A DNA stretch of 64,000 nucleotides from Pecten maximus. Its lineage: Eukaryota. Below, one piece after another: positions 1 through 64,000 of the stretch. The notes under the pieces were generated by a model that was not told the DNA's origin, made no database searches, and saw only the letters and a list, made by a program, of their open reading frames with translations. Where the stretch lies: the NCBI RefSeq assembly GCF_902652985.1, contig NC_047015.1, positions 48,546,001 through 48,610,000 of the forward strand. The letters run 5' to 3'. How positions within the stretch are numbered: the first letter of the stretch is position 1; every line of letters starts with the position of its first letter. A program made the translations under genes and the position numbers.

Positions 1-3000
1 CTAAGTATACGTGCTTCATTAAAAATCTCACGAGACCGCTTCAAGATGTTACATCTACAAAATTGCATCACTAAACATTGAAAATCTAAGGTTTGTGAGT
101 TTAACTACGTTTGAGAGCTGGTAAATTAGATTCGTGATGTCTTCTCATGCCATGCGACGCGTTTAAAATCGAAACAAAAGGACACTTTTCTTCAAAATCA
201 TGACAAAAGAAATATTATTATTGAAATGGATACACACAATTACTAATGTCTAGAGTACATACATAATACAGGAGATGCTTGATATTCGATAAGGAAATTG
301 TAGAAATTGTGCCAAATAGGACTCTTTCTGGTCCAAGTCTCCAGCCCGAGGTCGTTACGGTCAAATATTCAAATAATCTTACTATCATCTCACTACAGTA
401 AACAAAATACATTATTTTCCTACAGAAAGTGAACCCATCCCCGAGGGAAACAGGCAATATGGGACTTATGAAATTCTTTGAGTTTTTATAAACCACCTAC
501 GAACCCTTTCATAAACAAAGCGTGTTTGTTTCCAACAAACTTGAGTCTGTAGAATCTTTTGAATTTTTAAGTCAATTTGACGCCTTTGTGTCTCATAACT
601 CTACCTCTGGAGATGTGTCAGGTTCAAACCTTTCATACATCACAATGCCGTCTCAGGGTTTTTATTCACACTAATTTTGAATCTTTTTCAGTGGAAGAGT
701 ATGCTTCTAAAGAATCATAGTTCAACACAGTTATGTATTCTATCTCCGGTGGGAGGGAAGGAGAAAATACCAAAACTTTACAACCTTTCATTCTATGAGG
801 AATATTTAGTCGCGGCATATCTGAAACTGAAAAGATTTTTGCAGAAATATATGTAAATTTTATAGCTTTGGGCCCCATCATCTGAATTCATATTGGCAGG
901 GACCATTTAATAAAAGAGCAGCAATTATGGTCATTAAAGGCTACTGCACATTACAAATAAACTAGTTCATTGGTTGCTGAGAAGAAGTGGAAAATGCCAA
1001 TCTCACGGACGGAAGACAACTGACGAGAGGCAGTTAAAATAGGTCAAAGGTGACATACAAACCGACTACAAATGAATTCCAGCAGGTACATTTTATAGTA
1101 CTTTAATACATGACAGCTAAATATGATAATATGAAGAAAAACAGAATTGTCGCATAACAGTAAAATATAATAAAAAGACCAAAATCTACCCCACATAATT
1201 TTAGTAGACTATCAACCATGCCTAATTCATGTAACAAACAGGAAATGAAGTAGTGTTTTCGGAAAAGGATTAAGAAAATAGATGTCATATCTGCCGTTCA
1301 AACAAAAAACGAAATACATTTTTATTTGAATGTTTAGTTCTCTTCAGGATGAGTAACATTATTGTGAACAATTTTTATTCCAGTCTTAACTTAGACATAT
1401 TACACTGAAAAATTACCAAATCAAGAAATTAATTATCAAATATATCCGAATGATTTTGTTATCAAAAAGATTAAGCATTCAAATAAAAACTATAATGAAT
1501 GCAATCCTGGTAAATACTAGCCACAATATTTGATTATTTTACATTTGGATATATACATTGTATATGCTTTTGAAACATAACCCATGTCTTGAAATGATGT
1601 AATTAAATTGATGTACCACAATGAAATCGAACTATTGTATTGATTATGTCAGATGAGAACTGTTTCTCCTATAAAAATAGATCAAACAAACTCCTGCGAT
1701 GTTGGACGAAATATCTAATTCCGATCGGAAAAAAATCGCATTTTGTGTCTTTACGAGTCGTTTAAAGCTTCCGTAAATTTACTTCAAAAACACACACTAC
1801 TAGTTCATGATCAGATTAGACGAAAAAGATACACGTTCACTAATATCAGCTTTAATCAAAGTAATGTATATAGTATATAGTACATACCTGGCATTTTAGG
1901 CGAGAGTGATGTCGATTATGGTCTAATAGAGTAATTATTTATTTATGTCATTTTAGTATCGGTGTAATGTTTAACTACATCGTGTTTTTGAAAGACTGCT
2001 TCATATGCCTTCTCAGTCCTAAACTAACAAATCCGTAGAGAAAATGAGTTCTTTGTGTAGATTACCCCGACTGCTACTGTTAACAGATGGCAGTCTTTCA
2101 CTATAGCCAATCTCCTATTTTTTCCCTTTCATTCTCGACCTCAATTTAGAACCTACATTAAGTTGTCAGCGCTGTGATTGTACCTGACGCGAATAATCAA
2201 AAGTAATGTTATCAATTATACATAAATAACTCCAACAACTGTTTAACTGCTTTTCTCAGTAATGTATACATTAGATGATGTCTCTCTGTCTTAATTTAAT
2301 GATGCTTAGCAGACAACATATGGTACGAATGTTTATATCACTTATAGTAAGGCAATACCTGTATATTCACAATCACAGAAAAAGAACAAAATAAATGATC
2401 ACAGTTTATTGACAAAACGGGCATACAGTTTCAGAAAATATGTGGATTTGTTCACCAGACTCGGCTGGATGCAACATTAGCTGGACATTGACTGCTTCTG
2501 TTCTTCTTAATGTAATAAACTGTGAAATCAGTATTGACTTACTATATAGAGTCTCCTTAATCCGTTGGTATAGCATAATGCCATCAAAATGTCAGCACTG
2601 ATATTAAGATCGCTAAAACGTGTCTGCTTTTTAACGCCAGACCAGGCCTGTAGGAGGTGTATAACCAGCTCCATTATATTGGTATCGTTGTTATAAGGTT
2701 AGGTATGTCTAGACGTATCAGAACCGATGGATAATTTGCCCCGCAGAGTCATCGCCGATGCAAATCATATAAAGATGTTTTTACACCAAATCCTAATGAG
2801 TTATATTGATGTAATATTATTAAATGCAAGACCTGTCTAGAAATTGTAAGAACGCAAGAAAATAAATATAGATAAACACCATGAAACGTCTGGTTATAGG
2901 CTGATAATCCAATATGCAGCTGTACGAAGACATATAACAGATAAGTGATACATTGTATATCTCAAGCGGGATCTATACACGTTGAATTATTCAATGAGTA

Positions 3001-6000
3001 ATTACACAAAATAAGTACTCCTACTTCAAGGACACTTCACATACATGAAAATGCTTTTCCAAAGAGAAGAAAGTTTAGTTAAGGGTGAAAATAAATTGTT
3101 TTGTGATACTGTTCCAGAGTTCAATAAATGTTGACTTTGCATATCTAATTTAGATGATTAATGTTTCAACTTATCGTGCTGATGCATTCACTTTTTTAAA
3201 ATCGAAATCAATCGATTATTTTTTTCGAAGGCTGAATGGATACGTGTATTATAGTCAATTATAATCCTGTTTAAGTTTCGGATATTGCCTATGTTTCGCT
3301 CTCTTTGAAGGTAATCATTTTGCGAAATGTCACTGAAAAATTGACGTTGTTCATGACGAGCTGAACAGTCTTAATTCAAGGGGAAACTACTCGTGTTATA
3401 ATTAACATCGCAACACTAAAAGTTTGAGCTCGTACTAGCTGGGTGTCTGTTTTGTAAGTCTTGCAAGACGACATATCTATCGTTTTATCGCTTTAAATAT
3501 GTTAAGTGGGTATCGTTCGGTGCTATAAAATGTAAATAAACATACTATTTGCATCATGGGAGAAGTCTGTTTATTAGCTTGGAGTTTTCGTACTTTTTAA
3601 ACCTAAGGATTGAAGAAAGTGCCGACAGATGATGGAACAACATTGGTTTTATCTTGCTGATTTATCATAACCTGTAAGTTGTAGTGCAACCATCTATCCT
3701 GTCAATTTATCGTGATACGAGGCACACCACATGTACCTAAGGTGATACTATCGAAATGGGGAAAGATATATGATAGAAAAGGTGTGTTACAATAGCACCC
3801 AAAACAGATGGCATACAATGGCTTCTATTTTCATGTCCTAAATAAAGTGTAATTATCGGATACAATTAATTGTTGTTCGTAATAGATTACTCTGAAGGTT
3901 GTCGTACTTCCGGTAGGTGTAGTCATGTCCTTTCAAAAACAATCTTGCAATCATTAAGTTTTACGCCATGATAGATGATTTGTTTAAGTGATTATTTGTC
4001 TTCTATGGCAAGCACGTGTTCGTCGTTACGTCCGCGAGGTCAAATTAGTTAATGTCATGTTGTCAAATTGAGAAATATTGTTTTGACAAAGCAATCACCG
4101 CGCATATCAATTCCTATATTCAGATGGAAGCATAATATTATTTATACAGAATTAAATAGAAAACAATATTGTTATCAGAAGTCGGTGTTATTAAGAACGG
4201 GGCCTCACTGAGAAAAAAAATCAATGCATTGTCAAATAAGATAGATGTATTAAGACATGGATATGCAATTGTGCAAAAGACACCCAATATGTAAGCACCT
4301 TTCGGAACAAATTGAAAGTTTGATACCGCAGACTTCCGTCACGGAGCTGTTCCATATTGCTAAGGGCTTAAGGTGTTGCTCATATTATCAAAAATGCTGA
4401 AATCAGATTGAAAGAAGTGTCAAAATCTGGATGGAGAGGGGCAAAAGCCCATTTCATAACATTTAATACTCGATTTCAATAGAACATTAAGCACATATTC
4501 TTGACCTATCACAATTTAAAAGAATTAAAATGTATGTGACAAGCTGGCATCGATAAACCTCCATCATTGTCCATCACCTGCAATATCTCAAAGGATTTTA
4601 CAAACGGCACACAAGATATTATAACACTTCAGGTGTCTATATAAGCTTAAACAAAAATACACCAAAGTTCAACCCAGGTTCAAAATATAGATTTATTTAC
4701 GTCGGGTATATCATAGCTTTAAAGGTACAGATAAAAGTTCTTACAGGCTACTACCGCCGCATCGGATGCATCATCAACAGCAGTTGTTCATTCCTTTATT
4801 GAAATGATAAGACGAAAAGTTCGGGAATAATAAGTTGCCAAGTTTTGGGATCCAGTGTCCGAATATTTGTGAGGAGTAGATAGTCAGTATCATTGACCGG
4901 TCGCTCTGGCCAACACTCTGGAGTAACCTTTTCCAAAAAATATGTATACGTACCATGAACTCGTGTCCATGGAGTAAACTAGAAAAAAATGACCTTAAAT
5001 GGTTATTCTGCATCATTTTGTAACATTTCGGGCTGGGTCAGGTGACCGTTCCCTCCTTGCCTGCGCTCGTGACCAGTGACATTGCGCCAATTGACATCTG
5101 AAATATGGTAATCGTCCTAGTTAGTCAATAGATAGATTACTGTGACAAATATTCATTAAATCATGTTCAATACACATCACTGGACCATACAGTTATTTGG
5201 TCAGTTCGTACTCTATGCTCTCAACTTCCCTACAATATAAAGATACATAATTAAAGATTTAATTATATTATATAAATAAAGATACATACTAGTTTCGTAA
5301 TCGTTACGTAACTAGCCTATTTTGTTACAATATTAGCACATTTACAAACAATTGAGAGCTATATACAGTAGAGGCAAATGAATCAAACTGCTCAACGCAG
5401 CTGTGTAGTCCCTTAGGACTTCTAAAATAAGATATAACATTCCACTTCGTTTGTATTTCCTTGCTTTAAAACCTCACGAGGAATCGTGGTTTCAAATCCA
5501 TATCTACCCTTTGCATTATTGACCAATCATATGATCGTTTCATCTCTAACGTCGCAATGCGTAAAACCAGCGGCAAACGTCTTGATATTCGCTCACTACC
5601 TCGATTCCCACGCAATTCTCAAGGCCTTTTGTCAAATTTTCCCTCTTTCTTTTAAGTTTTTATTCCTCATTTTCCCCGCATTTTTTTTTAGATATTGCAA
5701 CCCACTGGAGTGTTCAAATGTTTTTTTTAAATAAACTAGCAGTGCAGTTTCGAATATCCCCAACGGGCTTCAGATTTCCTTATTACGAATTATACCAAAG
5801 AGAAATGTGAAGTTTTCTTTGGTCATTTATTTTACTGTTGCAATGACGAGAAAATAACGATAATTGTTTTTGATGATGAATTTGTGTTCGCTTCTTTATG
5901 CACAAATACACTTTCTAGAAAGTAACGAAAACCCATAAATTCTCCGGCACCAGGGTCGTCTCCTAAGATCAAACGAGGGAAAATACCTCATACTCGATGT

Positions 6001-9000
6001 GCAGAGATGCTAACAGAACGGGTTATTTAGTATTTTCAAACATACACCAATTAAAATAGTTTATGCCAACAAGTACAAAAAGACAAATATGTGTTTGTAT
6101 GTTCGATTCACAATAATATTAACCGAACGCTATAACATTAACGTAAGATAAGGATTTATTTTCAAGGATGAAAGGAGATGATAAAGTGTCATATTGAAAC
6201 GAAACTATATTTAGGCCTACAACGACATGCACAGGAACCTAGAAAGCAAAATAGCTTTAGGCAAGTTCAATGAACCCCTCCAATGCGTAGGACGTTTAAC
6301 CAGTCGCTGTCATATATGCCTCGTCATCATTTCTGAACAGGAATATAATTTTTCACCACACTACCATTTAATGTCAGGTTGTATTATTGGGTAAACCTTC
6401 AACAACGCAGTCCTACGAATTACATTGTCAGTTTTGGTAAAATTTCATATCGCAATTGTGTGTACGATTTTCGAGTTATGGAGTATGTCGCATGACGAGT
6501 TGTGCAAAAGACACGAGATATAATCACCTTTCAATACAAATTAACAGTTACAGTAGTACCGAAAATGACTTCAGCTGATCCTACAGTTGTGTCGTTCTTC
6601 CACGACTCCTCAGCGAAGGTAAAGACCTAAAACGTTGATAGAGTTTGAAAACAGCAATCTTTGTTTACCGCGGATATGTGATGTTTTTGCTAACAAACTG
6701 GTCACAAGGAATGAAATGAATTTCTGTATGATTTACGACAGCAATGTATTGTATTTTTAAGACACTTTATATATATATGTATATAAAGGGAGAAGAAGAA
6801 CGAAAAAACTTATATGTGATAACAGATTGATTTTCGAAAATATCCAAGATATTACAGGTTGTAAAAACACATCTTTTTGGATGAACACTCGCCCGTATTG
6901 TACATTGACGGGAAATGACTTACCATCGCATGTCGCTGCTATTTTATCTTTCAATACGAGCTAATGCACAAGATTTCGCGGCCATTTCAGAAGACGACAC
7001 ACCTTTGCTAACCACTTAGGAAATATAAGTTTTACGGAATGACAATTCATCATCAGCGGCTGCGGTAGACTTTGAGTTAACACCCTACCATTCTTCTTAG
7101 TATCGCTTTATCGCTTTCACAAACTATAAATCTTCGTGTTACACCACCGCTGCTATAAAATCTGGAGATATAAAAATACCTGGTTCAAGAAGGAAATAAA
7201 ATACATCTCCGTGTTGGCAGCCTTTTCAAAGGAGAAAACCATTATACTCACTGGTGGTATTTGAATAGGTGATTTGTCGTTTCCTTCAAATACTTTGAGG
7301 ACATAAATAAGAGTTGTTACAATAACAAGGATGGGTTGTGACATACGTTCGTTAATTCTACGTGTTAACTCGAAATAGTTTATTCCAGATTGATTAGAAC
7401 ATCAAGCCCACACCATTTTGTCGAAATTCTATGATAAACAGGTAACGCGTCCATAAATTATTGTGTTTTTATAGAAGCATATAGGAGAATTCTTAATGAC
7501 ATTGTCCTTTTGAGAAGTTGTAGAAATATCTGTATTTTCCTTCTTATTTTTTTTCAAACGGATTATGTTATGCTATTTTCCTTTTTTTTTTTATTTTATG
7601 ATCGGATATATATATATGATTTAAAATACATTAAATGTCACCATACGGTGACCATGTCCAATCAAATAATTCATTAAGCTGTTTATGTGACAGGATTGAA
7701 GACGTTTAAAAATAAATGTATTACATTGGATACTTTTTTGACATCTTAAATGACTGCGATTATAGTTATATTAAATCATCATAAACATTTCTCTTTATAC
7801 AGTATACAGTTATGTCAAACTTGCATCAATATTGTGTGAAGAAACAATCAAAACCAGCTGCAATAGGGAAGTCTCGATTTGAATACACTGAAAACTCGAA
7901 AACAAGCCGACATGAAAAATAAACATATCCTAAAAATAAGCTATTGGTTTCTACACGCAAACTTTGGATAAAGGGAGACAAACCCTAGTACGGAATGAAA
8001 AGGACGACGTGGTTAGTTATCCAGACGGTTACTAAAAGTCATTTCTCCACACACCCGATTCTGTCGTACAAACCCCTTTGTGACCTTACAATAATGTGTT
8101 ATTATCTATTGGTAGATCAGAATTATACAGATATTATAAGTATGACATTAACGTGTTAACCAGTCCTTTTTAATCTACCGTTCGTAGTTTAATCCCTAAT
8201 TTGTTTGACTTCAAATAGTGTTGATGGGGCGTCCTATATCCAGTTCTAAATTCAAAACAGTAAATCTAATTAAAACAAATGTCGCCTTTCCTGACATATC
8301 ATGCATTTCCTATATTTTTTATTCAATGGAACTGTTACAATATGTTCTCAACCCAATATATATGTATCAAAATAAGTCATTCTTCAATAGCTAAAGAACC
8401 AGGTAGTAATATGTGTAATGTATATGTAACCTCTCAGAGAAGTAATACATATTATGCTATATTATATATTACAGATCTGGATTATGTATTGGCAATAAAT
8501 GGGCCTTTAATCAACAGAGCTCAAAATTTACAATCACATGAGCATCTTTGAAACCATCGGTCTTCATGGGCGGAGTCTGATCTGAAGTCGGAAAGGAACA
8601 AACAAAATGTTTTTTTTTTTTTTCTTTTTTTGTCTATAATAAAACTGGAACTAAAACTTCATTTACGATTATGGTATTATGCGCATCCATTGACCTGAAT
8701 AACGCAGAGCCGGCATATTCTACTCGATCTGCATGGAATGTAGTTCGTAAACGAGATTGAACTTTTAATGTTCAAATGGTAATACAGCGAAAGCCGCTGA
8801 AGCATCGTCATCAGAACGTTAGACAACACAAGCCTTGTTCGGTTTCGCATGTATGTTTATTAGAAATGTACACATTCACCCACGTATGCACTACATATAT
8901 GGATTAAGGTACATTGCAAAAACACTGCTATCACACATGTGCATATACATCATGTTTGCGACATCAAAACCTGTTTATAACGTAAGATTTTGTTTAATTA

Positions 9001-10495
9001 ACATTTCGAGACACCCCCTAAGTTCAAAGTATGTGTCGGTGTCTGTACTCGATGTCAGGCAAAATTGGAGATGTCTATCATGAAACAAGCAAATAAAATG
9101 GTATTGCCTGAGAATAATCATACCAGACAACCACGTGATATCATGTTAGCGAAAGAAATTAATAGAGGTTATGTAACCCATCCTACGCTTACCACAAATA
9201 TTTGACTGCATGAAAGGCGTGTCGAATCGCTGTCTACACAGTTAGTTCTCCGATGGAAATGTTTCTTTCTTTTATGACAGCTAATCATTCCATTATAGAA
9301 CATAACCAACCGATTTATATAGTTTATAAAATGTCATTTTTTATTTCATATTTACAATGGCAACATATGCTGCTTTTGTGTATATTATACAAAGGTTTAA
9401 AAGTTTAAAAAGATAAATAATTATTAAAAAAAAGTTTGTGACACAATTACACGTACATGTAGCGTGGTCCGTTACATATTGATACCCATTAAAGCATGCT
9501 TAGTTCATTGCTATACTTGATTTTTCATATCACATGGAATCTAACTATCACGTTAAATATTTAAAAAAATAAAACCCATTGAGTACTATAGTTTCTCAGG
9601 TTGGAACTTTTAATGAGTCATTTAGCATCAATAGTTAAAGAAAAATGTGTCTTTTATAGCAAAGAACAAAAATATTAAGATAACAAATTAAGTTTGCTTG
9701 GTTTTTGGTTCTTTAAACGTGTTAAATCATGAATTGTACCATAAACATTCACTTGTTCACTAAATTTGAAATGGCAAACAGCTAAACATTAAGTTTTAAC
9801 TACATTCAAATGTTACACCAAGACACACCATCATATTGTATTTGGACCAAACTAAACTAGTGATCCAATTATCTTTAAAAAAAATAATCAAATCTTTTTT
9901 TGTTCCTCATTAATTTGGATTATTAATGAATAATCAACACTTAGAGGCTGTATTCTCGACAAAAAAATAATAAAATATCTTCACAGCCACTCAATACATC
10001 ATATAATGTTCAGCAAGCCTTAAAGTGTCAAATGACACAATGAAGTTGTTGCTCGTCTGAAAAGACAGTAATCATATATAAAAACAACATTTACATACTA
10101 TTGTACAAATGTTAACTTACATAATAACTGAACCAGCTTTGAGTGAATCGTAACAATCGATGAACACATTGTAACGAATAAATCAACACTGAGTAAAAAT
10201 GACCCTAGAAGGTCAATACTATCACTATGACGTCACCGGGTACAGAGGGTATCATACTACTCTTCATAACGTAAATCTTCTGGCCCGGTATCATAAACGC
10301 CCTTAAACTGAAGGGATTTCATTCTTATTGCTACTGGGGCCAAATCGTATAAGAAATGTCTGCCGTGATCAATACAGGAAAAGCATTGAGTTTTTGTACA
10401 ATAAATGTCTAAATAATCTGTTTTTATTTTGACATCTTTTATAGGTAACAAACAATATGGAAATGTTAATGTGTGATGTAGCATGACGGATAAGG

Positions 10496-10645
10496 CTAAA
10501 TACTGCCTGAGGCACTAAGTGTTATGACTACAGTTAAAAGAACTAGGAAACAAGCACCTACAACAATTAGCAAAACAGTCATTTTCTTATTTCTCCACCA
10601 TTGTTTTCTTCGTATTAGCACAGAGGTCCTCTGGAACATCTCAGT
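10496..10645 (-). CDS. VAMP/synaptobrevin-like gene copy 1, last coding exon (end of SNARE motif, WW juxtamembrane, transmembrane anchor)
   Basis: Minus strand reads TTTCTTTTCTCAG|ACT GAG ATG..., giving TEMFQRTSVLIRRKQWWRNKKMTVLLIVVGACFLVLLTVVITLSASGSI* with the stop at 10496-10498. Phase-0 join to the exon at 18816-19133; paralogous to 26648-26791. Not in the ORF track. Confidence 0.88.
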   Translation of the reverse strand, partial: TEMFQRTSVLIRRKQWWRNKKMTVLLIVVGACFLVLLTVVITLSASGSI

Positions 10646-12232
10646 CTGAGAAAAGAAACAGAAGAAATATAAGATGATAATTTACTGTAATATGCCGATA
10701 TTATCACTATTTAAAACAACGATTGAGCAAATGACATGCAATATAATCGTAAATAGCATATTTAAATATGAATTTAGTGACAGCTACTGTATACAAATTG
10801 TATCATACAATTGTGTGGTCCTTCTAGCACTCGTCAGGTGATTGTAGGAGTATGCAGGACTAATCAGTGAGTCTAAGGACATCATCATTATATTCTTTTC
10901 TCGTCCTCTAGCACTCTTCAGCGATGGTAGTGTGAAATCAGGAAGAGATGACGGGGAAATCAACAATGTTCTTAAGCACGTATTCAAACACCATGCACGA
11001 ATACTCATACTACCGCCATATTTTATTTTGTTAATTCACATGACATTCAACTATTTGAACTGAACGTTTATATGGTATATAATCTAAAAACATTTTCTCA
11101 CTAAAAAGTGTATATACCTCGACGTTAGTCATTCACTATCCTCTTAAGTATAGTTTTGGGCAGCCGTGCATATCTGTAACAAACCCTACATACCTAAATC
11201 ACAAGCCCCCAGGGTAAAGTATATCAAGATACTAGGTACAATATTTAAAATGTCGCTGTGGGTATATCACGCATGCCTAGCTGAGAACATCAATGTCGAT
11301 TTGTTCTCAGCTTGATCAATCAAACATTTAAAGAAAAGATTCGAAATAAATTTATCCATGTCCATGTTTAATTTTAATTTTATGAAAAACCAGTTGAATT
11401 ATATCTTTTTAACATACATTCCACCAAAAAAGGCACCTGATCAGCTGACAAGATATATTGATCTGTCAAACTCTAGTTTGGCGATATATTATAGCCTATT
11501 CGTGTCAATGGCTGAACAATATCTCAGGGGTAACCTATGTATTTCATTTAGTGTACATGTGTGAAAGGCCACTGCATGACTCTTCTATATCTATACGCAC
11601 CAAGTAAGTGGCCTCTAGCACATCAAGGAAACTATAAATCTAAAACTCTATTTATTGACATCAATTAAGATGCTCCAGGTACTGTAATGCCGGATATGAT
11701 ATAATATAAAGAGTTCATAACACATCCCTGTATTCTTCCTTATATACATATAACTATCATCATGGGAACCTTTCATTGGTGATATATACGTTTACAGATT
11801 TTCATTACCTATATCAAAACTAACACCCCTGTATATACAACAAATGTGACGCTATTTGTTTTTATTAAGATAGACAATCATTTACCACGTTTTCGGGTAT
11901 AGAACACCTCAAGAAGGGAGATGAATGCACTATTAAACAAGTTTCCGTTCATAGATACCACCCTTGCTAAGTGTAATATGTAGCTTGACATAATCCTATC
12001 TTAACATTCCTGATAAAGTAATTAGTTTGACAACACATTTCACCTATTTATTTCTCGGTAATGTGAATTTCGAAGCAGACAACATCGTGACATCCTGCCA
12101 TACTACTGGCTTCTCATTCCATCTACTACTGAACCACTAATGTCGTAATAAAAAAATAATAATTCAGCTATATTGAAACATGTATTAATGTGTCTGATAA
12201 CCAATTTGAAGATAAAATGCATTTTAAAACAT

Positions 12233-12451
12233 TAAAAATTATTCCTAGAATATAATTTAATTTATCATAATGAAGACTGCTGGTTAATTTCTTTTATTGG
12301 TAAGTTGTTGTTAGGTAGCAATATAGTTTGATTTGTCCTGTACGGTTACTTCCCTTGGTTTGGTAGTTTATTTCCATATTTGCAATTAGAGTTATCGCCC
12401 TTGGCAGTTCCTGATATTTGGTAGCCATTGCTAGCGTGTGAGATACAAATG
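12233..12451 (+). repeat. Ngaro split direct repeat A1 (219 bp; copy A2 at 18175-18393)
   Basis: taaaaattattcctagaat...gtgtgagatacaaatg occurs at both positions and appears identical by eye. Confidence 0.93.
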
Positions 12452-13222
12452 TCCGATTTATTTCCTTCGGGACAGCTACCAACCATTATTATCAATCAAC
12501 CTTGAACGCTGCTGTATCATTGTCATTGATTGAGGGTTTGTATGGGCCTGTTGCCCTCCGATGGTATAATAGGACTCAGATATTTAAAGATTGTTTTACC
12601 GATAAGTGTACCTGAAAATAGACCACGGTAGCCATGCGGCTACAGTTTGGCTATGTTATTCTTGCCGCAATTCAGCGATTTATTGTGTCTTTCTTACACT
12701 CTACTGTTCAGCATTTCATATCTTGTATTGTTGTTTTCAAAATTTAATCGGTATCGTGTTTCAGAGTATTTTTAAATGGTTATACACGTGGGACCCCCCC
12801 CCCCCCCCCTCCTCTCACCGGCATGGCACGCCATTACGTTCAATATAGGTTTTTAAGTCAGTGAGTGCATCGTTCCTTCTCAGGAAATGCTAGTTACCTC
12901 TGTAAATTAATTACCCCATTGTAACAACCTTTAAAAGGGATTAAAAATAATCAATTTTGTGGTTACAATCTGGATCAAAGGATTGTAGCATGTTATAGGG
13001 AAATATCTCGCATATATTTGCACGTGGTTCGTTATTAAAGTTTATATGTATTATTAATTTTCTTAAATTACATGTATAGTCTCAATTTTCGTGTTTGTTT
13101 CATATTTAAATGTAGGGCGAGTTGCTTAATTTTGATGATTTTTAGTGAAAAAAATTATTTAAGTGAAAAGAAATTGTTTTCTTATGTAAGGTTTTGAGTT
13201 GTAGATTAATTTATCATCAAGT

Positions 13223-14226
13223 ATGAGAGGAAGAGGCCAGAGGCGCTCAGCCAGGCAGTCAAGCAGCCCCTACACTAGGACAGGGAGGCAGTCTGGGGGT
13301 TCAGGTCAAGCGCAGTCACAGGCTGAGTCATCAGGGCCTGAGCGACACAATTCAAGTGCAGGCCCTCTTTCAGCATCCCAGATGGAGGAGGTCGTGGAGG
13401 CAGTATCTGCCAGAGTTACCCCTCGCCTGGTTGAGGCAGTTCATTCAGCAATAGAGCCAGTTACCGCCACTCGGCCAGAAGGTACAGTAGCATGTAATAC
13501 TGTAAATCCATCCCTTGAGCCCTCTCAGTCTACAATATCGAGCTGTGTTAGTCAGTTTGACCCAAAAGATTATCAAGTTACCAGTGTCAATAATGATTTA
13601 GGCAGTAACATTTCACAATCCATAAGGCAAAAAATCATGGGCAAGGAATTTATTGACCTTGGTCATATGTTATCAAAGCCTTCTAGGATAGATGATGAGA
13701 AACGCTTGTCTTTGGTTGGGGGTGAATTTGTTGTAAAAAGTAAAAATAAAACCCCTACAATAGTCGACTTGGATATGTGGACTGATGCGTTCATCGTGTT
13801 CATGTCAATATACACATCAGTCATCCAGGAGATGTATCTGGCATGTTAAAGTACATGCATACAGTAAGGTTAGGGGCAAAAAGGGTTGGAAGTCTTGGAT
13901 GGAGGAGTTATGATGAGCAGTTCCGCTTAAAAAAGGCCCAAAACCATGCTATTCCTTGGAATACAGTGGACCAGGAGCTGTGGCTCCTTTATATGCATTC
14001 TGGGGGCGCAACTTTGTCAGCCATAACAAAACCTCCCAGGATGGTTCAGGGCATAAAGAAATGTTTTGATTTTAATAATGGCAAGTGTAACAGGTCTTTT
14101 TGTTTTTACAAACATATTTGTCTACATTGCTCAGGAAATCATAGGAAGATTAACTGTTATCAGCTGGGGGCACAGACAAATAATTCTAATATGAATTATT
14201 CTTCTAGGTCAGGCAACAATCCTTGA
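13223..14226 (+). pseudogene. Ngaro gag-like ORF1, frameshifted near 13820-13845
   Basis: Two consecutive ORFs with IMGKEFIDLGHML, WTDAFIVFMSIY, WRSYDEQFR and a C-terminal Cys/His finger (CFDFNNGKCNRSFCFYKHICLHCSGNHRKINC), typical of YR-retroelement gag. Confidence 0.85.
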
Positions 14227-14229
14227 GCT

Positions 14230-15485
14230 AGGGTCTGGTTTTCGTTTTGGATTTTCATTACATTATCTAGGTCCACGTGTACATTCTAATTGTCGGAATT
14301 TACTTTCGGTTAAGGGTAATGAAAATGAGGTTCACAAAGATACAGAAAGAGATAGATGCAGGTAGAGGAGCGGGGCCTTTCGGTTATCTCCCTTTGTCCA
14401 CATTGAAACTTTCTCCGATTTGGTTTGGTACCCAAGAAAGATGGGTCATGGAGATTAATTCACCATCTTTCATATCCGAAGGATAACAGTGTTAACACGT
14501 TCATTGATGAGAATCTTTGTAGGGTGCTTTAAATACAAATTTTGACCGCATAATTAATATAGTTCAATGTCTTGGACCCAACACTTTGATGGGAAAAATG
14601 GACATAAAGTCTGCATTTCGTTTATTACCTATCAGTCCTTCTGCCTTCGATTTGTTGGGGTTTAAACTTTGGGAACATTTTTTTGTTGATAAATGTTTAC
14701 CTATGGGTTGTGCAATATATCCTGTTCATTATTTGAGAAATTTTCAACGGCTCTTGGAATGGTTTGTTCGGGAGGTGGTAAATTTGGATAGTTCACATCA
14801 CTGTTCAGATCTAGATCACTATTTAGATGATTTTTTCTTTGCTGGTAAGGACGGTACTTCTGAATGCTTCTATCTCATGAACACTTTTGACAGGATCTGT
14901 ACTGATTTGGGGGTTCCTATTGCCGTAGAAAAAACTGTTTAACCAACCCCTATTTTAACATTTTTAGGTTTGGAAATAGATTCCATAAATATGCAAATTG
15001 AAATTCCCAGTGATAAGCTGGTGTTGCTAGTTGGGTTACTGAATGAGGTTGCTGTTAAGAAAAAAGTCACACTAAAACAACTTCAGGCCTTGACTGGGTC
15101 TCTGAATTTTTGTGTAAGGGCAATTCCAGCTGCGCGTGCATTTATGCGGCATTTCTACAATGCAATGTCAGGAGTTAACAGGCCACATCACTTTATACGA
15201 GTTTCCCAAGCATCGAGGGATGATATCCATACTTGGCTTACCTTTTTAGAGCTTTTTAATGGATATTGTAGTTTTCCTGAGAAAGATTGGGTCAACAACT
15301 CAGAGTTACAGCTATTCACTGACAGTGCAGGGGGTGACAGCACAAGGGGTGGGGGGCCTTCTTTTATGGTAAATGGGCATTTTTTCCCTGGCCTGAAGCT
15401 TGGATAGCTTCACCAATCATTTGGGACATCGCCTTTCTAGAACTTATTCCTATTGTCATGGCAATTTCTATTTGGGGCTCTGAAC

Positions 15486-15521
<36 letters not shown>

Positions 15522-15697
15522 TTTGAATACAGATAATGAAGGCCTAGTAGCAATTTTAAACAAGAAAGCTTCAAAATAGTGTAGAGTCATGGGTTTCATT
15601 CGCCCATTTATACTGAGGTGTATGTTGTACAATATTCAGTTTAGGGCAGTTCATATTGATGGGAAGTTGAATTGTATCGCTGATGCTATCTCCTGAG
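14230..15697 (+). pseudogene. Ngaro reverse transcriptase / RNase H, multiply disrupted
   Basis: RT motifs KMDIKSAFRLLP, LPMG, HYLDDF and FLGLEID. RNase H motifs LFTDSAG, DIAFLELIPI, TDNE and NCIADAIS. Several frameshifts, stops and a ~28-nt A run at about 15490-15517. Confidence 0.9.
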
Positions 15698-15714
15698 AGC
15701 TTCCTTTTCATCAA

Positions 15715-16587
15715 ACTCTAGACAAGTGTATGAGACTGGAATAGTTTGTTTCGAACAGTTTTGTAAAACTTACCTCTCAAGCTGTTCTTGGCCACCAACC
15801 CAAAAGAGTGTAATGGAGTTTATCGCGTATTTGTGGTCACAAGATATTGCTCCATCTACTGTAAGGGCTTATATTTCTGGTATAGGTTTCAAATGTAAAA
15901 TGAGTGGAGTTATTGATGTGACTCAATTTTTCATTATCAAAAAAAAAAAAATGCTTCTTGGTATGGCAAGATTAGATGCTAGATACGATTCCCGTCTACC
16001 CATTACTCCAGAGCTCCTCACCAAGATTATCAACATTCTACCTTATGTATGTATTTCACCTTATGAAGCAAATATGTTCGCGCCCCCCTTTTTTCAGTAG
16101 CATTTTTTGCATTTTTGCGTGTTGGGGAATTGGTAGCAGCTAAGCAGGGGGAGTATGGTCATGCGTTATTGGCGCATAATGTCTCAGTTTCTACAATAGA
16201 GCGCCTGGTTCAGCTAAAGCTTCCTCATTCAAAAACAGATCAGTGTGGATCTGGGGTTGTCATAACACTACAGGAGAACAAGGAAACTGTTTGCCCATTT
16301 AGGTTAGTTAAGAATTTTATAGCCTCCCGTGGCCATGCCCCTGGGGTGTTTTTCTTTCACTGTAACAATGTTCCGGTGACTCGCTATCAGTTTTCAGCAG
16401 TTTTAAAAGGGCTTTGAATGTAATTGGCATTCATTCAAGTGACTACAAGTCTCACTCCTTTAGGGTGGGGGCAGCTACCGTCGCTTCGTTGAAGGGTTTC
16501 TCTGATGAAAAAATTAAGGAAATGGGTCGTTGGGAGTCAAGAGCATATAAAAAATACATTCGAATTTCAACTGTATCCTTATTGTAG
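15715..16587 (+). pseudogene. Ngaro tyrosine recombinase, frameshifted
   Basis: APSTVRAYISGI, FAFLRVGE (catalytic R), SKTDQ (K), HSFRVGAAT (HxxR, His codon at 16453) and GRWESRAYKKYI (catalytic Y); stop at 16585-16587. Confidence 0.9.
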
Positions 16588-16741
16588 ATCAATTGAATTC
16601 ATTTGTAGTCAGAATACCAGGTTTTTCCTAACAATGTAGCAAAGAAAAGAATTTCCTATGCAGGGTAGCTTTCTGTTCATCATTAAGAATTGGCTCAATT
16701 GCAGTAACTTATTGTAAGTTTAAGTCTTCACAGAGTACCAC

Positions 16742-17356
16742 AAAAGAATTTGGATAGTTGGTTCATCCATTATAAGAAGAGCTTTCTGTCATGCATGGGC
16801 CTCCAAGGAAGGATCACGCCTTGACCTGGGTCGTTATGGTGCCTCCATCTTATGGCATGCCAAAGGAGGTTTAAGGTGGAACAGTGTTATCCGTCATTAA
16901 AACTTCTACTCCCCATTGGGAATCCTCCAGCCATTTTAGTCATCCATTGTGGAGGCAATGAGGTGGGTCAAGTGAATTCAGGATCATTGAGGTATAAAAT
17001 GCTGTCAGATCTGGAAACCTTACAAACTATGTTCCCAAACACGAGAATTGTGTGGTCAGCAATTTTACCGCGTTTACAGTGTAGGGGGGGTTTACAACAT
17101 CAGTCAGTTCGTAAGATACCTGTACGTATTAACAGTCAAATAAGTTCTTACCTAATTAGAAATGGGGGCGGGTATATCCGATACCCAGAGATTACAGATG
17201 AGAACACAGGTCTATTCCTGGATGGGGGTTCATCTAAGTAACTTGGGAAACGATATTTTCCTATACAGGTTACAGCAGGGTCTTCAGGCGTTATTGGGCA
17301 CTAATACTAGTATGACCCCTGGTTTTGGGGAAAGGGGACCATGGTTATGGTGCTAA
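16742..17356 (+). pseudogene. SGNH/GDSL-type hydrolase ORF of the Ngaro element, frameshifted
   Basis: Blocks IWIVGSSII, IHCGGNE and DGVHLS (across a frameshift near 17225). A hydrolase ORF after the YR is known from Ngaro-group elements. Confidence 0.8.
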
Positions 17357-17895
17357 TTTTGCGTGCTATTTTGTTCAGCAAACATTTAACTTTTTAAGAT
17401 GTGTGAGAGCATTGCCTGGTCATTTGATATAGTATCTTAAAATTTGTTTTGGATCTTTATTTAATTGTCTTGCTTTTACGTGACTGCTTTTTACTTTGGT
17501 GTGGTGTATTTGCTGAAGTCTTGGAGGATGCCAAATCGCCCATAATCTTGTTTGGGTCGGCTCCTTAATCTTGATATACTGCAATTGGAATGCAGTATTT
17601 TTGTACATTGGCGTACATTTTTTCAGCCGGGCACTTGGGCCCCCCACCATCGTTTTTAGTTTTTGCTGAATATATTTTTGAATTTGATTTTTGCGTCACG
17701 GTTGCACCGATTTTGTGGTGTTCTTTGATTACTTGCTATTCAGTTGCTGCTGAATATTTTGTTTTTGAAAATTGGTCGCCTTTTAACACCAAATTTCTGA
17801 TTGTTTAAAACATCAAAATTTAAAAAACCAGGCTTTTCTCCCGCACTCTGTTGTGGCGGTGGCAAGCACTCACATTCTGCTTGTGTTGCCATTTG

Positions 17896-18786
17896 GCTGA
17901 GTTTCTCCTGCACAACAGATTGCTGCTACATGTTTTTTGAACTTTGACTTAAAATTTGATTTCAAAAGATATCAAATAGTATTGGTTAGTATCTGCTATG
18001 ATTTTGTGGGGGAATTTTCTGCTCCCAGTTTCCTCCCCAACTTCATTAGCTAGCGTGGTTGAAGTCATTGGCCATCATTTGCCACATTAATCATAACAGT
18101 TAGCAAAAAATAAATCCAACATAAAATGTGTAATTTTTGTTTGTTATTTGTTTTAGTTGTCTTCTATTTGATAATAAAAATTATTCCTAGAATATAATTT
18201 AATTTATCATAATGAAGACTGCTGGTTAATTTCTTTTATTGGTAAGTTGTTGTTAGGTAGCAATATAGTTTGATTTGTCCTGTACGGTTACTTCCCTTGG
18301 TTTGGTAGTTTATTTCCATATTTGCAATTAGAGTTATCGCCCTTGGCAGTTCCTGATATTTGGTAGCCATTGCTAGCGTGTGAGATACAAATGCCCTCCC
18401 ACCCTCCCAATTAAGATGGAAATCTGGGTCTGCTGTGGTTTTTTCCATTGTATGTTCGCAGGGTTCACTAAGGAAACGTCAAGACTTCGACCACAGACCA
18501 TGAGGTAGCTGAGTTTCTCCTGCACAACAGATTGCTGCTACATGTTTTTTGAACTTTGACTTAAAATTTGATTTCAAAAGATATCAAATAGTATTGGTTA
18601 GTATCTGCTATGATTTTGTGGGGGAATTTTCTGCTCCCAGTTTCCTCCCCAACTTCATTAGCTAGCGTGGTTGAAGTCATTGGCCATCATTTGCCACATT
18701 AATCATAACAGTTAGCAAAAAATAAATCCAACATAAAATGTGTAATTTTTGTTTGTTATTTGTTTTAGTTGTCTTCTATTTGATAA
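17896..18786 (+). repeat. Ngaro 3' repeat block B1-A2-spacer-B2 (B is 279 bp: 17896-18174 and 18508-18786)
   Basis: gctgagtttctcctgcac...cttctatttgataa occurs twice; B1 abuts A2 directly. Confidence 0.93.
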
Positions 18787-18815
18787 ATTATTTAATGGGT
18801 TTTAAGTATAATTAC

Positions 18816-19133
18816 CGAGGCGTTCAGGCTCTCCGCCTTTTCACAGAGATCGTCGAGTTTGCCTTCCCTGTCTCTAATTTTAACGACATTGTCCATCATA
18901 ATGTCTGTTACTTCTTGTGCCTCTTCCCTGAGCTCATCGAGACTTTTTGAGCGCTGGGCTGGCCTTAGTGGAACAATCTCCTCCGGTAGATTCTTAATAT
19001 TTGGAGTACTAGCACTGTGAACATCGTTAAGTTCAAAGAGATACAAATCGTCTTTCGAATATCCATTTTCTTTGTTCTTTTTGTCCTTCTTTTCCTTTTT
19101 CGCCTTTTTATCTTTCTTGTGTTTCTTTTTCAT
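18816..19133 (-). CDS. VAMP/synaptobrevin-like gene copy 1, exon with Lys-rich N-terminus and R-SNARE motif (155 aa spliced product if this ATG is the start)
   Basis: LDELREEAQEVTDIMMDNVVKIRDREGKLDDLCEKAESLNAS aligns by eye to the synaptobrevin coil ([22 protein letters not shown]) with the zero-layer Arg. Donor TCG|GTAATT at 18815. The ATG directly follows an AG acceptor (TTCTAG|ATG), so an upstream exon probably exists. Confidence 0.88.
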
Positions 19134-22100
19134 CTAGAATTTTAAAAGCAACATCATACAAAATCTAAATCATATTGTTCTCAATATAGATCATATAGAT
19201 ATATAATCAGTGTTTGAAATGTGTGTGATGCATTATCTATATAACATATTTAAAACAAGATCCTATGTTGGACGTTATGTAAACTACATTCATTTGACCG
19301 TGCACCTGTATTTAACCACTTATTATATAACATTAAAATCATTTTCTTCTATTACAAGATCATTAGTCATTGGCCGTTTTTACAAAATACATGTAATAGG
19401 ATATGTAACTTGCTTCTATCTTGCTAATTTGATTTTAGATCTAAATTTTGTATTGAGACTTACGGAAAACTGGATGAAACATATGAGATGTGTTAATAAA
19501 ACCATTAATGACGTTTAATATCACGCCAAGTTTTAATGATTTTAGGTGGGCTCATATCGGACAATTAGATAAAATGTATACCTTCAGGCTGTTGAAGCAA
19601 AACATTTAGTCACAAACCATAGAATATTTTAAAAGGGTGGGCGTCTAGCTACAATCTGTATATAATGTGATTATCAATATACAAAATTAGTCATAGTTTG
19701 GTTATTTCAATACGAGAGACCAACATATCTCCGATAACATATCTTGACAAAACTTTCCCCGTGTAAATGATTGTATACAATATCAACATCATTCTTCACA
19801 TGTATACACACTTGAATGATTATGAAGATTTGTATCTTTCAGTATGAATTAAGTTATAGACACGGTATATGCCGACAAACAAATTTTGAACTATGCTTCT
19901 AAGCTGTTTTGACATTATAGGACTTGTCAGCGATTCTAGGAGCAAAAATTATAAAAATCAATGTGAGAAGTCCAGGAAAAAACGTAAAAAATGTTAACAC
20001 AAAGGACGGTAAATGTCAAGGTCGAATCTGGGTGGGAAGGCGTTTTCTGCAATGCAATGCCGTTTCTTCAAAATCACCGACAACTTGATGATTAAGTTAC
20101 AGTGATAGGATGGGAACGATGTATTCCCATAATTAAAAAAATATACTGATATCTGTTATCTTGTTTAGTTGAATAACGTTGAATAGAATTTGACCCATAA
20201 AAGTCATCACTCATTTCGGGACCTAATTATGGAAATTGAGTAGTTAGTTTAAGAGCTTATGCACATTTATCAACTTGTATACGTATCGTTGGTGTAAGAT
20301 TCAGTAATAAAACATTGTATAAAGATATTAGCATTTATGGCATAGCCAGATATATCTACAAATGACGGAATCCATGAAGCGTAACAACATTACAGTTCTA
20401 CGGTTTTCCATTTAAAATTTAATTTACTTTACTAATGGAAAGTAAATAACGTGAGAATGCTACATACAAAACAGATTTACATTTACGGATTTAATATAGG
20501 AAAGTGTATATTTACATCCGGGTATGGATACCGACTTCTAATCCTGTCATTTCTTCAAAAATACTATGGGGAAGTACGTTTAAACAGTAACAGGATCGTG
20601 ACAAAAACAGTCAGCCCTATCTATCTTTACAATGAGACTACATTATACCTTCTACATTCCAACACACGACCATGGGTATCTCTGTGTAAGGTAATAGGGT
20701 TTGTTTTGCCCTCCACTGAATAATCTCTTGTAACATGTGGATAGCACAACTAACTTTTTCACCATCCCTGCCAAATATGTTGACGTATGATTACTTATGT
20801 GACCTAGTTGCTGTACCTTACATGTTTTACACTCAGAGTGAAATGATGATGAACAATTTCAACGTCAAACAGAGAAGTTGGAAAACATAGTTGGAGGCCT
20901 GGTATATTTAAACTTTACATTGTGTCTATAAGACGTTTATTCCAATTACACACATGCTCGTATAGTAAACCCATATAAGAATATGTATTATTTGACATTA
21001 CTTGATTACATAATACAACTGGGAGGAAAATACATTATAGAATATTATATGAATACAACAAGATACATACAGTAAATAAGATTTAATACACTGAAGTATG
21101 ATTCAATACGGATCATTCCTTACAATAATTTATAAATAGACTAATACGCATTATAAACAAAACAAAACTAATAAAATTTTCAAATATCCTACTATTACTT
21201 AATGCTTTTCAGCGTTAAATAAACTATTTGTCATGTATTTATTTAACAAAATTGCCGTCGTAGCACTGAAATGATTATTGATCATTTTCAAATGCTGTAC
21301 CGTATTTACTGTTTACATCAGCGATAATAATGGAGGCACTTGTTGATAAAACTCCATGAACTTGTTTACATGAATACGTGTTTATACGCCGTACCTTCCT
21401 TTGTTATTGTCTGAATCATAGTAGGATCACATTACCAATGATTTTATAACTCACACGGTTGTGTTATACATAATTGTGAGTTTAGAGAATTTCTGATAAG
21501 AAAGAAAAACGACAAATAATTTCTTTCTTATAACATGAATAAGTTAAATTTAAATTATTGTTCTATGCTAATGCAACTTAGAAGATATCACATATTCATA
21601 CCTCAGTAAACAAGGATGCCTGGGCGAATTTATCTTAAACCACTTACCTTGATATATGTCACACAATCCAATGGTTCTCGGCAGTTGCAAAAAAAGGCGT
21701 CGAATGTATCCTATACCGTTTCGTGTCTTGATTTCCCATGTACGAAAGATGGATCCCGTTTACGTATTCTTCCGGCTTCGAATCATTTCAACTACCTTAC
21801 GTAGGCTTGTCGTGACCTTTGACCTCCAGTGTTTGTTAGTGAGGGTAATGTACCTTGACGGGACTGGCTTACCGTGCTCACACTGTTACGGAGAGTAGAG
21901 ACATGGGTTTTTATGTGGAAAACCACCTTATTGTATAGCAGACGGAAACAAATATCGCTATAAGAAACTGTATAGAGACACATGTTCAGTATTTAAATGA
22001 ATGATTTGGCGTTTATCAGAGTTGCTAACAAGGTTTGAATTTGACATACTTTCTATAATTCTAAGTGATAATTACACAATTCAATATGGATTTATTTGAA

Positions 22101-22851
22101 CAACAAACCTACATCGTCCTGTTGAAATTCTATGATAAACAGGTAGCACGTTTATATATCTGTGTAAACAGGCCAAAAATAATCATAACACATGTATGTA
22201 GTGTTTACCAGCTCTAATGTGTAATGACTGAGAATTTCAAGAAATTAATCAAATAGCTGCATTTTTGCAAAAATAATATGTGAAGAGGAAGTGAAAAACA
22301 GCTATCATAAAAAAGCATAGATTAACATATTAACTCGACTACTAAAGGAAATTGAAATACTGATGAGTGTATGTTGTTAAGCAGACATCCGAAGCATGTA
22401 GCGATATAGAAAAGTGATAGTTTATCAAAATATCTGCAGCTAGAAAGACGTTTAGAAACGGAATGTGCAAATAATGGTAGAAAGTCAAGGACAAAGGGAA
22501 ACAATCCCTGGTAAAAAATGAAAAACTGAAATCACCTTCCAAACCCCCGATTGAAAGCCCTTTTGTGACCTCAAAATAATGTGTTTTTATCTTTGCGTAA
22601 ATAAGAAATATGCATAGATTATAAGAAAGAGACTATGCTTAACTTTATTTTTCAAACCCCAAATTTCTTTGTTTGATTTAATTAGTGTTGATTGGGCGTC
22701 TATGTCCAGTTATATATTCCAAAACAATCAATCCAAATAAAAGACATGTCGTCATCAAAGACATATATGAATTATTTTTCTATGTGTGTTATTAATGTCA
22801 CAATAAGTTCTCTGAAGGTTCAATTAATAAAAAATAATATATCATATCTTA

Positions 22852-24765
22852 ATGATTTGATAAAGGATCATAATGCTGGTACATTTTATACGTTTCAAGA
22901 TTTTACACAACTGTATCGAATACGGACTAATTTTCTCCAATATCATAGTGTCATTTCAGCTGTAAAAAAGTTCAATCCCAATCCTGTTCTCCCCATGCTG
23001 GAAATAACACGTCCATTTATTCCAGTAAACTTTGAATTTTTTTTAAACATTCCAAAGGGTCGAAACACTTTATAACATTATGATCAGAAATAATATTGTG
23101 CCCTCAGGACAAAGAAAATGGAATTCAATTTTTGATAGAAGCAATATTTACTGGAGTCAGGTTTTCAAACTTCCGTTTATTGTAACTAATAACACAAAAT
23201 TCCAATGGTTTCAATATAGAATCAATCACCATATTCTTACAACAAACTCTCTTTTATTTAAAACTCGAATGGTGCCATCGCCTTTGTGTACACTGTGTAA
23301 CTCAGAGATTGAAACCATTATTCATATTTTATGGGAATGTCAGGAGGTTCAAAATCTTCTTCTTAGCTTTGAAACTCTTTTAGATACACTCCTTATTCCT
23401 TTTGGTTTTAATAAACAATCATTTTTATTCGGTCTTCTCACACAAAATGTAAATGGTAAAATTGATAATGAAATTCTCATTGTAATTAAACAGTACATAT
23501 ATAAAATGCGCTGTCTGCATAAGTCCTTAAATTTAAATGCTTTAATAAATACTATACAGGACTATTTTAATATACAAAGATGTGTAGCCTATAGCAAAGG
23601 AGGTATGTATAAGGAGAGATTTAGAAACGAATGGCTAAAATGGGAAAAAATAATTAGGTTATAGCTTTCATTTCATAATATATTTAACTGACATGTCTCC
23701 TAGACTCTAAAACACTAAACTGGTCAATAATTTTGCTTTGTTGCTCTGATAATATATTGTGATTTTTCCATCCTCTTTCTCTCCCTTTTTTGTCTATTTA
23801 TCTTTCTATTTATGTATGTCAATACTGTCTGTATGTCTGTGTCTCTGTTTAGTCTGTCTGTGTCTTTCGGTCTAAGTAGGTTGGTGTTAGTCTATGTATC
23901 TGTTTGTCTGTATATGTCTGTCAGTCTTTCTGTATATGTCTGTGTCTCTGTTTAGTCTGTCTGTGTCTTTTTGTCTAAGTAGGTTGGTGTTGTTAGTCTA
24001 TGTATCTGTCTGTCTGTGTGTATGTCTGTCAGTCTTTCTGTATATGTCTGTGTCTCTGTTTAGTCTGTCTGTATCTTTCTGTCTAAGTAGGTTGGTGTTG
24101 GTTTATGTATCTGTCTGTGTATGTTTGTCTGTTTGTCTGTACATGGATGAATAGCAGGATAATAGAAACAGAATGTGTGTTTAATATGCATTTTCTTATA
24201 TATTTATGTATACAATAATATATACAACATGTGTAGTATGTGTGCACTTGTATGGGTGTATTTGAGTTGTAGTAGGTGCGGTATGTGGATATGTTTTCAT
24301 GTAAGTGCTGTGTGTACATGCCAATGGATGGATATCAAAATAGTACATGTATGTGTAGTAAAGCATGTGTGCTCATTGTCATATGCAATAGTTAGTATAT
24401 GACTATATGTAGTACGTATGAACATGTATATGTGTATAGTATTGTGTACATGTATGTATATGTACTAGAACATTCATGTGTGTGGGAAGGTGTTTGCGTG
24501 GGGTGTGTCATTCTCATTCATCAGAGTTACTTCCCTTCGTTTCCTATGTCACTCGGTCAGTACGGTGGTATAGCGTAGCTTAGCAGACTCTGGGGGGCGA
24601 GAATGGGGGTGTGTGGGTGTGTATGTGTGTGTGTAAGCTTGTGCGTAGTAAATTATAATAGAAATACACATCAGTGCTGAAAGGTGTGAATGACCATAAA
24701 ATGTAGATGTCTTGTGTTTGCTGATAATATATGTTTAACTGAATAAAATATAAATTACAAAAAAA
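22852..24765 (+). mobile_element. 5'-truncated LINE (L1/Tx1-like ORF2 C-terminus plus 3' UTR) with poly(A) tail and 16-bp target-site duplication
   Basis: ORFs with FQYRINHHILTTN and the zinc-binding motif CTLCNSEIETIIHILWEC, stop at 23664. AATAAA near 24742 then an A-tail. TSD aatatatcatatctta at 22836-22851 and 24766-24781. Absent from the paralogous position near 8350. Confidence 0.9.
23830..24140 (+). repeat. Three copies of a ~105-bp TG/TCTG-rich unit in the LINE 3' UTR
   Basis: tatgtctgtgtctctgtttagtctgtctgt...ctaagtaggttggtgtt recurs at about 23832, 23935 and 24043. Confidence 0.8.
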
Positions 24766-26647
24766 AATATATCATATCTTATTGAAATACGTCATTATAA
24801 ACGAGATAGGATTATGCATAATGTATCTGCCACCTGACATCCTATTGTTTTTATCTTAATACTTTATATATAGATAAGATTTGAATAATATGTTGTAAAT
24901 AAATGGACCTTTAATAAACGAAAACAAAAACCAAAGAACAAAAACAGACAAAAACAAAAATAAAAACAAAACAAAAATAATGGGCGGTGACTGATTTGAA
25001 GTCCGTAAGGATCAAGCAAAATGGCTTATCAAACTGAAAATAAAAAACATCTGCTAATATAAACCTATTAAAGATTATGGTATGATGCGGTATCTTTTAA
25101 TTTTACTTCGAAAACTGAATGACTACGAGGCGGCGTATTTGTACTCGGTCTGCTTGAATGAAGATCGTTTGAAAGAAAATTGACTTGAAGAAAAATGGCC
25201 CAAATGTTAATACAGATAAAGCTGCTGAACCGTCGTTATCCGAACGTATGACAATGTAAGCCTGATTCGGTTTGTTACAGAACCTAGAATATGTGTTCCC
25301 AGTATCTAGTGTTGACATATTTTGCTTCTAATATCTTATTCATAACTTCATTTTTCATAGACATGCAGATACATAATATAGACAAAATGAAACAAACAAA
25401 TTACGTTTCTGACAAAATCCAATTGTCTGAGAATCTTATCGTACCTGATAGAACAACCAGGTGATATTGTATTATGGAGCAAAAAATCAAAGAAGTTATG
25501 TAACCAATCCACGCTTAACACAGATAGTTGGCTGTGGTAATTTATAGTTTTGTAGTTTTACAGTTATTTGTCCAATTGGGATGTGTTGTTTTTTTGTATA
25601 AAAACTAAACATTACAATATTAAAAATAACATAGATATTAACATACTTTATGAAACGTCATGTTTTATTTGATGATTACAATGCGAGATATGCTGATTCC
25701 GTGTATATAATACGCCAAATAAAAGTTAAACTGAAACACAATTCTTAAAAAAATGAGTTTGTGACATAATTAAATGTATATTGTAGCGTGGTCGGTAACA
25801 CATTGATATTCATTAAAACTTTCTTATCCAAATATTACATTTGATTGTTAATATCACATAGAATGAAAATATTATCCTAAAATATTTTTTAGATATATAT
25901 TATGTTTGAAGTTATCATGAAAAAAAAATCATTTTATCTTAAAGAGAAGTCCTTTAGGCGTGATAAATCATGAAATATACAATAACCATAAAATTATTCG
26001 GTTTTAAACACATTCAAGCGACACCATCATGCAGTGATTGGACCAAATTAAGATTAGTCATTCGATTATCTTTAGATGTAATGTTATGCTACAAAGAAGT
26101 CGTAGCCCCTCTGAAAAGACAATAAGCATAATGGGTATTTACTAATCTACAAAATGATAACTACCAATTTGCACATTTTATCGAATGAATCAACACAGGG
26201 TAGAAAAGGTCACTGATGTCACTATGACGTCACCGGATACAAATGCTATTTTCGTACTCTCCAAAAAGTAGATTTTCTGGCGCTCGGTTTCATAAGCGCC
26301 CCCCTTAACTGAAGGAATTTCCTTTATATAGATGTTCCCATAGGAAATAATTGTTTCATTCGAGAAAAAAATCTAAAGACTTAATGCTCTCACGTGAAAA
26401 AGTTTTTAGTTAAAGTATTTCATTAGTTTAAGAAATATTAATACTGGGGTTAAATCGAAAGATTTTCTTTCCCGATAAAAACTAGAAAAGCTTTGTGTTT
26501 TGTATAATACATATGCCTTAATAAGCTGTCTGAATTTAGATTTTTTAATGTAATGAACGATTTGGAATTGTTAATGTGTGATGCAGATTCACGAAGAAGG
26601 CTAAAAACTAAACACTAAAATTAGACACGAAGTGCTATTATTATTAA

Positions 26648-26791
26648 CTAAGGAATGAAAAGTATCATTAGTACTATAGTTATAATAATTAAGCAACAGA
26701 CACCTGCAGCAATAAGCATTATAGTCCGTTTCTTATTTTTCAACCATTGTTTTCTTCGTATCGACACCGACGTCTTCTGGAACATCTCAGT
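26648..26791 (-). CDS. VAMP/synaptobrevin-like gene copy 2, last coding exon with transmembrane anchor
   Basis: Acceptor TTTCTTTTCACAG|ACT; encodes TEMFQKTSVSIRRKQWLKNKKRTIMLIAAGVCCLIIITIVLMILFIP*. This is the C-terminal part of the 26648..27106 ORF; the rest of that ORF is intron. Confidence 0.88.
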   Translation of the reverse strand, partial: TEMFQKTSVSIRRKQWLKNKKRTIMLIAAGVCCLIIITIVLMILFIP

Positions 26792-27100
26792 CTGTGAAAA
26801 GAAACAAAACAAATAAAAGATAATAATTTTTTTAATATCCTGCTTTGCAACTAAGATTGAACAAAAGACATACTCGTGAATAAGACATTTAAATATGAAT
26901 TTAGAAACAGATACTGTATATGTCAAATTATGAATAAAAAAACTGCATAATACAATTGTTACGACCTTGTAGGACTCGACAGTAATTCTAAGAACATCAT
27001 ATATTGTTCTTCTTTTAGCTCTAATAAGTGATACAGTAATGGACATCGGAAGTTTAGTTTTGGACAACCATGCATATCTGTAACAAACGCCACATACCCG

Positions 27101-27712
27101 AATCACTAGCCCACAGGGTAAATCACTAGTCCCCAGGATAAATCACTAGACCCCAGGATAAATCACTAGCCCCCAGGATAAATCACTAGTCTCAAGGGTA
27201 AATCACTAGCCCCTTGGGTAAATCACTAGCCCCTTGGGTAAATCACAAGCCCACAGGGTAAATCACTAGCCCCTAGGGTAAATCACTAGTCCCAAGGGTA
27301 AATCACTAGTCCCCAGGATAAATCACTAGACCCCAGGATAAATCACTAGCCCCTAGGGTAAATCACTAGTCCCAAGGGTAAATCACTAGCCCCTTGGGTA
27401 AATCACCAACCCACAGGGTAAATCACTAGTCCCCTAGGTAAATCACTAGCCCCCAGGATAAATCATTAGCCCCTAGGGTAAATCACTTGTCCCCTAGGGT
27501 AAATCACTAGTTCCCAGGATAAATCACTAGCCTCTAGGGTAAATCACTAGTTCCCTGGGTAAATCACTTGTCCCAAGGATAAATCACTAGCCCCCCCCCC
27601 CCCCCCCCTCCCTCCCCCCCCCCCCCCCCCGCAGGGTAAATCACTAGTCCCAAGAGTAAATCACTAGTCCCAAGGGTAAATCACTAGCCCCAAGGGTAAA
27701 TTACTAGCCCCT
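27101..27712. repeat. 20-bp minisatellite (consensus about AATCACTAGYCCCNAGGGTA, roughly 29 copies, one poly-C interruption) in the VAMP copy 2 intron
   Basis: Directly visible 20-nt periodicity; poly-C tract at about 27591-27630. Confidence 0.95.
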
Positions 27713-28814
27713 ATGACAAACTATATCAAGATACTGGGTACAATATTTATAATGTCGCTGTATTATATCATGCATGCCTAGCTGGGAAAATCAAGGTAGA
27801 TTTGTTCCCAGCTTGATTAATTTAATATTTAAAGAAAAGTATCGAGTGCTCGAGATCACTTGCTTAGTAATAAATGTATTTGGTTTTAAACTAAATATAT
27901 TAACTTGAAATTGATTCGCTGATGAATTAGGTTGATGTGGACAGGAAGTATATGCTATATTTATTTGAATTCATGTTAATCCTATCTTTTTAACATAGAT
28001 GCCATCAAAATAAGCATCAAGACTTACTTAATCAGTTATGATATATTGATCTGTCAAACTCTACTTTGTTGATATCTGATATTCCATTTATGAAGGCGCC
28101 TGAAAAAATATCTTAGAGGTAGCTTTGGCATTTGCTTTTTCGTAAATTTCTGAAAGGCCACTTCTTGGCACTGGCGTATATATATACCAGATAAGTGAAA
28201 TATAAGTCCTCAAGGAAACTGTAAATATAAAAGTCGATTTATCACGGTCATTTTAGAAATGTCATTCTGCGCCTGGAAATGTAATTCCGAATATAATATA
28301 TTAAGAGCTCCTGATCGATTCCTGCATTCTTTCATATCTGTACACACGTATATATCTTCCCATGGAAACCTTTCACTTGCACAGATTTTCATTACCCTAT
28401 CAAAATAAACACCCCTGTATAGATAACAAACGTGAGGCTATTTCCATCAATTGAGTCAATCACGTTCCACGTTTACTGGTAAAGAGCACCTCAAGAAAGG
28501 AGATGAATGCCCTATTATAATTAGTATTTGTTTTGTTCATAGATACCACTGCTACTTTATTATAACATGTACCTTGAACAAGTTAACATTTCTGATGAAG
28601 TTATCTATTTGACAGCACATTTCACCTCTTTATGTACCTGTAAAGTGACTTTGAATAGACATCGTAACATCCTGTCATGATACTGATGCCGTAATAAAAA
28701 AACTTTTAATTCAGCTATATTGCAACATCTATACTAATGAGTATCATATCTAATTCTCCGAAGATAAGGTATATTTTAGAAGTATATTATTTAACGGGTT
28801 TTAAGTATAATTAC

Positions 28815-29132
28815 CGTAGCGTTCAGGCTCTCCGCCTTTTCACAGAGATCGTCGAGTTTGCCTTCCCTGTCTCTAATTTTAACGACATTGTCCATCATAA
28901 TGTCTGTTACTTCTTGTGCCTCTTCCCTGAGCTCATCGAGACTTTTTGTGCGCTGGGCTGGCCTTAGTGGAACAATCTCCTCCGGTAGATTCTTAATATT
29001 TGGAGTACTAGCACTGTGAACTTCGTTTGATTCAAACAGATACAAATCGTCTTCCGAATATCCATTGTCTTTCCCCTTTTTGTTTTTCTTTTCCTTTTTT
29101 GCCTTTTTTTCTTGCTTGTGTTTCTTTTTCAT
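28815..29132 (-). CDS. VAMP/synaptobrevin-like gene copy 2, exon with Lys-rich N-terminus and R-SNARE motif (153 aa spliced product)
   Basis: Same 318-nt length as 18816-19133 with a nearly identical SNARE motif; donor ACG|GTAATT at 28814; acceptor TTCTAG before the ATG. Confidence 0.88.
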
Positions 29133-29722
29133 CTAGAATATTGAAAGCAACAACATATATATAAAACGACAATTTGAATATGTAATCATATGTATCGGAA
29201 ATCTGTTTGATTCATTACCGATGTGTATGTATTCATTTAAAGCGAGTTACCGAGCTTGAATTGATGTAAACCACACTCGCTTGACCGTCTCCATCTTCAT
29301 TGTAAATACACCTACATTAAACCACCTATTTATTATATAATCTCAAACCATTTTCGTTTAATACAAGATCGTTCGTCATTGGCTGTCTCTACATAGTACT
29401 AGGATATAGTTAAGCGAGTGTTTTACATCTCTCTTGCTAAATTGATTTTAGATCTACCTTTTGTATTAAGATTTTCGAAAAACTGGATGAAACAAACTAA
29501 CAAATCAGTTAAGGTTTGGTCGTATCGTCCATTCAGACAATATGAATACTTTCGTGCTGTTGTCACATAACACAGATTATTTAAAAACGTGAGCGTTTAG
29601 CTGCAATCTATGTATGATGTGATTATCAATATACCAAATTAGTATTATGTTTATTTCAATACGAGAGACCAACATATCTCCAATAACAAATCTTAGCAAA
29701 CCTTTACCCGTGTAAATAATTG

Positions 29723-30082
29723 GAAAATTCTTTCCACAACGGAAATCTTCACTACCAAGAAAAATAAGTTCACTGAAAGAGCAGCACGTTTTTGGAACAG
29801 TTACGGTTATATCAGCCCCAAACACAAACAGTTTCAAAAACAGATTAGATAAATTCTTGGTTACACCAAGATATCTCATACATTTACAGAACCGATGTAT
29901 CAATATGAATGTTTAACTTATAATCTACGCACCTGGCACTAGATATATTTCAATATAACTTGTACATACTATATAGTATTATATAATACATCAAGTATAC
30001 ATATGGTATACCTTTCAGGGCAGAGTAGAGAATTAATATATCCTGGTCTAGAAAATAAACTTAACTTAAACTTAACTTAACC
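29723..30082 (+). mobile_element. 3' fragment of a CR1-like non-LTR retrotransposon with (CTTAA)n tail
   Basis: Degenerate KFTERAARFWNS / VISAPNTNSFKNRLDKF matches the usual CR1-clade ORF2 end; terminates in aataaacttaacttaaacttaacttaa. It interrupts sequence that is contiguous in the paralogue near 19770. Confidence 0.7.
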
Positions 30083-30543
30083 TTCATACAATATTAGCAT
30101 CAATCTCCATACAGTGTGTATATACCTGAATGATTATGAGGATTGGCATCTGTAAAAAGTAGGGTTTAGATATATTTAGATCTACGAAAACCTAGATTAT
30201 TGAATAATTGATAATTGACGGGGTCACTGAGTCCGGTAGTATAAATAATGCAGAGATAATTCCTTTCCTCTGATATATAGTTTGTTTACAGAGGAATATA
30301 TATGGAATCATGCCAGTTATCCCTCCGGTGATGCTGTGGTATATTATATAATCGTTTTCTATCAATCTCAGCGGCCTGATGGTACATAGTAAATATTTAT
30401 TACAGTTGTCTAATAATAGAACACAGGTTTTAAGTATCACAAAATTAAATCAGGCAATCTGTTTAACTTGAAGCAAGTGCATAAAGAAAATATGTGTCTG
30501 AGGTTTGTAGGTATTTTCTTGAATTAATTTCAGTTTTGAAATC

Positions 30544-31225
30544 TTTTTTATTCATCCTTTAACATATAGTATGCATACAGGTACATTATATTACATGGTA
30601 TAATAATACAGACATATCATTACAGCAGTAAGATGTACAATACGTATTAAGTGATGAATAGAAAAAAAGGATTGGTTGTTTTTTGTTTGGAATACAGAGA
30701 CAAACAAACAAACAACCTTCCACTCACGCTTTCTCTCATTTTAATATATTGTGTTTAAAGGTATAAAAAGGGAAAAACTTTTGACTTACTTTTAAGTACA
30801 TGTTATGATATGTGTGAAGAAGATCTGAAAAATTATTCACTTATATAGACCATTTTTTCACAAAACTATCATACTCCATGTTGTTTTTGTAAATTACCTC
30901 CTCTGTTTTTAGATACAAATCTAGTTCTTTTATGAATCCATTAATACAGGGGAGACCATTTTTAATTTTTTGTTTATAAATATGGAATTTTGCTATTAAT
31001 ACTAACGTATTGAGATATTTGACTTCTTGATCTTTATGTAACTTTCCCAAGATTACATCAGTAACATGTAATTGTAAATTAGTTAAAGTATTATCATATA
31101 GCCATACTTTGAAATCTTCCCAGAAGATGGCTACTAGTCTGCATTCCCAAAAAATGTGGACTATAGTTTCTGTATGTCGGTTACAAAAGTACATAATGGA
31201 GAGTCCTTTAGGTTTATCATATGAA
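30544..31225 (-). mobile_element. 5'-truncated LINE (L1/Tx1-like) 3' fragment
   Basis: ORF 30841..31194 (FCNRHTETIVHIFWEC...LNTLVLIAKFHIYK...KKW) has the same C-terminal domain as 23080..23664. T-run plus TTTATT near 30544-30552 gives the tail on the minus strand. Confidence 0.8.
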
Positions 31226-33319
31226 TTAATTTAATCAATGATTCAATTTTCTTAGTAATTAAGTAATTAAGATGTGAAATAGGTACCTCTTACATACCTT
31301 CTAAATTATCTTACTGAAGATTTAAAAAAAAGGGGGGGGGGGGAGGAAAAAGACATGGAACTAAATGTATATAAAGGCAGTAATGTCAATTTCCCGGTGG
31401 GGGATCCTAGTCTACTGATCACATAAGGATTGCTGTCATTTGTGTACCGATTTACTCTTATATGCCATTAAATCTATACAAAAACATCATTTTTCAGGTA
31501 GTGAAACTTTAAACGTTAATTTGGTATATTGCATCATTTAAACATCAAATGAGAATTGGGGATGTCGTCTTGGTGATAACATGCGGTAAAATAATTAGTT
31601 GCGTGAGACCTTAAAATAGCGCGAGATTTCAAAATCATTGATCTGGTGCCTTAAAATATTTCTACCTTAATATAACGTGGTATCACTCAGTGCGGCAACA
31701 ATTTCTGACCGACTGAATTGACATTGTTAGATTTAAATGTGGAAAGGAATAATTCCTTCAAAAATAACAAAACAACACGTCCGCGAAGTATTTGTGTGGA
31801 ATTTCGTAATGATACATGGTTTTATTTGGTTGAAGTGTTTGAGATAAGTAGATCAAAGAAAAACGGTTAAAATCGTGGACAAAATCTTTCTTTACCATTG
31901 AGTATTAAGATATATTACGCTTGCTGCCTAGTTTGTGCGAGGGGAAATAACTCGCATATGCACTCGATGATGCCTTTATTGTGACATATAGAAGTCATCT
32001 CAGTGGTTGGGAAAATGGCCCTAACAGGCGGAATACTGTTTATAGACTCGAAGTTTAAGATTGGCAATCAATAAATGAAAACTCCGATTGTTCTTACATT
32101 CGATACTTAAAATGAAAGTAGAATACCTCTTTTTGATTCTTGCGTCATTAATAGATACATTCATTAAACAAGAATGTCTGAACAAATTTATCTCAAACCA
32201 CTTGCCTTGATATGTCACACAATCCACTGGTCCTCCCCAGTTGCCAAAAAGGCTTCGGTTGTATCCTTTATCGTCTTGTGTGTTGATCTCCCATGTACGA
32301 ATAAATTAAATATGTCAGTTTACATGTTTCCGTCTTTGAATATCTCAACTGCCTTAGGTAGGCTTGTCATGTCCTTTGACCTCCACTGCTTCGCAGTAAA
32401 AGTTATGTATTATGATGGGAATGGCTAGCGTGCTCACACTGTTACGGAGAGGGAAATCCCCATTGTTGTATAGCAGACGGAGGAATAGAAGTGTGAGGGT
32501 TACAAATATTACAGATAAACACATGGTGCTGCATTACTGCACCAATGCTACAGATAGCTGCAGGCCAACTTCTGGCAGGCGTTTACGTCTGACATATAAC
32601 GTTCTTGTTGGAGTAACTTAACACCTGATTTAGTGTGGTTATCACAACCTAAAGTATATAAATGATGCAACAATGCTTATGGTAGACGCGCTTTGATAAT
32701 ATTAAATGACAAAGGTTAATTCTGGTCTTCTCTCACTTTTTTTTTGGGGGGGGGGGGGGGGGGGGGCTGGTGGATCATCCAGACTTCGACATTTTGGCTC
32801 TTATGTAGCTAACCCTACATATAATGTGTTGATATCTAGTGTGTTGTTTGTTGAATAATTCAAAGTCTAATTAGGTTAGGCGATGACTCCCAACCTATCC
32901 CAACCTCATCCCTTTCCCCCTCCATCTCACCAACCCTTGCTGATACAACAATGGCATTCAACAATGGCACAGAGATACAGTGTTCTATGGCTAAAGTAAT
33001 TCATGTAAACAGAAAGCAGGCTTATTATCTAATGTTTGTGAATGAACGAATTATTATACTTTATCACTGAGAGCTATTTCAATTTATATGGTTATTACAA
33101 CAACAAAACATCATTTTCGTTAATGCCCTTCTTATAGTAGGATATATTTTAAAGGATGTGCATTTTAAAAGCCAACAATACACCGATATGTTGAATAAAC
33201 ATTACGTCATAAGGATACGGGGTCACGGATAATGATACGGATTTCCGTGTTTTTACGAAGCAGATATTTTTTTTTATATTATTTACTTATTAAATTCATT
33301 TATTTGCATTAAAATAAAA

Positions 33320-33466
33320 TAAAGAGATTATTGAATGCTTTTCGTGAAATATAACATATATTTCACTCGTATGACAGAATTTTGCATTCCTGAAAACAAC
33401 GATATTCTGTCATGCTCGTGAAAAATATGTTATATTCAACGGAATACTATTCATTGTCCTCTATTT
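33320..33466. mobile_element. Short palindromic non-autonomous element (MITE-like); related copy at 55004-55181
   Basis: Imperfect inverted arms: aatataacatatatttcactcgtatgacagaat ... attctgtcatgctcgtgaaaaatatgttatatt. Confidence 0.65.
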
Positions 33467-34199
33467 AGTCAATGTTCAGTTATGTTAACATATATCATCA
33501 TTTCAGATCAAATAAATATGAGCGAGTTGCGTTAGCCGTTATACTGAAGGGACATTAAGATGTATTTAAATGGGTTTATAACCGTTACATATATATATTA
33601 ATATACATACATGTATATATATGTCAAGTAGTAATAACGACAGTACAGACAAGTAAATTGTCAAATTTTCGAGGCAATCTGCCCCTTTATCAAGACACAG
33701 GTAAATTACATACGATCACATATAGACATAGAACATGGAACAGTTACACAAATATTATGATAATTGCACAAACCGAAACTGAAACCGAATTCAATTTCCA
33801 AGTAAAGAAACATTGTATTTATAGTAAATGATTTTACTGCAAACATATAACCGATCACATGTTTATCAAAAATAGAACTTAATATATATATATACGGTAA
33901 AATATCAAAGTAACGAGGTAACATTATTTAACATTTTTGTAACGTTCTTAAGACATATGCATTATAACATCGTTTCTAAAACATATCCTATTAAAGGGAG
34001 ACTACTCGTGCGTATCTGTCAATTTTAAGACTGATTCGTAGTGTGCCAGCACAATGTCTAATCGACACAAGATATCATTTTCATATCACAAATTGTATTC
34101 GATCAAGTTTTTTTTGTTATGTACTATGGCCTAATAAACAGCATATGCGATCGTAACCTCTGGAGTATAAATGATGAATCAGAATAGGTATTCAAATTT

Positions 34200-34420
34200 G
34201 ATAATTGCACAAAACGAAATTGAAACCGACTTTAATTTCCGAGTAAAGGGACACGTTATTTATAGTAAATGATATTATTACCAAAATATAACTGAACACA
34301 TGTTTATCAAAAATAGAATGGTAATTCCCGGCTATTGACCAATGGACAGACGCCACACCAATACATTAAACCTTATCAGATACCTGGAAATTACCAGCTC
34401 AAAACCATTTTCTATTGATT
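34200..34420 (+). promoter_or_regulatory. Putative promoter of paralogue 1: ISRE-like, two kB-like sites and a CCAAT box
   Basis: GAAATTGAAAC 34216-34226 (duplicate GAAACTGAAAC 33775-33785); GGTAATTCCC 34320-34329 (reverse GGGAATTACC); CCAAT 34339-34343; GGAAATTACC 34386-34395. The block is conserved upstream of paralogues 2, 4 and 7. Confidence 0.55.
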
Positions 34421-34532
34421 CCCGCTATATGCAGAACACTGGAGAAAAGCTGCATGTTGAGGAGCGTATCGGCGCTCTATCAAATTATATATTTACAGTT
34501 GTACGTCTGGAAATATAATCCGAAAAATCAAC

Positions 34533-35594
34533 ATGACGATTTTATCGCTGCGTCCGTCAGAAATTCGCTACAGTCAGGATAGTATCGCTTATTACTTCGG
34601 ATATGGAAGTTATTCTGGAAAACAGATAGGACAGACAGTGGATGCTCTTTTACAACGTGAATGTGACGTTGATGATATTCCAAGAATTACCGTTACTTCA
34701 CGTAACGGGTTATGGTACTCCGGTGACAACAGGCGACTCTGGGTGTTCCGAACATGTGAGGAACTTGGGTTCATCGACAGAGTTCCGGCGATGGAAGGAT
34801 ACGTAAGTTCTTCTAAGTTTACCACTTACAATGATGGTGTGTCAATACGTATCCGTGGGAATCCTGGAGGGCGGATATGGCCACGGAGACATCGTAAAGA
34901 ACTTGTTATCAAAGAACCTGAGCCATCAAACCCTGTCGTGCCAAATGTGCCTGTGGTAAATTCAACACTACGTAACGAATCCGTGGTGATATCATTGGTG
35001 GAGGATGAAGAATTACACCATGGGCTGTCAGATTCTTCTGAAGACTTGACAGACATTCCCAGTGACTGTGGTCAATCCGGTGTGTTAGAATCTTCTGTGA
35101 TTAAACACTGTTCAGAAGAAACAGAGTCTTGTCACGAATCAATGTCATCCAATTTGGAGGATGGTATGCCAATTGGACAAGATAACCACGGATTTGATTC
35201 AGATGAAGATGGCCAACACCACGTCGATGGGACCAAGGATTTAGCATCAACATATGGAGTACGTTTCCGGTCTACTCAGGATGAAATAGTATTGCCAGAC
35301 AATACCTATGTAAGTGTGGATATGTCGACGATGGATGAGTGTCCACTTTCCAGTGACCAGCCCGCTTCGGTGGATGTCGAAACTAACAATTCAACTTTGA
35401 CGGACACTAACCATTCCACTGTGAGTATGCCGGGAGAATCTGTTGATGTTGAAAGTGGACCAAAGGTCAGAGCCTCACGATTAACATTTGAAAACATCCG
35501 TGTTGTCCTTTCAAAATATCGGTATACGATGGTGGTGTGTCTGATATTGGTTGCCATAGTTATCCTGGTACTGATAGTTGTGTTTAACACATAG
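34533..35594 (+). CDS. Family paralogue 1: ParB/Srx-like N-terminal domain, acidic linker, C-terminal transmembrane anchor (353 aa)
   Basis: Uninterrupted ORF. Motifs PSEIRYSQDSI, IPRITV, WYSGDNRRLWVFR and KFTTYNDGVSIRIRG are conserved across paralogues. Hydrophobic tail MVVCLILVAIVILVLIVVF; no signal peptide. Fold assignment is from motif recall only. Confidence 0.9.
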   Translation: MTILSLRPSEIRYSQDSIAYYFGYGSYSGKQIGQTVDALLQRECDVDDIPRITVTSRNGLWYSGDNRRLWVFRTCEELGFIDRVPAMEGYVSSSKFTTYNDGVSIRIRGNPGGRIWPRRHRKELVIKEPEPSNPVVPNVPVVNSTLRNESVVISLVEDEELHHGLSDSSEDLTDIPSDCGQSGVLESSVIKHCSEETESCHESMSSNLEDGMPIGQDNHGFDSDEDGQHHVDGTKDLASTYGVRFRSTQDEIVLPDNTYVSVDMSTMDECPLSSDQPASVDVETNNSTLTDTNHSTVSMPGESVDVESGPKVRASRLTFENIRVVLSKYRYTMVVCLILVAIVILVLIVVFNT

Positions 35595-36229
35595 AATATA
35601 CATTTCCTCACACACACGAAAATCGTCTGTCTTACGTAATACCACTATATATTGAAAAAACTCATGAACCTTGAATCTTACGCGTGTAATCCAGTTTTTG
35701 TATATTCTAATCGACAGGTAATTGTTTGTAAGATAATATGACTGCAGAAACAACCGTCAATATCTGCTTGATTATGATTATGTGAGTGAACACAAACAAT
35801 GTAATTTTTCTTTACTATTCATTTTTTTTTTGAAAACTGGACAGATATTTTTCACGTTAACATCGCACATCCTATGACTTTGATGATATAGATTTGAGAT
35901 ACGCGATTCATTAACAAAGAAAAAGTGCTATCTGTATGTTCACCGAATTAATCAGTAATTGCAGATTATTTTTTTATTGAAATCTGAAAATTATATGTTA
36001 ATTATGTTACTGAAGGCCTGAAGTAGTAATATTCATGAACAAATGAAAAATTACTAATCTTTGTAAACTATACTGCAATAACCTACTTTCAAAAGCTCCT
36101 TACATGCATAGGTACATATGTCTCGTGACTCTAAAAAAGTTGCGGTGGGTTATGTTGTTATTGCTTTGTGTGTGTGTCTGCGTGTATGTGAGGGCAAATG
36201 TGAGTCCGTTCGATTAACAAAACGTGTGT

Positions 36230-37800
36230 ACCAGGCATATATTGAACCCTTCATCTGATTTTGTATCTATCCATAGCACAGTGCCACATTAATTTTTATT
36301 TAGGATCTAACACACTATTTGATAGTATAATTTATTATGTTTATGAAGCCATACCAAAGATAATGATAACCATCAAATGTCTTTTTCTGCTTATTATGTT
36401 AACAATGTGCAGACAGTTTAGATTCAAGTGTGCTTCATCGAGGACAAATTGAAACACGACTTGTGTTTGTTCAACGTCAAAATCATCAGCCTCAGAAAAC
36501 GTTTCTGTTTTAAATGAAATGTATTTAAAGTTATCATTTCTACAATTATAGTGTTAGGTTTAATCACCATTTAATCATAAGGAATGAACGGGGTGATAAA
36601 TCGGTCTAACGATATATAGACAGAAAACCGAATTGCTCCCTTTTTACCGTTCGGAGTCGAGGGGGTAGCTCGGAGTGCAATTCGGTTTTCGGTATACTTC
36701 GATGCACCAATTTGATATCTCGTTAAATTTGTAATTGTTGATAACTTGTTACAAGTTGTTCAAATGACTATGTATGTATTCTACAGATATATATTAAACC
36801 CTCAAATAAACCCTCAATTGATTCTGTGCCTATGCATACTTTAGAGCCACATCAAGTTTTAATTCTATTTGGGATGTAACGTTCCTTTTCATAGAATTAT
36901 CTATTATGTGTTTCAAGTGATTACAAAGATATTGTTTACCATCAACATATCGTTTTCTGTGGATTATGCGAACAATATGCTTGTTTTTTTTAGATTAAAG
37001 CGTGCTTCATCGAGAACATTTGAAACACGACCTGTGTTTGTTAAACATCAATATATTCTCATGTTAGATTTTCGCCCGTCATATGTTAAAATTGAGTTAT
37101 AAGGAATGAACGAGGTTATAAATCGGTCTTTCGATGTATTGACAGAAAACCGAAATGCTCTCTTTTTACCGTTCGGGAGGGGTATTACTTTATGTGCAAT
37201 TCGGCTTTCGGTATACTTCGATGCACCAATTTGATATCTCGTTCAATTTTTATTTATTAATTATTTGTTATAAATTGTTCAAATGACCCTGTTTGTATTT
37301 TATTGATATATACTTACCTCTCATATGATTTTGTGCCTATTCATAGTTTAGTGTCACATCAAGTTCTGGTTTTATTTGGGATGAAACGTTCATTTTCATA
37401 GGATTATCTATTATGTCGTTCTAGTGATTACATGGATATTGTTAACCATCAACATATCGTTTACTTCGGAATATTCGATTAAGATTGAAGTGCGCTTCAT
37501 CTAGGACAATTTGAAACACGACCTGTGTTTGTTCACGGTCAAACTTATCCGCCTTAGAAAATATTACTGTTGTAAATCAAATATATCTTCGTATTAGATT
37601 TTCCCCGTCATATGTTGAAATTTAATCATAAGGAATGAACGAGGTTATAAATCGGTCTTTCGATGTATAGATAGAGAACCGAAATGCTCTCTTTTTACCG
37701 TTCGGGAGGGGTTATTAGTCGAAGTGTAATTCGGTTTTCGGTAACTTCGATGACCAATTTGATATCTCGTTCATTTTTTTATTGTTGATTATTTGTTTTT
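36230..37800. repeat. Three diverged ~500-570-bp tandem units, each with an inverted-repeat hairpin
   Basis: Marker gaaacacgac at 36451, 37022 and 37513; inverted repeat GAAAACCGAATTGC...GCAATTCGGTTTTC at 36623-36690. Confidence 0.8.
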
Positions 37801-39594
37801 AGTGTTCAGAGGACAATGTGTGTATTCATCAAATGATTGCTTTAACAAAAAATTTTTTTTTTAAAAGCCAAAAGCCATCTGTGATAAATTTGTTCATGGT
37901 TTATTTATATGTATGTTATCAATTAAATTTGATTAAATTACCTGTGTTGTTATATTTACTGGTACACTTGTATTAAATGCAAGAAGCAAACGTCATTTTA
38001 TTGAAGAATTGAAAATATCTTTTTCTTCCTGGACACACAGACATATTTAACTCTCTGTTCCATATACACTCCTTTCACAACACTTCAGCGTAAAACAAAC
38101 GTCCATGCAGTGAAACAATTGTCATTTACATGGATACAAGTGTATCACTAAACATTTAAGATAAAGAACATTGTTTAAAATGACATAACCGTTCTCATAC
38201 GATAAAAATGATCACACGCTTCTTACGTATTCTGGTAGGTCTGATTTGACCTCATTGAACTTGGGACGTCGCGTTTGTTCCAATGTAGGTGAAACATGGA
38301 GTAGTAACATCCAGTGTGACAAACAATGACCCTAAATATATCTTCTGTGATTTCTCCTAAGAGAACATGAACGAGACAAAATAATATTTGTGTTCCCCTA
38401 ATGACATATTTCTTTCTTTTAGGGTCTTTTTTTCAATTCTTTCTCCCTTCCATTAAAGTGACACAAAACCAGTGTATATTTAAACACATCTTACATGTAT
38501 GTATCTGTAAGCTTATTAGTTAAGATTGATTGGTAAAAAATGATAGATAGCACATATTTAATTCGATTTATGTTAACATTTAAAATATAATACATTCGGT
38601 TATGACTATTTGTTATCTATTAAGCCCTAATAAAATATCAGAGTGGGTATTTTTGGCAATAGCAGAAAAGAAAATGAAATATCCCTTTCCGATTAAGAGT
38701 AATGAATACTGAAAAATGTACATGAATATAAAAAAAGCTTTACCTCGAAATGTACAAAAAAACGATATATGATATGATATATCAAAATGTTCGTCTAAAT
38801 GTCTTCTATTCATTGGTGTTAAATCCAAAGAGGCAAGTATTACTGACAGCAACAGATACTTGCTAGAAACGTCTTTCCACTAGAAGTGTCTAATAATCTA
38901 ATAAAATCACAATTTTGAAAAACATAAAAAGTAAAACAATTTTCAGATATTAGTCGAGTTTGTGGGACCCCTATTATTTATGCCTGAAGTCTTAACAAAG
39001 GAGAAGCTTTTATTATGGGTGACAACATTAGCGGAAGCCATTTGTAATTTACATAAGGGAGGCCACTCCTATAGGACTACTTTCGACAACAATTAGGCAA
39101 TATATGCTACCTTCAACGAAATATCATTTATTGTTCTCTTTATTCAATGTTAAGTTCTGTTATATATAAACATTTCAGTTCAAATAAACATGAGTGGCAT
39201 GCTTTAACAGTAATAATGAAGAGACATCACCATGTAAATGAATTTATAACGGTTACCATGGGATATATATAGTTAACTACCACATTAATGAGGTAAAATA
39301 TTATTTTAGATTTTTATAACATTCTTTAGACATAATAATGCATGATACATTGCCATCGTTTCTTAATCATTGCCTATTAAGGGGGGACTACTCGTGCGTG
39401 TCTGTCAATATTATGTAAGACTGACCGTAGTTTGCTAGCACATCGTTTAATCTACAACATATATCATTTTCATATCACAAATTGTATAAAGAATTCGATC
39501 AATTTGTTTCGGTTGTTATATACTTTTGCCTAATAAACAGCGATCGTAACCCCTGGAGTACAAATGATGAATCAGAATAGGTATTCAAATTTGA

Positions 39595-39815
39595 TATTTG
39601 CACAAAACGAAATTTAAACCGACTTTAATTTCCTAGTAAAGAAACACTTTATTTATAGTAAATGATATTACTACTAAAATATAACTGAACACATGTTTAT
39701 CAAAAATAGAATGGAAATACCCGGCTATTGACCAATGGACAGACGCCACACCAATACATTAAACCTTATCAGATACCTGGAAATTACCAGCTCAAAACAA
39801 TTTTCTATTGATTCC
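39595..39815 (+). promoter_or_regulatory. Putative promoter of paralogue 2
   Basis: GGAAATACCC 39713-39722, CCAAT and GGAAATTACC 39779-39788; the ISRE-like site is changed to GAAATTTAAAC at 39609-39619. Confidence 0.5.
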
Positions 39816-39925
39816 CGCTAGATGCAGAACACTGGAGAAAAGCTGCATGTTGAGGAGCGTATCGGCGCTCTATCAAATTATATATTTACAGTTGTACGCC
39901 TGGAAATATAATCCGAAAAATCAAC

Positions 39926-40987
39926 ATGACGATTTTATCGCTGAGTCCGTCAGAAATTCGCTACAGTCAGGATAGTATCGCTTATTATTTCGGATATGGA
40001 AGATATTCTGGAACTCAGATCGGACAAACAGTGGACGATCTTTTACAACGTAAATGTTACGTTGATGATATTCCAAGAATTACCGTTACTTCACGTAACG
40101 GGTTATGGTACTCAGGTGACAACAGGCGACTCTGGGTGTTCCGAACATGTGAGGAACTTGGGTTCATCGACAGAGTTCCGGCGATGGAAGGATACGTAAG
40201 TTCTTCTAAGTTTACCACTTACAATGCTGGTGTGTCAATACGTGTCCGTGGGAATCCTGGAGGGCGGATATGGACACAGAGACATCGTAAAGAACTTGTT
40301 ATCAAAGAACCTGAGCCATCAAACCCTGTCGTGCCAAATGTGCCTGTGGTAAATTCAACACTACGTAACGAATCCGTGGTGATATCATTGGTGGAGGATG
40401 AAGAATTACACCATGGGCTGTCAGATTCTTCTGAAGACTTGACAGACATTCCCAGTGACTGTGGTCAATCCGGTGTGTTAGAATCTTCTGTGATTAAACA
40501 CTGTTCAGAAGAAACAGAGTCTTGTCACGAATCAATGTCATCCAATTTGGAGGATGGTATGCCAATTGGACAAGATAACCACGGATTTGATTCAGATGAA
40601 GATGGCCAACACCACGTCGATGGGACCAAGGATTTAGCATCAACATATGGAGTACGTTTCCGGTCTACTCAGGATGAAATAGTATTGCCAGACAATATCT
40701 ATGTAAGTGTGGATATGTCGACGATGGATGAGTGTCCACTTTCCAGTGACCAGCCCGCTTCGGTGGATGTCGAAACTAACAATTCAACTTTGACGGACAC
40801 TAACCATTCCACTGTGAGTATGCCAGGAGAATCTGTTGATGTTGAAAGTGGACCAAAGGTCAGAGCCTCACGATTAACATTTGAAAACATCCGTGTTGTC
40901 CTTTCAAAATATCGGTATACGATGGTGGTGTGTCTGATATTGGTTGCCATAGTTATACTGGTACTGATAGTTGTGTTTAACACATAG
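39926..40987 (+). CDS. Family paralogue 2 (353 aa; 11 amino-acid differences from paralogue 1)
   Basis: Uninterrupted ORF with the same architecture as 34533..35594. Confidence 0.9.
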   Translation: MTILSLSPSEIRYSQDSIAYYFGYGRYSGTQIGQTVDDLLQRKCYVDDIPRITVTSRNGLWYSGDNRRLWVFRTCEELGFIDRVPAMEGYVSSSKFTTYNAGVSIRVRGNPGGRIWTQRHRKELVIKEPEPSNPVVPNVPVVNSTLRNESVVISLVEDEELHHGLSDSSEDLTDIPSDCGQSGVLESSVIKHCSEETESCHESMSSNLEDGMPIGQDNHGFDSDEDGQHHVDGTKDLASTYGVRFRSTQDEIVLPDNIYVSVDMSTMDECPLSSDQPASVDVETNNSTLTDTNHSTVSMPGESVDVESGPKVRASRLTFENIRVVLSKYRYTMVVCLILVAIVILVLIVVFNT

Positions 40988-53980: not shown

Positions 53981-55003
53981 TAAATCTCATAAAGATCAAA
54001 TACTAAAAGATAAAAATATCTCTGTATATATGCTTCTGAATATGCCTAGATATTTTAAATATAAAATATATAGATGGTATTTCTGTACCTAACTTTCGAA
54101 TGTTGTATTTCAAAATTTGTTTCTAACAAAAGAGACATGAATGACGTATCTTAAACGCCTAGATGTGATTGTTGACACGTGGAAATTAAAACAAGTTTCA
54201 ATTTTCAAGCGTTTGCTCATTATTTCAAATACATTTGATTGCAATGTTAAGGGATTCAAAGTCCATTGGCTACTAAGTTATGGAGTGCACATCAAAAAGA
54301 GTGGGTGCTTATAGAGTTACTGTATGACATGATATACTAAAAGTATATAGATACAAATCTCATTTTTTTGTAAAAGAAAAGCAATTGCTTGAAACCCTAA
54401 TATATGTATGTTGAAAAACCTTGAATACAAATTGCGCATGCAAACGTCATATTGAATGTCACATTGTATGCCGTGTTAAAATTCTTATAAGTATTAGCAC
54501 TTTTTATGTATAACATAGTAACAAATGACGTAGGAAGACAATTTATATGGCTCGTGCCCCGCCTTGGCCTCGACCCAACGATCTACGGCACCTAATCACC
54601 TAGCTACAAAGCTTACCTTAAGTCCAAATTCTTATAAATGACGTTTCAACAGAGCAGTGATCATCGGCCCGGTACCCTGGCATGATCATAGTGACAAACC
54701 ATCAACTAGCTGATGTGATTACCTTGATCGCAATTTGTATACATACATCGATGCAAACTGTTAACATATAACAACATTTCAATATGGTACAATTACGACA
54801 GGAATTTCAAATAACGAAAGGAGAGGATTTTATGACTTGTGCTCGGACCGGACGTCGAACTCTCGATTATTTTTTTTCTGTAATAAACGTATGTCCTTAT
54901 TTTGCTACACTTTATAAAATGTTTTCCTTTCCATGGAAGGAATCAACGTGAGAAGTTGAATTTCGCTAATGTTTGTTTAATGTCTTAGCTACGACATTAT
55001 ACA

Positions 55004-55181
55004 TATAGGATATTGAATGGTTTCCCTGTGAATATAACATATACTTCACTCATATGACAGAATATATCGTTCTTCGCATTCGTGAAAAAAAAACAATATT
55101 CTGTAACACTCGTGTACACTCTGTCAAACGAGTGAAATATAATCTATAATCAACGGCAAATTATTCAATTTTCTTTTTATT
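55004..55181. mobile_element. Short palindromic non-autonomous element, same family as 33320-33466
   Basis: tattgaatggtttccctgtgaatataacatatacttcactcatatgacagaat ... gagtgaaatataatctataatcaacggcaaattattcaat. Confidence 0.6.
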
Positions 55182-56139
55182 GCATTTTATGCTAAAAACA
55201 AAATGAAAGACATCGAAAAGTAATAGTCGCAAGAAGTGCGGGAATCAGTAACATAATTCATGACGTTGTCTCTTTGTGACGTTATTCATGACAAACAACT
55301 TTTGAAAGGACTGATCAGTGCAATTTAAGCGTTTTCTGCTGTTTTCGGAGAATGTATGCATGAACACCAAACGCCAAGTTAGTATTTTGTCAAAACTAGT
55401 CTGAATATTTAAGAAATACAGTAAAATAACCCATCTACATCTCTCCGCTTTGATTGGAAAAATCGGCAAATTTTAATGAGGTGAATACAAAGGTTTGCTC
55501 TGATGAAAAGTAAAAGTGTAAAACTTTAAAAGTCCATTCAAAAACGAAAAATTTATATTTTTACTGCAAAATCTGTTTTTGATCCGTTTGATAAATTTCT
55601 TGATTACATAAGGCGATTGATTTCCTTAACTAAAGGCGTAAGGTATATTATGAACTATTACACGGCTAAAATGACTATTTCTCGGTCACTTGCGAACTAT
55701 TGAACACCTGTTTAATTTGATAATTAGTGTTAATAGTTATTTTGGCTGTAAATCGTAAGAAGTAATAAAACGCCATGTGTGACATTAAATTTTCTTATCA
55801 GGATGCATTATATAATGCATAACCCCGTTGTATAAATGCAAACAATACAGTTTGCGCATTTACGGAAGCATTGGGATTAAAGATAGGTCGGAACGGACGG
55901 TATTTACACTACGAACATTTTATAGGCCTCTTTGACCCCTATGAAGTTACATATCAAGACAGGTTCAATGGAAACGTGTTAAAAAGACATGTATATGCAT
56001 GCGTATTCCGACATCTAGATAAGTATATATACGCGCGTGTTAAAATAAAGGTTTGTGTTTATAAACGACAACATCTATATCTGTATCACAATGAAAAGAT
56101 AATGAAACCTTTGTTTGATCACAGGATAGGCCGCATACA

Positions 56140-56520
56140 TGACGGGAAATCTCGCTTTTCTAAGGTAAAATCTAATAGGCTGAGTCGACCGCGTTGTACT
56201 TGTGAAACTGAAACGGGTTCATTGCGGTTAGGCCACAGGTTTTCACTATATATCTAAAACGAAAGTAACTATCGCATTTGCACTCTGTCGACCTTTTGTT
56301 TTACGAAATGGTGTATCTTCAACAAAACTTCATTCCGGTTACACTTTAAGGGCAACATTACAACATTTCCTTATTCTGATTAACCTGAAATGTTCTTTAT
56401 TATACGAGTGTACATCACGCGTAATGTTCATGTTTAAATTAGATAAAAATGACGATAAGAAATTGGATTATCCAATGAATGGTGAACAAACTATTTTTAA
56501 CGCCCGGGAATTTCTACCTT
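56140..56520 (+). promoter_or_regulatory. Putative promoter of paralogue 6 with ISRE-like and kB-like motifs
   Basis: GGGAAATCTC 56144-56153, GAAACTGAAAC 56204-56214, AAAACGAAAGT 56256-56266 and GGGAATTTCT 56506-56515. Confidence 0.45.
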
Positions 56521-56534
56521 CATCAGTTATATAA

Positions 56535-57587
56535 ATGATGTACAGCAAATTAAACAAACAGTTCTCCCATCGTACTCTTTTATGCAAAATGACGGTTTTG
56601 TCCCTGCGTCCTTCCGAAATTCGCTACAGTCAGGGCACTATCGCCAGGTGCTTTAAAAATGGACGCCATTCTGAAACACCGATCGGACAGACATTGGATG
56701 ATCTAATAGAACACAAATGTACCATTCATGATATCAAAAAAATTACCGTGACTTCACGTGACGGAATTTGGTATTCAGGAGACAACAGACGACTATGGGT
56801 GTTCCGAAAATATGAAGAACTTGGAATCATCGACAGAATTTCCGCAAAAGAAGGGTATGTTCATTCGCAAAAGTTCACAACTGACAACCATGGTGTGTCA
56901 GTACGTGTTCGTGGGGATCCTGGTGGACAGGTATGGAGGAATTTTAAAGAGCTGATTATCAAAACAACTGAAACATCAAAAGCTGTTGACATCAGGGAGT
57001 CTAAGGCTAGTACACTACAAAATAACAATTCCGTGGTAATATCACTTGTGGAAGATGACATACAGCCATCAAACCATGAACTGTGTGATTTTTCTGAAGA
57101 GTTGAAAGCCAGTGTCATGATAGAACCTTCGCTGGGTAAAGGATATTCAGAAGAAACTGGTTCTTGTCTCGAACGTACTTCATCCTACGTGGAGGATGTT
57201 ACAACAAAGGGGCAAGAAAACCTAGTAGATGCTGGAAATGAAGATGACCGCCAGCATGTCTGTAGGACCAATGACTTACCTTCAACAGAAAGGATGACTT
57301 TTCGGTCTACTCATGATTCAAATTGTATAGTGTCAAACAATAACTACGTAAGTGCGAACTTGTCTTTGTTGGACGGCTCTCCAGTTTCCAGTCACCATTC
57401 GGTGGATATCCAAACTATCCATTTAACAGTGAGCAGACCTGGGCAATCTGCTGATAGACAGAAACTTACAAAACTGTGTCTAACGCGTATTTCAGAAAAG
57501 TGTATTACTCCACATTGTATATGTTTTATATTTATTGCAAGTATTGTGTTGATGTTTTTGTATTTTGCTATTTTGGTTTTCACTTGA
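56535..57587 (+). CDS. Family paralogue 6; the start homologous to the other paralogues is ATG 56589
   Basis: MTVLSLRPSEIRYSQGTI...WYSGDNRRLWVFR...KFTTDNHG; linker partly alignable to paralogues 1/2 (SVVISLVED); tail CICFIFIASIVLMFLYFAILVF. Confidence 0.9.
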   Translation: MMYSKLNKQFSHRTLLCKMTVLSLRPSEIRYSQGTIARCFKNGRHSETPIGQTLDDLIEHKCTIHDIKKITVTSRDGIWYSGDNRRLWVFRKYEELGIIDRISAKEGYVHSQKFTTDNHGVSVRVRGDPGGQVWRNFKELIIKTTETSKAVDIRESKASTLQNNNSVVISLVEDDIQPSNHELCDFSEELKASVMIEPSLGKGYSEETGSCLERTSSYVEDVTTKGQENLVDAGNEDDRQHVCRTNDLPSTERMTFRSTHDSNCIVSNNNYVSANLSLLDGSPVSSHHSVDIQTIHLTVSRPGQSADRQKLTKLCLTRISEKCITPHCICFIFIASIVLMFLYFAILVFT

Positions 57588-60500
57588 AAATAAAAGAAGA
57601 TGTATTGAAATATATTTCATATGATTTTATGTGCAGTGTAATTCACATAAATACATGACACAGAAACAGAAACACCGAAGGAAGAATTTTTCCAACGGCG
57701 TCTTAATATGACATGAATGCAATCTGATACTTTGATCTCAACGTCTTTTAATTCTTAATGGAATTAATATTTTCATGAAAAAGTTTTATATACATATATA
57801 AGTGTTACTTCTAAGTAAATAATTACATAATCTATAATTTACCACATAACTATGCGTTGGAATTCATTTGCAAGTATATATCATAAGTGATGTGGAAGAT
57901 AGGAAAGTATATACCGGTATTTTAAGATTATCTAACTTTCCGCCCGTTTAGATGTCTTTTCGTTCCGTTGTTTCCATCCTAGACATTATTTTAAGGATGT
58001 CATATAACCCAGATTCGACCTAGATTTACATAGGAATTTAGTTATTGTAAATTAAGGAAAAGACGCTTAACCTCTAAGAACACATTGTCTTTTTTTCAAC
58101 CTTTGATACCAATGTTCAAAATAGAATTGAGAATAATGAATGTTGCTTTATTTATGGATTATACATACACTCTGTATTGAAGAATAGTCCACGAATATGT
58201 ATTTCAGTATAGACATCACACCTTCAGAAATAGATAACATATCGTATACCAGCTATTTTTGTGAGTGTCCATTTTTGCGATATATCGCTGTAGTTTGATA
58301 CCGCATATACATCATGCTAAATATTGTTCTTTTTCGCAGAAAATACTCATGTTGCAAAACTTCTCAACATTGGTAACATTCAGTCAACAGGATGTAGCAA
58401 GTGTTAGACAAATAGGTGTAATCTCAATAAAACTCATATCAAAGTGCTGCAGATAGAAACACTTAAAGCAGCCGGAAAAGAGTTATAGATATCAAGAGAA
58501 TTCAGACTGTAACCTATGACATGAAGGACACTAATAAAGGATATGGTATTATCATATATCATGTATACGCAAATCGCTATATCAATACGATATCATAATA
58601 CTAAAAGAGCTAATTGAAACTAAATCCTGTTATTTCAAAATGAGCATCATGTTATTAAAAGGTATTATGCTGATAGTTTGACAAAAGTGTATGTGAAACT
58701 TGTGATACCGGATTTCTTTTTTGGGGATTTTTTAAATATTATCTACTGGTATGTCTCATTTTTATATTTATGTAACTTGTGAATGCTTATTTTATTGGAA
58801 TGTGCTCGGTACTCTAGGTATAAGGATAAATGAATGTTTCGTTGAAATATTTAGATGAAGCATGAACATTTCTTTAAGCTCAAACATCCAATATAATACC
58901 AAGGTGTATCAATACATGTTTTCAATGTCACTTATAATAATTAGCCTTGAATATCACTCATTAAATGTTCATACCACAGTTTTATCAAACTATGCCATTA
59001 CGCAACTTTGTGTTGTAATGAATGTCACGATATCGATTCCCTTCTTTAGAATGGTGTGGCATGATATTCCTAGTATGAAAAATATACTTTCGGTTTCGAT
59101 TTGATAGCTTTCGTAAAACAGTTTTCGTTATCTTATCAAATATATCGCTGGTAAAATTGATATGATTGTTGAAACATTATTTATTGTCAAGGTCGATATT
59201 CCAAAACGTAATGCAACTTAAGCAGGTGAAAGGTAAAATCTAGATAGGCATCTATATAGTATGTCGGTTTCGTTTTCATATAGTGTGTTACTTACAAAAA
59301 AGGGGCATGACTCTTGGTGGCCAGTGTCTTCTGGTGCAATCTTCTAAATTGCTAAAGTTGGATGGATTTTTACAGCTGAATCAATGATATAACAACCTAT
59401 TAAAAAGTCGCATGCAATACTAGCTTACTTTAGACCGACCGTCCTATTATCATAATTATTATCATTAGTATCCACCATCCCCGATTTTTACTGTAACATT
59501 GTAACTGAAAGGTATTGTTGTACATTTCACGCGAGGTACTATCCTATGTATCATTTATTTCTTTTCTGTCTGTTTCATTCGTCAACCTCCTTCTCCATTA
59601 TACCATTTCTCCTTCATATGACTATAGACAATATGACAATTCAATGGATTGTAAAATTAATTCCTGTATGACACATAAGAACATGTGAAATTGATTTGTT
59701 GTTGTTTTTTTTTTGTTTTTTTTTTTTTGTTGTTGTTTTTTTTTTCAAATTCAATATCGTATGATAAAAGATGTTTAAAACATATTACTGAAAAACTAAA
59801 GAACGAAAATTAACGACAGAGTCATTATCATACTGACAGCAGGCGAACCAGTCCTTACTACTAAATAGCATATATATAAAAAGTCCCATTTGTTCATTTA
59901 TACCAATTATTATCCATAATTCATTTATTAATTATTATTTGTTTGATGCTGTTTGTCATATAAAGTTCATCTGACATCGAGTTATTTTTGCTTAAATTGT
60001 AACAGTTTTGTTTTAGGACTAAATCACCTACAAAGTGAATCGCGTGTTTCTGTCTTCCCCAAAATTCGCGAGCCGGGTTCAATTTTGTTTTTGGCTGGTT
60101 TCATTTTCATAACTTTGCATTGGGATTTCCACACTTTCCGACACTTGTCCTAGAAAGAGAAAATATTCGGATAATAAAGCTGTATTTATTATTTGTTGGA
60201 TATAATTTATATTACAAAAACACAAGCAAATGCGTTTTAAGTTCACATTTTGCATCATCATTAATTACATGTAATACTTGAAATATATTGATATTACCAA
60301 ATACTTCAAAGCAGATATCTTTTCAATTCAAATATTTAACATATTATTGTAAAATGATATTTTTTACACTTTTTTATTTACTAAAATTACATACTAAAGC
60401 TTGCATTTATTGTATTGACTTCGTCTTTGATCGTAGTGTTATGAGGTAAATAAAATTACGTATACGACGTTATCAAAAGGTGATAATCATGTAATATATA

Positions 60501-61574
60501 TATATAATACAATATACACATGATTTAAAGGTATTCCGTAAATGATGGGAGCTATGACCTCGATGAGTGTAATTCAGTGTAATGCGTCCTACGCGCAGGT
60601 AATAGGTTTTAAGCGAAATTCAATTGAAATTATTTGTTTAAATTAAGCTACATGTAAAAGGAGAATAAGCCCTTCAAAGTTTCACCCAATAGCAATACAC
60701 GGTCGTTATAGACATGCGGTCGTTATATATAGGCGGTCGTTTGAGCAGGTTTGACTGTATTTACACTTTCATCTTTTCCAAAAATAATGTCTAGGCATAG
60801 ATTATTTCAATATGGATTTCCGGCTATATTTATATGAGCAGACTTGTTGAATTAGACAGCATAAACTTCTATGATGTGAAACCTAAATGTTCTTTTTTTT
60901 CCATAAAATGTCTTATCTTTAATTGCTTGTTGAAGAAGCAAACTTGGATTTTATAGTGTACTCTAGAACAAAACGAAATTGAAAAGAGGTAACTCGATTT
61001 CCAGTTAACTAAAATGTATCGAAATAGTTAAAGACTCTGAACCATTATGAATTTAAATAGGACCTGCTAACATTTTCAGATTATACAGCCTTCGGTCATG
61101 ATTGTTTGCTATTGATTTAGCCCTAATAAAAATCACAATAGGTATTCTACTTTGGGGATTGCACGAAACGAAAATAAAACTAATAACTATTTCCGACTAA
61201 AAGGACAAACAAACCAAATAATGAAAACAACTGGATCTTCAGTTCAATCTTTTTCCACGGTAAATTGTGCGAATTCCGCAGAAAAATCGAAGAAATCTGT
61301 ATTTTTCAACTGCTTATTATTATGACCTGAACTTTTGAATAAAACTCATAATGACATACCAAATTTATATCAACATTACCTATGAATAATTATCTATTCA
61401 GGCTACATATCTACATGTTTATTGGAACTTCACAATATACTGGCAAATCTGGGGCTGCCAAACATTTTACCCTTGCTTCAACCTTGTATACACAGGGGCA
61501 AATTTCAAAAGCTTATTTTCAATTGGTTGGTTATTCCCAAAATGTATTTCAATATAGAATCAATGCAATAACTA

Positions 61575-61685
61575 TTGAAATAGATTGGTAATTCCAGTGT
61601 TGACAAATGGACTCACGCCAAATCGAATACAGTGAGCTTAATTAATCAGCTGGAAATTACCAACTCAAATCATGTTCTTGTTATT
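61575..61685 (+). promoter_or_regulatory. Putative promoter of paralogue 7, homologous to the paralogue 1/2/4 proximal block
   Basis: GGTAATTCCA 61587-61596 and GGAAATTACC 61652-61661; upstream GAAATTGAAAA 60975-60985. Confidence 0.45.
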
Positions 61686-61690
61686 CTATA

Positions 61691-62344
61691 ATGAGTCCAC
61701 GGAAGACAATCTATAGGTACATTAGTATTTCATCAACGACTGAGCAGAAAATGAAAATGATGGGTCAGACATTGGACAACCAAGTGGAACCCGATTGCTC
61801 CATTCAGAATATTCCTGAAATATCAGTTGTTGCAGATAACGTACGGCCATCAAAGCTATCGTTATCGTCGGAAGAGATGACAGACAATGTCATTGTCTAT
61901 GATAATTCTGCCACGTTAGAACATTTTGGGAGCAATGACTCTTCAGAAAAAAATGGCTGGTGTAAGAAATCAACTTCATCTGATTTGGAGGAAGGCACAG
62001 CAAAAGAGCGCGACAGTCCAGTTTTTGATTCAGATGAAGAATACCAACAGCACGTCTGTGTGACCAAGGATGGGATGCCTTTGCCGTCTACTGAGGATGT
62101 GTTGTCAGACAATAGCTGTGTAAGTGTGGACTTGGATGTACGTCCACTATCCAATGATCAACTTAACAACTCATCGGTGGTGGAAACTAGTCACCCAATA
62201 TTTACTGAGCTGGTGGTACATGATGATATGCCAGATTGTCCACCTGGGTGTTGTGGTCGCTTTGAATTGATTGGAACACTTGTGTTGCACATTTTGCAGC
62301 TTCTCACTGCGTTTATCCTTCCTATAGTGTTTTGTTTTATATAA
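61691..62344 (+). CDS. Family paralogue 7: open frame retaining linker and TM but with most of the N-terminal domain deleted
   Basis: Only GQTLDNQVEPDCSIQNIPEISV remains of the domain. The linker (SEEMTD, SSDLEEG, FDSDEEYQQHV, DNSCVSVD) matches paralogues 1/2/6. Tail LIGTLVLHILQLLTAFILPIVFCFI; the family promoter block is present at about 61575-61685. Confidence 0.7.
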   Translation: MSPRKTIYRYISISSTTEQKMKMMGQTLDNQVEPDCSIQNIPEISVVADNVRPSKLSLSSEEMTDNVIVYDNSATLEHFGSNDSSEKNGWCKKSTSSDLEEGTAKERDSPVFDSDEEYQQHVCVTKDGMPLPSTEDVLSDNSCVSVDLDVRPLSNDQLNNSSVVETSHPIFTELVVHDDMPDCPPGCCGRFELIGTLVLHILQLLTAFILPIVFCFI

Positions 62345-62899
62345 CTTTATGGTCGGTGTAATTGATCTGCTGATAGAAAAAAAACATTTCAAACTAGTTG
62401 TGATCGCTTTATATTGATCGGGGTGATCTTAGTGATGTTCCGAGTACTGCTTGTGTGCTTTCCTTTCAAACATTTGAAATTGTCATGTAACTATATTTTC
62501 AGTGTAATTAAACACGAATGTATAATCAAAAAAGAAATGACGATGACAGATTTTTTTAATCTCAGACTCATATTCAAATTTGTTTGCACGACCATGTCTG
62601 TGCGTTCTTAAAGATGTGTGTTATACATATACAATTAACTACATACTAAGGAAACGATCGCTATATCTTTTATTTACTACGTACCTTAATTATTTTGGCT
62701 ACTCTACTCCTGCGTATTAAACTATTTTGTGATATGTCAGTCTAGTTTACTGATTCATTGATTGAAAATAGAAAGTGTGAAAAACAAATAAATAATGCAT
62801 GCTAAATTGTGCTTATTTTTTCACAAACGAATCACGTCACAAAGTCCAAGTATTTGGAACATACTAGTCACACCCATGAAACTGCCACTGAAAGAAAAT

Positions 62900-64000
62900 C
62901 AAACCTAGGGCGAAAAGAACACTAAAGACACGGTATAAGCTATGTAACCTAGGACGAAAAGGCGTCAAAGACATGATATAGGCTATGTAATCTAGGACGA
63001 AAAGGCGCTAAAGACATAGTATTCGCTATGTAACCTAGGACGAGAAGGACACTATAGACATGCTATTGGCTATGTAATATAGTACGAGAAGAACACTAAA
63101 GATATGGTATAGGCTACAATATATGTAAACTAGGACGGGAAAGACACTTAAGACATGGTATAGGCTATGTAACCTAGTACTAGAAGGACACTAAAACCAT
63201 GGTATAGGCTATGTAACCTAGGACGAGAAGGCGCTAAAGACATGGTATACATGTAGGCTATGTAACCTAGGACGAGAAGGACACTAAAGACATGGTATAG
63301 GCTATGTAACCTAGTACGAGAAGGACACTAAAACCATGGTATAGGCTATGTAACCTAGGACGAGAAGGCGCTAAAGACATGGTATACATGTAGGCTATGT
63401 AACCTAGGACGAGAAGGACACTAAAGACATGGTATAGGCTATGTAACCTAGTACGAGAAGGACACTAAAACCATGGTATAGGCTATGTAACCTAGTACGA
63501 GAAGGACACTAAAACCATGGTATAGGCTATGTAACCTAGGACAAGAAGGCGCTAAAGTCATGGTATAGGCTATGTAACCTAGGATGAGATGGACACTAAA
63601 GACATAGTATAGGCTTTGTAACCAAGGACGAGAAGGACACTATAGACATGCTATTGGCTATGTAACCTAGGACGAGAAGAACACTAAAGACATGGTATAG
63701 GTTATGTAACCTAGGACGAGTAGGACACTTCAAACTTGGCTATGTAACCTAGGACGAGTAGGAGACTAAAGACATAGTATTGGCTATGTAACCTAGAACG
63801 AGTAGGATACTTAAGACATGGTATTGGCTATGTAACCTAGGACGAGTAGGACTCTTCAAACTTGGCTATGTAACCTAGGACGAGTAGGACACTTAAGACA
63901 TGGTATTGGCTATGTAACCTAGGACGAGTAGGACACTTCACACTTGGCTATGTAACCTAGGTCGAGTAGGACACTAAAGACATCGTATTGGCTATATAAC
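62900..64000. repeat. 44-bp satellite/minisatellite (GGCTATGTAACCTAGGACGAGAAGGACACTAAAGACATGGTATA), running off the window end
   Basis: Directly visible periodicity (ggct at 63163 and 63207); longer and shorter unit variants are present. Confidence 0.95.

Follow-up and report, generated by a model that had tools for sequence, protein, structure and literature searches.

The window, a 64,000-nucleotide stretch of the genome of the scallop Pecten maximus, contains a tandem array of single-exon genes belonging to one family. The family protein begins with an N-terminal domain of predicted ParB/sulfiredoxin fold, continues through a disordered linker, and ends in a membrane tail. Across the scallop genome there are 17 family loci, 11 of them in four clusters unlinked to the window array. 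All seven paralogues described here lie on the plus strand. Paralogue 1 (p1; 34533..35594) encodes 353 amino acids: a ParBL1-like domain (residues ~1-118), followed by an acidic linker and a C-terminal hydrophobic tail. Contigs from RNA runs cover its coding sequence and contain no intron joint; they are present in 4 of the 4 runs examined, which come from 3 studies and are of unspecified condition. Paralogue 2 (p2; 39926..40987, 353 aa) is a very recent duplicate of p1; since 164 of 166 four-fold sites are identical, the two are not independent cases. Paralogue 3 (p3; 45368..46177, 269 aa) has a weak hydrophobic tail, and paralogue 4 (p4; 51838..52419) encodes 193 aa counted from the ATG at 51838. 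RNA contigs cover p2 to p4 little or not at all, which does not indicate silence. Paralogue 6 (p6; 56589..57587, 332 aa) has another in-frame ATG 54 bp upstream. Two copies in the window are broken. Paralogue 5 (p5; 53430..54067) is a pseudogene with stops and frameshifts; its DNA matches p4 at 68%, and its tblastn match is fragmented and contains a stop. Paralogue 7 (p7; open frame 61646..62344) keeps the linker and tail and lacks the ParBL1-like domain, with which tblastn finds no match there.

The structure model of the domain has a pLDDT of 93.6. The best 9 VIA rows and all Foldseek matches listed are ParB/Srx-fold proteins, a superfamily that includes ParB and Noc CTPases, sulfiredoxin, SerK/SbnI kinases, and Osa; the match scores are modest (best Z 7.6, rmsd 2.5, 92 aligned; best E 5e-4). 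Like these enzymes, the scallop domain conserves an arginine in the helix that follows strand 3; unlike them, it has DNRR instead of the GxxR box, shares 6-17% identity with them, and has no Pfam ParB_N match. Among 101 homologues, R68-L69-W70 is invariant and D65-N66-R67, Q15, and S17 are nearly so. None of these 101 members matches Pfam ParB_N (PF02195) or sulfiredoxin, and an Atlas lead reached only 0.75. Pfam, NCBIfam, PADLOC, and PDB sequence searches with the domain return no meaningful family, and no relative is present in the viral contigs. Orthologues occur in Mizuhopecten (KP79_PYT06500/06501, LOC110451197) and oyster (LOC144619595, LOC128185469).

Tox-ParBL1 of the polymorphic toxins is described, in the part of the account consulted, by a predicted ParB fold, a conserved Ser/Thr near the N-terminus, and an [NT][RT][RT] motif (PMC3482391). 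Set against this description, the 101 sequences have S17 and N66-R67-R68, and the predicted structure supplies the ParB/Srx fold; by fold and motif as described, the modelled domain fits Tox-ParBL1. The setting differs: in scallop the N-terminal domain is host-encoded, joined to a linker and membrane tail in single-exon tandem genes, with neither a secretion module nor an immunity gene. Such missing toxin context is expected for eukaryotic members. Tox-ParBL1 is recorded in metazoa, plants, and stramenopiles; the same account, in the part consulted, gives neither measured activity nor immune regulation (PMC3482391).

Upstream of these genes lie interferon-stimulated-type (ISRE) motifs. An earlier note on this DNA had placed GAAANNGAAA at 33775, 34216, 38670, 48835, 56204, and 60975, with a weaker site at 45139; the six are exact and the seventh has one mismatch. 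We define a strict ISRE as GAAANYGAAAS and a proximal one as lying ≤600 bp upstream. Four strict sites were absent from that list, at 48578 (+) and at 59097, 59277, and 60108 (-). The proximal strict ISRE of p1 (34216..34226, +) lies 317 bp upstream of the ATG. Its homologue at p7 (61170..61180, +) is mutated in the second GAAA, as is the proximal ISRE of p2 (39609..39628, +); the p1 and p7 copies are identical at 20 of 23 positions, against 51-59% in their flanks. An upstream duplicate of the p1 element (33775..33805, +) joins a strict ISRE at 33775-33785 to a variant of the STAT-type GAS site, and 33758-33877 is 86% identical to 34199-34318. At p3 a degenerate ISRE (45139-45149) is followed by a perfect GAS, TTC-N3-GAA, at 45159-45167 (45139..45167, +).

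One orphan copy of the element (38670..38679, +) is 1256 bp upstream of p2, ~1.26 kb from the next ATG; a tandem orphan occupies 48572..48588 (+; strict at 48578); and an orphan strict ISRE at 48835..48845 (+), a copy of the same promoter piece, has the p4 ATG 3.0 kb downstream. No GAAANNGAAA occurs within 1.5 kb of p4. Between p6 and p7 are the three minus-strand sites (59087..60108), and a second upstream element copy before p7 (60975..60984, +) matches GAAANNGAAA. The promoter of p6, previously described as non-homologous and as carrying both motif types, indeed has no alignable homology to the others and does have a strict ISRE (56204..56214, +), with no GAS behind it; its two kB-like decamers (56144..56153 and 56506..56515, both +) each depart from the consensus by one mismatch.

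Many window ISREs are copies of one ancestral promoter piece, several of them orphaned from genes. The descent of most window sites from this piece, the mutated proximal copies at p2 and p7, and two orphans would suit an account in which A-rich sequence matches the motifs by chance, or tandem duplication has left dead copies behind. The background comparisons point the other way. Strict ISREs number 8 in window positions 33001-62800 and 0 in 1-33000, against 0.84 expected in the former from a background rate of 9 matches per 318 kb (P=3e-6); random 500-bp tiles contain one in 2 of 400. Across the family, 12 of 17 loci have a proximal strict ISRE, compared with 1 of 38 control genes (p about 1.6e-7 to 2e-7), the controls being 30 GPCR genes (1 with a site) and 8 HSP70 genes (0). 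Family copies that bear an ISRE include p1, p6, p8, L008, L011, and L014-L016. The enrichment persists outside the window array, where promoters are unalignable: 9 of 11 loci at the four unlinked clusters have the site. With homologous promoters merged the count is 11/14, and by genomic cluster 4/5. Random-tile, unlinked-locus, and control-gene comparisons have already largely refuted chance or dead copies, and a footprint that exceeds its flanks also speaks against them; we find that account scarcely credible.

Other results speak against the ISRE as a sign of immune control. Among the intended positive controls, a strict ISRE ≤600 bp upstream was found at 0 of 10 IFI27-like loci and 0 of 4 IRF loci; 4 of these 14 have one in upstream stretches of 5.7-10 kb, a figure that is not clearly informative because the starts of these multi-exon genes are unplaced. 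Among animal-like homologous loci on metagenome contigs, only 1 of 16 has a strict site within 600 bp. Some of these 16 loci seem to have 5'-UTR introns, and their flanks are short.

The earlier note paired the ISREs with NF-kB-like sites and inferred genes inducible by pathogens or dsRNA. Its eight Rel-like decamers sit where it placed them, and none fits GGRRNNYYCC or GGGRNWYYCC: seven have one mismatch and the one at 61587 has two. A kB-CCAAT-kB block is, as that note observed, kept upstream of p1 (34320..34395, +; kB-like, CCAAT, CCAAT, and kB-like parts at 34320, 34339, 34358, and 34386, the decamers with one mismatch each), p2 (39713..39788, +; 74/76 identical to p1, with two substitutions in the first kB-like site), p7 (61587..61661, +; two mismatches in the first decamer) and, in degenerate form, p4 (51659..51722, +), while the flanks have diverged. 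With block limits set after the alignment was viewed, p1 and p7 agree at 17/19, 25/33, and 17/20 positions (flanks 31/61 and 53/110), and p1 and p4 at 15/19, 22/33, and 16/20 (flanks 38/61 and 57/110). Conservation above the flanks is limited to the p1/p4/p7 subfamily, where the kB-like decamers reach 79-89% against ~50-60%. Judging from this alignment, the block marks a genuine footprint within a single subfamily. Neither p3 nor p8 nor any of the 11 unlinked loci, which have no promoter homology to it, carries the block.

A leading role for Rel draws on this conservation, on the two one-mismatch sites of p6, and on the two Rel-homology genes in the genome. Against it, none of the 17 family promoters has a canonical Rel site, and the share with a one-mismatch site (8/17) shows no enrichment over random tiles (105/320; p=0.16) or GPCR loci (12/30). 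NF-kB as a family-wide signal is rejected on these counts. Because the sites are non-canonical, unenriched, and confined to one subfamily (p1/p2/p4/p7), the Rel claim is unsupported as a family trait, and we regard a role for Rel as a main co-driver with IRF as quite improbable.

The recurring partner, overlooked in the earlier note, is a putative GAS site of STAT type, which follows the ISRE after 9-16 bp in 6 family promoters. With a relaxed ISRE pattern, 6 of 16 promoters have a perfect GAS ≤30 nt behind it (offsets +9, +9, +10, +10, +11, and +16), and the background rate is 0.7% per 30 nt. The ISRE+GAS composite occurs in 5 of 17 family promoters against 1 of 505 tiles, a count that rises to 10/17 with a variant GAS chosen post hoc. 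All 8 aligned window copies of the GAS-like element keep TTTCC unchanged. Counting against the reading, p1, the best-transcribed copy, has only a variant GAS (TTC-N3-GTA, 34237..34246, +), 10 bp behind the ISRE; STAT would presumably bind this variant.

The antiviral gene viperin has the same pair ~130 bp upstream of its ATG, at a site that passes the relaxed pattern only. Genome-wide, ISRE followed by GAS has 79 matches, against 9 for the reversed control, 9 for ISRE with reversed GAS, and 29 for GAS with reversed ISRE. Inspection by eye assigns ~36 of the 79 to repeat copies, LINE coding sequence, or near-duplicates; the remaining ~43 compare with ~13 expected (p=3e-4). Matches occur near Mab-21/cGLR, B-box TRIM, TLDc, RING, and ankyrin genes and a GTPase; at 20 extra composite loci, Pfam gave no match in 14. 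The converse order is also enriched (40 versus 4), so a fixed order genome-wide is rejected. Both orders likewise occur in mammalian ISRE+GAS composite interferon-stimulated genes, where the two sites are close in proximal promoters; in the part of that study consulted, human spacing runs from 0 to <415 bp in random order (PMC10287828). The scallop family differs in placing the GAS 9-16 bp behind the ISRE.

Putative IRF-type control is well supported by the tests outside the window: strict sites at 9 of 11 unlinked loci, the architecture shared with viperin, and the presence of IRF genes uphold this half of the earlier note's regulatory proposal. STAT genes are present too, and a STING search gave two exon matches. 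Molluscs (as judged in oyster) lack IRF3/7 homologues (PMC5557890). According to the parts of the sources consulted, oyster IRFs activate ISRE reporters (PMC5557890) and scallop and oyster IRFs bind ISRE, per review (PMC13524488); within this system (CgIRF1/2/8, CfIRF1/2), poly(I:C) or virus induces the IRFs (PMC5557890, PMC13524488). Those tests relied on mammalian ISRE reporters or on the CgIFNLP promoter, and the parts consulted name neither the scallop family nor an ISRE+GAS pair (PMC5557890, PMC13524488). Counting against the IRF/STAT reading, cGAMP induction in Nematostella is not blunted by IRF or STAT knockdown, in the portion consulted (PMC8713801).

Our literature search, which did not extend to most subscription journals or to supplements on bioRxiv, found nothing on an immune role of the family or on an ISRE+GAS composite in any invertebrate; family genes may therefore already stand under other identifiers in challenge tables for oyster or scallop. 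ParB annotation is absent from the supplements of PMC7064767, PMC7773633, and PMC8713801, and homologue identifiers were not found in the literature searched or in two supplement sets.

Functional sites need not mean induction by infection. IRF-family or PRDM1/Blimp-1-type sites could instead serve constitutive or haemocyte-specific expression, or repression. Transcription of p1 in three studies, none with a known challenge, is compatible with this, as is GAAAGTGAAAG in L005 and L008, which is the PRDM1 motif as well. Haemocyte proliferation is also under CgIRF1 and CgIRF8, in the part of the review consulted (PMC13524488). The GAS pairing and an architecture shared with viperin and cGLR genes fit an inducible antiviral program, and we consider constitutive or repressive use unlikely, if worth keeping in view.

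Most family copies sit behind viperin's two-part switch and are therefore likely to be immune-induced defense genes. From the sequence evidence, we think it probable that the family, with its enriched ISRE often followed by GAS, is switched by IRF and STAT in infection and makes a defense enzyme of predicted ParB/sulfiredoxin fold, Tox-ParBL1-like; induction by pathogen or dsRNA we infer. An RLR/cGLR-STING or cytokine signal would activate a scallop IRF, which would bind the ISRE, and a STAT dimer on the adjacent GAS could provide feed-forward or sustained expression. In the p1/p2/p4/p7 subfamily, the kB-CCAAT-kB block may be an add-on bound by NF-Y and possibly Rel. The protein may hydrolyze or transfer phosphate on a nucleotide or nucleic acid via its invariant NRR motif, and in the window array the C-terminal tail would anchor it to a membrane.

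Bivalves lack a clear interferon yet respond to viruses in an interferon-like way, and we know of no description of their promoter code or of most of their antiviral effectors. The tight ISRE+GAS element common to viperin, cGLRs, TRIMs, and the scallop family offers a regulon that can be tested and suggests that IRF and STAT cooperate outside vertebrates. More tentatively, and with the odds somewhat against so broad a claim, scallops may possess a vertebrate-style IRF+STAT regulon readable from the genome alone, which would count among its most expanded targets a new antiviral effector: a ParBL1 enzyme family, derived from bacterial toxins, that modifies or degrades nucleotides or nucleic acids at membranes. 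Eukaryotic ParBL1-like domains were described in 2012 with no function assigned; the family would offer a first lead to one, and makes these proteins candidate effectors derived from bacterial conflict, like viperin or cGAS. In practice, the genes may supply markers of disease resistance in shellfish.

A tandem array of single-exon genes spans 34.5-62.3 kb of the window. Paralogues 1 (34533), 2 (39926), 3 (45368), 4 (51838) and 6 (56589) are intact genes, paralogue 5 is a pseudogene, paralogue 7 lacks the N-terminal domain, and an eighth family copy lies just outside the window. Eleven further family loci occupy four other clusters; the domain-bearing loci total 17. The closest named homologues of the proteins are from Mizuhopecten (79%) and Ylistrum (74%). 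Paralogues 1 and 2 share 164 of 166 four-fold sites. Such turnover, with copies born and lost, is compatible with a host-pathogen arms race, without proving one. In all four RNA runs examined (3 studies, conditions unspecified), contig cover of paralogue 1 starts near 34552 and extends into a long 3' UTR without an intron joint; the sequence directly 5' of its ATG is therefore probably the promoter.

An earlier note had reported ISRE-like and NF-kB-like motifs upstream of the paralogues. Its six GAAANNGAAA sites are all present base for base, and the site at 45139, which it called weaker, carries one mismatch. The strict ISRE pattern GAAANYGAAAS occurs 8 times in the array versus 0.84 expected, and between paralogues 1 and 7 the core keeps 20 of 23 bases and the flanks 51-59%. 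The evidence within the window is nonetheless weaker than it appears, because paralogues 1 and 2 are near-identical, five sites (33775, 34216, 38670, 48835 and 60975) are copies of a single promoter piece, the next ATG is 1.26 kb away from 38670 and 3.0 kb away from 48835, and paralogues 2 and 7 have mutated proximal copies. The interval from the orphan ISRE at 48835 to paralogue 4 contains, at 49630-49670 and 50480-50775, a remnant resembling the pre-ATG sequence of paralogue 1 and hydrophobic open frames; the frames have no Pfam match, and the whole may represent an insertion or a further copy that has decayed.

Family loci outside the window, which the earlier note had not seen, provide an independent test set. 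Nine of the 11 loci outside the array carry a strict ISRE within 600 bp upstream. Across the family the count is 12/17 (11/14 with alignable promoters merged) versus 1/38 control loci (1/30 GPCR and 0/8 HSP70; p=1.6e-7), with 11 of the 12 on the sense strand. Since the strict pattern was refined post hoc, with the sites already known, the count with the earlier note's own pattern is the fairer one: 12/19 family regions (the 17 loci plus paralogues 5 and 7; two of the 12 matches are trivial A-rich ones) versus 21/800 background tiles. The two counts agree; the enrichment over background that the note had named as a check is present, and the ISRE is genuine and family-wide. Ten IFI27-like and 4 IRF loci showed no strict ISRE within 600 bp, perhaps because of 5' introns. 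Of 16 animal-like homologous loci on metagenome contigs, only one has a strict proximal ISRE, so the pattern is shown for Pecten maximus only; some of these loci show signs of 5'-UTR introns, and in one pair the domain sits within a longer protein. In the second cluster (L008-L011), the upstream regions repeatedly show TGACGT (CRE/ATF-like) sites close to the ISREs; family-wide these sites are weakly enriched (6/19 sense, p=0.017).

A second element, additional to the motifs of the earlier note, accompanies the ISRE. Alignment of the eight window copies reveals an invariant TTTCC shortly behind it. TTC-N3-GAA is the STAT-binding GAS consensus, and a perfect match lies at +9 to +16 behind the ISRE in 6/16 family promoters (chance 0.7% per 30 nt); a variant differing by one base lies at +10 to +12 in paralogues 1 and 2 and in two other family loci (L014, L016). 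In the viperin gene, a relaxed ISRE and a perfect GAS precede the ATG by about 130 bp; 1/505 background tiles shows this arrangement.

Genome-wide, ISRE-then-GAS yields 79 matches versus 9 for the reversed pattern; control pairings give 9 (ISRE with reversed GAS) and 29 (GAS with reversed ISRE), and the opposite order, GAS-then-ISRE, 40 versus 4. By eye, LINE coding sequence accounts for 13 of the 79 and three dispersed repeats for another 23, with some near-duplicates besides; discounting all these leaves about 43, versus about 13 expected (p=3e-4). An open-frame survey covered 50 of the 79 loci. Seventeen chosen frames from the first 30 gave three Pfam matches (Mab-21/cGLR, B-box and TLDc); 89 frames from 20 further loci gave a RING protein, an ankyrin protein, a weak GTPase, a weak PPR, a THAP and a Gypsy element, with no Pfam match at 14 of the 20. 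The genome contains IRF, STAT and Rel genes, and one ISRE+GAS locus (L256/L174, G000:C11:19026084), accompanied by a second strict ISRE, precedes an IRF gene by 14-17 kb, on the opposite strand. One dispersed repeat (L140, L159, L163; 10/79 matches) bears two ISREs, a strong GAS and two CCAAT boxes. Some mammalian LTRs spread inducible promoters, and by analogy this repeat could spread ready-made ones. A second ISRE+GAS repeat (L155, L160, L161; 10/79) comes in pairs separated by 6.6-10 kb, next to frames of DIRS-type appearance (by eye); it may represent the terminal repeats of an immune-signal-responsive retrotransposon. The window itself holds a retrotransposon remnant at 13205-17241 (+) with an RVT_1 match and, by eye, tyrosine-recombinase-like, DIRS-like frames; a duplicated pair of synaptobrevin-domain genes, lysine-rich at the N-terminus, at 18792-19133 and 28791-29132 (-) (PF00957 on the first); and tandem repeat arrays at 27101-27720 and 62902-64000.

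The NF-kB part of the earlier claim is weak. All eight Rel-like decamers are present, yet each departs from GGRRNNYYCC, seven at one position and one at two. Canonical kB sites occur in 0/17 family promoters, and one-mismatch sites in 8/17 versus 105/320 tiles and 12/30 GPCR loci; the enrichment named as a check is absent. The kB-CCAAT-kB block is indeed kept in paralogues 1, 2, 4 and 7 (decamers 79-89%, flanks about 50-60%): it is a real footprint and a feature of this subfamily, and either Rel or some other factor may bind it.

The 125-residue domain is covered by no Pfam family; its predicted fold (pLDDT 93.6) best matches ParB, Noc, sulfiredoxin, Atu1540 and SerK (E 5e-4; Z 7.6, rmsd 2.5, 92 aligned). 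PMC3482391 describes Tox-ParBL1 as a ParB-related polymorphic-toxin domain also present in metazoa and other eukaryotes; the conserved serine and NRR motif of the scallop domain fit that description. NTPase, phosphotransferase or nuclease activity is reported for ParB/Srx domains (PMC5512222). Paralogues 1, 2, 4 and 6 add a strongly hydrophobic C-terminal tail. At E 0.001 the domain has 1047 representatives. It also occurs in non-animal-looking and bacterial contigs and therefore predates any IRF control. A bacterial stand-alone homologue (L250:4007-4557; hhalign probability 99%) is followed by a DUF7660 gene, resembling a toxin-immunity pair, and two homologues (P0163, P0186) are fusions of the domain, one from a clam with an HSP70-like (HSPA12) domain and one from a dinoflagellate with alpha-kinase/vWA.

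Judged from the promoters, IRF probably binds the ISRE upstream of family genes, in many copies with a STAT dimer on the adjacent GAS, and this binding would induce the genes in an interferon-like response. Such a mechanism would parallel human ISRE+GAS composite genes (PMC10287828), and bivalve IRFs are reported to bind or activate ISRE (PMC5557890 and PMC13524488). Our literature search, which had little reach into subscription journals, found no report of the family. The fuller case, an IRF/STAT regulon in which the family's product is an antiviral enzyme attacking nucleotides or nucleic acids, we advance only tentatively, as somewhat doubtful. The family stands as a candidate ISG-like one with an uncharacterised toxin-type fold.

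Follow-up and report, generated by a model that had tools for sequence, protein, structure and literature searches.

What kind of protein is encoded by a tandem array of intronless genes in the scallop Pecten maximus, and what might such a protein do? The array occupies positions 34533-62344 of the window (the whole 64,000-nucleotide stretch of DNA that was analysed) and consists of seven paralogues in one orientation, of which five are intact, one is a pseudogene and one lacks the motif-bearing half of its domain. Six open reading frames (ORFs) were found, all on the + strand, and a tblastn search recovered these together with a seventh copy interrupted by frameshifts and stops, in agreement with the seven co-oriented paralogues in 28 kb described in an earlier, sequence-only reading of this DNA. 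An eighth copy (L022, 303 amino acids, with a strong anchor) lies just beyond the window edge. The surroundings are animal DNA of 31-39% GC on a 60-Mb chromosome, and retroelement remnants and VAMP-like genes flank the array. Contamination was rejected on the basis of the animal-type GC content, the chromosomal placement between these flanking elements, and the presence of orthologues in other scallop assemblies.

Copy 1 (34533-35594, + strand) encodes 353 amino acids, and comprises a ParB-like domain (34533-34892), an acidic, Ser-rich linker with a net charge of -27, and an anchor helix (35529-35585) located two residues before the stop. Copy 2 (39926-40987, +; 353 amino acids), which is identical to the NCBI protein model P0002, is a recent duplicate of copy 1 with 97% amino acid identity. 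The two genes lie in a segmental duplication, the unit at 33886-36795 being about 91% identical to 39263-42216; the DNA of the ORFs is 98.2% identical, as compared to about 91% for the duplication flanks. Ten of the 11 amino acid differences fall at non-motif positions of the domain, and the linker and anchor are nearly the same. The dN/dS value between both copies is 0.56 in the domain, calculated from very few changes, and gives no sign of positive selection. In copy 3 (45368-46177, +; 269 amino acids) the domain is intact, and the hydrophobic stretch at the C-terminus is short and weak (KD19 1.49). This copy is sister to the eighth copy and falls together with P0007, an orthologue from Mizuhopecten.

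Copy 4 (51760-52419, +) is a 219-amino acid ORF with the domain starting at 51841, a short acidic linker and an anchor at 52345-52401. The pseudogene (approximately 53424-53964, +) preserves remnants of the domain and the anchor in three frames with in-frame stops, one of them immediately after the DNRRL motif. Copy 5 (56535-57587, +) is a 350-amino acid ORF with the domain from 56589 and the anchor at 57525-57581. Its start is probably at 56589, giving 332 amino acids, as in the NCBI model P0004, and one allele carries a 34-nt frameshifting deletion (56725-56758) within the domain. Copy 7 (61691-62344, +; 217 amino acids) contains the linker and an anchor (62279-62335); both the DNRRL helix and the block KFTT..RG are missing. 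This copy had been described as domain-less, which holds for the DNRRL..KFTT half; part of the first half (MGQTLD..IPEISV, corresponding to residues ~32-56) is nevertheless retained.

The genes are covered by sequencing libraries. Copy 5 is matched by contigs from three studies, with two of the runs declared as RNA-Seq, and contigs of a run labelled 'RNA?' (X2) extend over 51957-52301 in copy 4 and 53460-53807 in the pseudogene. The contigs are confined to the ORFs, and none was found on the spacers. All of these contigs were assembled from small runs, and for two of the runs the RNA label is only a guess.

The alignment of five copies bears out the near-invariant motifs that had been noticed in the N-terminal domain. 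Invariant or near-invariant residues are P8, S9, I11, R12, Y13, S14, Q15 and I18; I32, G33, T35 and D37; I49, T53 and V54; Y62, D65, N66, R67, R68, L69, W70, V71, F72 and R73; E76, E77, L78 and G79; and K95, F96, T97, T98, G102, R108, G109, P111, G112 and G113. Seven of them (Q15, D65, N66, R67, R68, L69 and G102) are invariant from bacteria to scallop, and the N66-R67-R68 triplet is invariant in 30 bivalve sequences as well as in the bacterial ones. The motif R-[YF]-[ST]-Q-x-S is common to animal and bacterial sequences, with position 14 being mostly Ser or Thr and S17 at least 90% conserved. In the predicted model, D65-N66-R67-R68 is positioned at the junction between a hairpin (strand residues 60-63) and a helix (residues 66-77), and the Gly of the GxxR motif is not conserved. 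The correspondence of DNRR with GERR or GNHR is drawn from the order of the motifs and the secondary structure prediction rather than from residue-level superposition. As noted earlier, the catalytic Cys of sulfiredoxin is absent; D-N-R-R occupies the equivalent turn with no Cys there or adjacent to it.

No sequence-level link to classical ParB or sulfiredoxin (Srx) was recovered with Pfam, NCBIfam, PADLOC, PDB or hhalign searches. Pfam gave no match, ParB_N (PF02195) included, at E<=10 for five copies and at E<=1 for 30 relatives, and assigned no family to the domain in 20 multi-domain relatives. NCBIfam and PADLOC contained nothing for the domain, a PDB profile search returned only noise with E>1, and the hhalign comparison of the family with five Chloroflexota ParB_N sequences, which yield thin profiles, gave a probability of 0.1. 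The ParBc_2 model (PF08857) has no match in the scallop genome, and all control genomes were equally silent. A sequence-level link to classical ParB (HHpred 93%) has been reported by Zhang et al. 2012 (PMC3482391).

The fold was assigned from an AlphaFold2 model of the domain (pLDDT 94.7, pTM 0.89), built on a 30-sequence alignment. A Foldseek search against the PDB revealed only ParB, Noc, Srx, SbnI, SerK, KorB, PadC and Atu1540, the best E value being 7e-4 with a probability of 1.0, and a shallower AlphaFold2 model led to the same outcome. Alignment with VIA-align against 48,161 chains placed members of the ParB/Srx superfamily in all top ten positions, with moderate Z scores (<8) from 7.9 to 3.1, while unrelated chains stayed at Z<=3. 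These two independent aligners agree on the ParB/Srx fold that the sequence-only reading had proposed. A match to the ADP-ribosyltransferase Tre1 (6dre; PDB sequence search, E 0.79, 30 residues) was considered a chance result because the fold searches return no such transferase.

Beyond residue 120 the proteins have only a low-complexity acidic linker and one predicted transmembrane helix, with no Pfam domain. In copies 1, 2, 4, 5 and 7 this helix ends 1-5 residues before the stop (Kyte-Doolittle 19-mer values of 2.4-3.8), and no copy has an N-terminal hydrophobic segment (12-mer hydropathy <=0.5). Hydropathy thus agrees with the architecture previously described, i.e. an N-terminal domain, no signal peptide and a C-terminal anchor, copy 3 being weak in this respect. 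Given this arrangement, the proteins are most likely tail-anchored, with the domain facing the cytosol. Of 223 relatives, 207 start with the domain, and a hydrophobic segment at the N-terminus occurs in a single one. The anchor is present in about 43 of the 223 and is conserved across scallop genera, in a clade common to Argopecten, Ylistrum, Mizuhopecten and P. maximus; the other P. maximus clusters are soluble. The tail anchor characterises a single scallop subfamily and not the family at large.

The family is large. Profile searches reached E values down to 1e-83 and gave 639 cluster representatives (50% identity) at E<=1e-10; such scores put the similarity far beyond chance. Members occur in at least 16 bivalve species, one tunicate and one annelid, a patchy distribution across animals, and every annotation reads 'uncharacterized protein'. 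The number of copies varies strongly and is specific to the lineage, and the tails are extremely variable. In P. maximus there are at least 17 copies in five clusters, which, together with the pseudogene, the recent duplicate and the partial domain loss, support the birth-and-death evolution suggested earlier for the array. Among 20 multi-domain relatives no fusion to immune domains (TIR, Death, NACHT) was found, the sole fusion being to an HSP70-12A-like region.

A profile made from bivalve sequences alone detects bacterial proteins across the whole domain, with the tips of polymorphic toxins scoring 29-72 bits. Polymorphic toxins of the RHS, WXG100-like and PT-TG kinds carry the bacterial domain as their C-terminal tip, and elsewhere it is a gene on its own; the kinship with ParB-like toxin domains that the sequence-only reading had pointed out is therefore recovered by profile. 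Scanning with DNRRLWV[FL][RKQ] led to a Thermomicrobiales contig of 70% GC whose domain aligns end to end with that of scallop. Five of 401 Chloroflexota genomes contain the domain, which is C-terminal in a 511-amino acid WXG100-like protein (WXG100_2 match at E 3.7e-4, under the Pfam cut-off) and in a 560-amino acid protein. Plasmid matches were obtained in Bacillus, Sinorhizobium, Streptomyces and Haliovirga. In Bacillus toyonensis p246 the domain comes after an RHS-associated core (TIGR03696, E 3e-21), and the array there includes an AHH toxin cassette as well; in Haliovirga the domain forms the tip of a protein with a PT-TG match under the cut-off. Only a single additional match came from a word-indexed search that used the bacterial protein, and a phage collection contained no relative.

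A DUF7660 gene is located directly downstream of the domain in five loci, which belong to four phyla (PF24693, E 1e-23 to 2e-29, in four of the five loci; the Sinorhizobium neighbour was assigned by sequence alone). This gene looks like an immunity gene. Another bacterial arrangement consists of a toxin followed, in one locus, by a protein that ends in a degenerate copy of the domain (DNRLL). No DUF7660 was found in the scallop genome with the model that is strong on the bacterial loci, and the controls were silent too.

These features are best compared with Tox-ParBL1, a class defined by Zhang et al. 2012 by [ST] and [NT][RT][RT] motifs, the latter mostly RR, with NGK_2271 of N. gonorrhoeae as type member (PMC3482391). 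The N-terminal Ser/Thr is not present in classical ParB, and [NT][RT][RT] is the equivalent of DGHHR in Tox-ParB (PMC3482391). The conserved Ser/Thr and the invariant N-R-R of the scallop domain fit the motifs of the published definition of Tox-ParBL1. Both share the predicted ParB fold, the position at toxin tips and a small immunity-like gene, the last two among the bacterial homologues. Unlike the toxins, the scallop domain is N-terminal, predicted to be cytosolic, and carried on a linker with a tail anchor; its genes have no delivery module, a DUF7660 was found neither beside them nor elsewhere in the genome, and they stand in tandem arrays on an animal chromosome. The immunity partners also differ, SUKH and Imm44 in Zhang et al. 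2012 (PMC3482391) and DUF7660 here. Because the same authors had already placed the class in several metazoans (PMC3482391), the description of the family as undescribed is only partly right. It stands insofar as no animal member has been characterised and bivalve tail-anchored arrays are unreported in the literature searched, which links no ParB-like domain to bivalve genes and mentions neither DUF7660 nor any of six LOC identifiers assigned to family members from scallop and mussel. The same literature contains no biochemical study of a Tox-ParBL1-type domain from any organism.

The closest experimental reference is ToxB of CdiA, a C-terminal toxin with the ParB-CTPase fold, whose ATPase activity depends on the GxxR arginine; it binds ATP, hydrolyses it slowly, and has its pocket occluded by the immunity protein (bioRxiv 10.64898/2026.05.05.722872). 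ToxB is, by analogy, the best available mechanistic model for the scallop domain, as both represent a ParB fold without DNA-binding domain and contain an x-N-x-R turn, which is phosphate-binding in ToxB and putatively so in scallop. By contrast, ToxB is found with ParB_N PF02195, which the scallop domain does not match, has G-N-H-R in place of D-N-R-R, and is delivered between bacteria. The best Foldseek matches are the CTPase clamps ParB, Noc and KorB (6sdk, 7ol9, 7bnr), with a box-I Gln and a double Arg that follow each other along the fold in the same order; the scallop protein, of animal origin, lacks their helix-turn-helix domain for binding DNA, C-terminal dimerisation domain and ParA-binding motif. 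Sulfiredoxin, the only well-known animal enzyme with the ParB/Srx fold, acts as an ATP-dependent phosphotransferase, and its active-site turn lies where hairpin and helix meet. It resembles the scallop domain in fold (6ky4, Z 7.1; 1yzs, Z 5.6) and size, but the catalytic Cys of its GGCHR motif is replaced by D65-N66-R67-R68, and there is no sequence-level match. Moreover, sulfiredoxin is single-copy and soluble, whereas the scallop family is multi-copy and has here a predicted membrane anchor.

Taken together, we consider it probable that the array represents an animal branch of the Tox-ParBL1 type, with a tail-anchored, NTP-using domain directed to the cytosol and a function most likely in biological conflict. 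The proteins would be inserted post-translationally into the membrane with the domain toward the cytosol, joined to the anchor helix by the disordered acidic linker. The box-I residue Q15 and the x-x-R-R turn between beta-hairpin and helix appear to correspond to the sites where ParB, ToxB and Srx bind nucleotide phosphates, and the invariance of residues at these positions makes NTP binding most likely. The domain would most likely bind an NTP, probably ATP, and then either hydrolyse it or pass the phosphate to some target located at the surface of the membrane. The array evolves by duplication, gene conversion, decay and partial loss of the domain, and this turnover, together with the toxin ancestry, suggests conflict (defence, possibly a selfish element) as the likeliest biology. 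A point against this explanation is that the cell would have to tolerate an active toxin domain, no DUF7660 having been found in scallop. The case for an immune role is circumstantial. A specific form of it, which we regard as unlikely, is that of a bivalve innate-immune effector built from a bacterial toxin warhead, which on infection would act through consumption of ATP or another NTP, or through target phosphorylation, at the surface of an organelle or the plasma membrane, in a way resembling abortive infection. Paralogues that are catalytically dead or have lost the motif, such as copy 7 and the deletion alleles, would then be regulators or decoys replacing the lost DUF7660.

Among the structural neighbours there are kinases and switches as well as toxins, and a less likely alternative is that the domain has been domesticated as an enzyme or nucleotide-gated switch for routine work in the cell, with no role in defence. 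One form would be a kinase or phosphotransferase at the membrane that has a protein or small molecule as its substrate, in the manner of sulfiredoxin, SerK and SbnI; another would be a clamp that dimerises in an NTP-dependent way, like ParB and Noc. The strong conservation of catalytic-type residues, a dN/dS below 1, and the lack of TIR, Death or NACHT in the multi-domain relatives are consistent with such a role, and Zhang et al. 2012 suggested the absorption of ParBL1 into eukaryotic functions (PMC3482391). For a housekeeping enzyme, however, variable, lineage-specific copy numbers, pseudogenes, deletion alleles and tandem arrays would be unusual, as would the extreme variability of the tails and the patchy distribution in animals.

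The same turnover, with its tandem arrays, would also suit a selfish toxin-antidote element without benefit to the host, in which active, membrane-tethered toxin copies would be the poison and copies that are degenerate or have lost the motif, copy 7 among them, the antidote, the two together favouring their own inheritance. The toxin ancestry of the domain, the in-frame loss of the DNRRL half in copy 7 with linker and anchor retained, and the bacterial locus in which a toxin precedes a DNRLL protein point in this direction. We nonetheless hold this to be improbable: among eight copies only this one has lost the motif, possibly through plain decay, and a family that is old and broad in bivalves, with orthologous clades across scallop genera, is better explained by host retention than by short-lived drivers. 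Even more improbable is that the genes are functionless relics of a bacterial transfer or mobile element. Intronless ORFs, nearby retroelement remnants, one pseudogene, one allele with a frameshifting deletion and the weak anchor of copy 3 would all be compatible with decay, but the array still has five intact long ORFs, the motifs show no variation between bacteria and bivalves, different scallop genera have kept the anchor, contigs lie on ORFs and not on spacers, and hundreds of distinct clusters extend over at least 16 bivalve species.

The preferred reading, a Tox-ParBL1-type branch engaged in conflict, would if correct add another case of animal defence reusing bacterial conflict domains. 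Molluscs have innate immunity only and are farmed at scale. In the literature searched, experimental work on a ParB-fold toxin is confined to the 2026 preprint on ToxB, which belongs to another clade, and a large animal family with more than 600 cluster representatives (50% identity, E<=1e-10) is at present without a Pfam model. The bacterial cassettes suggest DUF7660, with no function assigned so far, as a candidate family of natural inhibitors. The system is tractable, as the putative active-site residues Q15, D65, N66, R67 and R68 are invariant from bacteria to scallop, and intact, recently duplicated, broken and motif-less copies stand together in one scallop array.

The array is real. The six long open reading frames predicted by the sequence-only reading were confirmed in place, starting at window positions 34533, 39926, 45368, 51760, 56535 and 61691 (copies 1–5 and 7), all on the forward strand. 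A tblastn search with copy 1 as the query recovered five further copies, and a more sensitive pass added one more at approximately 53424–53964, bringing the number to seven. The latter is a forward-strand pseudogene in pieces in three different frames; its three-frame translation is interrupted by stops within the domain, one of which immediately follows DNRRL, and still includes a vestige of the hydrophobic tail. The motifs listed for the N-terminal domain (PSxIRYSQxxI, IGxTxD, IPxITV, YxxDNRRLWVFR, EELG and KFTTxxxGxxIxVRGxPGG) are each invariant or nearly so in an alignment of the five intact domains, whose mean column identity is 76%. Copy 7 had been described as domain-less, which holds only in part: it is an in-frame copy that retains the linker and a remnant of domain residues ~32–56, but neither the DNRRL helix nor the KFTT..RG block. 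Hydropathy analysis assigns a single strong helix, ending 1–5 residues short of the stop, to copies 1, 2, 4, 5 and 7, and a short, weak one to copy 3, and finds a hydrophobic N-terminus in none of the window copies. The linkers are rich in Ser, Asp and Glu, with a net charge as low as −27. The window subfamily is thereby predicted to combine an N-terminal domain without a signal peptide with a C-terminal anchor.

A first structural model of the domain, for which the five paralogues were the sole input, was of middling quality (pLDDT 67), and its structural matches were still only to ParB and sulfiredoxin (Srx) relatives. The model obtained from a 30-sequence bivalve alignment reached a pLDDT of 94.7 and a pTM of 0.89. 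A Foldseek search of the PDB returned Noc, ParB, Atu1540, sulfiredoxin, SbnI, KorB, free serine kinase, PF0380 (1vk1) and PadC (best E 7e-4, probability 1.0), and no other fold above noise. The top ten chains retrieved from 48,161 representatives by VIA-align, a second aligner independent of Foldseek, all belong to the ParB/Srx superfamily: Atu1540 (Z 7.9), Arabidopsis Srx (7.1), SerK (6.5), SbnI (5.9), KorB (5.8), human Srx (5.6), PadC (5.4), pNOB8 ParB (5.0), Osa (3.7) and Spo0J (3.1). The individual Z values are moderate and the list is homogeneous, with unrelated chains at Z ≤ 3. Both aligners thus agree with the initial guess of a ParB/Srx fold for the predicted model. In this model, a β-hairpin (E52–57, E60–63) meets a long helix (H66–77) precisely at the invariant D65-N66-R67-R68, which we take to be the site of GERR in ParB, GCHR in Srx and GNHR in the CdiA toxin ToxB. 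D-N-R-R would then be the residue-level equivalent of these turns.

The domain is homologous to the warheads of bacterial toxins. It has no match in sequence searches of Pfam, NCBIfam, PADLOC and the PDB. A scan for DNRRLWV[FL][RKQ] in one genome per bacterial and archaeal species led to a contig of a Thermomicrobiales metagenome-assembled genome (70% GC), with a 101-aa ORF that aligns end to end with the scallop domain and shares the blocks IRFSQxSI, DIPPIRI, LDNRRLWVFR and KLTTxxEGxSVR. Five of 401 sampled Chloroflexota genomes hold the domain, and in two of these five it forms the C-terminus of a long protein, in one case with a WXG100-like N-terminus (PF25547, E 3.7e-4, below the Pfam cut-off). 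Plasmid matches were found by tblastn in Bacillus toyonensis, an oyster-gut Bacillus, Sinorhizobium, Streptomyces and Haliovirga. The copy on B. toyonensis p246 is preceded by an RHS-associated core (TIGR03696, E 3e-21) and sits within an orphan-cassette array that also contains an AHH-nuclease toxin; the Haliovirga copy comes after a region resembling a PT-TG pre-toxin (E 6e-4, below cut-off). Scored with a profile built from scallop and other bivalve sequences only, the bacterial tips reach 29–72 bits over the full domain. These scores and the RHS, WXG100-like and PT-TG contexts bear out the kinship with C-terminal domains of bacterial polymorphic toxins suspected from the sequence. The residues of the putative nucleotide site are conserved from bacteria to scallop.

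At five loci, which represent four phyla, the gene that comes next begins within ~20 bases of the end of the toxin ORF, or overlaps it. In four of the five it encodes DUF7660 (PF24693, E 1.6e-23 to 1.9e-29), a Pfam family of unknown function, and the Sinorhizobium neighbour was assigned to it by obvious sequence similarity. The DUF7660 genes, from Chloroflexota, Bacillota, Alphaproteobacteria and Fusobacteriota, occupy positions 5319–5557, 1816–2079, 3321–3575, 3297–3548 and 3307–3558 of the excised loci L001, L004, L019, L020 and L021, respectively. A small conserved partner encoded after a toxin tip is what marks a toxin–immunity cassette. Because it lies directly downstream of the toxin domain in all five loci, DUF7660 is a candidate cognate immunity protein of the ParB-like domain. 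The family is without mention in the searchable literature, and a search of the scallop genome, which was silent in control genomes too, detected no relative. One Chloroflexota genome also encodes, after its WXG100-like ParB-like toxin gene, a protein of 405 aa whose C-terminus is a degenerate version of the domain, with DNRLL instead of DNRRL (excised locus L006, 1694–2911); it is possibly an inactive paralogue that acts as an immunity protein or a decoy.

The family had been proposed to be undescribed. The animal variant is indeed new and unstudied, whereas the domain family to which it belongs is computationally known, metazoans included, and the scallop genes are therefore not a categorically new system. 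Tox-ParBL1, the second family of ParB-fold toxin domains, is typified by N. gonorrhoeae NGK_2271 and marked by a conserved N-terminal Ser and by [NT][RT][RT], mostly RR, equivalent to DGHHR (Zhang et al. 2012; PMC3482391). The domain is delivered by toxins of the T2SS, T5SS, T6SS or T7SS that contain RHS or FilH repeats, and is stated to occur also in "several metazoans", as well as in fungi, plants, kinetoplastids and others, having been acquired from polymorphic toxin systems independently of sulfiredoxin (PMC3482391). The scallop family fits each of these written features, the comparison being with the description and not with the NGK_2271 sequence. The literature searched contains no relevant mention of ParBL1 beyond Zhang et al. 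2012. The best experimental analogue is ToxB, a different ParB-fold toxin that binds ATP, hydrolyses it slowly and requires the Arg of its GNHR turn, and whose immunity protein blocks the pocket (bioRxiv 10.64898/2026.05.05.722872).

When 1.84 billion cluster representatives were searched with a profile, 2,036 matched at E ≤ 1e-3 and 639 also passed E ≤ 1e-10; all named top matches are bivalve proteins labelled "uncharacterized" or "hypothetical". The holders include Pecten, Mizuhopecten, Argopecten, Ylistrum, Mytilus spp., Mya, Mercenaria, Ruditapes, Dreissena, Ostrea, Saccostrea, Tegillarca, Sinanodonta, Potamilus, Mactra and Pinctada, and two long-branch members come from the tunicate Styela clava and the annelid Dimorphilus gyrociliatus. 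Among 223 relatives, the domain stands at the protein start in 207 and occurs in two or three tandem copies in 32; a C-terminal tail anchor is present in ~43, and an N-terminal hydrophobic segment in only one. A 784-aa protein of Mactra antiquata (P0130) joins a family member to an HSP70-12A-like region (PF00012, E 5e-13), a fusion that could equally be a gene-model artefact. HSPA12 genes are greatly expanded and stress-responsive in bivalves.

A six-frame profile search of the 918-Mb assembly of the king scallop, Pecten maximus (3,983 contigs), revealed at least 17 copies in five clusters. An eighth member of the window cluster lies 3.2 kb beyond the window end on the same contig (C1; 60,076,705 bases, with the window at 48546001–48610000), which carries a second cluster of five copies at 32.75–32.78 Mb; two copies are found on contig C10, one on C8 and three divergent genes on C14 (27329800–27344800; L029–L031). 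One of the other C1 copies is identical, over the aligned domain, to the NCBI protein LOC117330754 of this species. The tail anchor is predicted only in the window cluster and its eighth member; the other scallop clusters are predicted to be soluble, with unrelated tails. In the C14 cluster RGNRRLY replaces DNRRLW and a His replaces the invariant Gln of the RYSQ motif, and one member lies within a 637-aa open frame; this cluster might represent a subfamily whose function has shifted.

A quickly computed maximum-likelihood tree of 247 domain sequences, which fixes neither the rooting nor the direction of transfer, has a branch (SH-aLRT 92) that sets apart the nine bacterial sequences, in company with the tunicate, the annelid and some further long-branch sequences. 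One clade (support 92) unites the window copies and the eighth copy with tail-anchored proteins from Argopecten (P0005), Ylistrum (P0006) and Mizuhopecten (P0007), and takes in some additional members, Pinctada sequences among them, whose position is not firm. The Mizuhopecten protein pairs with copy 3 and the eighth copy, and the Argopecten and Ylistrum proteins group with copies 1, 2, 4 and 5. This split implies that at least two tail-anchored paralogues are older than the divergence of these scallop genera, and that duplications followed. Copies 1 and 2 lie inside a duplicated segment of ~2.9 kb, whose DNA is ~91% identical and whose ORFs are 98.2% identical. The domain holds 16 of the 19 nucleotide and 10 of the 11 amino-acid differences, at non-motif positions (dN/dS 0.56), compared with three differing sites in the 700 nt coding for linker and anchor; this disparity suggests gene conversion or unequal constraint.

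Four small public P. maximus runs, two of them only guessed to be RNA, were examined as assembled contigs, which give neither expression levels nor transcript ends. They contain 8–12% of the words of 51000–58000. Within 51701–57700, the copy 5 ORF (56575–57583) is covered by contigs from three studies, including two runs declared as RNA-Seq; copy 4 is covered at 51957–52301 and the pseudogene at 53460–53807, and the spacers 52501–53300, 53901–54500 and 55701–56500 have no contigs in any of the four runs. Contigs on the ORFs and empty spacers argue for transcripts. RNA-Seq contigs of one study carry a 34-nt deletion in the domain of copy 5 (56725–56758) and a 9-nt insertion in its linker at 57174, which points to allelic loss-of-function variation, with a null allele probably segregating in the species. 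Contigs from RNA libraries thus cover ORFs of the array, and copy turnover is rapid: continued duplication, one pseudogene, one truncated copy and the allele with the deletion confirm the birth-and-death evolution originally proposed.

The proteins would be tail-anchored with the domain facing the cytosol. A very hydrophobic helix and a short uncharged C-terminus, as in copies 1 and 2, would favour the ER/GET route. The domain would bind an NTP and either hydrolyse it or transfer its phosphate. The only two grounds for a possible role in conflict are ancestry and evolutionary dynamics. How the cell tolerates the domain invites speculation: tethering, low activity or regulation by paralogues.

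Upstream of the array, on the opposite strand, lie two tandem synaptobrevin/VAMP-like R-SNARE genes (18795–19133 and 28794–29132; PF00957, E 8e-9 and 1e-8), with Lys-rich N-termini and first exons ~90% identical. A further VAMP-like ORF on that strand (26651–27106) encodes the second half of the SNARE motif and a TM anchor (E 1e-6). These neighbours are tail-anchored too, as the array proteins are by prediction. Retroelement remnants on the forward strand, at 13223–17241 and 22692–23664, contain reverse-transcriptase fragments (RVT_1, E 3e-6, below the Pfam cut-off; zf-RVT, E 7e-7). Between copies, a short repeat at 55003–55504 shows high-depth contig coverage with loose ends.
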